Positions 1-64,000 of a DNA stretch of 64,000 nucleotides are shown piece by piece. Under the pieces are notes generated by a model. The model did not search any database and had not been told where the DNA came from. It saw only the letters and a list, made by a program, of their open reading frames with translations. The position numbers and the translations under genes are program-made. The stretch's first letter is position 1; every line of letters starts with the position of its first letter. Source of the stretch: Marsupella aquatica (Eukaryota > Plantae > Marchantiophyta); assembly GCA_973895155.1 (NCBI GenBank), contig OZ316895.1, forward strand, positions 22,828,558 through 22,892,557, given 5' to 3'.

Positions 1-1111
1 CTAGTTTGGAGTTATTTCGCAATATCTCCAACACAGTCCGATACGTTTCCCACAAGAACTTGAACCAAGGCGTCACGAGCTCACGGTCAGATCGCTCCTT
101 CCCTTTCTCTCCGCTGACATAGCTGAGCATCAAATCCTCCGGCCTCTTCTCGGCTTCTAGATCTTCTATGTCCAAAGTTACCTCTAGCGCCTGAGCCTGA
201 GCTTGCTCTGCTCTCTCGCTGGAGAGCTTCAGAAAATACTTGATGACCTCCTCCAGAGATCCGACATTCACTTGCTGGCAGACAATACGGTACTGAATGA
301 GCCCGTCCTTGGCAAACCTGCCTTTCTTCATATCCACGCACAGCTCTACATACTTGAACATGATCCTTTCCAAAGTCTTCTGCCATGTTCTGTATCTCTT
401 GCTGGTGATCAAATCGTGCAGCGCTTGCAGTGCAGCCTGCTTCTGCCCGACGTTCATCAACTCTGTACCCACGTAGATTTCCCACAATCATCGCATCAGT
501 TACACCTTCCATCTCTGGATTCATATCGACATCCCGTATCTCGATCACCGGCCCCACGAACAAGTCAAGACCATTCTCGAGTAGACCTTCACACTGAAGA
601 AATCCTAGACAGGACAAATTTCCAGTAACGAGACACTCTCATAACCTAGGAAACTGCCCCCATCTATAACAACCCAAAATATGACCAGATCACCAACCAA
701 AAAGAAAAACCTTCAGCTAAACCTTCAGAGCGGGAATTTCCCAATCATGCATGCACTCACAAACGTTCGAAAACTGCCTACATCTGATGACAGAAAATCA
801 CTAAAACATGGCGACGAAACCATCGAAACATCACCAACACAACGAACCTAACGGATCACGACACCGAACCAGTCATGCAGTAAACTATAATGCATCGACA
901 CACTTCAGCGACAGAACCAAAGAAAGCGACGCTCTACAAACTGAAAGGGCCGAGAACACCAAACTCGCACCAAAACCTAATCGGAACAGCAGAGAAGAAG
1001 AAGAACAATGAAAAGAACACGGTTCTCACAACGCCAATCGACAGAATCACAAAATCTGCACTCACCTTCGGCACGCTTGAGCGCATTCTCGGGCTTCGCA
1101 AAGGTCGCCAT
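1..1111 (-). CDS. eIF3a: Eukaryotic translation initiation factor 3 subunit A, 5' part (continues beyond the window start)
   Basis: Exon 1 at 1111-1066 gives [15 protein letters not shown] with a GTGAG donor. Exon 2 runs from 462 (CAG acceptor) to the window edge and gives [67 protein letters not shown]...[29 protein letters not shown]. This matches the highly conserved plant eIF3a N-terminus. The ORF track misses it because of the intron. Confidence 0.96.
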
Positions 1112-1276
1112 GGTGGAAATCTCCTTCGGCTCCGACGAGCCACAGCGCAATCGCGCGAGTCAGATGTGTGAAGATCAGTCTAGAGCAAAGCGAGGCCTCT
1201 CCCACAGAAACCTCCTGTTCGTCCAGCAGAGTAGGAAAGACGGTAACAGGGTGATGGACGGTGAGCCTCTCCCCGT

Positions 1277-1468
1277 AACCCTAAACGCCGTAACCCTGAA
1301 AGCCTGAGGGAGAGTCTCTCTATATACTCCAACCAAAATACTCTACTTATGGTTTTATAAACGTGCCCAGATGCGCGTAGACGATTGAAGAGCTTGTTGT
1401 GGCACTATTTCTCAGATCTCACATTTTCTCCTTATTGTCTGAGCTTCACTTCGGCATTGTGATGGGCC
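1277..1468. promoter_or_regulatory. Telo-box-like (AACCCTAAA, 1277-1285) and site II-like (TGGGCC, 1463-1468) motifs upstream of eIF3a
   Basis: Both motifs are seen directly. The telo-box plus site II pairing is typical of plant translation-machinery promoters. The motifs are short, so chance cannot be excluded. Confidence 0.4.
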
Positions 1469-2479
1469 CAGAAGGTGTTCTGTGAACAGGCTGTCGAACT
1501 GGTATGAATTCTAAATATTTTGAGCTTATTGTAACCACATAGCCTTGGTCACGGGCCTGGGTTTTTTATTTACACTCTATGTGCATTGTTTGCAAGAGTG
1601 ATGTCCAGATTGAAAGGCAATCTTGGAGAGGTAGGGAGACATGGCTTTCTAAAGCATATCAATTGTGGCAATTTCTTCTCCACCCAGAGGAAAAGGCTGC
1701 CCCCACTTCTCTAGTCAATTGCCCCTCTCAGCTTCACTATTAGAAATGGAAGAGTCGACAACAGCTTCATGAGAAGTTTTGCAAGTCTGAGCCAATGGAT
1801 GATGGGAAGACTGATGGAACTCTATGTAGGTTTTCCAGTGGAGACTTGGCCTTGTGCCTCTTTGTACCCGTTTGGGCTGGTCCTGGTTTTATTGACTTGC
1901 ATCTCTCCACATTTTCCCAAAAAACAAAAGATGGGAAGACTGATATCATAGCACACACACCAAAACAAAACAAAACAAAACAAAAACCACCACCACCAAA
2001 AATGATTGGTTCCACTCACTCTTTTCAACTACTTGAAATAAATCCCGCTCCTAAAGCTTTGTGTGCAACAATCACACAAAGTTCTGACATAAACAAGGGC
2101 CCTCTAGTGCTCCAAATTCGGCTTGACTACACTAGGTTCCCTTCAAGTAGTGCTTACAAAGTATGCAGATCTAAAATAATACACTTATTGAATTCTTTTG
2201 AAAGCGTTTGTTGTCAGTTTCCGTTGCACTTTTCTTCCGCAGATATGGTAGTAGGTTTGGACTTGCAATAATCTATCAATGTTGAAGCTCTAAAATTTCC
2301 ATTCAATTGTCTGCCTCTTATTCCAATTCAAGCTTAACAAAGTCATACTTTGAACACTGCATTTAGATGCAAATGGTAGAGTGTAAGGGCATGGGCGACT
2401 AGTAAGACTAGAAGATGTAGCTCTATTTTCTCAATCTTGGATATTTTGTGACTCTTGCCCTTGCAATCTCCACATGCAT

Positions 2480-2780
2480 GTCTCTCCATCATCTGTGCAG
2501 AAAATTGGTCAGTAGAGTAGTAGCCATGAAAGTAATGTTGAGCTTTGGCTTAACAAAGTTAAATAGTTTCATTAGCCTCTGCCACTTTTGCTTCATCCCA
2601 CCAATAACCCAGTCCACTTGTACCCAACGTGCATTTTGTTGAAGAAATTCACCATGCTCTGATGTTACCCGTAGGTAAGCCCTGATTCCAACCTTGCTGA
2701 ATCTTCTCATCGCAAACTTCTCCATGCTGGTGTACCCTTGGTCAAGTAAAGTTAGAGCATCCTGGCTGGTTTGCAAATAG
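2480..2780 (-). pseudogene. Degenerate PIF/Harbinger-type (DDE_Tnp_4-like) transposase C-terminal fragment
   Basis: The ORF at 2489-2776 reads LLDQGYTSMEKFAMRR...NARWVQVDWVIGGMKQKWQRLMKLF...TTLLTNFLHR. This resembles the D-x-G-Y ... R-x-x-V-E-x-x-I-G-x-L-K-x-K-W-R-x-L ... L-x-N-F motif series of HARBI1/PIF transposases. Surrounding frames are broken by stops. Confidence 0.6.
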
Positions 2781-5312
2781 ATGTAGCATTGAACGCCAAA
2801 GTAGTTGAAAGCCCATTTTACACAAACTCTCTATGCCTTATGGAGATTTTTCAGTTAACTTCTCAAAGAAGGGCAATTCATGATCAAAGTTTGTTGTTCA
2901 TTGGGTACTAGGTAGAGTGAAGCCATATGCCATCATTTCCATGGTAACATAATCTCATTTATATGTGGGCTTCTTGTGAGTAGGGATGGAGTCTAGCTAC
3001 TATGGGGAACCCTTATGTGTATATACATGTGTATTGGGCTAGTTTGAACATTGTAGGCATCGATAAGCACTTCCGCCTTGGAACCCAAATGAGTAGAGGG
3101 TGTTGGTTTGAGGGCCTCTCAATAGACCCCCGTTTGTGAACCTCCTATGTGATTCACTCGAGAGCTTTACCAAACTTTTCAATTTTCTGCCTAGTTTCTT
3201 TTTAGTTGGGTTTTAGTTTATTCTACTTGGAGGGGTTTTTGCCCAAAAAGCCCATGAGGGGTGTGTCTCCTCTGCTGGCACCTATGTTCTATTGCCACTC
3301 TGATACACGTTTGCAATCAAATGTTTTTGGTCATGGGCCTACATTAGTATTGTTGTACCAATCGATCAGATGCCATTAAAGCCAGTCAGCAATTTCGACA
3401 AAAAGTGACGATCCATCCATCCATCCAATCCAAGCTACTATAAACAGAAAACTTAATCTTGCATGTCCATATGAGATTGGGCGAGACTCAGTGTCGCAAC
3501 CCCTCGTCACGAGGCCGTCTGAATGAATTGAGGGGAGGAGTCGTATGGCAGCGCAAGGATTCGAACCCGCGACCTCGAAAGCTCTGTGCTACAAGGAAAT
3601 AGCAGAACCCGTCCAGACACTTGGTAGGGTACAGAAAATCCTCCACGTCAGAAGCAACCCAATCAGCCGGGGTTCGAAACTGGTAGACGACCGCGGGGCC
3701 AATGAGGAGACTCTGAAACTTGTCGTAGGGTTTTAGGTCGAGATAGATCTACTGTAGAGGGAAGGTGGAATAGGAACAGTCTGTTTCGGAGGCTTGCCGT
3801 TCGTCGACGCAAACCGGACCGTCTCGGATTCGTTCCGTCTGAGAGCTGTGTTAGACACGTTTGTTGCCGCCGCAGACGGTTCTAATCGTGTTTTCGTTGT
3901 ACTTCCTGCGATTTCCTTCAGAACACGACTGATAGACGAATCGAGAAAGGGCCCAAGATGACTAGTGTGCAGTTGTCAGCTCAAGAGGAGGAACGTGAAA
4001 TCCACGGAGAGGGATATGAAATTGGTGTCACTGTGGTGTAAGTAGCTCTTGATGGATTATTTTGGTGTAGTGTAGTGCGATCGGAAGGAAGGATGGAAGA
4101 GTGGATGAGGGAGAGTAGAGGAGCAAAGCACTGAGATTAGTGTTGTTTGCTGAGGTTTTTGGAGTTGGAGGAGGTCTGTTCTGGCTTCTGGTCTGCGCGG
4201 CTTATCAAATCAAGAGGATTCATCAAAGGAAGTGAGGTAATGATCCAGACCTCTGGACCCGGCAGCCAGAGAAGAGTATGCTGTTCCAGGAAATTGTATG
4301 ATTGTACTCATTTTGGGGAGCCACGATGTGATTATCTGACAGAAAGCACCAGATATAGGCTCTGGGAAGTATATGGGGGCAGATCCAGTGCGGAGATTAT
4401 ACTTTGTGCATCCAGGTTACAGGCCTTCATCTCAATTGGCTAAGTTTTCTGAGCGAAAATTGTGATGTTTGTTTTCTGAGTTCTTGGAATCGTAAATGTT
4501 GCCTTGGATGACTTCCGGACCTCTTGAATCCTTCATTTTGAACCAATATGGTACGTTTTGTCCTTGGACCTATATTTCTCCGGCCGATCACATGTATTCT
4601 TAATCAGAGTATTTATCTTTTCGGGGCTACTGGCACTGATTTTGCACATAAGAGATCATAGGCTTACAGTGACACAGATGCTTAGTGACACAGATGCTTA
4701 CCAATCAGTTTGATTTCTTTTTGGAGTTTTTTTCGGGGGTTTTGGACATGAGTGGAGACGAAGCTTTTAGTGTCTTAAGGATGTGGAAACAGTCTTGCTT
4801 ACTGTTGCGAAGTGAAGTTTCTGGGTTCTCTCGTCGGACTGGGACATACTATTGACAACTGGGAGCTCCTTTGTTCGTAAACGATATGATGAAAAGTAGG
4901 TGACTTTTAGATCTGGACGAATGCAGACAGATTACCAAATTTTTACTCACGATTATTGACATTCATGGCCGTTGAGGGGAAAAAATGAACGAAGGCTAAA
5001 AATATGTCTTGGAGTTGTAGTTTTGGTGAGTTGACATTATCAGGATCTACTCAACTAAATGGCCGTTTCTATACTTTGGTTGATTCTGATGCAGTTTGCG
5101 GAGATAGTGATCTCCTGAATGACAGTAATTGTAGCAGAGTTTAATGGCACCATTTGCAGGTCCCTATAGAACTGATAATCACTCTGGAGTTGGACTTTCT
5201 TTTCTGAAGTTTTGCTTTTTGCCTTCTTCAGAGCCGAAGACTGGAAGTGACAATTAGGGCCAGTAGGTGACAATGGGCGCGGTGGAGGGGGAAATCCAAA
5301 GAATGGTGCAGG

Positions 5313-8300
5313 ATGACGTCCGAATTGACAATTAGGGCAAGCAGGGAGGTTCTGATGGGTTTGGAGGACCAAGGGGGAGTAGAGCGGCTGCAGCAGAAAT
5401 TTCAGTTTTCGCAATGGAGAGCGAACATGGCAGCAACGAAAGAGAGGCTGAGGGAGAGGTTTCGGGTGGCATCAGTGCCACAGCGTTTTCTGCGACAGTC
5501 CCAGAGGCTTCAGCCAGGAGGAGGGGTCGGTTTGCGGGGGGCCACCGCCACCGGTCTAGTGGTCGCTCGTGTGTTTCAGGGGAACATTGTCTTGGCTCGC
5601 ATGGCCCGGAGCATGGCTAGAAACGAGTGGCAGAAGCGGATGGGCAAATTTGGCGAGTTCTTGCCCACGTTTCGGACCTTTGCGGCTTCAGTGACCGTCG
5701 GATCTGCTGCAGCGTTTTCAGAGCCTGCTCAAGCTGAGGCGCTAGAATTGCCATCTGCCTCATATCATCTTGCAAATTCGGAGGTGTCAATTACCCTAAA
5801 GCGACAGAGGTCGGGGCAATCAGGTTAGTGAATGATATTATGTTCGGATGAATGAATAATTTTTATGGTGAAGCCTCTGGAGTTAGCACCCTTGGGGAAG
5901 TTCGTTAGTAGCCAATGATTATCATTGCAAATGGGGAGGGACAGAAGTTTCATTCTCTCTGCACCTACCAACAGAGGAGTCACTTAGCTAGAGAGTCAGG
6001 CCTCCGGGTTTTCTGGAGCTATTTACGAGCTCTTCAAGTCGGTGAATCACCACACTGGAAGCTTTGCAGAACTGATTACTATTGCATTTATGAGTGAGAG
6101 AGAGACTACATGACTGTTAGCGGACTCTGATTGCCACTTTCTTAATGATGTATTTCAGCAATGATATTGTCGGGTGATCAGCCTTCTACCGAGACAGAAG
6201 AAATTGGACTCTTCCGAGACGATTCTGCATTTTTGAAAATGATGCAGGCGGTCGCGATTCCTCTCATAGGAAACGCTTGTCATATTTTCATGCACGGCCT
6301 TAATTCTACAGAGGTGAATTTCTTCTCCATGCCTACCAGGTGGCATCTGTGTTACTGCCCTTTCAAAGTTCATCCAACGTTTTTTCTGAACTCCCGGTTC
6401 CCGATAGTCCATAAGATGATTATCCCTCTCTACATTTTCAATTGAGGACACAATTGAAATCGTATATCTTCCACTTCAATGCTCCTAGATTCTTCATAAC
6501 TCTTCTCGGAACTCAATCCATCTCAACTGGCATGATTATTGCTGTAGTTTTTGAAGACTGAGGTTCATCAATGATAACTTATCCCAGGCACAACATAGCA
6601 CTGCAAGTTTTGGTTTGATCCATTATTATGTGTAGGTTTATGGCGCCGAGAAAATGCAAGAAGCGGTATTTAATCGACCTCCCGGCCAGCCCCTGATTAC
6701 CGTGAGTCCTGCAATACCTTTAATTTGAGAAGTGTAGTTGACAACCACGGTCATTGGCTTATTTGCTGCTTTGGTGCTGACTGTCTTGGGATTGAAACCT
6801 TAGTGGGACTATATTGGTGGAATTTACTTGCAGGTCAGTAACCATACAGCAGCTGTGGATGATCCATTTGTGATATCTTCAGTGCTACCGCCATATAAGC
6901 TACTGAACGCAAGTAACTTGAGATGGACGCTATGTGCCACGGAGAAATGCTTCTCCAGTCCTGCCATTTCCGCGTTCTTCCGCAGTGTGAAAGTGCTTCC
7001 ACTCACTCAGGGACACGGGGTTTTCCAAGAGGTAGAGGACAGTACTTTTTGCATTTCAGTGGGCTGGGAAATCAAGTTTCTTGTTTTACCTGCACACACG
7101 ACTTCCCAGATCTACCTGAATTTTATTGACAAATAAATTCCACGGGTGAGCTCCATCGAACAGCGTCATTCGAGGAAGATCGCTCGTATCACCTCCTGCA
7201 CCCTGAAGTGTAATCTGATATTTTTGGATAATTGACGCGTATTTGCTTCTTCAGGGCATGGAAGTGGCGCTCACGAAATTGAATCGTGGTGAATGGGTGC
7301 ACATTTTTCCGGAGGGTAGTCGTTCTCGCGATGGAAGTCTTCAGCTTTTCAAAAGGGGAGTGGGCAGGTAGATTCCCCGAACAACCTTTCTAGCATGGAT
7401 CTCTTCGATCTTTATGGTATCTTTGACTAGTTGATCTCTCAGAGGCTCATGGGTAGTTGGAAGAAGTCCCAACACACTTATGAGGCTGGATAATTGGAAA
7501 CCAGTGCTCAAGGTGACAGTCTGGTCGTTCTAAAGTTGTGAATTTTGATATTGGTAGAGCTACAAAGAGTTCCTGTGTAAACTTCATTGCCGCGCTTTTA
7601 CAAGTGACAGAGGAGTCTCGTAGATATTGTAATATTGTCCCTTTACTGCAATTGGAATGTGTATTTCAATCACGGCATTTGGCAATCTGTCATGTAGGCT
7701 TGTTCTTGATGCGGACAATCTACCTCTTGTGGTACCATTCATCCACAAAGGCATGAATGACGTGATGCCTATCGGACAAAAAATGTTTTCGGCTGGAAAA
7801 AAGGTAAAAGATGAAGGACATTACTTTGTAGTTAAGAAATATGTCAATCGCATATCAATCAATGTCGATGCCAGTGGTTGTGCTTTCTATACATTCTGTA
7901 CAATTGTTCTCGCTTGTGCTGCTATATGGCATGATTATGTCACGTTCCTTATTGTCAGTACACGATTATGCTTAATTAGGTTCGGATGTTTGGTGCAGGT
8001 CACTGTTCTCGTAGGTGATCCTATCTATGTTGATGACCTTGTCAAGAAACACTTGGAAGAAGGGTTATCGAAGGCTGTTCTATATGATGCCATTGCTTTG
8101 CGAGTTGAAGCCACAATGTGGAGGATGAAGAAGGAGCTCGATGATCTTATTGCGCAAAGTAACCAACTGGCTAGCGAGAAAGCCTGTATGAGGGTGGAGA
8201 TGGCCGAGAAGGTACAGGGAATCTGGCAGTATGCAGATTGGGAGGCACAGGGCTTTCTTGTTGATGACGTTAGCACTAGAGCTAAATCGGTGATTGCTTC

Positions 8301-8607
8301 AAATCATGTGAGTGAAGACGATTGTAGGTTGACTCGTGAGAGTTCAATCAGTGCTCAAGATTTGAGTGCTGGTAGACTGGACAGTCCGCCATATCCCGGT
8401 GATGGTGGTGAATTGCGTTTGACAGATATTTACAGTGGGGCATTGAATAGAATTCAGTCCGGGGTAGACCCGTCCATGTTCATGGGATTTGCAGCCAGGG
8501 GTCTGGTGGCAAGTCGGGCTAAGCTGGATGATGGGCTGGAAAGTTTGAGTCGGAGATACTGGAGACAGATGTCTGCCCTTGAAAGCACTGCTTGGCACAC
8601 CTGCTAG
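5313..8607 (+). CDS. TAZ: Tafazzin-family phospholipid/glycerol acyltransferase (cardiolipin remodelling type)
   Basis: Exons are 5313 (or a later ATG)-5823, 6159-6313, 6636-6701, 6834-7031, 7255-7367, 7698-7803 and 7999-8607, all GT-AG and in phase. Motifs include AVAIPLIGNACHIFMHGLN, the acyltransferase HxxxxD motif VSNHTAAVDDP, LRWTLCA, WVHIFPEGSRSRDG and VVPFIHKGM. The exact start codon is uncertain. Confidence 0.93.
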
Positions 8608-8996
8608 GTATGGACAGGCAAGGTAGTGAGGGCACTGAATGTATATAGAGAGGGTAGTGCTGCTCACCTACTGTGGCATGCTTGAACCTACCAGTTTTGA
8701 CACGAAGGTATATGAGGTTAGGCTATCCACAGTTGGTACGGTAGGTCAATGGAGTCCACCTCTGAGTTAGAATTTGGAAAATCCAACATGTCATGGATCC
8801 AGAGCTTCACTTTGTGAACCAGTCTACTGAAATACAAGATGACTGCAGTGGGCGATTTAAATCCTAGAAGGGGCATGCATTCGCTCACCTTGAGTTGTCC
8901 TGGGTTTTTTGCCTGATCATGTTAATGTGTATCCTATTTTGTTTCTGCCTAAACAAATTTTGTGATCACTCAGTTTCCCTAAATGTCTCCTCGGGG

Positions 8997-9180
8997 GTCT
9001 CACTATATGGGGACCTCCCCATCGTCTGCGACGTTTTTAGGGCTCGGACCCCCTAAAATGTAAGAAAAACAATTATTTTTTAACCCTTATAAAGTTGGAA
9101 TATTTTTGGAATATTCTAAAAACCAAATTAAAAAGACCTTAATGTTAAGTTTTAAAATTGAATTTGAAAGACCCTATTGT
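8997..9180 (+). repeat. Dispersed repeat, copy 1 (second copy at ~55922-56100)
   Basis: GTCTCACTATATGGGGACCTCCCCATCGTCTGCGACG...AATGTAAGAAAAACAATT...TTGGAATATTC aligns by eye with GTCTCATTATATGGAGACCTCCCCATCACATGCAACA...AATGTAAGAAAAACAATT...TTGGAATATTC at 55922. It is probably a transposon end. Confidence 0.7.
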
Positions 9181-9369
9181 TCTTCTACAAAAATTCTTAA
9201 GTCTTCTCTTAAAACCAATAAAATGACCATATTCTTCGTCGCACGTGATATGTCATTTTTGTGGAAGTGAAACCCCCGAGAATGACTCCAAAAGTGCTAC
9301 CCTGTACCACCTTAAAAATGAGACTCTGACCATATTCCACAAAATGTTCAGTCGCTCATACCATCAAGA

Positions 9370-9416
9370 CTTTCATATGAGAGAGAGAGAGACTCATACC
9401 ATCAAGACTTTCATAT

Positions 9417-9448
<32 letters not shown>

Positions 9449-12400
9449 TCAAACTATGCATTTAACATATACATCACACCCCAGGTCCAAATGTTACCTT
9501 GCTACTCAACATCAATATACCCATACATATCGTTTGCATATACACATATTCATGCACATGTACATACTCATCCTTTTCCATATATCACCCATACATATTG
9601 TTTGCATATACACATATTCATGCACATGTACATACTCTGGCCATGCAAGAGCTGACTACCTTGGCAGTGACCCTTGGGGCTAATGGATGTGTCATACCTA
9701 GGATTTATCGTCTCATGTTGAGATTCTGCATGGAACAGATGCTCTCGGGTACGCATTTTGACATACAATTTTTTATTCCACTACTGCAGGAGAAGGCGTT
9801 TGTCCAACGCCCGACATACCCTGACGCTTAGCAATGTTCATTCACACCACAGCCTGGAGTTAGTTCGTATTCCATTTTGTCTGAGGTTTGTGTTGCCATT
9901 TCGCTTTGCACACACATTACTGTGGCTAGGGGTTTTTCATTTTACATGGGGTAAGATACCATTCAATAGAATACTTCTTGGAACAAGTTCTTTTGAATGC
10001 GGACAAGGATATACCATGTTTTGTTCTTCTCATCAAAAAGCAAGTATGAATGAGTTTTTCTTCGAATGGCAAGGTGAATGAGATACATGGCCCTACTCTA
10101 GTAGGCAATCTTTTGGATGCTTTTGACAGAGGAGCGAGAAGAGAGTCTACATTTTATAGGAGAGTATGGTATGCACTTCCCTCTAGGATGAGTGCATACC
10201 ATGCTCATCCTAGAGGGAAGCTCCATACCATGGGTATATTGTGGTGGGAGCTCTCTCTCTCTCTCTCGTAAGGATAATGTGGTGAACATGGATATCACAA
10301 AACAAATCATGGACCTTATCACTAGGATGTTACGACGGTCATACAGGCCACCATGTAAAGTCATAATTGTACATATGTTTTTTTTCTAACACAGGGTAAA
10401 TACTAATGGAATACCTTATTCAACGGTCTGGGGCCCCATGCACTAAACATATTCCTCAATAATGGCGCCAAACTTTCATGCCACTATGATATCTGCCAAA
10501 ACCCCTATCTCTATAGGGGTCACTACACATGACCACAAGGGAGCTAAAGCAGAGTCAACAGTGAGAATACTTTGGGAAGCTTTTGAACACTGGATACTCT
10601 ACTAACTCCCACAAAAGCAAAGATGTTGTGAGAAGCTTTTGGACACCAAATACTCTGCCAACTCCTATAAGAGCAATGATGTTGTGAGAAATCTGCACCA
10701 ACAGTGTGCTCTGATTGACAGCGTGTGGGGTCTGCACAAAGGAATCACTATACATTGCTCCAGGCCAGGCTCGTGGGTCCACTAATTGACGATAACAATG
10801 GGTAGCAACAGTCCAAAGGTGCACAACAAAAGCAAAATCTATTTTCTTTCATTTTGTTAACATTTTATGCATGCATTCATAAGCATTTGACTCACATAGA
10901 TTGGATAGAGAACAAACGACTCGCTCTTCCTTCGGCCATGTCTCCCCGTGGCAATCCGGACAAGCTACATAAACATGATACATGAAAAGATTCATATACA
11001 AATCATTTTCAACTTGGTGACGAAGGCACCAGGATGTGGATTATCTATGTCAGATAATAATCCTTGAGGAAGGGCTATGGTCAATACTCTGTGCCTTGAG
11101 ACTAGGCACATGAGCATACTGTCGTATGGCCATCCGGGGTAAATAGCTTACCCAGGGAATAGATGTATGCACTAATAACTTTATGAGATCACCACTGACT
11201 ATTGTTGCATAAATGAATGGCTATATGTCTATAAAAACTACCTTTCTGGATTGAAGACCTGGTGTGCCTACTTTATGGTTGCTCAATAGTCTAGGATAAT
11301 GGACTCGGGATGCAGTAAGGAAAATGAGTGAATGAAATGAATGGAATGAGGTTTCTATCTACGAATGACTTGATGCATGTGAGTCGCGGAACTCGACTAC
11401 CTTAACACTTAGCTCCGGCGTCGTTGACTCCGACGCCGAGCTCCCTTATGGTCCAGGCCCGGATAGGCTATCCGGGGAGGACTTAGCATGGGGAGACTTG
11501 TGGGCAATGAGACGTGGCACTAGCGAGGCAAGGGGCCAAGCTGGGGACACACACTAAGGACTTGGACTAGCCTATGGCTGGTTGGGTCAAGGGAAAATGG
11601 GCCGGGCTCAAGGATGGCCGTCCGGACCATCGGATGGGCTTTCAGTTCTGAAGGCTTGGGAGTGAGCTCCTCTTGGGCCCAAGGCCAATGGAGTTTATGC
11701 CATTGGCAACGGACGCTTGGGGGGCAAGTTGTGGCCCGATCCGGGTTAGGCCGGTCGGGGGCCCCGAGCGGTGATCACACCTGAGGGCCTAGGCATGAGC
11801 ACTGGGTCGGCCCGGTCACAACAGGCTAAGGCACTCCGCTTGCGGATGCCTATCAAGAAAGTTATGGGCATTGCCAATTGGTGGCGCGCCCATTATGCGC
11901 GATGGGATCTGGGTTGGGGGCCAAATGTTTCGGGACCAAAGCTGGTCCAGGGGTGGCAGGTCCCCAGAAGCATATATGAGGGGAGTGGTGTCGCCCAGGG
12001 GGCTAAGGGCGAGCCGAAGTCATGAGTCGCGGCGGTTGCGACACTAAGGGAAACCACCAAACGGAAATTGCGATATCTTCCCAACGGGAAGTTCGTTGGA
12101 GGATTTCTTAGGTGCGTTGGAAAGCTCTTGAAGAGGGCTACGCCCTTCTGAGCTCAACTGGGTCTGGGGGTGCCATGGGTTCTCGTGGTTTGCGGGCGTT
12201 AGCTCGCCTGTTTGCCAAATCCTGTCGAACAGCAGCCAAGTCGCGTTCAGCCTCCCAAGGGAGCTTGCGTTGGGAGGCAAGGCCAAGTAGGTATGGAGGC
12301 TGAGTCCCAAGGGAGCTCGGTCCCTAGACCATCAGTAGGGCAAACCAGGAGTCGATGTTAGAGTCGGGGCCGTTCTGGTCCCGGCGTGTTGAGACAAGCT

Positions 12401-12991
12401 TGGGACAAGCTTTAGGATAAGCTACGCTATTTGGGCCATGAGCATGTCCTGAGGTCAGGGCGGTCAGTTGGTGATAGATAGGTACGAGGGGGAACCCGGG
12501 CCGCGCCCAAGGAAAGAGCTATCCTGGACGGACAGTGGGCGTGGGTTCTGGTTCTGGCTTATGGCATCGGGAGGACCTATTGCTGACCTATTTACCAACG
12601 TCTGTTGAGCTTGAGTTAGGATGCTAGACGTGGCGAGTCAGATCCGGAGGGGTTACTTACTGAGGTGTTTGGTTGCTTGTGCAGACAGTGAGGACCGTTG
12701 AGTAGCGGTCGTGTAGGTGAGCAAGTGCGGCTTCGTATGGGAGTGGCCACAGGTGGTGCTAGAGGCACTTGGATGCTTGCTCGAGGTATTCCGTGGAGGC
12801 GTTTGGGCACCAAGGGCACTTAGGCGCAAGTGCTGGGATTGATGAGGGCGCTGGGTGGCAAGGTCCACCACTATGTGCACATCCATGTGTTGTTATCTCC
12901 CTATCCTGACCCGTGTTGCCTTGACTGTGTATATGATTTGTCAATGTGAAGTATTGACTTGGCCTTGAATGGGTGTCGACTCTTTGACATA

Positions 12992-13031
<40 letters not shown>

Positions 13032-14527
13032 ATGTACAAAAGAATAAGCTGACAAGGATCAACATTATCATGAATATGTCGTTCCTCACCAACGAGGACA
13101 TACAAAAGACAAAGCTAAATGATACAAAAGACAAAAGTACCTAAAACATATGCTATACATATATAACATAGGATACCATGTACATAACATCCACAACCAT
13201 GCCCAAACAAAAAGCTTCCTTTACGACCATCACAACTATTGATCTATCCACAATATATCTGGTGCGTCTATGCATAAGGCATCATCAAAAGATTGCCCTA
13301 AACTTTGACGCAATATAGCGGCACTGCCATCAGCAGCAATAGCCAAAAATGCTCTATATCTTGTAGTCTAAAGAGACACAAGGGTTCATCAAAGGAGTAG
13401 CAACGCATGGCAGCATTAGTATCGTGCAACACTGGCAGGTAGCACCAAGGGCAAGTAGCTCGTGAGGGACAGAGGAAGCACTAGCAAGAGAATGTGAGCA
13501 ATAGACTCACCAACAACCAGCTAGTAGTCGCTCGTGCTCACAATGGGCTCTCAACCGGTTTAGGTGCCACACAGTATACACATAGCATATCTAGAATGTT
13601 TATGCATACTTCTTGGATGTCTGAATGTTGCCTGTGTATGAACTGATGACATGAATTAGAATAATAGATAATTGTATTGGCTCGCCTCTTTTTGGCCCAT
13701 GTCTTCCGGTAATCGTCTAGACATTGCTACAAAAACATGGAACACAAATTTGTATGATTGAAATACGATCTCACTCTAGTGTCAGGGGCTCTCACTCTAG
13801 TGTCAGGGGCTGAACGAAGACACTAGAGGTGTGAATAGATATTGTCCGTCTACCCCTGGAGAGAAATTATGTCCTATGCTCGATGTTGTGGACACATCAT
13901 CAGAGTATTTTAGTCACCAAGTACAGACCCAGTCATAAATTAATTTCAATTGGGTAATATATCATATAAATATTCTAGTAACTAGTACGCAGGGGCAATC
14001 TTATAGTATACAGAAGAAATCTATGCTCTTATATTGATAGCGATCATGTGTGAAATACTATGTCAATGTTTTTTAGCAAAGGGCTTTATAACCAAACTTA
14101 CTGTTCATATGGCGCTGATTTATGTTCACATTTATGATTCATGTCTTAGCTTGGTTATCTTCTTGTCATCAACCTTTTGGCTTTACATAATACCTTATTC
14201 TCACTTTATTGTTTTTCTTCTAGTCCTAACCCTTGCCATAATCTCTTGTTACTATGCATGATTGTCCTGGGCTTGTAGAATCGTTCTTGAATCATTCCTA
14301 AGTTCTGCCATGCACTATTTATACTCTATGAATTTCTAATAATGAATGTTTGGGTGAATGCCATATAAAGTAAGGACTATCCCTAGACCCTACTGTATGA
14401 CTAAGTCATGAACAGTCATGAACAATGTGTGAAGAGTGTACTAGTGTTTTAACTTGGCCTTGAATGGGTGCATGTCTACATACTTTGCATGATCTCTCTC
14501 AAAGAATAACTTAGGAAGCAATATTAG

Positions 14528-14570
<43 letters not shown>

Positions 14571-17570
14571 GATATCTCACACCCTGATAGGATCAAGTCC
14601 TTTTCTTACATACGACGATGCATTATTGATATGTGTTATTTGTAAAACATCATCTAGTGTCACACTATGTGGTTCAATGGTAACAGAAACGTAAAACAAG
14701 AATTAGCTTTTTAAAAACTTGTTTCTCCCTGTGGACAGGGGCTGAATGACAACCTTGGGGCAATACCATAGTTTGTGTCCACTGCTTTTGAATTTCAGTT
14801 GATGTCCACCTCAATCTGCCTGACCAGCTTACATGAGGCACTGCTGAGTAAATCTCCCTTAAAAATATTAGGGTGTTGTTTGCGCCATCTAAAGACACTC
14901 CTTTTTTATATTTGCATATCTTTCATCCTTTATAAGTCAAAATCTCAATTTTTCTACTTTGCACTTGACTTGATTCTCCCCTACTGTTTTTTGATCAATC
15001 TCCAATCTGTGTCATATGTCATGTACTAAAGAAACTTTTTCTGAAGATCTGTCTTTTTCCCTACTTATGAAGGACTGGCTGTTTATGACCGGCTTGCAAA
15101 CAGTTCAGTATCCCATTTTTGCTTTGTGTTGCCGCATAGGAATCCACTTGAATTAAGGGCAAGGTCTTGGGTCTGTCTCAACTCCCTCTTCGAGAGCTAA
15201 CGCCTAATTTCTGCCAGGTGTGTTGTTTTTCCAGGAGCCATGGATGAATGGACTCACTTGCATTTATGGCCCGTGTTTATGAAAATATATACAATATAAA
15301 CAATGGATGGATATGATAGGTGTAGGTTTATGATTGTTGATTATTTGATGACAAGTGCATGTATAGGTGTTGACCTCTTTTTGTCCAGAGTTTTATAGCT
15401 ATAAGGCTGTTACTAATTTGTCTAGTGCCCAGTGCTGTCTAACTTGGCTTTTAGACATAGTATCTTTAAAACAGGTTTGCTACATCTGAATAATTCAGAA
15501 AGTCTGTTTCACCAGGTTCTGCTAATAGTCTCCAATGCTTTTCATGATCTATATATGAGTGCGGCGGTTGTCATAGTTTGACAAAGTATTTTTTTTATTT
15601 GCTTAAAGCCTGTTTGATTTTTTACTCATGTTTGGTTATATGTAAAGTCTATTTACTGACCTCAATATTCACAGACCTATGTTTCCTTGACGAAGTGCAT
15701 GATATGTCTTGGTAAAACTTGTTATAATCTCTACTCACGAATGACTTGGTGTATGTGTGTATCTATGTGTTGATATCTCCCTGCCCAGACCTGTATAGCC
15801 ATGACATTGTTTATAATTTGTCAATGTACAGTATTGACATGGCCTTTAATGGGTGTCATATCTTTGACATTATCTGACTCTCTCTCTCAAGAATAACTTG
15901 GGAAGTAAAAGTAGCAATACATATATATATTTATTTATATCTGATGTGATATCATACCCTGATAGCTAGGATCAGGTCCCTTTCTTACCTACGGCGATGC
16001 ATTATGAATACAACATGTTATTTGTAAAACATCATCTAGTGTCACATTACATCTCCATAGTAAATAACATACCCATACCATATCATATCATACCATCCCC
16101 AGACTGGATAAAATGTATAGAACACATCATTCCATCCATAGAGTAGTTAAAATACATAGAACATCTCACATGTTCTATTCTTTTACTGATTGCAAATCAA
16201 CACCCGATTGTAGGAATGAATCTTGAAGATGCATGCAAATCATTCAAATATTGTAATGTAACTTAATACAAATCTCAAAATAAATCTCTGAATACCTATC
16301 CATCACCCACATACAATCATTCATTGGAACAAAGACTGTTCATACCCATGAGATTCAACTATCGAAAGAGTGGAGTACCTGGGTTAGCTTAGTGCACCGG
16401 ATAGATAAATGAAACTCTTGTGCTTTGTTTCAAGGCCACAATATTGATTGTATTCTTTCCTCAGGGCTTACTAGACAGAGATAACCCACACCACTGGTGC
16501 CTTCATTCAGCCCTATCACTAGGTTGAAAATGTTTTAAAAATATTGCTTCAAGTACATTGTTTCTGTAGCTTTGTCCGAACGGCCATGGGAAGACATGGT
16601 CCAAGGAAAGGCTAGTACTTATATCCCTAAACATTTGCATGAAGGTATGTGCATCAAGCCAGTCTAGTAACTAGTGTTTTATTGTGGAAAGCAAAAACAA
16701 TATTCGCAAAAGTCAGCATTCTAGAGCACCTTAGAGTATTTGCACCCATTGTTCTACTCCATCAATAGTCCCACGAGCCTTGTCTGTAGTTACAGTGATA
16801 GTACAATACTGCCTTTGCCCATAGTCCCACGAGCCTTGTCTATAGTTATAGTGATAGTACAATACCGCCTTTGCCCAGTCTTCTCACAATCCGTGTTTTG
16901 TTGGCACACTGTTGGTGCAGTCCTTCCTTAGTTTGCTTGTCTTCTCAATACAATGACAGAGTTAGGCCCCCAAGTGTTTCTTGGATTCTTCAGGGCAATC
17001 GTCACTAAGTATGAGCATTATCTCTGTGATCGAGTGCAGAATATAGATTTGTGCCATCTTGCCATCTTTGGCAAGATGGCACAAAGAGCCCGCTGATTAC
17101 ACTACCCACAGGCAAATGACCCACTCAACTAAGGGGAGGCAACCAAGGAGCCAAAAAGCCCCGTCGACCATGGCAAAAGTCCACCACAAAAATAATGCAT
17201 GGGCATGTCCTAGAGGCAGGGCAATGCCTACAATCGATAGAAAATGTGGATTCTCGGGCGACTATCAATAGAGAGAGTGTTCTGGACAAACACTAGGTGT
17301 CAACCTTAGCTATAGCTCATGGTAGGATCGTGTGGGTCTAGGAGTTGTTATCCGTTGACCTATTTACTTATGAATGTTGAGCTTGACACAAGACAATGAT
17401 CTTTGGTTTTGAGATTGAGATGGGTTATTACGGGTTGGTTTCTCTGTATGTGGAGACTGTAGAGGCCCTTGAATGAGACTGGTGTTGAGAAGCAAGTGCA
17501 AGTTTGTATCACACAAGTTTCAATCTAAAACCTTAGCCTAAAGAGTTTCAATCTAGAACCTTAGCCTAAA
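9370..17570. mobile_element. Gene-free, repeat-rich block of nested degenerate TE fragments
   Basis: Internal duplications are visible: 9520-9570 vs 9589-9638, 12885-13000 vs 15765-15890, 14500-14665 vs 15890-16045, and 12581-12730 vs 17353-17500. There is a GC-rich 11400-12880 segment and there are microsatellites (GA, CT/CA, AT). No credible long ORF is present and no family was assigned. Confidence 0.55.
14530..14562. repeat. (AT)n microsatellite
   Basis: Run of AT dinucleotides seen directly. Confidence 0.9.
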
Positions 17571-17933
17571 CTGTCATTGGAACCGAGACTGTAATTGTAC
17601 TATGTACATATGGATTGGAAGAAGGGTGACTAGGATGACTTTTGGGGCAGAACATCATGGAAATAAAAGGGGCATCCAAAAATGTTTAGACACTGGTAAC
17701 CCTTGTTCTTTACCAAATTTGGTAACCCTCGCTCTTTACCAAATTTACGATAGAAAGACAGGGGGATGTCATGATTTGAGAGCATTCGTCAATTCTAATT
17801 TTGGAAGGAGAGGAAAAGTTGGAGTCGTTTTCGAAGAAAAGTGAGCAGACGGCACTTTTCGAGTGGTCAGCTCTAGAGCAAGACTCCCAACTTACGTGTA
17901 AGGAGAGGGCTCGAGGACGGGCGGGATGCAACT

Positions 17934-19304
17934 ATGCAAGACGCGAACGATTCCTACACGCAGTGGAAGTCGCTGGTTCCAATCCTCTACGACTGGCTCG
18001 CGAATCACAACCTGATTTGGCCATCTCTCTCGTGCAGGTGGGGGCCCCAAGAGGCGCACGGCACTTACAAGACTCGACAGCGAATTTACGTGTCCGAGCA
18101 GACAGACGGGTCCTGCCCAAACACGTTGGTTGTTTTGAATTGCGATGTGATCAAACCTCGGGTGGCAGCGGCTGAGCACATATCTCAGTTCAATGAGGAA
18201 GCTCGATCTCCGTTTGTGAAGAAGCATAAGACCATTATTCACCCGGGTGAGGTGAACAGAATCAGAGAGCTGCCGCAGAATAGCAGCATTGTGGCCACTC
18301 ACACGGACAGCCCGGAGGTGTATGTGTGGAATCTGGATTCACAGCCCAATCGTGCTCCTTTACTAGGAGCCGCTCTTTCAAGACCTGATCTCGTCTTGGC
18401 TGGTCATACGGAGAATGCAGAGTACGCCCTTGCTCTGAGCCCTAATTCACCGCTTGTTTTGTCAGGAGGCCGAGATAAGAAAGTGGTTCTTTGGGGAGTA
18501 GAAGACCATGTCACAAGTATGGTGGAGTCCTCTTCTTCAAGACCGGCTGGGTCAGCTGGCGGGGGCAGACAGAGTTGGAATAATGCCGATAAGTTAGCAG
18601 TGTCTCTAACAACTGTTGGCCCACGAGGGGTATTCGAAGGTCATACTGCCACTGTTGAAGATGTGCAATTTCGTGCTTCCAGCTCGCAGGAGTTTTGCAG
18701 TGTAGGTGATGATTCTTCGTTGATCTTGTGGGATGCTCGGAAAGGGACTACACCTGCGATCAAGGTAGAAAAGGCTCATGATGCTGATTTGCATTGTGTG
18801 GACTGGAACACTCATAACGAAAATCTTCTCCTGACTGGTTCAGCCGATGCATCGGTCAGGTTGTTTGATCATCGAAAGCTCTCAAGCAACGGCCACGGCA
18901 TTCCGGTCGAGACTTTTCGTGGACACACCGCACCTGTTCTCTGTGCTCAGTGGTGTCCAGACCGAGCTTCAGTGTTTGGAAGCTCAGCAGATGATGGCGT
19001 TCTGAACGTCTGGGATTTCGAGAAGCTGGGGAAGCAGGAGGAAGTGAAGGAGATTCGTACTCCTCCGGGGCTTTTCTTCCGGCATACAGGGCATAGGGAT
19101 AAAGTAGTAGACTTCCAGTGGAATATTTGTGACCCGTGGACAGTTGTGAGTGTGTCCGATGATTGTGAAAGTGCTAGGGGAGGAGGAACATTACAGATTT
19201 GGAGAATGAACGATTTTATCCACAGGCCAGAAGGTGAGGTCCTTGCAGAGCTTGATAGGCATCGAACAAAGATTGTCAATGGGTCTGTAGCCTCTGTTGC
19301 CTAG
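17934..19304 (+). CDS. MSI4: MSI4/FVE-type WD40 histone-binding protein (RBBP4/CAF-1C family), intronless, 456 aa
   Basis: A single uninterrupted ORF carries YTQWKSLVPILYDWLANHNLIWPSLSCRWGP, EEARSPFVKKHKTIIHPGEVNRIRELPQN, ATHTDSPEV, FCSVGDDSSLILWDAR, HDADLHCVDWN, PPGLFFRHTGHRDKVVDFQWN and GGGTLQIWRM. These motifs are diagnostic of the MSI4/FVE subclade. Confidence 0.97.
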   Translation: MQDANDSYTQWKSLVPILYDWLANHNLIWPSLSCRWGPQEAHGTYKTRQRIYVSEQTDGSCPNTLVVLNCDVIKPRVAAAEHISQFNEEARSPFVKKHKTIIHPGEVNRIRELPQNSSIVATHTDSPEVYVWNLDSQPNRAPLLGAALSRPDLVLAGHTENAEYALALSPNSPLVLSGGRDKKVVLWGVEDHVTSMVESSSSRPAGSAGGGRQSWNNADKLAVSLTTVGPRGVFEGHTATVEDVQFRASSSQEFCSVGDDSSLILWDARKGTTPAIKVEKAHDADLHCVDWNTHNENLLLTGSADASVRLFDHRKLSSNGHGIPVETFRGHTAPVLCAQWCPDRASVFGSSADDGVLNVWDFEKLGKQEEVKEIRTPPGLFFRHTGHRDKVVDFQWNICDPWTVVSVSDDCESARGGGTLQIWRMNDFIHRPEGEVLAELDRHRTKIVNGSVASVA

Positions 19305-19345
19305 CGTCTTCTTATCGTCTTCGTTCCTTCTATCAATTTGGAACG

Positions 19346-22300
19346 ATGGCCCACCCGTGCTCAATTCCGCATGCTCTGAACGGTAAAGATGCCGCAATTG
19401 CTGTCAAGCGCAGCATAAGTTTGAGGCACCCAATTGATGCCGCTTCTCTGCCATTGATGAGGTTCTCGCTCAAGTTCAAGCCCTTTCCCTGGAAGTTCAA
19501 TGGAACAACTGGGCTGATGTGTCCAATTGCCAGAAGGCTACGAATGGTAGAAACTGAGTGGAAACGGAATGAAGTCAGATGCAGTGCTGGGCGTTTTTCG
19601 AGCGATGGAGTTGGTGATCTGTCTGCCAACCTGCAGCAGCAAGCTACTACCCTGCAACAATTGCGCAGGGCACGGGTTATTGCCTGTTTGAGAGCTTCCA
19701 GGTAGCTATGATTCCTGGAACCAAGTGACCCAATTGATAGTTTGAGGTTCTTCACTTTCCCAAGAAAGGTGGTGTCCATGGGAAAAGATGTTTGATCCAA
19801 TTTCATTGCAGTTGTTTATCTTTCGGTTGGATTCCATGGTTCGTTAATGCTTGGTTTCAGTGGTTTAAGGGGTTGATCATAGGCCATTGCCATTTGTTTA
19901 GCTGGCAGCTTAAATCCACGCCAGGGTTCAGGGTTTACGGTTTACCTTCCACATCACAGCAGATGTATTTTTCTTTGGTTATAATTTTACATGTCAGGGT
20001 TTTGGTCGTTAAGGGTTTTGATTCCTATTAAGTCTTGGTTAGGATTCAGTGGTTGGACAATTCTTCTTGGAACTTATCGTATGTCTTTACCAGAGGTTGA
20101 GGTGTCTGGATATGTTTAGGGTATCTCGAGAGAACGGCTTTTTCTCAATCTTTGGCTGAAAGTCAGTACCGAATAGTTTTTTGTTCCCAGGAGTTGTGGA
20201 TCTCTTTGGCTTTTGGTCGGGACGTGGGGTTTCTCTTAAGATTATTGGTTTTGACGATCAGGATCAAGGGCTATGGTGGACATCTAGAGAATGGGATCCT
20301 GTCGTAATGATCTTCGAGAATGTGCAAACGTGTATTGCCCAAATGAGTCGAAAAAATATAATCCGGTTCAATGCAGTCTGTTAAATTTCCTAAAAATCAC
20401 AATCTTATTGCATGGAGACTTAGTGTAGATCCATTCGGTGAGGTAAGACTACAATTGCCGCTGACATTCCTGGTGGTGTCCGTGTAACGTTAGAAGTAAT
20501 AATCAGAGATTGATTGTATAAAGACTGAATTGGCAGTTCAAACCTGGCGCTGGATGCGGCTCGTGCAGCACTGGATGGTGGGCTTACTGTGGTCTGCTCT
20601 TCTGCCTTTCGTGATATCATTCTTTTGGTCTTGATATATCATTAGAGTTGGGTATCAAGCTGGCATTGTAATTGCCGTCGGCCACTGAGCCAGTCTCTGA
20701 TGATCCTCTTGTTTGCTTTCCTTGCAGCTTGAGGTCACCATGAATACTCCGCAAGCTGCAGAGGTCAGTACTTTCGATGGTGAGGACCATGAATTTTGTT
20801 TAAACCTCACAAGACGCTTTACTTGCGTTTGAGTGATTTTGGAAAAGATTGTGGCAATTTGTTGGATTAAGTCGATCATTGACTGCAACTTTACCTGTTT
20901 AGCTTGTAATGATAAGACTCAGAAAGTTTAGAAAGTAGAGGGATCCTTGCTCTGGACTAGGTTAGTATCTCGAAATGGGTTTCAACTCTGCAAGTTGAAC
21001 AAGATGGGATGAGGTCCTCTACCACACCTCACTTTGATGTGGAAAAGTCTTGAGACAATTCTTGAATATTGAGGTAACTATCGCGGAGATTGCAGGTAAT
21101 CAAGGTTCTTGTGCGAGAGTATCCATCAGTATTAATTGGGGTAAGAGAGACTTACAGACCAGCATTTGGCAGTGACGAGTTTTCACTTTAGACTTGCTAT
21201 TGTGGACCACGGAAATGCCGGAACTTTGCTTCGGGCTTGGGTCTAATCGTGTCACTTGGGACATACTTCAGGCTGGTACTGTGCTATCGACGAAAGAAGC
21301 TGATCTGGCCAAAGATGCTGGAGCCAAGTTTTTGATGAGTCCTGTTACAGTGGAGGTCTGTGCTTATATCACGTACACATGACAGAGAGTACAAGACATT
21401 TTTGCTTCTGGAGACAGTACTTGGTTATTTCATCCTTTCGACATTTGTTTTCATTGTGATCGTTGTGTCGCGGTTGTTTTGACATTTTGCTGCATCGTCG
21501 ATGATTGAAATCTTAGACTTATAGTCAGATATACTTCGTTTTGACTTCAGTCCACAAAATGTTTTCATGTCTTTGTTACAGGAGATTGTCCGTGATCACA
21601 GATGTGGACCAGTAGTACACATTCCAGGGGCTATGACACCAACTGAGGTTAGGCCATGAAGCAAGCCAAACTTAGCATGCAAGAACTTTCTCCTTCCATC
21701 AGGGACTAGAAAGGTGTGTCTATTGATGTTGTCGCTAACTATGATTTTATCGATGGGCTGCTTATCTCTAAATCACATGCTTTGTGGTTTGTCTCCTTTG
21801 CAGGTTATAAGTGCGTACAACTTAGGAGCTCCTGCTGTGAAGGTGAAATATAATTTAATGAGTATGAAAAGAATGTAGTACTTAGCTACTGTAGATCTCA
21901 ATATGCCATCAGGATCAGGATATTGGAATCAGCCACATCCACGTTGTCAACATTACTGTAGGTCGTCTCTTGTTAACTCTAGTCAATGCCTATTTTCTTA
22001 TGTATACTGCTTCAATAGACATTTTCAAGTATAGTTTTGCATTGTACACCGTCTTTCAGCAATCAACTCCCCGTCCAGAAGCCTATTTCTTACTATTTGT
22101 GCTCGCCGGGTTCCATTCTTGTTGCAAGCTTACCTCATTTGTAGATCCATTGAGGTTCAAAGCTGGCTTGTGACCGAGGTTCGTTGTGCAGCTGTACCCG
22201 ATGTCACTTCTCGGAGGAGTTCCATTCATGAGAGCTCTGAGCAAATCACTTGGTCATATTCCCATGATTCCATCGAACGGCATTTGCTTAGGTGAATCTT

Positions 22301-22564
22301 ATTCCCAGTCGCTTACTCTTCTTCTAATTTTCACAGCAAATACTCAGGCATACATTTTAAGCTTCGTCTAACCATCTGTTAACCATTAATGTAACAGATA
22401 TGGTGGAGTCATACATTATTGCAGGTGCAATCGCAGTGATACTTTCTGAATCAATTTTTGAAAAGTCAGCATTAGAAAGAAATGATATGGATAGAGTAAG
22501 GAAACTTGCAAGTGCAGCTGTTTCGGGGACTACTTCTTGTCAATCCAAGTTGATGACTTCTTAA
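19346..22564 (+). CDS. EDA: KDPG/KHG aldolase (Eda, class I aldolase) with predicted plastid transit peptide
   Basis: Exons are 19346-19701, 20537-20591, 20728-20763, 21096-21140, 21272-21355, 21582-21647, 21804-21842, 22192-22291 and 22398-22564, all GT-AG with consistent phase. The spliced protein reads ...VIACLRASSSNLALDAARAALDGGLTVLEVTMNTPQAAEVIKVLVREYPSVLIGAGTVLSTKEADLAKDAGAKFLMSPV...HIPGAMTPTEVISAYNLGAPAVKLYPMSLLGGVPF...IPMIPSNGI...AGAIAVILSESIF. It has the GAGTV, GAxFxxSP, PGxxTPTE and Schiff-base VKLYP motifs. The ~100-aa N-terminal extension is rich in R/S/A. Confidence 0.93.
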
Positions 22565-23460
22565 AACAATAATCATCTTTGCTCTGACGATGGTCCTCCA
22601 ATTGTGAACGATGAATTCCGAACACGATCTCTTACGGGCAGCACCTCTGCACCGCCATTGGGTTCAGTCGGTCCACTGTTCTTTGTCATGCACAACTGGC
22701 AGGACTGAGAAGTCGCGTTTCTTTGCCAAGCTCTAGTGGTTGATATCTTGTGGTGCACTCGATAGTTAACAAGCTCAACCTCTTAACTTTATTAAAAAAT
22801 CGGAGTATGATGAAAAGTATCTTATAACTTCATTAAAAAATAGGAGTATGATAAAATGTATTTTACAATTTCATTAAAAGTCCTTCAGATTGTCATACAG
22901 GTGTTCAAGGGTCACATTGAACATTTGTTGACCCTCTTCATATCCTACCCCTTTGGAGTAGCATCCACGGAAACACCCTTATCATTCCCTTCCCATAGCA
23001 AATCAATAACCACCCAACTGCCCGAAACTTTGGATTGGTTCACATGAGTGCAAATCAATAACCACCCAAGTGCCATAAACTTTGGATTGGTTCACATGAG
23101 TCTAAGCTGGTCCCCAATCTAATTAAAATGCGAATATAGACAAGTGAGTTTACTTGGGATTGGTTCACACGAGTCTAAGCTGGTCCCCAATCTAATTAAA
23201 ATGCATTGATTCTGGACAAGCAATGACTCCCTTATGCAATGGCACTTGACAGTATTGATTATAGACAAGCATTGACTTGCATATGCAATGGCACAAGTCA
23301 GATCTTGGAACTGAACAAGACATATCAGAACATGAAACCCATTGAACACCCGAAGATTGTAATTGCAATTGGGGAAAGCATCTGCCACAATTGAACTGTA
23401 AAGGCTAATGCCACTAGCACATGACAGATCTTAAGGGGCACTGAACAAGACAATTAGAGC

Positions 23461-23722
23461 AGGATGCCCATTCAACACCCACATATGGTAATTACAAATG
23501 AAGAAATCATCTGCCACAATTGAGTTGTAAAGGCTCATGCACTAGGATGCCCATTCAACACCCACATATAGTAATTACAAATGAAGAAATCATCTGCCAC
23601 AATTGAGTTGTAAAGGCTCATGCACTACTAAGAGCAGGATGCCCATTCAACACCCACATATAGTAATTACAAATGAAGAAAACATCTGCCACAATTGAGT
23701 TGTAAAGGCTCATGCACTACTA
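23461..23722 (+). repeat. Three-copy ~85-90 bp tandem repeat
   Basis: The unit AGGATGCCCATTCAACACCCACATAT...TTGTAAAGGCTCATGCACT starts at 23461, 23544 and 23636. It is single-copy in duplicate B (~25946-26030). Confidence 0.9.
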
Positions 23723-26386
23723 AAAGTTTACTTTCCAATGTTTTGCAACGCTGGAAATGCAAGCCCATATTTCTCTAGCTATGATTTCTCCTAAATTCAA
23801 TCCCTACCTACACTATCATGTGCTTCATATTGTAGATCACCTTTTGTGCTAGTGACTAGTTCAATTGGCTAAGAGAGTTCAATTATCATTTAGGCAGGCA
23901 TTTCAATTTGCACTTGGATAGCACACCAGGGCAACTGATTGTGGAGAGGGAATGATGGGAGTTGGAGCCTGCATCGTGGGCACACATGGCATGGAGGCCA
24001 TTGGTGCAACCTTTGTCTTGTTTCAAATCCCGGTTGGTGCTTCAATTTGTTCAGCTTCAAGGATCTGTGGCGTTGAACAAGTCCACTTCTAAAGAAACAA
24101 AATAAGTTTACACCAATTAGGGTTCCAATCAAATTCAGCTTTTAGGATGACCAGGAACTATACATTGCAATATAGTTTTAATAGAAACAAACACGAAACT
24201 AACGAGGCATTGAAGAAAAGCCCACAACTAACAAGGCACTAAAGAAAGCGCAGGAAGAATCAAAATTGGAAAACCCCATGATCATAGGCATCTACCAGGA
24301 TAAATCGAACACCTTCCTCAATAGGTACATATAAGCCTGCCGAGGACCAGAGCCCATCATTTTCATCACTAGACAGAATGGAGAAGGGATGGCAGCCTGG
24401 TTATCTGAACAACGGTCGCCCATATGCTCAATAGCCAGTGAGCAATATCCTCCACTTGCTGATCTGACAAATTATGCCAACATAAGGCGTGCTCACCACC
24501 AACTTGGTTGGCAGGGGTTACTCCAGGTACAGAATGGGATGATTGTATCAGTCAATTACGAATTTTTTTGAATGAATCCTCTATGTCTGCTCCCTGTACC
24601 ACAGGAGCACTCTCCACACCCAGCGCAAGATGAAGTCCTCGATTATTGAGGATCTGCACCACCAGTGCAGGATCGTCCTCAGTCAGCCCCTGCACAATCT
24701 GATTGCACGGCATGACTATTGTCGGGGTGAGAATTCCCTTGAGAGAATCCAGACATGTGATGTTGTGACTCAACTCGTTGTATTCGGCCTCATTCATGGG
24801 TAGAGTAAGGGAACTTGCAAGTGCAGCTGTTTTGGGGACTACTTCTTGTCAATCCAAGTTGATGTCTTCCTAAAACAATAGTCATCTTTGCTCTGATGAT
24901 GTTCCTGCAGTTGTGAACGATGACTTTCGAACACGATCTCTTACGGGCAGCACCTTTGCACCGCCATTGGGTTCAGTCGGTCCACTATTCTTTGTCATGC
25001 ACAACTGGCAGGACTGAGAAGTTGCGTTTCTTCGCCAAGCTCTAGTGGCTGATAAGACATCCTATGGCGCACTGATTATCGATAGTTAACAAGCTCAACC
25101 TCTTAACTTCATTAAAAAATTGGAGCATGATGAAAAGTATTTTACAACTTCATTAAAATTCCTTAGATTGTCATACAGGTGTTCAAGGGTCACATTGAAC
25201 ATTTGTTGACCTTCTTGATATCCTGCCCTCTGGAGTAGCATCCACGGAAACATGACTTATCTTTCCCTTCCCATAGCAAATCAATAACCACCTGACTGAC
25301 TGCGAGAAACTTTGGATTGGTTCACATGAGTCTAAGCTGGTCCCCAATCTAATTAAAACACATTGATAATAGATAAGCCAGTCTATTTTGGATTGGTTCA
25401 CATGGGTCTAAGCTGGTCCCCAATCTAAATAAAATGGATTGATTATAGACAAGCAATGACTCAAGTTTGCAATGGCACTTGACAGTATTTATTGTAGACA
25501 AGCAATGACTGGCACCTGGCAGTATTGATTGTAGGCAAGCAATGACTTGCCTATGCAATGGCACCTGACAATATGCCGCACATGACAATATGCAATAGCA
25601 CCTGACAATATGCAGTGGCACTTGTCGGATCTTAATATGCAATGGCATCAGACAATATTGATTGTAGGCAAGCTATGACTCGCCTATGCAATGGCACCTG
25701 ACAATATGCAATAGCACCTCACAATATGCAATGGCATTTGGGATCTTAACGGGAACTGAACAAGACACATCAGAGCAGGAAGCCCATTGAACAAGATGGT
25801 AATTGCAATGGGAGAAAGCATATGCCACAATTGAGCTATAAAGGCTAATGCCACTAGCACATGACAGATCTTAACAGGAACTGAACAAGACAACATTAGA
25901 GCAGTGACAGATCTTAACTGGAACTGAACAAGACAATATTAGAGCAAGATGCCTATTCAACATCCACAAATGGTAACTACAAATGAAGAAAGCATCCGCC
26001 ACAATTGAGTTGTAAAGGCTCATGCAATACTAAAAGATTAATTACTTTCTAATGTTTTGCAAGGCTGGAAAATGCAAGCCCATATTTTTATAGCTTTGAT
26101 GTCTCCTAAACTCAATACCTGCCTACACTATCATGTGCTTCATATTGTAGATCACCTTTTGTGCTAGTGACTAGTTCAATTGGCTAAAAGAGTTCAATTG
26201 TCATTTAGGCAGGCATTTCAATTTGCACTTGGACAGCACACCAGGGCAACTGATTGTGGAGAGGGAATGATGGGAGTTGGAGCCTGCACGTGGGCACACA
26301 TGACATGGAGGCCATTGGTGCAACCTTTGTCTTGTTTCAAATCCCGGTTGGTGCTTCAATTTGTTCACGTTCAAGGATCTGTAGCG

Positions 26387-26673
26387 CTCGGGGGGTTAAC
26401 TAAGTGTATATTTTGGGGTACCACGTGCGATCCTAGCCTAATATAAATAGACCTATTTTATAAAGAAAGTATTCCAAAAATATTATTTATTTTCAATATT
26501 AATAACCTATTTTACTTTATAAAGAGTATATATTAAAGAATATTCTATAAACATGAGTTTATAATACCTTCTTTTGCCTCCTATGTTTTTTAAAAATTTA
26601 GTTAAAATCTGTCAAAAATACATATTTTGGATCGCATGTGGTTCCTAAGATTTTTGATAGTCAACCCCCCGAG
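26387..26673. mobile_element. 287-bp MITE with ~45-bp imperfect TIRs and 8-bp TSD
   Basis: The left end is CTCGGGGGGTTAACTA...GTACCACGTGCGATCC and the reverse complement of the right end is CTCGGGGGGTTGACTA...GAACCACATGCGATCC. The element is flanked by CTGTAGCG at 26379-26386 and 26674-26681 and has an AT-rich interior. An empty site (CTGTGGCG once) lies at ~24065-24072 in duplicate A. Confidence 0.92.
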
Positions 26674-27019
26674 CTGTAGCGTTAATGAAGTCCACTTCTA
26701 AAGAAACAAAATAAGTTTACACCAATTAGGGTTCCGCTCAAATTCAGCTTTTAGGATGACCAGGAACTATACATTGCAATATAGTTTTAACATAAACAAA
26801 CATGGAACTAACGAGGCACTGAAGAAAAGCCCACAACTAACAAGACACTAAAGTGTCCAATTCAGCTTTTAGGATGACCAGGAACTATACATTGCAATAT
26901 AGTTTAACAGAAACAAACACGAAACTAACGAGGCACTGAAGAAAAGCCCACAACTAACAAGACACTAAAGAAAAGCCCACAACTAACAAGGCACTAAAGA
27001 AAAGTGCAGGGAGAAATTT

Positions 27020-27715
27020 CAAAATTGGAAAACCCCATGATCATAGGCACCTACCAGGATAAATCGAACACCTTCCTCAATAGGTACATCTAAGCCCGCC
27101 CAGGACCAGAGCCCATCATTTTCATCACTAGACAGAATGGAGAAGGGATGGCAAGCCTGGCTGTCTGAACAGTGGTCGCCCATAGATGGTTGCTCCATAG
27201 CCCGTGAGCAATATCCTCCACCTGCTGATCTGACAAATTATGCCAACATAAGGCGTGCTCACCACTAACCTGGTTGGCGGTGGTTATTCCAGGTACAGAA
27301 TGGGCTGATTGTATCAGCAAATTACTAATTTTTTTGAATGAATCCTCTATATCTGCTCCCTGTACCACAGGAGCACTCTCCACACCAAGCGCAAGATGAA
27401 GTCCTCAATTACTGAGGACTTGCACCACCAGCGCAGGATTGTCCTCAGGCAGCCCCTGCACAATCTGATTGCACACCATGACTGTCATCGGCGTGAGAAT
27501 TCCCTTGAGAGAATCAGGACATGTGATATTGTGACTCAACTCGTTCTCTTCAACCTCATTCCTCTCACTCTGGCGAGGCATCTCCCCCAAAAGAGAAGCC
27601 CTCATGACTTTGCGGAGACATGTGATATTGTGACTCAACTCGTTCTCTTCAACCTCATTCCTCTCACTCTGGCGAGGCATCTCCCCCAAAAGAGAAGCCC
27701 TCATGACTTTGCGGA
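27020..27715 (-). pseudogene. Disrupted ORF of unknown family, present in both duplication copies (also ~24260-24795)
   Basis: The near-continuous reading MRASLLGEMPRQ...GLPEDNPALVVQVLSN*GLHLALGVESAPVVQGADIEDSFKK...NLSDQQVEDIAHGL carries a TGA where copy A has CGA (Arg). Copy A is frameshifted elsewhere. An exact 99-bp (33-codon) tandem duplication lies at ~27518-27715. No family was recognised. Confidence 0.35.
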
Positions 27716-30466
27716 CAGAGATTCAGCGGGAAAAGGCCGTTCAATACTCGTGATGTGAGAACTCAGTTTTGAGAGTGGGGAGAGGAGAGGAGTGGCGAAG
27801 AAGTTATGGAAGTTCACACTATTGTAGGTGGGCAAGGCTCATGCTTGTTCACCACACGGTACCCAGCTTGGCTCATGCTTACTTTGCCGGACGGCTGATT
27901 TTTATTAACCACATGGTACCCAGCTGTGCTGACGCATATTAACGACATGGCACCTGGGATCACACATGTTAACCAGGGCAGAGGAGTTATGGCAGCAGTA
28001 GTTCGCAAACCTCGGAAATTCTACCATTCTAGTAGAAACCTTAGAAACAAAAAACTCACCTCGATTGGAAGCTAACTCGCGGCAACAACGACCAGAACTA
28101 ACACATCAACACGGTAACCACATCAGCTCAGCCAGCACGATGTTCTCCTCCGTTTCTCTGCTCCGGCACTTCTCCTGCGGCTCTCAGAAGCTGCGGCACA
28201 TCCACTCCTCGGTTTCTGGTTTTGCCAATTGCATAATTTATGCGAACAGGACCAAATTTGGAAAGCACCATTGGAATTTGGGAATGAGTTGAAGTCCCGC
28301 ATAAGTTGAAGTCCTCTACACTTATTCCCAGAGAAGAAGCAACCAAAGGGTTCGCGGGAGATTGAGATCATTATTTGAAATTTCAGTACCATATATATGG
28401 GATCCTTTGTTCGGAAGTTGGCCCTGACCCGGGTGCCCCTTCCTCTACAGTTGGATTCTGGCCCAATAAAGTCTTGTCAAGTAAAGCCCGCCCCAGACAA
28501 TCTTGTCGAGGGAAGTCGACCCATGCGCAGAAAAGTTTTGTCCAGTAATTAAGATCTTATCTAGCAAACTCCAGCGCAGTAAGTTGGTCTCCCTTCCTGC
28601 CAACGTGCCTGCCTGTGAAGAATGATGGACCCAGCTGGAGTCTCAATGCCTGCCGACGTGCCTGCCTGTGAAGAACAATGGACCCAGCTGGATTCCCAGT
28701 TCAACGGAGGTACCATTCATTGCAGCCGGGCCAGAGGGAGTCAGCTGCCATCATCAGGCGAAGTACGCAGGGAAGGTGGCGATTTCGATTTTTGGCATGC
28801 GGTTGACAATTTGCGGTACTTCTCTTCCAAGGATCTTTGTCGATCTCAAAACAATTACCAGTACACACGGGCAACCCAAAAACAGGGCCCCAAAGCAAAC
28901 AGTAGGAGGAGAGTCCAATAGCGTTTATTGACGCATCGGCTGTAAGGTCCCGGTGTTACTGACAGACTGATAAGCGAGGAGAGGAGGTGGAGAAACGAAC
29001 AGCGACGAAGTGGGGTACGGGTAATCTGAGACGCTCGGCAATTCCAGGGTCAAGGGTTCTCTTGCCCAGTCCTCCTGCACCGCAGATCACACCTCTGCTC
29101 CTCCAGTGAGCTGCTGTGGTGGTTCATATGGTCAAAGAGTCCCTCTTAGGAAATTGGTGGGAGGTGATTTGTTGCTGCTGTAGCGACGATGTTAGTTGTC
29201 ATCTGTCCTGGTTCTTACCTCCTCCAACTTTTCCTGCTGCTCTGATTTTTCTTTTCCCAAGTTGCGCAACCACTGTAGCTTGCAGGCAGGAAAACCCCTG
29301 GATTACATTTATTGCTGCTCTTGCTTGGGTTGACACTGTTTCTAGTCATTACTCCATTGGTTCCTCCTGCACATTCGTGAGGTCATTTTCGAAGGTAACT
29401 GTATAATCGATGAGCCTACTATAGTGCGAACAATTCATTCAGGTCAGCATATTGCTAGATGGAAAGCTTCACTGAAGTCCTCTTGTCTTCTTTCCCAGCC
29501 CTTGTTTGGTCCTGTCCCGGAGCTTGTCGACGTGGATAATGCGGCCAAGTGCGCGAGTTACATTGTCGTCTGGCATGCGCAATCGACCTTGCGAAAATCA
29601 GAGATTATTTCCGGGTAAGTTCGGTTTTCGTTCGGAGAGAATGAATGGAAGGGTTAACTAGTAAAGCCTCTCGCGATAGCACCCGTACTGGGGTTTTGCC
29701 TCTGATGCCTACGGTTCAATTGAAAGGTGCAACCTCGCGGGTTGAGAGAGGGAGAGATTTTTCTTTTGCGTCTGAAAAGCCGGCAGACTGGTCTACATCA
29801 GTAGATACTTTCATATTTGGGTGATTTCGATTTTGGGCGCTTGCAGCTCACTCGCGTTCTCCCGTCCTCTGCACAGTAGTGACGTATTCCTGCTTGTCTT
29901 GCCGCTTTGACAGTTCACAGAGCGTCCATTTGATGAAGGTCCGCGACTGACATTTTCTTTCCCTGCGTCGTGCGTTGTTTTGTGATGGTGTGTAGCGTCA
30001 GAGAGAATAAAGGGATTACTTGAAACACTAGAAGGTATAGAGACAGAGAGGATAATGATTCAGGTGACTAGCTGAATCCAGGGTAAACCTAGATCACCAG
30101 GTTTGTGTTAGGGGCGTCTGATTAGATGCGGCGAGAGAGTGGATAAGATTAGCTCCGTCAGTGATTGAGAAGGAGGTTACAACCTGCTAATGCATTTCTG
30201 TATCACTGTTTGCTGTATCAGATGTGCTGGTGACTTGTGCTGGCAATCGATTGGGATCTCCAAAGGTAGAACTTCCTTCTTTCAATTGTACCGATTGAAA
30301 ACATCAAAGGTCTCCCTGGTCTCCCACTATTGCAAGGAACATAAGTCGGACGGCAGGACCGGCTTCCCGACTCTGAAGGTGGTGATGTTCAGTCTGATCT
30401 GTTGAGTTTACAGATTCTGGCGGATTGATCCTTGAACGAATTGGGCAGAGCAGGAGTGCGACAGCA

Positions 30467-32376
30467 ATGGGGCCCGAGGGATTCTTTAGTGTTTCAGAGA
30501 TCGTAGGAACGGTGGGAAACGCATGGCAGGAGTGGTTGTCGGGGATGCTGGGGCCCGTCTTAGCTCTGTCAGTGGTGTTTGCTGCCATGATAGTTTCCTA
30601 CACGCAAAACCTTGGCATTGAGATGGAAATGATCATTTCCATTGCAAGGGCCTTTCTCCAACTTTCGGTGATCGGATTCGTTCTGGAGTTTATCTTCAGT
30701 CAGTCGAATGTCGCCTGGATTTTTCTGGCGTACCTATTCATGGTGAGAACTGCAGCACTTCCGTTCGATTGAATTAAAACTTCTCGTTTGGCAAATGGAC
30801 GTTTGGCAAATGGACTGCAGCTGTGAGATTTCTGCAGTTTTTGAGCTTTGCTTTCTCGCATTCCTTCGTAGGAAAGTGTAATTGTATAACGAAAGATTGA
30901 CACCGGACAATGCATTGAATTGGAGTGGTATGGAAGTTCTTATTATAATCTTATGTCGAGGCATTTAGGCAGTCAAGGACCTGTTCAGGTTCTCGGTGGA
31001 TTTTAGACACTATTGATCCTCAAAATCTACCTTCAAAGTGTTGTATCTTTCTCGAAAATCCTGAAGATTTATCGTAAAATTATGTCTCAAAAGTTTCGAT
31101 ATACATCTTGATTCAAGGTGGAATGTCCCGGATAGGCAACAAGGATTGAATACGGCTATAATCTTCGAGGACAAGGAAGCCAAGTTATTACATAGAAAGC
31201 AGGCCCGATTGTTCCGGCAGATCCATAGGCTTATGCCTTTCTCTTCATCCATCGCAAGTTGTGAACGGTACCTTAGCTTCCTAACAGGCAGCTGGTCATC
31301 TGAAATCTCGTTTTGTACCAAAAGGGCTTAGTGTCCCTAGCGGCAGAGCCCTTCTAGAAATGTCAATCTGCTACCTAAGTTGATGTGCTTAAGTTGAGGC
31401 AAGGGTCAAGTAGTCAAGAAGTGCGCTGTGTCAGACTTGACCTTAGAATAGAATTACTCAAACGTTCATTTGCTTCAATGTATGAAGGAAACACGATTTT
31501 TTGCAACAATTTCGAAAAAGTGAGTACTCCGAATTTTATTAGGTTTCCACGTCAGTTTCAAACAGATTCGTCTCGTAATGCGTTCCGCTTGCTGTTTGCA
31601 GGTTACAGTTGCAGGTTACACTGCAGGAAGGCGTGCGAAGAATGTGCCTCAGGGAAAATATGTTGCGGGAGTGTCCATTCTGATTGGAACTTTTTTAACA
31701 ATGGTGTTGCTTGTTGTGCTGAAAGTGTTCCCCTTCACCCCCATGTACATTATTCCAGTGGCCGGGATGATGGTTGGCAATGCGATGACTGTGACAGGTG
31801 TGACATTAAAACGCCTCAGAGAAGATTTGCGGCAACAGCAAGGCTTGGTGAGCTTTTTGTGCATTGTGAACTGCCTAGTGGTGCAAAGTTTCTGCACACT
31901 TGTCCTAGTAAATGCTAGCTTCCTTTGACATCGGCTTTTTCAATGAACTGATGCGTCCGATCACCGAATATTGCAGCAAAGGTGAGCACTGGTTTTTTTT
32001 GTTAGTCTCAAATCGTCGTTAGGTGCCAATGTTAATGTTTTATATGATTTCTGTATTGCAGATTGAGACAGCATTAGCATTGGGGGCAACCCCTAGACAG
32101 GCCATACACAAGCAGGTGAGGAGGTCACTTATAGTAGGTTTGTCACCAGTGCTAGATAACGCAAAGACAGTTGGACTCATCACGTTGCCAGGAGCTATGA
32201 CGGGGCTAATCATGGGTGGAGCATCCCCCATGGAGGCCATTCAGTTACAGATAGTGGTGATGAATATGTTGTTGGGAGCATCCACGTTCAGTGGTGTTGT
32301 GGCGTGTAATCTGAGCTGGCCGTTTTTCTTCACCAAAACTTATCAACTCAAATTGAATGAGTTGAAAGCTGAGTAG
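30467..32376 (+). CDS. STAR2: STAR2/ALS3-type bacterial-like ABC transporter membrane subunit (UPF0014)
   Basis: Exons are 30467-30742, 31602-31847 and 32062-32376, all GT-AG. Motifs include ARAFLQLSVIGFVLEFIF, VAGYTAGRRAK, FPFTPMYIIPVAGMMVGNAMTVTGVT, ETALALGATPRQA, SPVLDNAKTVGLITLPGAMTGLIMGGASPMEAIQLQIVV. Confidence 0.96.
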
Positions 32377-33778
32377 CTTTACTGGTTCGGGGCATTCCTC
32401 AACCGTTGGACTTCTAGCGATTAAAAGTTGGTGAGTATTTCAAATATAATCTGCGTTATTCTGCTTTCGTTGCTAGTGGTCGTTATGAATGGTGTCTTGA
32501 GTCAAGAAGGGGATGACTGATTGTATTGTTGGTGAGTGCTGGGTTGGCTTTGCCAGTGGTTGCAAGCTGAAACTAAATAAGTATATGTACTAGTAAGGGT
32601 TACTGCTCTGTACAGTTTTGAGTTCTTGGCCAGCTGTAAGGAAATGTCTCCACTTTAGCTTATACATACCCGTAGTCCTTTCTCTTGTTTTAGTCCTATT
32701 TAACCTTGGTGGCGCTGTCAGTTTGAGGTACCAAAAAATGTTGCTGAATGCTTACAGCCTCTATCTTATCGTCTGATTAGACCTTGTCGCTGCCTTCGAA
32801 TCAGTACTCCAGCAGTACTCAAATTGAAAGGGCTGTACTAGTAATCTGAAATACAGAACTTGTACAAATGTCGGGTCGCCCATTTTCAGGCCTTGGAGAC
32901 GAGCTGTTGTCTTCAAGTAGTTTGGCAGGAAATGTATCAGAGGTTGAAGCAATGCGCTGCTGAATTTTATGTCCCCCGCTTGTGTGGAATCTTTTGATAA
33001 ACACGCTCTAAAACTGCAAGGGAGTTTTCTTAGCATGATTTGACGAGTGTGCAACGTATGTACGTTACCTGATACACCTGGCATACTATCTTGACGTCCT
33101 GTTGTGACAGAAAGTGATTTTCGCTGGAGCAACCTAAAGTGCCCCTGCGAAGCTGTGTAGAGAATGTCAGCACAAACTCTCAATTACTAGAAACATTGGG
33201 GATTGCGTGCCTTCGTTCTCATGTGATATCATCAGAGCCCACGACAAAAAAATTGCAAATTCTACCTCTTGCATTTCCTAAAACGATACGACTCAATGTT
33301 AAAATGCCAGATGAATATGAGAGTAAGTTCATCTAGGGCTTTCCTTGGCAAGCCCGATTAATTCAGTACTAAAGAATTTCCTTCAGTGTTTCTGCAAAGT
33401 AGTGTCTTCTGCAAAGCATCTGTCATGATAGAGTACCATATTGTATTAGTTGACAGCTTGTGATCACTCCAAGAAAAATGAGAGGGATGATTGTACCCGG
33501 GTTTAGTGGCAGGTCAGTAGCATAGATCTGAATTAACGTTTTCTGAAAGAAGGATGAGCATTCCGTTTTAAGTAAATCACTGGTGAAGGTAGAAAGCTTC
33601 GCTTGGCTCCTTCTGTCATGTCAAATCCTTTGAGTGAGGTGTAGAAGGAGGTATTATATGATATGAGCAGACAATAATTTTTGCTATTGAGTCCCGGGAG
33701 TGGTTCACCTTTTGAAGTTGGCTGAATCTTGCATTTCCAAGACTCCATATGGCTAGTGAGTTTTCTAGCCAAAAGAGG

Positions 33779-34322
33779 ACCAAAGTTGGGTTTTACGAAG
33801 AGACAACATGTTAAACCACATTCAAACTTTTTACAGAAAGAGCCAGGGTACAAAAGAACAGACCAAAGTTGGGTTTTACGAAGAGACAACATGTGAAACC
33901 ACATTCAAACTTTTTACAGAAAGAGCCAGGGTACAAAAGAACAAACAAAAGAGTCCAAAGCAGACAGGACAAAAACCAAACTCAAACCAAAACTCAAAAG
34001 AAGTGAGCAAAGGGAAACCCTTAAAAACCTAGAAAGAGCAAACAGTGAGCAAAGGTAAACTCTTAAAAACCTAGAAAGAGCAAACAAATCTAATGCAGAT
34101 TGACTGAGCCCTCATTAAACCTAGCAAATGTGACAAAAGCTAATGGTCCACATGAATTGGGACTCGAATGCTCTCTTGGGGGCCAGCTGTTGTGGAGGCA
34201 CACTAGTGCCTACAGTGAGACCTAGCAAATGTGACAGAAAGCTAATGGTCCTCATGAATTGGGACTGGAATGCTCTCTAGGGGGCCAGTTGTTGTGGAGG
34301 CACACTAGTGCCTACTGTGAGA
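33779..34322 (+). repeat. Cluster of short tandem duplications (~83 bp x2 at 33779-33942; ~41 bp x2 at ~34003-34086; ~101 bp x2 at 34120-34322)
   Basis: The direct repeats ACCAAAGTTGGGTTTTACGAAGAGACAACATG..., GTGAGCAAAGG(G/T)AAAC(C/T)CTTAAAAACCTAGAAAGAGCAAACA and CCTAGCAAATGTGACA...CACTAGTGCCTAC are each read twice. Confidence 0.85.
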
Positions 34323-36630
34323 GATCAACAATAGATGACTCGAGCTTGAGCACGTTGTAATGTCACTGAAATGCGTTGATGCCCGCGGTGATGAAAGTGT
34401 GTAGTCAAAAGAGATAGTGGGGGTAAGGTGGGACCCATCCGGCCTTGAATATCCTGAGCAGCCTGGCGAAGAAGCCCATTGAATTATTGATGGAGTGATC
34501 ACTGCATCGATGCTCAAGAATCATCCGGACAGAGGCAACAATGGCAGGGGCAGTGGCATCACGGGCTACAACGACAAAAGAGGAAGTGGCTCATAGATTA
34601 ATGAATGAGGAAGCCCCATATAGCAAGAGATTAATCCATGCGCTTAATCTCCTATTCCCATAAATTCAGTCGAGGGAGGGGAGGGTCATGTGGACTTACT
34701 AGTAGAAGCATAAAGAACCACTTGTTTGAAATGGTATATTAATTTGTGAGAATTCAGTGTCTTTAACGTGCATTTGCACATCAAAACTTCCCATGTTTGG
34801 CTATGCTGTTTCTTGAAAGAATGATGCAAATCAAACTTCCCATGCTAATAGAAAAGTACCCATTCACTACATGGGCCAAACAATGTGCAATAAAGTAAAA
34901 GCAAAAAGAGGTTCTGAGTGGACTAACAGTAAACTCCAAAGAAGAAGGCAAATGCAAACTCTACACATATCTATCAGTGCAATAGAGTGATGAGTAATAC
35001 TAGTGTTGCTTCTCAAAACAAGTTACACATATATACTGACAAAGAAGTTTGATGGTAACAAAACTGGAGGCAATATTGAAACACTCTAATATGCAATCCT
35101 GCTTTTTCTTTCTCATTTGAAGTCTGTTTACAAATGTCACTCTGATGGGAACCCTCCCTAGCTGTCAGATTATGGTGACTTGATGACATTTGTTCTAACA
35201 ATGAGATGGACCTATAGGCATCACTATACACCTTTTCCACACCCACCCAGTCACTCTCCCCCCCCAAACTTGCACACTCCTTGAAATATAGTTGCCAGGC
35301 CGGTTTGTCACCTTCCCGCAAAGTCCAACTACTCTCATCTCACTTATGCTTAACATCACTTTCTATTGACTATTTGTGTGACATTCCCTTACACTTGACA
35401 ACACTTACACTCAATGTCACTTACTCTCAACAACACTTCCATGCAACATCACTACTGTATACAATAAGGGGTCTAAAACCTCAAAAATTGATTGACCTTT
35501 ACTTAGCAATTAAACCACTACTACGGGTGTGAAAGGCACTCTCGTACACTGAATGGTACTATACGAGCTCAGCATTTGCACACAGGAAAGACATTGGAGG
35601 GACCCAAAACGAATTTATTTCAATTTTTATTTAAAAAAACATTTATTCATTTTTGAAACCAAAAAACCTAGATGTAAATCTCATTGACATCTTTCGTTTG
35701 AGCCCTACATGGCCTTCTGAAATGGACAGACAAGATAGCTAGAGGCAAACAAAATGGATGGCCAGGATAGAAGGAATTCAAATTTGAATAGACTGCCCAG
35801 ATCTGAGGAATTTGAAATCCACCAATAAGGTCAAAGAGATTTGTTTTCCTTTTTTCTCCCTCAATACTCTATATTTCTGGATAAAATTTTTACCATCCGG
35901 AGATCTTGGTGAGATTTGTACTTTGAGCCCTTGATCGCGTCTAATGGTTGAGAATAGGCACAGGGGCCCAGCACAAATCCAACGGCTGCCGGATCAATTT
36001 AGAATGAGCATGCGCAGACTCTTGTAGGAGGAGTTGTGGTGTAATAAGGCTAGGGAAAGAAAAACATATGGACTACCAAATCTATGATCCATACCTATTT
36101 GCTACTAAGATTATATATCACACTGCCAAAGAGTTGTGGTTTAAGGCTAGGGACAGAAAAACATATGGACTACCAAATCTATGATCCATACCTTTTTGCT
36201 ACTAAGATTATAAATCACACTGCCATGCCAAATGACAGGAACTTTGCCAAATGGGGAGACATGATCCCAAAGGCCGAAAGAACCCAATAAAGGCGGGGAA
36301 GGGAAACCCCAAGGAGACCAAGATTGGTCCATCACCATAAGTCACTCTAGAGACTAGAGAAAAACAAAAAAACATTTACGATACACATTTTTTAATGTGT
36401 AAAATACTCATCGGTAATTGAAGCTCGGAGACGCGAGACGCCCTAGTGTAGACAATACTTTGTGTTGGGCATTGGAGCACTGGGCTAGTGACTATATATA
36501 TCTGAACGAAAACGAGATCCCGCGCACATGATGTACAGCTAAAGCTCAGGCAGAGAAATGATGGCGCTTGACTCGATCAGCTTTAACAGTCGGATCCTCC
36601 GCAATGTCGACTCACAGGAAACGATGATTA

Positions 36631-37038
36631 TCATCCTCCAGACGACGCACACATGCATTGCGCTTGGCTGTAGCAGAAGGTGGTCACCCGATCCGCAGAA
36701 CAATCATTGTATGCATTGCACGTAAGCAAACATTCCTTCCCATTGCAAGAGCACAATTTTGCATCCCCGTAATAACAGTCGTCTGTGGTGATTTTGGTCG
36801 AGCCGCACGTCTGCCATCTCCCTCTCGTGCATTGCGGGGTGCAAGGGAAGGTCGGGACACCGGCTGTTGTCGCGTTGCTTGCTGGTAATGTTACACTACC
36901 GTCAACTTCTGCAGTTCGAATTGCCACTAGAGGAGTCGGAGACAGGGTCAGAGAAAGTAGGACGATGAGTGTGAGGAGAGCCGTTTTATGGTTGCTGTAG
37001 CTCTTCAAGAAATGCGTGTTTGATAAGCTGGACACCAT
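36631..37038 (-). CDS. Small secreted cysteine-rich protein (135 aa, 12 Cys), family not recognised
   Basis: Intronless ORF from the ATG at 37038. It has a hydrophobic signal-like stretch TALLTLIVLLSLTLSPTPLVA, a short Thr/Ala/Pro spacer containing an NAT sequon, and then 12 cysteines in ~65 residues ending QCMCASSGG. Confidence 0.75.
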   Translation of the reverse strand: MVSSLSNTHFLKSYSNHKTALLTLIVLLSLTLSPTPLVAIRTAEVDGSVTLPASNATTAGVPTFPCTPQCTRGRWQTCGSTKITTDDCYYGDAKLCSCNGKECLLTCNAYNDCSADRVTTFCYSQAQCMCASSGG

Positions 37039-37132
37039 TTTTGTAAGTTGGAACTTGGAAGCCTCTTTTCTGGACACTGGATCGAAGGAAACTATAAGAA
37101 TTTGACGTTCATATGTCGATCCTGCAGCAAGA

Positions 37133-37182
37133 CTAGTACCAGATAAGTATAGGCGTTCACTCTGAGACGGAGTGAACGCCTA
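37133..37182 (-). mobile_element. Helitron-type 3' terminus (hairpin + CTAG)
   Basis: A perfect 13-bp stem TAGGCGTTCACTC / GAGTGAACGCCTA (37150-37182) is followed on the minus strand by 13 nt, then CTAG (37136-37133), then T. This is the canonical Helitron 3' end geometry. The 5' TC end was not located. Confidence 0.6.
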
Positions 37183-40100
37183 ATGGTCTGATCGCGGGAG
37201 GTTCTATAATTTTTCGTAACGTAAGCCACAACTCCTAGTTGGTATCCACAGCTCCTGGTTCGTATACGCAGGGGGCAAGGCTACCACGATGCAGAATGAT
37301 GTGGTTCCAACGATGTATCCCAGGTGATACATTTGTAATTGACGGTGAATTCAATGAAGATGATGCATTTTCTAGAAAGAAAGGGCCACCAGCTATACAA
37401 CTATGAAGAGATAGCCCAACGAATATCCATCCCCATAATGCACTATTTAACTGAGTCCATGATATCGATAACCACGAAGGTGTGTTCCTTCCCCCACAAG
37501 CGTATATTCGAGCAGATTCTTTAGCAGAAAGGAATTCAATATACCGACGAAGTGATGTGGGAAGCGTTGAGTGTGAAAGACATCTTGAGATCTGAACGTT
37601 CTATGCAGTTTTGGCACGTCCGCTCTAACTCAAAGGGGCAAGCTTCCAAGAAAAACGCATTATGTTGTCGAATGTATAGTTTGCTAGCTATCAGTTTAGG
37701 GTTTGCCAACGGCGCTTCTGCAGTAGCATTTTTGGACCGAAAGATTTTCTGTGTGGATGACGGAGGTCGTCACAGACTGACAGTCGTTTCGGGGAGACCA
37801 ACGAAGATGAACTTGTTTTGTCTGTCATACTCATCTAGACTGTTCCTAAATCTACAGTGGCTTCTTGAGCCGAATCTCGTCTAACCCATTGTATAAATTA
37901 GTGCTCTACCCGCAGCTTCCATGATCCTCCTCTTAATCACTTTCTTGCCACCTCCCTTTGAGGTAGGGTCACAGACTAACAGTAGTTTGGAGTGACAGGC
38001 AACGAAGATGATGGTGTCCTTCTGTTTTCCTCGTCGTTTAGATTGCTGTTAATTCTGGTTTCTTGAGCCGAATCTTGTCTGACCTAATTTATGAATCAGT
38101 ACCCTTCCCTCAGCTTCCATTGCCCGTATTTTATGATTTCCCTCCCAATCACTTCTTCACCGCCTCACATTGGAGTTGGTGCGAAGGCATCCACACAAAG
38201 TTGGAAGGCTTGAAGCTACCGAAGCAGTAAGGAAGCTAGCTTGAAGGCTAGCTTGAAGCTACCGAAGCAGTAAGGAGCTCCAACCAGTTCTTTGTGTGTA
38301 AGATTTGACCAGACACCAAACTAGTTATCGCAACTCGAAGATTTTCATTCAAGTAAATTATTAGGAATTTAAGCTCGGCACTCGAGTAAAAAGCTATACA
38401 TCCACAGGACTTCCTTCTATCCCTTTGGGGTAGACCAGCCGAATGACATGTGGTTCAAAACCGAAATTCCGCATTGAAGATCAATTATGGAGGTCCTCAA
38501 AATGCAATGATCTGGATTAATTATGGATTGTGTCCACCATTGAAAACCCGATTGAAATCAATCAGCAGTCGGAATTTGGTGTCCTGATTAATATGCCCTC
38601 TTGACATGATTGAGCTCAAGCTGAGCCCAAGAACATACCTATCAAAGGTTCTCACAAGACCCACTGCTAATCTAAATGTTACCTCCGAACCAGATCTCTT
38701 AGTGTCTGCTCATGTAAAGCCTCCTTAAGTTTGAGGCCCATCTTTGCAATCTGCACTTCGAGCTGCTTCAGTGACCGGTGAAAGCACGCCTTGGGGCCCT
38801 TCTTTCTTGTGACCTTTTTATTCTGATGGCCTTGTTCTATCCCCCCACCCTCACATGCCGCCCCCCCCCCCCCTTTTAATTGAGGATTACTACTGGACCC
38901 TGCACCATTTTGACACAATTACCATACTAGCTCAACAAAGCCAATGTTGAAACACAGTGTGCAACAGTATCCACAGAACTGCCTTGCAAATCGCTCATAA
39001 AATGATTTAGTTTACATGAGTAAATAAATAAATAAATAAATGTATCCATAGGAATACCGTACAGATGTACAGTAGTTAGGTCTGAACCACAACAGCTACA
39101 CTACCCAGCACAATTGTTGTGACAGCAGAATTAGTCTTACCAGTGAAAAAGTGTGACACTATTTCCAACTATTTCAGTGTGACTCTATATCCAGGCTGGA
39201 GGTTATTTTCACCATCGATAGCACTAACTGTGTCTGTTGGGTCACGCTAATTGCAGGTTTTGGGCTGACAGTAGATATGGTTTTTTTAGAGGGAGACAGC
39301 CTATGAGTAAGTTCTGCAACTTGCTTGCAGGTAGGGAAAATCTGGTTTATCTTTTTTTGTATTTTTTAATTATCTAATTCCTTCAACTACCACAAGCGCT
39401 GGTGTTGTATAATACAGTTGACCTGTCCCAGGCGGTTTTCTGGCAGACAACCCATATTACGTGCAGTCAGTGATTCAACTAAAGACCTGCTTGTCAAAGT
39501 TAGGACTAGGCACCAGTCAGCTGGGGTTGTCAATTCTGCTCTTACTTCTTACAGAATTATGAACTTTACTACATCCCTATTAAATAACGCTGAGATACAT
39601 TGTGGGATTTTTGACTCCACATGCAAAGTGATTCAAAACTTGCAATTAGTTTCAGAATTCTTAGAAATCTTGTGCATTGGCATGCGCCGTAAGTGCCTCC
39701 AAGTAGCACAACAACCAATGGCTTCATCAAATGGCCAGGAGTAGTCATTTAACTCTTTTGACCCATCATGGGGGATTAAGAAGAGGTTTAGAAAATATTT
39801 CTTTAGTAATTAAAAGATCTTTACATTTTGTGGACGAACATTATGTATTCTTTAATCCAATTTTGAGCATTCTAATTAAGAAAAGATAGAGTTTACTAAA
39901 ATATTCCAAAACTACAAGGATAAAATGTTAAAAGATTTTTAAGTTTGTAAGGGGTTTATTACCAAGCAACTGTGTGTGTGATATGATGTGACCTGTATGT
40001 GACCCCCCTTGGAGTGAGGCCCCAAAGCCCAATGGCAGACAGCCCACACCAAAATGGAGAGCCTCTCCTGCCCCTTTCCAAAATGGCCATGCTTCAAGAA

Positions 40101-43100
40101 CATGCTGATAGGAAAGGTATGAGGATCCAATACATCTATTATGGCATGCTTGAGTTTTGAGAGACTATTCCACAATGCTCTGGAACCATGAACTTAATAC
40201 ATTTAAAGGAGGCTTGAGAATTCAATTTTTACTAGTTTTAGTAAAAAATGAAGCAGAATCGTCATAAGCAGGCGATATATAGGAGATCCAAATCTTTTCC
40301 TAAGACGCACCTAAAAATGCAGAGGGAAAAATCACGAAAGCTAGTAAGAGCAGAAAAAAATCTCGTTGAGTTGAGAAGACCTGATTTGATACTCTGGATT
40401 CCTTGACTGACAGCTCTTCACGAGAAAAGCTCGAGTGAGTGCGCACATGATAATGATAATGATCATGCAGTGATGTACTTGTTCAATGTTGGGGCAATAT
40501 ATTGTACAGACCTCGACTGCAGCCAGCCTCGGAACATAATATAACGATTGAAAGGTGAGCGGAAAAATGTAAACGCTTTGCCCATTTTTCGTTTCCCACG
40601 GACTGACGAGGCAGAGTGGTGTGCGGATCATGAACGAGTCGGCTCTGCGCTGTGAAGGCCTGCATTAAATCGGGGGCGATTGGTCTTTTGAGTGCATGCG
40701 AGGTAAAGTGATTGCAAGCTGGCCGCTGGTGGAAAGGTGCTGCTGGTCGACTGACTCCTTGCAATCGATCCCAAGTACGATTACACATATTTGGGAAGTA
40801 GGTGCACTGCCCGTACCTCATCGACGCTTTATGGCGGACGCTTTGAAGGTGGGGCTGGCAGGTAGGCAGGCAGAGTCATATTGTATGCATTCTGCAACTT
40901 TCTCGATCAAGTGGTATAATCGATTGCGAACAACATCTTCGTGCCGGGCTGTCGAGTCAAATGCTGCATGCGCCGGGGGCTGGCAACATCAAATCTATGA
41001 ATACGGTAAGTCGTGAGACACAGGAGACACTAAGAATCCGCTAGACCCGCTCGGAGCACGGTCACCGACAAGCAGACAGCAATATGCGATCGATCGAGCA
41101 GGAATGAAAGCTAGCTCGCATCATGAACAGATGTCCACTCACAGCTGATGCATGCATGAGGCCTCTGCGACTAACTGCAGCCGAAGCCTTTACAGTGGAC
41201 TGCATTATCGTCGCGCGGGAGAGAGCTTCGGTACCACCACTTTACAACTGGATGGAACAGCAGAAGGATTTGGAATAGTCCACTAGCTCGCCAAAAAGTG
41301 CTTGCACAGCACCTGCAGATAAATCTGACTGCCTCAGTCTGCGTCGAGCGCCTCGCCAGTAAATGTCGTCGTCAGGGAGGGAGGTAGATCGGATCGACCG
41401 GCTTCGAGTATAGTAGCACCCGGAGCTTGAGCATTAGTGTGCATGGTTTGTTGGTAGAGCGTGGTGCATGGGACTAGAAGGTGAGCGATTTCTCGTTCTA
41501 GATCTCATGCCAAGCGCAACCTGCACTGTATTGAGGACGTACAAGATGAGCCGTCATGCTCTGTCACCATCCGATTTCAGGCTCGAAATTCACTCCACAG
41601 AGAGGGTTGAGAGTTGTGTACACAATTTACTGAACGACGGCTTCGATGCTTCAATATTGTGGTCACATGACGTCCAGCTTTCGAGAGTTACATAATGCGG
41701 GACGTGGTTCAACGTCAGCAAGCTATGGGTAAACTTCACAAATCCGGCTGGAGCCTCGAGTACCCAAGGCGTACGTAGTGTCCAGTGCCGAGTACTTCTA
41801 GGCAGTCCAAAATACATCATTCGGACGTTACGTGAAAACCCATCATACACGACCTGAATTCATTCAAATTGGGTTATATGCCTACTCAACTATCGCGCAC
41901 ACAATCCATTTGACAGCAATAATTCTACGTAGTTCTGACTCACTTCGACGCACAATCATTAGCCACTTCTATCGATAAGCATGAGCGGCGCGTAAAATAG
42001 ATTTGATGCAGAGACTTCATCCTGAGCTAAGTTGATCGATTGTGTAAACCTCGCGTACTGTCATTGAACATGGATTGTGTGTTGAAAACAAAGCACGATT
42101 GCATCCCATTCCGCAATGCAAACTTTGACATCTCAACTTCCATACATAGAAACTCTCGTTGGCAACCAAACCGCGCGAAGACACAATCAAAGACTCGCCA
42201 CACAAGTTTCAGAGTGCTCACTGCCCCCTACAAAGCATCCAAATTAGATACTTCGATATTGCACTTAAAAGGTCCATTGTTCCGGTCGGTCGATGATTCG
42301 TCAGAGGGCTTCTTCTTATTTTTGATCATCGAGCTAACTTAATTCGTCGGTTCAAATTCAGCTTTGAATCTTGCTTTCCCTGTGCTCATCATCGTCGTCT
42401 CTAGCTGTCATGAGCACAACACGAGACGGATTTCTAGCCTCAATCGCCAGCTGGCTCCGGCAAGCTACTTGCCTACCCTGCAGTGTGCCTGGTAGCACTT
42501 ATTTCGAAGTTATATTGTCTAACATGATCTAACCTGTCGATATCCGTCGACATCAATCGTCTGCCGCTAGCTAGTATACAAGTATGACAACAACGATACT
42601 GAATTAAGTGTATCGATGTCTAGGGTTCTCTCCGTGACCACGATCTAACAAGTACCCAAAATCGCGATGACTAGCTACTAAAGACAAAGGAACTACGCCT
42701 AATGAGTAACCGTGATTCACATGGTATCCCCCTCGTGCAGGGACCGATGTGTGTAGGTCTGTCTGTATGAATTACGGGTGCCAGGTAGCTGGATATTTGG
42801 CATGCACGCATGTGTGCGGAGTGTAGAAGAATACGCCTGATTCGAAGCTATCACTGAATCGAGCACCGGTCAGGACGTTTCAGTACACTTTCGGTAGGTA
42901 CATCCACCATAATCGCTGTCGTGTGGACCATAGACCCAGCTCTATATGTATAGCTATCTACTAATATACAGGAGTGCCAGAAGCTATGTACTAAAATGCC
43001 ATCTACTATAGTACTATTTCAAATCGGGAGGACCTCCCGGAGTCCCAGCTAGGCCAGGCCTTCTTTACTCGATAACCTGGAAAGAATTTCATCACACAAA

Positions 43101-43496
43101 ACACTGGCCCGAGATGCGCGCGCTGACGTAATTGGCAACCGCAAGGAGTTTTGTCCCCGAAATTTGGTCCCAGTTGAGCAACTAGGAATGTGGGTGTCTT
43201 GAGGTTGTTGAAGATCTCCGTCTACCTTCAGTTGTAGAATGCTCCCCCGGCAGCCTGGTAAGGATTGCTGGATTTGGAGACAGATGCTACACACGGCAAA
43301 TGGTGCCCTCTTCACTTCATGCTCTATGTCGTTGCGGACTACCAGGCAATATTGGACACCAGGTAGTCCACAACGACAGTTCAGGGCCCCAGACAGAAGA
43401 TCATTCGAGGTTCGAAAGCTGTGGGACAACTTAAGATTAGAAAGATCCCAATTGAAAAGGAACCGGGAAGGATAGATATGGCGATCAATCACATGC

Positions 43497-46400
43497 CTAA
43501 TTTAAGATGGCACAGTTGCGCCTTATCGACCCCTGTCCGCCAGGAGTCCCAGTAATGACATTCAAGGTCCCCAACTTGATGATCGCAGAACCGAAATTGG
43601 CGTTGAATGACATTGTGGGGCCTGCGCTGCCATTTCCAGCGTAAGCCGTAACGACGGGTCCTGTGTACGGGTCCATACCGATGTTCTGATCAACTTCCAG
43701 AATTCCATGGCCTTGTTGAAGTTGCTTGTAGTAGCTGTTATCTATGGCATTGATGGTGCCTTGATCAAGAGCTACAGCCGGGTCCGGGAACACCGGTGTG
43801 GTCGGATTGGGGCAAATAGTCTTGAGACTGGCCACCAGTTTGGGATCCATGCTCGTCGTTGCTTGACCTGTGCCCTGGTAGTTATACAGTCTGTAGCTGA
43901 ATGTTTGGCAGAACGTTGCCCCTACGCTGTGTGCGCCTGCAAGAATCAGAAACCAAGGGCAATTGTCGTCAGTTCCAACTTCAGGTCCTTTAGATTGAAA
44001 CTCGCAAACTTGAGGATTTTGAATGGGGTAGCATTCGTCTTTGAGGTCATTCAAGTGCTTCAAAGCTTCAGACAATCTCATTTCGTCTCAAGCAACTACC
44101 CTCAAACGCCTACAATTGTCACTTCAGGTATTCGAAGGGGGAACTCGAAGGAGCAGATGAATTTTGACAGATACAGTTAACAGAACAGGTAGAGGCGCAA
44201 CTGTTCATGTCTTGTTCGTTAAGCAGATGGAAATAATTTCCCTCGCTACTGCTGTATTCCTTTGGAGAATGTGAAAGGTGAAGGGTCAGCGAGATATCGC
44301 TCTCGGTGATACTCTCTTCGCGTCCAGAGACACCCTGCAGCAAGGTTAGTCCCTACGACGGACTGAGAACGAAGATCCCGAAGCCTCTCCGACTACTCAC
44401 GTGCTAATGAGTTGGAGTCGTGACTATGCTGAATTTCCTGGTGAGCGATTCTAGTTAACCTTGACACTCTAATTACGTCGCGTACTAGCTTCTAACGGAA
44501 ATTCTTGGGACCGCCTGAAGTCTCGAAGATTTCGCGAAAGACGTGTACCATGAATTGGACGAGATTGGATGAGAATGGATTGAGCCCTGAGGTCGAAAGA
44601 GCTCAATCATTCTAGAAGAATTACAGCTCTACGAAATATTCCAATTCAACGAGATTCAAGATTGACCAGCTTAACTCGATAGACTCCGCCGTTACTACAG
44701 ACAACTTATGAACTACTCCAACGAAACTCGATCCCGAATATCTGGTTATCGATAGCTGCAAGAATCTAGCTCGTGTATGGCGTAGATGGCGTACAACAAC
44801 TTCGCAATGCTGCCGAAATGCTTTGTCTGCACGGTGGTCTAACTTCTACACGAAGTTTCATTTGAACAGCCGTCCAATTTTCTAGGGCTTACTATGTCAA
44901 TGAAGTAAGTCGTCAAGAAAGGTACAAGGAAGTTGAACTGTGCAGCCTGTGACTCCAAGAGCTTTCAAAGAACTAGAATCGAAGTCAATTCGCAACTGAA
45001 GGTGTAATCGTAAAGATGTCAGGAGCCCAATAGTTTCCAGGAGTATACCTATCAGAGTTACGAAGTCGTAAATACTGAACCCCTGAGCAGCAAACGCCTG
45101 AGCGGCTGCTTGTGCCGAATCTGTCGGAGATGGAAGTCCATTCGTCGCCTGAGACGCTGTGGTGACGGCGCGAGTGTCTAGTCTTCCGGTTGGAATTTGA
45201 AATGACGGTCCTCCGAGCTGCACATAGGCCCGAAAAAACTTAGAAATCCGCCATGATTGAAATACGAAGAAACGGGATCGTCAATTAGCGGTTCGATCAC
45301 AAGAACTTCAAACACTTCGTCGTAACATTTGCCCACTCCCCATATGAAATTTATTCCAGTCGTCGATCTGTTGGAGTATTTGACAATCCATGCTGACTCC
45401 TTCGCGACTAAATCTTGCTGGAGAATGCGAACATCTTATGAACCTTCTATCGGCGTACCCTCTATTGAAGCAATGGATAGATCATGGATTCATTCCCAGG
45501 TCTAGATTACGTTGCCAGCCAGGGCAGACGATTTGATTGTTCAAACGTATTTCGCACAGTTCAGCATCAAAATCGATCAAGCCTGCCAGTCTATTCTATT
45601 TGCACGATGCTTATAGAGGCTAACTCAAGACCAATTTAGACGCGAATCGCGAACATACCAGACCGATGGCGTCACGGGTCATAAGGGCTTCGATATCGGC
45701 ACATGAAACAATGCCAGGGCAAGTAGACTCCAAAACTGCTTTCGCAGCATCGATCAAATCGAATCCAGCAACGGAGAGATTCGGAGTGGCTGCCTTCTCT
45801 GCCTGGTTCGTTGCCGTGGAGTTCACGAGTAACGATCCATCGCATCCCTGCACAATAAAATCCAACGACGAGGCGTCAATCGAGAGGATCTTGTCGAGAC
45901 CAAGGAAATTGAAGACCCGCCAGCGGCCACCTATCACCTTCAGGAGGATTTCTGCAAGGCCAAAGAAACTTCAACATTTTCCGGCTAGCGATCAATCTTT
46001 ATTCCAAACTCTCGTTGGTAGCAGCAATTTGACTTCTATACTCTGTACAATTCATTTCCTCATCAAACAACTGTTGCACAATTCCTAATTCAGAACTAGA
46101 AGGTTTCAACGTCGTTGTTTAGCCGAGTACTTCGTGAAGCAACACGCACTACATATCAGCTCGGATATCACGATCTTTGAATTGGTGAGACTTTTGGCAT
46201 CACAATTTTCCTTGAACTAAGAATCCGGATTAACCTCGATTTGTCTATTCTTGTGGCCATCTAGGAACAAGTCCACTAAAATAGCAACGATTATTCTTCA
46301 TTCAAGACAAACCAGGTGCCTGCAGGTGATGCTCTGTTGCCAATTTCTCTTATCAAGGTGACCTTTGAATGAAGCTGTTAATCGCGATGGCATCGATCTA

Positions 46401-46994
46401 TACTCTAATAGATTCCTGATTGCATGCATAACTGAGGTCAGCAAAAATGATGCGGGGATTGACATCGACGCAGACTGGACGAAGGTCGAGTGCGAATGCA
46501 AAACTGGGAAGTACGTAACGACTACCGATAACAGTCATCCCGTTTCCCATACACCATATAGGATCAAAATATCTCCAAGCAAGCAGGGAATGCGTCGTGG
46601 ACATCTGGGAATTTGGCCGCACAGGAAGCTGAGAAATCCTTTGAGTAATAGCAATTTTTCTTTCAAAATGGTTCCAAGCTCACGGAAGCATGATGAGTAC
46701 CGTGACGAAGCATTCGTGGAAGAACATCCTTAGAAGTTGAGCAGGTGCCTTAACGTCCGCATTGAAGCGATTGTTGAGAATGCTGGTGACGATGCTCTCG
46801 GCATTTGGGCAAGAATTGCTGTAATACCCAATTCGAAACGACGAATTTCCTCCGTAAGGTGCGAACGTTGCCCTGCACACAGGGACTCGTTGTAGTATCA
46901 TGGCTACCACTACTAGAACTCGGAGCGCCAGAGCTACCTGCACCATCGCCCCAGTCTCGGAATTCCTCGCATGTTGCAGTCTTGAGTTTGCCAT
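43497..46994 (-). CDS. Class III secretory plant heme peroxidase
   Basis: Exons are 46994 (or 46946)-46701, 45847-45659, 45217-45049 and 43936-43497, at the classical class III intron positions. The protein has a signal peptide, YYSNSCPNAESIV, distal LLRMFFHECFVTGCDGS, VSCAD, GRLD, proximal GAHSVG, DNSYY and IRRNC. All eight conserved Cys are present. Confidence 0.95.
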
Positions 46995-49900
46995 TTCGCT
47001 CCAACATTCAGCTCCGGTAGCGATCGGTTGGGCTTGATGCAAAAATTGTCTTCCAGCAGAGATCTGTCGAAACAGGTCTTCTGCGGTTGGAAGGTATTTC
47101 ACATCTGCTTCTAGTCTGCCTCTAGAGCATGAAAATGCTATATTCTCGATGCTCCCGATTCCAATGCTTGAATTTCAACAGTCAGCCAGACAGATGGACA
47201 GACTGGCGCCTGGGCAGTGCTAGCAGATCACCACTCAGCCCTGGCTAGAGCCTAGCTCTCTCTCGAGCCTAGTGCAGCAATCGCTTCTGCGTCTTTCTAC
47301 ACTAACATGTAAAGTTCTCATAACACTGTAGTTATTTGTCTTCGGCGAGCCCTCACTTGCCCTCTAGCGCTTGCACTGCTGCCTGCCTCGAGCTCCCTCG
47401 ACCATTAATAAACTCTAGATGTCAGAAGAACCCCGTCACAGATTCAGTCGGCCCACAGCGCTAAAGGGAGCAAGAATCTACTCTTCTGTCTGGAGATCTA
47501 GAGGTAGACCTACAGCTAATTCTGAAGAGTGAGTTCAATTTATTTTTCTCCGATACTACTCGCTCTCCCACTCGCACACAAACTCACGAACCGTCCTTGT
47601 GTGCCTTGCAGTGTTGTTGTTATTTAATTATGCACTGTAGGCAGCAATTGAACGTGCAAAGAAGAAGAAGAGCAGCAGCAGCAGTGCTGCAGGAGTGGGC
47701 TGACGGAGAAGCAACTTCGGTCCAGGACTGTTCCTCGCTGCTCCGAAGCTTTACCAGGGTGGGATCACTATCTTCGTGCCTGCAGCTGGACCGCACTACA
47801 CAAGGGCTTCGCGTGCTGTGCCCTGCTGCCCTTTCAAATCAATAGCACTTTGTACGCCTTTCAGGGTTTCTCAACTGTGATCCTGCGACAGTGATTGACG
47901 GTGCAAGTCATGATCACTGCAATGAATGCGTAAATTAAATGCCTCTCTTAGCCCCGATTCCCACCAGCAGCAGCGGCGCCTATCTCAGCTCTCCTCATCA
48001 GTCCTCCCTTTTTGCGTCTGCATCTTCTTTCAGTCACAGTCATATATTTTGGTGTCCAACTGGACGTCCTTCGGCCCTTCCCGAGGTGTAGCTACCATGG
48101 GTTGTCAGCGTAGCCTGGCTGCTGAAGCACCTATCGAACTGTAGCAATGCTCTGTAAGTCGTTGTTGCGTTTGTGCTTGAAATGCATGAATGCTACCATG
48201 CTATATAGTAAAGGAGCGGTCATCAGGGTGAATTAAACCCGCCTCCCCAAGACACTCCCCTGTTGTCTCCTCCCACCGGGACCCCTGATAAACTTCCAGC
48301 GAAGCTCGAACTCGTATTATTAGCTAGAATCTCGATCGGGTGCCAGCTCCTCCGGTTCCTGGACTCGTATGAGCCTAGTACTACTGGGTACTCCAACAAA
48401 AAGCCCTTCGGTTCCGGAACTGATAAGACCCGAGTAATTAAAATTTGTTTCAACTTCTTTTTCAGGCAAGAGCCCCATGACATAGCTACGGCATCAATTT
48501 GCTCACTCCCCCTTCCTGGGCGAACGAACAGACGTGAGCGATACCCATTCGCCTAGCTCTGCTCACATTCCGCAAAAGATGGTTAACGCAGTCAGAGCCC
48601 ATACGTACCCGCCCCCCATCTGGCCGGGCTTCGCAATTGCCAGTAACAAGCATTCGACCACGTACAGAGAAGCTTTTAACGCAATCCACGGTATATCGGT
48701 GAATCAGATCTACAGTCACGAGTAACAATCTGTTAATTTAAGCAGAGAATAGGCGGAGTACTCAAACCTACACTCACGCCTTCTAATTGGCAAACAGAGT
48801 TTTGAGAACAGAAAAGACGATTGACTGCTTAATAACTATCATTAAAGCACAAGAAAATTATATATCTCATGCTGCCAAAGTACCAAAAGCGCCTAACCGG
48901 GACCCGACCTGGCAGGGTAATTAGAGCTACAAGCATTCTAATTGAGAAAGAGGATTTGGCGAACGCAAAAGATGGTTGACGCACCCAGAGCCCTACGTAC
49001 CCTGCCGGAGGCTTACAATAGCCAGTCTGTAATCACAATCGACCATTCAGAGAGAAGCTTTAACGCAATTCGCGGGACATCGGTGAAATCAGATCGATCT
49101 ACAGTCAGTAGAAAAAAGCACAAGAGCATTGGCGGGGTAATTAGAGCGACAAGCAACTCTACTGTAAATTGACAAGCAAGTTTCTGAGAATTTCTGCTGT
49201 TACACCTACTTCATGTTGGAATCTAATAACACAGAATCAAGTGTGCTGTGAATATTGTAAAGATGTCAGAAACGAATTAGCGGGAAAGGTGACGACGAGT
49301 CGCGGGGAGCCGCAAAAGCTGCTTTCCAAGTTGAGCACCTCTGACACGAACTCCACTAGTAAGCTTCACTCAACCCCTAAGAGGAGCACTACGGTAAGCA
49401 CTGTAGCTACCGACCTGTCAATCATAGCGTCGTAGAGAGATTCAGCCAATGCAATCCGAAACAGTTTTAATAGACTCTAGCTAGCTAGCTGCTGCTGCTG
49501 CCGCTGTGGATCGTCATTCTGAGGATTACAGCCGGATATGAGACGATCCAAAGCTTCATGCGTACCGTCGAGAATTCCAAAAGCAGAGTGATGAAGCTTG
49601 CCTCGTTAGCGGATCCCGATTTGGGCAGTGATCTCGATCAAGCAGCTCTGCTTTCCGCCTTTCGATCAAGTCGCTCAATCAACGCAGGAAGACGGTCTTC
49701 CGCGGTTGACGAGCCCTGACGACCATGCCAGCCAGCTTGATCGAGGAGTCGGGGACGGGACAGCCATTGACAGGACTCGGAAAGAATGTCGGACAGCGAC
49801 CAATATTAATGTAATTGAAACATCAATTCGAACTCCGCTGGCGAAGACTACCGGTCCAAATCGGACCCAATTCAATTTAGCGTCGCGGTTTTTGAATTTG

Positions 49901-50180
49901 GCCACAGAATTTGTCGAAGGATTCTCTGAACCTGACACTGGATTTTCTGGGGTTTTCCCAGCTAAACGTTGAGCTTTAGAAACTGAAGGATTCCACTCAG
50001 TGTATTTTTTAAGCTTTTTACTTTTTCGAGTGGGCGAATGTCCAGTGTTATCGTGTGATTCTAGTCAGTGTATTTTTTAAGATTTTTACTTTTTCGCCAG
50101 AGTGGACGTCCCGTGTTATCGTGTGAAGGAGAAGATTCTCAAAATATCACTTAGAAGATACTCAAGATATTACTTTGTTA

Positions 50181-53100
50181 TGTTATGAGGTAACTAGTCC
50201 TAGACCAGACTAGGAGGTTATCTTTACCATGGTTATCTCAAGACATTATATATACACCCGGTTGATCCCCAACCGAGTGATTCATTCATACATTCATTAA
50301 TACATTTATTCAATCTCTCTCCCTCTCCAACTATGTATGAATCCTATATCACAACACGTTATCAGCATGACTCTCGGAGGCTGAGCACTTGAATTTTTTT
50401 TAGGGATTCGACAAGTGACAAAAATTAGACACTTGAGGGAATCCCAAGACAAAATCCCTTCAAGGAAACCTTCATTTGAGAGTCCATGTCAACCTGGTGT
50501 TGGAAATTGATGGAGTATCCTCTGTGAGAAATTGACTCCCAAGAAATTAGAAGAAACAAAATCAGAAGGAGAGGCTGATGAGACAAAGAGTCGAACCCCT
50601 GGATTGACCCTTGTGGGATCATTAAAGCTTTAGAGGAATTGATTCTGAAATGCAAGATTGAAAGTACGCAGCATGATTTATGGAAGGAGGAGAAGAAACA
50701 CCGTAGCGCAAAGTCCATAGAGAAACCAGGATAAAGCTTGGGCTGGAGTCAATCAATCCAATCAAAGAGACCTGATTGAATAGAGGCAGAGCACAATCAA
50801 CAAAATTTCAATCAAGGTGAGATCTGAAAAGGCACCACACCCTATAGAGAACGAAGTTGCATTAGGCCTCAACAACCGGAGGGTGAAAAGGACTGAAGGA
50901 AATTTGAGGGATGGAAACCTCATAAGAAGACAACACAGTGATCACGGACGCAACCGCAAAGCCATGCAAAAGGGGGAGAATCCATGCACAAGCCCAAAAC
51001 GGCAAAATTTGGACCAGGCTTTTCGAGAAACCATCGACAAAACTTGATAAGTGCAAAACCCCCATACTTGCAACTCATTATAAAGAGTAGTTTTACTTAC
51101 AAAAGAATCAGATCACTTAAAGCATTTTTTTCAAAGCTTTTAAATCACTTTAAGATACATGTGTAATCCTTAACATAAACATAAATCACAAGCTTACACT
51201 CTCATTTTACAAATGTGAATACTGTGCCTTTACACATTACCTACCAATTATACACATGTTGAGTTTACAAGCATTTATACGCATAGAATACATATAACAT
51301 GGTTGTTACACTATTAATATCACTTTCCACCATAGGGGGAGGAAAGCACATTGTACCCACAACTATCTCCCACCTCTTAATGTCATTTTGGTTCATTCAC
51401 CTTCTAGTACCATTTGAACATATACACCTTCTGGTATCATTTGATCTCATAAGATCCAAAGGATTCAGATAAGGGACTTTCCATGACTAACAAAGGTAAA
51501 GGTAGAGATGATTTGATAATGGGCAAAGCCCCTAATCTCATCTATACATGAGTTAATGAGATAATGGGCAAAGCCCGTAATCTAACCCCTACATTCTCTT
51601 GATCAGTGGGCATTCCTATCGGACCTTACCTATAGATGAGTTCCAAATTTCAGAGATATTCCTCACACTCACAATTTCAAGAGAAAATAACATGCATTTT
51701 ATGCAGATCAATGGGAAGAAACTTCGTTCTCTCTAACTTATCTACTCAAAAACTTAAACCAAACTCATACTGTAAAGAAAAATAAATTTACAAAAACACT
51801 GTGCACTTAAACAAAAACAAAGGATTTCATTCCTGCAAAGGGAATTTACACTTAAACATCTGAAAGTGCCACCACAAGATGAATGCAAAACAAGACAAGG
51901 AAATCTTTCCTTTATAATCTAAGCTCAAAACTATCCAAAGATAAGGCTCAGATCAAAATCAAGTTACTTATTCAAACTAAGTGAATAACTAAGGCTCACG
52001 GACACTATCCATTGTGGATTACAAAGTCCTAGCAACATACATGGACTTTACACACAGTGATTAAAACCCAAAACCATAATCTTATACTTTGATTAAAGTT
52101 TTATACACTTTTAGCATGCATGCCTTTACAACTTGTACAAAAGTAAGACCACAAACCTCATCCATTTGGGCCTAGGATCATGTTCACCGGACAAAATTAA
52201 AACACTTACTCTAAGACACTGGACTGGGATAAGGGAATTAGAAAACTAACAATGTTAAAGGTATGGTACAAATGTTTGGATTATGGGCAAAGCCCCTAAC
52301 CTCATCTAGTCAAGACCCAATGCGGGGTTAATATGGGCAAAGCCCGTAATCTACCTTGATACACTCTTCATTTTAGGGAACGGAATAACATCGCGGACCA
52401 ATGATACATTCACCTTTGCGTATTACTATTAAACAAATCTCTTAGATTGAAACTAAAATTAAGACAATTTTCATCCCCACACCCAACATAGAATTAACGG
52501 GAAAACAAAATGAATTAGATGCAGACCAAGGGAAAGAAACTCAATTCTCTCAAAACTTATCTATTGAAGAACTTGAGCCCACCTACACCACAATTGTACG
52601 TACAACTAGTACTTGGAAACTAAACAGAGACTATCCTCATATATCTCTATACGATGAGCCAAATAGTTTAGGGGGAGCATCTTATCTCCACAAGTTACTC
52701 TAACTTCAAATCTCCCTACATGGCTATCCCATGTCTCAATAATATTTTGAATCTACTTACATGACCTACTACCCCATGTCTTGACACACTTGTCAAACTA
52801 CCCCGTGATATTTGGAGACGTGCAGGCAGACGTGCCACTCACGAGAGACCTAACTTAACCGACACCCTCTGGTGTGATTCTGGTTCATACACCCGCTGGT
52901 GTAGCTTGAGACCTAACACCCTTTGGTGTCAACAACCCTGTGTCCACTAGCACCTCTGTGCCTCCTGACACCTTCGTGTCCATCAGCACCACTATACTCT
53001 CAAATGAGCTTATTGCCATCTACTCTCCCATGATAACATTGCCCCATCCTACCCACATACGGGTCTTTTATCTTGACTTTGGGCATTCTAAATATGGTAC

Positions 53101-54067
53101 TTACACCATACCAAACTAGGACATTTCTATCATTTTCATAATAATACATGACTAGCATCTGTTGATGCAACATGTCTACTCCACACTTTGGAAAACCCCC
53201 ATTTAGCAATTGGGCTAATTAGCACCTTCGGTATCAATTCAGTGATCTGAAACATATAGGATAATGCCACTGCATCCCCACACAACCCACATTAATTATC
53301 TTAATACCCCCTAGTATTAGATAGCATAAGCCATACTAAAACATGACATGGTTCCTCTAGCTACTAACCAAACTACTAATTATTTGGAACTTAGATTGTT
53401 TATTTGATGCAAGGTCATACAGGTGACCCAGATTTCAAATACGGAGAACTAGACAAAGTTTTTCATGAAGGCATTGACCCCTCCTGTCCACAGACACCAC
53501 TGCCATGCAATTGAACTCCGAAGCTTACACCGCCTGATTACTACTGATTGACACATGATTGACACACACCACCAGCATGGTTCAACTCTCACATCTCACC
53601 AAGAGGACCAACCGACTGTACTCTTTTTCCTTTAGGGTCATATATTTTATTTTTTCTCTACTACCCTGGTAGAGTTATTTTTTACCTCAATCTAGCACCG
53701 CTAAACGTTTTAACGAGGCAGTCCACCTCTTTGGTCAATCAAACAAACATGTCTATAAGCATGCAAACACTTTTTACTATCACTGAAACTCATCCAGTGC
53801 AAGTCTATAAGCATGGTGATAGATTTTTCTTACCTAGTTCTAGGACTAGTCTAGATTGTCTCCATAACTCCCATTATGTGCCAAGGGGGAGTGTTATGAG
53901 GTAACTAGTCCTAGACCAGACTAGGAGGTTACCTTTACCATGGTTACCTCAAGACATTATATATACACCCGGTTAATCCCCAACCGAGTGATTCATTCAT
54001 ACATTCATTAATACATTCATTCAATCTCTCTCCCTCTCTAACTATGTATGAATCCTATATCACAACA
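50181..54067 (+). mobile_element. Non-autonomous Ty1/copia-type LTR retrotransposon (Bianca-like PBS)
   Basis: Two 176-bp LTRs (TGTTATGAGG...TCACAACA) lie at 50181-50356 and 53892-54067 with about 5 mismatches counted by eye. A PBS-like CGTTATCAGCA follows the 5' LTR and the PPT AAGGGGGAG precedes the 3' LTR. The ~3.5-kb interior has no intact ORF. The TSD is not clean. Confidence 0.9.
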
Positions 54068-54498
54068 CTTAGAAGATGCTCAAAATATCACCTATTTGAT
54101 TATTTTCATGACCATCATATCTACCTTGATTTAGATCTACCTTGATTTAAGTATGACCATTAAATTATGGCTAATTAGGTGGAACACTGGCTAACAAAAC
54201 ATAGAAAAATACTAGCCAATTTACGCCAAAAATGGCTAAGGTTTTTCTGGGGATGTGTAATTTTTGCCACTACAAAAAATGCTGATTCGAGTATTCTGAC
54301 CCGATGAGGATTATCGTTTTGACACAAGTGGAACGGAGTAATTTCTGCAGAGCGAATAATTCAGTCGCTTAAAAGATATACGGGAAAGAAATGCTGTAAT
54401 ACTCAGTATACATATATCCTAAATCCCGTATATCAGGATCCCATATACACATTTAGGATATCTTTTATTCGACTGAATTTAGCTGTATACATATATCC

Positions 54499-54501
<3 letters not shown>

Positions 54502-54528
<27 letters not shown>
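54502..54528. repeat. (AT)n microsatellite
   Basis: Run of AT dinucleotides seen directly. Confidence 0.9.
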
Positions 54529-54529
<1 letters not shown>

Positions 54530-55921
54530 TCTGTTCACTGTAATTAGTGTTCTGTGCTGGTGAAGCAAAATGTAGGTTACAGTCATCTTACTATATAACC
54601 GGAAACAGAAGCTACTTTTAATGGCTACAGTCAAGAGGCCATCAACTCTTTAGGAATATTCTGTTTACTTTTATTTAAACTAGTGAAAAGATAAATCTTG
54701 TAGACCTAGGTCCAGAGCATAATGGGCAATAACAGCCCTCAAAACTCAAGTTCAAGCTCTTATTGGGGGCAGTTATATATGACAATTCCTTCTAAACAGG
54801 ACACGAGTGTATACGTAAATCATGGATTTGAAACAATCAGATTGAGCATTGAAATCCTTGGCCCTAGCAGAATTGAATACGTGTAGAAAAGTCCTCTATA
54901 CTCTTCTTGTTGCTTGTAACACTAATTCCCAGTTTCACGAGTAAATGCTAACACTACTACTGTAGCTCTGTGAGAGGTGTAGTTCATTGTCTATTGGAGC
55001 ATAACTTTTCCATGAACTGACGTAACTGTGCCCTAAATTACACATTTCTTTCTGTTTTCATCTGATGGTTTAACTGAAAGAAAAGCCTGGGTGGACCACG
55101 ATGTTTGACCAAAGGTCAGAAGTTGTTGGGTCCACCCTAGTTGCCATTACACAATGTGGTTGATCCCTCCATCGGTTTTAATTTAAACCACCTCTAGCAT
55201 TGTAAAAGAGTAAGTGTCCAAACCTGCCCTCTTTTTTCACATTCCCTTGCTGATCTGCTCCTCATACAGTCAGGAAAGTGATGTCATTATAATGAAACTT
55301 GGAAAGATAAGCCCTGATGGACCGAGACATTGTTCCTGCCCATCCCCATTTACTGCATAAAGCAATCATCGTTTTTACACCACAAAAAAGGAACCTGTCA
55401 TGGATCACAGTTGACAACTTTGACTACCTTGGGGCGAAAGTAATCACGATGTCATGGTGATCCTGAGTAAACTATTTAAACTTAAGAGTTAAATTAAGAA
55501 TTCGTTTACCCATATGAATCTAGAATATTATTAAATTTGGTTTTAAAACACTATTGTTTCTTATAAGTCCCAAAATTGGATTGAAACTACCCTAATGTTC
55601 TTACACATGAATGTTTTAGTACTCCCTTAGAACTAATAAAAAGATCCTGTTATTCCTTTGTTGAACATGATGTGCTATGTTTGCCAAAGTAAAACCCCAA
55701 GTAACCAAAGTGTTAGTTTTGGTCTTGTCAACAAAGATCATACAAATCCGATCAGAAAAAAATACAATTATAGTGGGTTTTACTAGCTAGGTTGTCAACT
55801 TTTTGTAGATTATCACTTGCAATCTGTTTTGGAATAATTACTACAATGCCACTTTTTTTCATCAGATGTTAAGTCAAGTGGTTAGCTCCAACAGATCTTA
55901 TGGCTCTGAGATTATCATATC

Positions 55922-56100
55922 GTCTCATTATATGGAGACCTCCCCATCACATGCAACATTGTTAGGCCTCGGACACCCTCAAATGTAAGAAAAACAATTT
56001 GAGCCCCTATAAAGTTCAAATAATATTGGAATATTCCAAAATTTTGATTAAAATGACCCTGATGTTTTTACAAGTCTCAAAATTGAATTTAAAATAAACT
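55922..56100 (+). repeat. Dispersed repeat, copy 2 (matches 8997-9180)
   Basis: Aligns by eye with copy 1 at 8997-9180. Confidence 0.7.
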
Positions 56101-57249
56101 TCCCCAATTTCCTGAGTGCCCTCTTTGGCCTCACATTAGGTGGCTCTGGTAGAACAAAACCGGACAGATTGGACTAGGCAGCAACAAATGCGAAACATGA
56201 AAGTGCACTGAAATCTCACATTAAACTATAGAGACACCACAGAGAACTCCTGAAGAATCCATATCCTCATTCATATCATGAGAGAAATATATGCCGAGAT
56301 TGAGGAAGGGAATACCCTTTCTCCCAACACTTTCCCCCACCCCCCCTTCTCGGTACGGGGTTAGAAAAAAAGGTGATAGTCTAGTAAAATGCAGAAAAGT
56401 ATAAACCAGGAACGCTCCCTACAAGCTAGTTACGTAGCTTGCTCAAAGGCCATTTCCCCCTTTCTATCAGAATACAAATTATTCACATCAGTGCTATCCA
56501 GCCAGTTGCAGAGGGAAAGTTAAAAAATATGAACAGGAAGGAAACTTGCTTTTTGAAGCCTTACGCAGTGGACAAAAGGAAGAGTTCAGTAGAGGGAGAG
56601 AAATTGACAAAAACCAAACCCATCTAAGCTTTAGTAGTTGAAGGGCTTTGATGGGTGAAGGACCTGCCGATGAACTTTGTGCTCCACGACCATTGGCTCA
56701 CCTCTTTGGCCCTCGCTGCTGTCCCACCTTTTTTTCTTTAAAAGGGAATTATTTGGAGTTTGTGCTGTAAAGTCGACCCAGGCATAAATTATGGACGTGA
56801 AGCCTCAAGTATATATGGAACTTCTCATCTGTCCCCCAACTAGTTGCATGGTTGGGTAGTTCCACTCAAACCAAGAAAGTACAATTCCAAGCTTTCTTTT
56901 TGCTTGAGATTAAAATCTAGCAAGATGGATGAATACCCAACTGGAATCCAAACAGTCAAGATCATTTGGCTGCAAAAGTGACTTTGAATTGTTCAGACCA
57001 GCTTCTTCTCTGTTTTAGGCACTGAGAAATCAATCAATCAAATTGCTGTAAAGGACAAAAGAGCACCTGGACAAGAGCCTCATTCCTTCTATGAATTTCA
57101 GAGGAACAGACTCTTCCAAATCTCTCACCTTGCTTATCATGGAGGAGTTCTGGACCACGGATAACATTCCACAATCCACAGAGTACCTGTACCATCCTTC
57201 AGAATTCAATGCACTACAGTTTGCCTCTACAGCTGCACAATTTTGTGCA

Positions 57250-57965
57250 TTAAGGCTCGCATTAAGGTTCAAGTCCAATGGCCACTGTTTGCCAATCGCC
57301 ACTGCAAGTTCAGTATGATGAAGTATGGGTCACTTCTTCCTCTAAAACTGAGCGCTATTGAGGTTCCAGTCCAATGGTGGCTGTTTGCCAACCGCCATTG
57401 AAAGTTCAGTGTGATTAAGTATGGGTCACTTCTTCCTCTAAAGGTGAACAATATCAGCGCTATTAAGGTTCAAGTCAAATGGCAACTGTTTTGCCAATCG
57501 CCATTGGAAGTTCAGAGTGATGAGGGCTGGGTCACTTCTTCCTCTAAAGTTGCACAAGTTTAGCACTATTACGGTTCCAGTCCAATGGCAACTGTTTGCG
57601 AGTCGCCATTGGAAGTTCAGTATGATGAAGAGTATGGGTCTCTTCTTCCTCTAAAGCTGCACAAGTTTAGCGGTATTAAGAGTCAAGGGCAATGGCGACT
57701 GTTGCCAATCGCCATAGGAAGTTCAGTGACATGAAGTATGGGTCACTTCTTCCTCTAAAGCTGCACAATTTTAGCGCTATTAATAATGCTCAAGTTCAAT
57801 GGCCACTGTTTGCCAATCGCCATGGGTAGTTCATAATGATATAGTATGGGTCACTTCTCCCTCCAAAGCTGCACAATTTTAGCGCTATTAAGGTTCAACT
57901 CCAATGGCGACTATTTGCCAATCGCCATCGGAAGTGTAGTATGATGAAGTATGGGTCACTTCTTT
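57250..57965 (+). repeat. ~105-bp minisatellite, about 7 diverged copies
   Basis: The unit GCGCTATTAAGGTTCAAGTCCAATGGCCACTGTTTGCCAATCGCCATTGGAAGTTCAGTATGATGAAGTATGGGTCACTTCTTCCTCTAAAGCTGCACAATTTTA starts at ~57258, 57352, 57457, 57563, 57670, 57774 and 57882. Confidence 0.92.
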
Positions 57966-60900
57966 TTCTGGCCTTAAAAGTATCTCCTAAAAGAATGCAG
58001 AAATTGCATGACAGCGTACCCATGTGATACCAACAATAACTCGATAGAAGTGTAGAGCCGACATGCAGTGGGGGCAAACGGCGTTGTACTCAAGTCTCGA
58101 GGCTCTCTTTTGGTGCGAAGAAACACAACGACACGGCCACTCTTCCATTTTCCCAGAGCCAGAGCGGAAAGGAATGGATTCGTTTCCCTTCCTTTCCTTT
58201 CCTCTAACTCCATTTCTGTCGTTCCCTGTTGTTCTGTTCTACCCTCTTTAACGTCTAGGAAGCCAGCTTTCATCGCTCTTGACATGTGCTGGAAGCCAGA
58301 AGTAGGTCGTATCCAAATTATCTTCCATTGCTTGCCATCGTTCTACTCTACTGTCTACTACAGTAGAATGCGATATCTGGGATATAGATTCGCCGCTGTT
58401 TAGTTGCTCCAAATAGAAGCGGCCTAATTTTGGCTATAGTGGAAAGAGAATTTGACACACTACGTCAGAATCAGGTCTACAGCGGAGAGTAACAAATGTC
58501 CAATTGAGGCACAACGATGCCCCCCATTTGGCATCCGATGCTTCTTTTTCTTGGTTTTGGTGTTTGTCCTCTTTGGACGTCTTTTTCTTTCCTTTCACTG
58601 GACTTTGTTTTTTCCCTACTTATACATTTTGGTGATTGCTTTCAACACAAAAAGCTAACTTCAGATAACTTCCATTTGGGATCCAATGCGAACTTCTCAA
58701 CGCCAGCCAATTAAATAAGATGACACATCCATTCAGCATCAGCGCTTAGCCTAAAGAAACAAATGCTGTCTAAATTTGTCACCCACAAACTCTTTCCATT
58801 TTGCGTACCGCGTGACTGTGTATGATTGTCACTGGGTTTGTTCGATTTTTAGATCTTAGATCTTAGATTGCCAGATTCTTTGGTCAGATATAATGACCTG
58901 CCTCTTGTTTTAGATTAATTAGTAGAATGCATTTTCTCAATCTAGAGTGTCACCATTTAATTAGTGTGAATCCTGGTGTGAGTGTGAAACTAGTGTCACT
59001 AACAATAAGAGGGCATAGGGTTTATCTACACTATTCATGCATGCTAGGGCCAAGGATTTCCCTCGGAACACCTGGGGTACCCACCTTCTTTCCGTTGGGC
59101 AAAAATGCATGCAAACTTTTTTTTTAGGTGACACGGATTTATGAGTTTAGAAAAAGATTTTCTTTGCCATAATTAGAGTGAGTAACTCGCTAATTAGGGT
59201 GAACATTGCAGGTGTAATGGTCATAGTGTCTTACCCTAAAATTTATCTGGAGAGCTACCAGATTAGTTGTCCATGTTTACCTCATTTGGGGAGATGGGAC
59301 AAATCTCATAACATTTTCTCCACTTGCTCATGTGTCAAGGAGGAGATGCTAAGAATCTTCCTTACATAATTTCCAAGATTTTCGTAGATTTAAGGAGAGC
59401 CCTTATATTGTGGCTAGTGCCCTATAGCTTGGTGGGAAACTGGCCATTGAGACTCACAATATGTGCCTGATTTTAGCCACTAGTGGCACAGGATTTTGAG
59501 GGAGGTGTAGTTGACAAATTTTTGCTGCTAAAAACAAACTCTTTTGTAGGGGCCTATGGAACCATCATACCAATGCAAACCTAGTTATTGTCTTGAGTCT
59601 TGTGCAAGCTTTACAACAGGTGGGGCTCCATTATGGGATAAGAGCCATCCCCTTTGTACTCTTGTCCCACATGCTTTACATGCGGTTTTCCATCATGAGA
59701 TAAGCCATATGGAATGTAACGTTGACACAAAAAGCATCCTTGCCTGTTAGGATAGGAAAAGAGTACACGTGGAAACCAAAGACTCCCCCATGCCTAAGGT
59801 AGGGCTGTAGGCTTTTGGTTTGAGTTTTGCCACCTTTATTGGGGTTCTGGCCTTTTCGATCATGTCCCCCGGGTGTGGGCGCCTCTTGGTTTTTTGGCAG
59901 TGTAAAATAAATATACTAGGGTAAGGACCCGTTTGTTTCTAAGGTATTTTTCGCCACAGTGCCATTCGCCTGGTGTGAAGTAGAAGATGGGCGAAATTAT
60001 TCTGTATCTATTTTCTTTGATTAAAATCTGACATTTACATCTCTCTAGGGAGAGGATAGGATTAGATTGCCAATGGGGATTCTGGCTTGGTGGGAATCTG
60101 ACTAATCTTCGCAAAAAGTGGCAAATACTTTGTAAGGGGGTGTAATTTGGCAAAAATTGCACCCAATAAACACGTTGGCAGGGACACTTTGAGTATGTTT
60201 ATAGAAGCAGTTTTGAATCTCCATCAGAGTAAGTTACATCCGTTTCGGTGGCTTTAGAAGAGGTGTGGGGCACTTGTGACTTTTTTCCACCTATGCAAAC
60301 TGGAGTTCAACAAATCCAAATCTAAACCTAGCCTTGAACTAAGAAGCCAAAGTTTGGCACTATTTGGACCACATAATGAGGTGGTCTACCATTTTAGACA
60401 GAACAAGCACTCCACATGAGCTCCTAGTTGGCCCACTACTTCGAGTAATACTTGAGATGGAGGATCGGTGGACACGATACCTGAATGGGCCCCCAATACT
60501 TGTCAAGTCAACTGAACTGCCTCTTTTTCCTTTCATGATATCCTACAGATTTAATCTCAGAGGAAATAAAAAAGAGGCAATGGGCCCCCATATCACTTAC
60601 TTGGGCCCACTATTTGTAATGTAGGATCAGTAGGCATTATACCTGGATTGGCCCTAGTACTTGGAAAGCCAAATCCAGCCATTTCCTTTCAATATATGGT
60701 CCAGAGTTCATCTTGGAATTGAAGGGATAAAAGGAAGCAATGGCCCCCACATCTTGTGAAGCCATCCTAGGAGGTACTAAACGAAAGACTGGGTCATAGC
60801 TACGTAGGTTAAACTGGTTTGGGGAATCTTGTCACTACTTTTGCGCATCCTGTTTCCAAAAACAGGGAGAACAAACCATGAACAGGGAGAACAAACCATG

Positions 60901-63900
60901 GTCGTTTGCTTTATGGGCTTCTTCTTTTTTTACCATTGGATCCACAAAATACCAACCCTGGAGGCCTACCCTTCCTCTCGCACCAGTTACTGCGCTTGGA
61001 CACCACTATGCTGTCATCCTGCACCCTCAGTATGAGAGACGGAGGGAAGGCAGAAAGGAAGAAACAGAACCCCATGTCTCTTGTGTCCTCCCCTAACAAC
61101 ATTGACCAATATGATGACATTTACACAGCAGCAACCACCAAATGGAAGGAATGACACTTCCGCAACCACAACATGACTACAAAGACTACACAGCTGGGGA
61201 CACAATCATAACAACAACACTTCTGCACCACAATCACACTGTTGCAATAAAAGTTGGTTTTCACAACCACAGTCAGAACATGGCCCAAGTGACACCCTGG
61301 TAACAATGACAGGGACAATGATTACACAGACTGTGATTTGGCAGAAACACTCTGCTACCATGTTGCCCTCTATTAAAGAAATTGATGTGCAGAGTTGTAG
61401 GTTAGACTTACTGCTCCTCTTAATATGGAGTTTCTTGGAACCAGAAACCCAAATGGGCACAAACTTTCGTTGGGATGACCGGGATGGACTCAGCTGAGTG
61501 ACAGTGTAAGACCAATCACTAATGACACCCAAAATGGATCTCTCATTAACGGACTCCATCAATTTTTCCTTACTTCACCCGACAGACATGCTGACAAGAA
61601 CACTTGAACATCGCACTGCTCCTGGACAGTTGGCTACAAGAAGCAGCCCAACTGGATGCATAATTTCCCTATTTAGACACTACTGTTACCACATTCTGAA
61701 TGTTGCCATGTCACTTTCACTGAAGTGGCTTATCATCATATGCGACAAAGTACTAGAACCTTGTTAGTAAATGGTTTTGATGGAATACATATTAAGTTGT
61801 CAATGAAAATATATAGTTGTTGAATTACAAAGTGCATTAGTGTTATCACATGATTGATGCTCTACAACTTTATATAAAGTGACTTAGAAGTGTCATAAAT
61901 GAACCAAGTCTTCACACGTGATGACCCTTCCTCCCAGTATCGGCTTTGCCAGATCGCTAATTTATTTGTTTTCATCCACATGGCTTTTGGTTCTGGTTTA
62001 ACCTGTAATACTTGCTTCACACTTAGTAGAATCTAACAGTATATGAAAGAGTCTTTTGGAAGTTTTTGAGTATCAATGTCAACTCATTAGTTCATCATAG
62101 GGGCGAACTATGGCTCTAAATGATATCTAATCTCCCCAAACAATTTCTGTTATTTTTAAGAAAATGCCTAAAAAAAGTGTTACTTAGGGTTCAAATGTCC
62201 TATGCTGGGAAGTGAGTTGGAAAGCCTGCAGGGGAGGTCTAGTACTATTCTCCTAGGGGTGGGCCTAGTCAAATTAACAATGGCCATTTAGGGGCAAGGG
62301 CCCTTCTCTAGTGGCAGCTCTGGTTTAAGAAATTTGGACAATCAAAGGTTGGAATATAAAATTAATTGTGTGTCTGGTTGCCTCCAACACCTATCACAAT
62401 ATATAACCAACAGATATTCTCATTTACACCCTTCCTAGGAAATGCCATGAAAATCTGAAAAATAGTCATCTATATCAAGCATACAATAATGCTCTCCTTA
62501 TCTTCCTGACAATACTGCGATTATCACTAGAATTGCCACAATAGCTTATTTTGGCAACAGCTGTATCTGCTCCTTACAGAGTAGATTGCCAATTTTTATT
62601 GTATGGGAGTGCCCATTCCCCCTCACCCCACACAAAGGGTTGCCAACAGTTTGTGTCCCTTTCTGACAGTTGCAAAATTAATTATATATAGTCATCCTGG
62701 CAGTTGTTTCCTATTGTGCTGAGTTCTGGCTAAATTGTCTGCAATGACTCCCACTTGCTCAAGCTTCATAGCAGCAAGAATCAACCTCCATTCCATAGTC
62801 ACCATTAATGCCTTTTGTCTAGCATACATTTCTTCACTAATCAATTTGATCCTGTCTTCTGTTGAAAAGCGAGCGATTGAGGGAAGTACATTTCTAGTAA
62901 ATCGGCAGTTAAATGGGCAAAGGTTGCAAATTAATGTTGGTTAAATCATTCAAAGACTTAAGTTAGTAGGGAGTGCATTTGTACTTGTGATAAACTCCAA
63001 TGCCTTGACATAAACTGAGTTGGACTTCTCATTGTACACCCTTCTTCAAATATAGTCTATTAATTGAGTCAGTCATAGCTTATCACTCCACAAACATCAG
63101 TTGTGGTAATATCTGATGTGATTGTTTAGCTGATATTGTACAGCATTGCCAAAAAACAACAATGGCATCCACAACAAAACTTCGATTGGGAATTGAAGGC
63201 TACCAAGAAATGAATTTTCTATCTCATCTTCACACAGTTACTAACGGTACCCACAAAGTATGTACTGCAGGGTTCAATGTCTTGTTGTTTGGGGATTTAT
63301 GGCATAGGTTTACTGAACACTACCAAAAGTCCAACACACAAGTGATTAATCATTTGGGGAGAGACTCAAGTACAGTGGTACCCGGTAACTTAAGAAAAAG
63401 CCTTGTCAATTAATCCGTGGACCCCCATGTTCATCCAAGGAATGTTTGTGTGATTAAGTGAAATCAATTTTCATCAAGGCGGTAACCAATGGTTTTGAGT
63501 CTCCCGATGGTGTTGGTGTGTGCTCGTACAAAAACAAATACTCAAAAGATAGAGATTAATCAAACGAAAGGTTGAATGTGGAGGAATTGAGTTTTCTTAT
63601 AGGTTTTGCTTACAAATTGGAGAAATAATCTTTCAACCATTCTTGATTGATTGTTTGTGAGTTACATTGAGCATTATCGTCACAAGACAGACTAGAGCAC
63701 AACACTCAGCTGTTGGCAAAAGAGCGCTTGTCAATTTGGTGGGAAGAATGTTCACACAAAACGAACGAGTCGTCACTTCAAACAAAGGATTTGTAGTTAT
63801 TTTTATTTAAGAAAGCTATGGTGTGAGGGGAAGACCAACAATTGTTTCTTTGACATAGAGACTGCATTTGACGTCAACCTGTGTTCAGAGTGTCTGAGCT

Positions 63901-64000
63901 TTAGTTGAAGACTATCTACTTAAGAGATGCGAACAATTCAAGTCGGGAAGCAAGCATTGTGGACAAGCGATGGTCACGTAATCAAAGAAATCAATTTGTA

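Follow-up and report, generated by a model that had tools for sequence, protein, structure and literature searches.

An MSI4 reading frame 41 nt upstream of an Eda aldolase gene in the liverwort Marsupella aquatica: candidate overlapping transcription units

The gene pair CDC26-TTM3 is ancient, and its upstream member is a short, uORF-like ORF. Bicistrons with a long first ORF also exist, LINE-1 and Drosophila stoned among them. The bicistronic loci of green algae are described, in the available part of the report, as conserved and as having AUG-depleted, relatively small first ORFs (PMC11892635). According to the accessible sections of PMC9768141, translation of the second ORF was rare in 7 of the 8 Arabidopsis read-through RNAs tested. 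In moss, splice junctions in the 3' UTR predict NMD, junctions distant from the stop codon being less efficient triggers (PMC6009662, in the portion available). Likewise, a partial text of 10.1101/083261 indicates that a first intron is able to drive initiation in non-promoter DNA, and that deletion of a whole intergenic region into the upstream coding sequence abolished expression despite a stimulating intron.

The window analysed here, a stretch of 64,000 nt from Marsupella aquatica, contains an MSI4 ORF followed on the same strand, in a different frame and after 41 nt, by Eda (Table 1). Re-reading of the sequence confirmed the positions given in a preliminary description of this DNA for the MSI4 ATG (17934), the MSI4 TAG (19302-19304) and the Eda ATG (19346), as well as the Eda start context that it had called strong (ACGATGG, with A at -3 and G at +4). 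The MSI4 start has A at -3, C at +4 and a competing upstream AUG. Fusion of MSI4 to Eda by readthrough was rejected, the two ORFs being in different frames as had been reported. The spacer is indeed pyrimidine-rich, with neither an AATAAA nor a TATA word inside it, and the anatomy leaves no promoter space for Eda outside MSI4 or the spacer, as was also claimed. The 41-nt figure hinges on Met1 of Eda: with a start at Met38 (19457), the position equivalent to the first residue of both full-length Eda proteins of Calypogeia fissa, the distance to the MSI4 stop would be 152 nt.

The junction is bridged without indel by single DNA contigs from runs X1, X3 and X4 (two studies; X1 is possibly the source of the window), and the X4 contig represents a different haplotype there, which has 6 substitutions and passes through the junction gap-free. 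Because contigs of three runs bridge MSI4-Eda, the junction is not an assembly error. No intron-skipping joints were present in the contigs of the four runs examined, which are DNA-like.

Table 1. Features of the MSI4-Eda locus, in window coordinates
Feature	Coordinates	Strand	Remarks
Putative MSI4 leader, purine-rich	17780..17933	+	leader role predicted
Candidate 5' splice site GTG/GTCAGC in leader	17866..17871	+	rank 1/110 GT sites in 17600-19345
Out-of-frame uAUG, 29-codon uORF overlapping MSI4	17926..18015	+	AUG 8 nt before MSI4 start
MSI4/FVE ORF, intronless, 456 codons (456 aa)	17934..19304	+	CAF1C_H4-bd + WD40
Candidate 3' splice site TCCTTGCAG/A near MSI4 3' end	19237..19248	+	rank 3/135 AG sites, weak
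Last AUG before Eda, 3-codon uORF	19279..19290	+	T at -3
Pyrimidine-rich spacer, 41 nt	19305..19345	+	no AG, no AUG
Eda exon 1	19346..19701	+	extended N-terminus, likely a transit peptide, then the beginning of the aldolase domain; Met1 19346, Met38 19457
Eda intron 1, 835 nt	19702..20536	+	candidate site of MSI4 3' end, role predicted
Eda exons 2-9	20537..22564	+	KDPG/KHG aldolase domain, LEVTM and AVKLYP motifs
Eda exons 2-5	20537-20591, 20728-20763, 21096-21140, 21272-21355	+	
Eda exons 6-9	21582-21647, 21804-21842, 22192-22291, 22398-22564	+	

The upstream ORF belongs to the MSI4/FVE subfamily. A profile search placed both the CAF1C_H4-bd domain (PF12265, 71.5 bits) and the WD40 propeller (PF00400, 93.4 bits) above cut-off, and the best matches are MSI4 proteins, with 88% identity to that of C. 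fissa and 66-74% to named MSI4 of other land plants. No second intact copy was seen in the run contigs, where other MSI4-like DNA at 80% likeness consists of fragments of 34-66 nt, and neither an intron-bearing parent at 80% likeness nor an A-tail after the MSI4 stop marks the ORF as a retrocopy. The lopsided distribution of introns stressed in the preliminary description is real, all 8 lying in Eda and none in MSI4, but uninformative: Sphagnum MSI4 too has long exons (gene calls uninterrupted over residues 4-154 and 4-280), so that an intron-poor MSI4 is not diagnostic. The ORF holds 19 AUGs, 3 in frame and 16 out of frame, and synonymous shuffling, which gave 19.2 +/- 2.4 of the out-of-frame kind, revealed no depletion (P=0.14). 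The algal signature of leaky scanning thus fails, in line with the earlier argument that internal AUGs disfavour such a mechanism.

Eda has 9 exons, 8 GT-AG introns, 315 codons and a single terminal stop at 22564; its reading frame is unbroken, and none of the 16 splice-site dinucleotides is disrupted. Individual exons match PF01081 below cut-off, and the protein translated from the joined exons has 77% identity to C. fissa P0148, a protein with this domain (the compared protein collection was without the window's own proteins). The LEVTM and AVKLYP motifs, presumably those of the catalytic Glu and the Schiff-base Lys, align via P0264 with the aldolase motifs of PDB entries. Domain and motifs place Eda among the KDPG/KHG aldolases, and the identity first proposed for it is therefore upheld. 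Its first 85 residues include 31 S/R/K/A and 5 D/E, and the protein is likely a chloroplast aldolase; soybean EDA-GFP localises to the chloroplast (PMC10847513). According to the same report no EDD and no Entner-Doudoroff pathway have been found in plants, and plant EDA is therefore likely a promiscuous aldolase, as the Eda enzyme described here would likely be. Residues 1-37 do not significantly resemble the N-termini of five other bryophyte proteins (shuffle P 0.41-0.88), and an apparent resemblance to Marchantia N-termini was rejected by the shuffle test. Fusion of Eda to a WD40 domain was absent among the 4 longer Eda proteins found, which is weak evidence.

Both genes look functional and, by sequence comparison, are under purifying selection. 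Relative-rate tests against C. fissa were non-significant in 6/6 cases for MSI4 (p 0.12-0.85) and in 9/9 for the Eda core (p 0.47-1.0). The second haplotype, that of X4, has no non-synonymous and 2 synonymous changes in MSI4, where ~26 non-synonymous changes would be expected if MSI4 varied as much as the flanking DNA (8 changes in 325 nt). In Eda exon 1, 5/6 of its changes are non-synonymous, and those five fall in the variable N-terminal extension. Synonymous change in MSI4 is itself low (2 against 7.8 expected, P=0.016, a value that rests on 8 flanking events and collapsed contigs); it might reflect embedded signals and is not relied on here.

The preliminary description had suggested a check of MSI4-Eda synteny across relatives, and the pair proved to be unlinked: annotated copies of the two genes (the only ones compared) lie on different contigs in 5/5 liverworts and 4/4 Sphagnum species. 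C. fissa has two MSI4 copies. No Eda lies beside any of 46 MSI4-like loci in metagenomes (tblastn E<=1), a weak scan in that none of the 15 loci compared is liverwort-like and that short transcripts and loci of distant algae are numerous. Neither the pair, nor bryophyte nuclear dicistrons, nor six neighbouring Marchantia gene numbers sought for a hint as to which gene had moved, were found in the literature searched, which took in few subscription papers and excluded supplements. The pairing looks recent and is likely a lineage-specific rearrangement.

Our preferred reading, held tentatively with a probability of about 0.45, is that MSI4 and Eda are overlapping transcription units that followed a likely lineage-specific rearrangement, Eda being probably expressed from its own shorter mRNA with an internal start. 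The rearrangement would have taken away most of what had been the 3' UTR of MSI4 and the upstream region of Eda. The MSI4 mRNA would begin near 17.8 kb, take its 3' UTR from exon 1 and part of intron 1 of Eda and be polyadenylated inside that intron, and the start of the Eda mRNA would fall either within the final ~140 nt of MSI4 or within the pyrimidine-rich spacer. From the anatomy it follows that an MSI4 transcript must enter Eda; since there is also no separate promoter space for Eda, spanning molecules are plausible. Those spliced through as far as the 3' end of Eda would have a dicistronic structure but be prone to NMD and poor templates for Eda.

An internal Eda start, listed as an alternative in the preliminary description, fits the sequence at least as well as a two-protein mRNA does. 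Scanning through MSI4 to Eda is implausible, because the 16 out-of-frame AUGs are not depleted, whereas algal bicistrons are AUG-depleted with small first ORFs. The interval 19280-19345 is AUG-free, and a transcript beginning within it has Eda Met1 as its first AUG. The first 30 nt of the spacer form the most pyrimidine-rich 30-mer in 17600-19701 (25/30, reached by 0.2% of the 30-mers of the window), closer to the leader of the neighbouring UPF0014 gene (25-26/30) than to two 3' UTRs (20-21/30). Intron 1 contains four AGGGTT at 19923-20017 against 0.6 expected (0/500 shuffles; motif chosen by eye) and poly(A)-like words, namely TGTA/TATAAT at 19964-19985 and 20331-20362 and AATAAT at 20498. 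Several observations speak against the internal start with intronic polyadenylation. AATAAA is absent between 19305 and 23000, the CpG o/e peak of 0.99 at 17800-18199 has no second peak at the MSI4-Eda junction to match it, and intron 1 shows no enrichment of the intron-enhancement motifs TTNGATYTG and CGATT (P 0.87 and 1.0, respectively). Moreover, the intron-1 donor of Eda would be in competition with intronic polyadenylation, and the geometry of the locus is close to that of the deletion that lost expression, as set out in the available part of 10.1101/083261.

It is rather unlikely that MSI4 and spliced Eda share a single mRNA, begun at about 17.8 kb, from which both proteins are made, by termination-reinitiation over the 41 nt or by internal entry, with escape from NMD. 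What the preliminary description had adduced for a dicistronic locus, two intact ORFs and a short spacer, stands, but AUG depletion is absent, as is linkage among the annotated copies of relatives. The spacer is short, AUG-free and unstructured (folding of 19200-19460 no better than shuffles, z -0.20), the Eda Met1 context seems strong, no AATAAA follows the MSI4 stop, and selection appears to maintain both proteins. The MSI4 ORF also contains no AUG in the Eda frame, against 3.0 expected (P=0.029, post hoc). Against this, the first ORF is 456 codons long and its 19 AUGs show no overall depletion, the relatives compared do not have the two genes linked, and the spacer has neither an unusual fold nor an IRES-like Rfam match, the single hit being at chance level (E 0.69) and outside it. 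The nearest TGGGA, a calicivirus-type motif, is about 290 nt upstream of the MSI4 stop. In the Arabidopsis experiment of 10.1101/083261, as far as the partial text goes, coding sequence gave no promoter activity, which favours a joint message; the excerpts of PMC9768141, in which second ORFs are rarely translated, do not. The eight splice junctions downstream of the MSI4 stop are a liability for NMD (PMC6009662 and PMC9768141, in the parts available), an argument weakened because the first is 397 nt past the stop and far junctions are less efficient. A newborn obligate land-plant dicistron, with reinitiation at a plastid enzyme 41 nt after an AUG-rich 456-codon ORF and NMD escaped despite eight junctions, is unlikely.

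A route absent from the alternatives first listed is the splicing-out of MSI4. The two genes would share a promoter, and the MSI4 ORF would lie inside an optional Eda 5'-UTR intron (e.g. 17866-19248) whose removal gives Eda mRNA and whose retention gives MSI4 mRNA. The best-ranked leader donor scores 9.7 (real donors -1.8 to 10.0, leave-one-out) 68 nt before the MSI4 ATG, the candidate acceptor scores 7.4 at 98 nt before Eda Met1, and the neighbouring UPF0014 gene appears to be long-leadered. However, the matrix was built from just 10 introns and many sites in MSI4 coding sequence score equally, four other AGs lie <=25 nt upstream of 19248, the MSI4 stop TAG is a poor acceptor (-4.4), and the putative intron is 51% GC against about 36-48% in real introns. 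This arrangement is decidedly doubtful.

It is improbable that the present Eda copy has hardly any expression and that its function is performed by a more diverged Eda at another place in the genome. Duplication of Eda in the group is evident from C. fissa, whose four annotated copies are spread over three contigs; a 90% search threshold would overlook a diverged paralogue, the Eda 3' end (about 22487-22708) has a second copy elsewhere, and most exon 1 changes in the second haplotype alter the protein. Nevertheless, those changes are confined to the variable extension, the gene shows no rate acceleration, and its frame and splice sites are intact. An assembly chimera of two genes unlinked in all annotated relatives compared is largely refuted by the bridging contigs and the gap-free second haplotype, and is exceedingly improbable.

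With both genes apparently functional and almost no intergenic DNA, the locus must have an unusual way of handling termination, initiation and NMD. Should Eda start internally, the locus would be a clean natural example in which, following a recent rearrangement, a promoter lies within the coding sequence of one gene and a 3' UTR within that of the other. If the locus is truly dicistronic, it would offer a plant example of ribosomes reinitiating past a long ORF, and its 41 nt would be an element usable for gene co-expression.

As in CDC26-TTM3, the gene for a nuclear regulator precedes that for a metabolic enzyme, both on one strand; in contrast to that pair, MSI4 is long and its pairing with Eda apparently lineage-specific. 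The upstream product resembles plant MSI4/FVE, an RBBP4-like histone chaperone, in its CAF1C_H4-bd and WD40 domains, although the other plant MSI4 genomic loci retrieved have introns (L042) and that of M. aquatica is intronless. The downstream product shares with plant EDA the PF01081 domain, the motifs with the conserved Glu and Lys, and an extended N-terminus (PMC10847513). With green-algal bicistrons, so far as the available part of PMC11892635 describes them, the locus has in common two independent ORFs in different frames, a short spacer and a seemingly strong ORF2 context; it differs in an undepleted first ORF of 456 codons with 19 AUGs and in a pair that is not conserved. It is also like the Arabidopsis read-through loci, as presented in the accessible sections of PMC9768141, in being a same-strand gene pair whose transcripts can join, with spliced exons of the downstream gene coming after the stop of ORF1. 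The Arabidopsis genes have poly(A) sites and promoters of their own, whereas MSI4-Eda has no free intergenic space, so that its overlap would be obligatory.

The MSI4/FVE chromatin gene (MSI4) and the KDPG/KHG aldolase-type gene (Eda) lie 41 nt apart in different frames, with the Eda ATG at 19346, and the preliminary description is borne out on these coordinates. The join is genuine, since contigs from three sequencing runs (X1, X3 and X4) bridge the junction and the second haplotype carried by X4 differs over 18757-19597 by six substitutions and no gaps. To judge from sequence, MSI4 and Eda both appear functional. The two haplotypes differ within MSI4 by two synonymous and no non-synonymous changes, where the flanking rate would predict about 26 of the latter, and relative-rate tests against Calypogeia fissa are non-significant in all comparisons (6/6 for MSI4, 9/9 for the Eda core). 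Across 16500-22700, X3 and X4 each contain two haplotypes several percent apart in introns and flanks, which may reflect allopolyploidy or a mixed sample.

Genes of the MSI4-Eda locus and its neighbours (window positions)
Feature	Position	Strand	Description
eIF3a	2-487	-	neighbouring gene
Multi-exon gene	5271-8607	+	ends in 324-codon frame; no Pfam match at E<=0.01
MSI4 ORF	17934-19304	+	456 codons, uninterrupted; CAF1C_H4-bd + WD40 domains
Eda	19346-22564	+	9 exons, 8 GT-AG introns, 315 codons
UPF0014 membrane protein	30468-32376	+	apparently long leader
Small secreted-looking cysteine-rich protein	36631-37179	-	no Pfam match at E<=0.01
Peroxidase	43500-47174	-	neighbouring gene

Among annotated copies, a scope in which an unannotated gene could be missed, MSI4 and Eda occupy separate contigs in C. 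fissa (MSI4 on 7.17 and 14.81 Mb contigs; Eda on 24.10, 17.19 and 2.29 Mb contigs), Marchantia paleacea, M. polymorpha, Riccia fluitans and R. sorocarpa. This is also true of Sphagnum magellanicum, S. balticum, S. compactum and S. jensenii, among the members listed for the Sphagnum MSI4 cluster (15/20); S. troendelagicum, whose Eda record is not distinguishable, is excluded from the count. Eda lies beside MSI4 in none of 46 metagenome loci. The proposed synteny check thus finds no conserved pairing in the liverworts and Sphagnum compared, and the join is therefore likely lineage-specific. The pair is real, unusually tight and apparently recent; a literature search, with supplements outside its scope, found no report of it.

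Both MSI4 domains exceed Pfam cut-offs, and the closest relative is a C. fissa protein (88% identity), followed by Marchantia and Riccia (69-72%), which makes a leafy liverwort the likely source. The confinement of all introns to Eda, pointed out earlier, stands as a layout and tells nothing of transcript structure: an intron-poor MSI4 is nothing special, because Sphagnum gene calls are likewise unbroken over residues 4-154 and 4-280, ending, we infer, at introns. MSI4 has short exons at another plant locus, L042. MSI4 may or may not be a recent retrocopy; other MSI4-like DNA at 80% likeness consists of short fragments only. Degenerate pieces matching 18117-18175 and 18831-18963 occur elsewhere in the genome amid unrelated DNA. 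Upstream, a ~26-nt tandem repeat (17695-17746) has additional sequence in X4 (joint going back 49). An overlapping uORF of 29 codons (17926-18015), which could dampen MSI4 translation, starts at an out-of-frame AUG (G at -3) lying 8 nt ahead of the MSI4 ATG; it is identical in the X4 haplotype.

The Eda product shares 77% identity with C. fissa Eda across 287 columns, and its LEVTM and AVKLYP motifs align, via a C. fissa copy, with solved KDPG aldolases. Since plants lack EDD, according to PMC10847513, it is likely a promiscuous plastid aldolase outside any Entner-Doudoroff pathway. The 41-nt gap holds if Eda starts at Met1. Both full-length C. fissa proteins begin at the equivalent of Met38 (19457), which would make it 152 nt, and residues 1-37 show no significant likeness to the N-termini of five other bryophytes; Met38 may be the ancestral start and Met1 a later in-frame extension. 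A 6-codon uORF (19437-19459) overlaps the Met38 ATG with its TGA (TGATG), perhaps by chance, and a 157-codon minus-strand ORF (19333-19806), antisense to exon 1 and the intron-1 donor, is likely a shadow frame. In X1 and X2 a further, diverged copy of the Eda 3' end (22487-22708) occurs at another place, where it adjoins sequence like the duplicated element at ~27520-27720.

The best reading, held tentatively at a probability of roughly 0.45, is that Eda is expressed from an internal start. The MSI4 transcript would necessarily extend into Eda and could end at poly(A)-like words, which are found in Eda intron 1; the Eda promoter would have to lie in the spacer, within MSI4 or upstream of it, and an mRNA starting within 19280-19345 would have Met1 as first AUG. 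The spacer (19305-19345) holds the region's most pyrimidine-rich 30-mer and is closer in character to a neighbouring gene's leader than to two 3' UTRs. AGGGTT occurs four times in Eda intron 1 against 0.6 expected (post hoc). Two intron-enhancement motifs show no enrichment, which weighs against an internal start. According to a preprint (10.1101/083261), initiation in DNA that is not a promoter can be driven by a first intron, yet expression was lost once all intergenic DNA into upstream coding sequence had been removed; this loss counts against an internal Eda start.

A functional dicistron translated through reinitiation is the least unlikely alternative. In its favour, the two ORFs are separated by a short spacer that lacks structure and AUGs, and AATAAA is absent after the MSI4 stop. 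However, around the junction there is neither an Rfam match nor an unusual fold, and a spliced spanning mRNA would carry eight junctions 3' of that stop. In moss, junctions after a stop predict NMD, less so when distant (PMC6009662), and PMC9768141 describes Arabidopsis read-through RNAs as NMD targets whose second ORF was rarely translated in 7/8 tested. As suggested before, leaky scanning is implausible, because MSI4 contains 19 AUGs and the 16 out-of-frame ones are not depleted (19.2 +/- 2.4 in synonymous shuffles, P=0.14). More doubtful is a shared promoter with MSI4 removed by splicing: the leader holds the top-ranked of 110 donors (17866) and the acceptor at 19248 ranks 3/135, but the matrix was built on only 10 introns and sites within coding sequence score equally. 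It is improbable that this Eda copy is near-silent, even if a diverged paralogue could have escaped the 90% likeness threshold of the whole-gene search. An artefactual junction is exceedingly improbable.

CDC26-TTM3 is a plant bicistron, and LINE-1 and Drosophila stoned are precedents with a long first ORF; that the present locus is a new plant dicistron of the long-ORF1 kind is unlikely. In algal bicistrons the first ORF is small and AUGs are depleted (PMC11892635). Of the algal-type features tested, MSI4-Eda lacks two, AUG depletion and conserved linkage. In its likely workings the locus comes closest to same-strand plant gene pairs that overlap or are joined by read-through.
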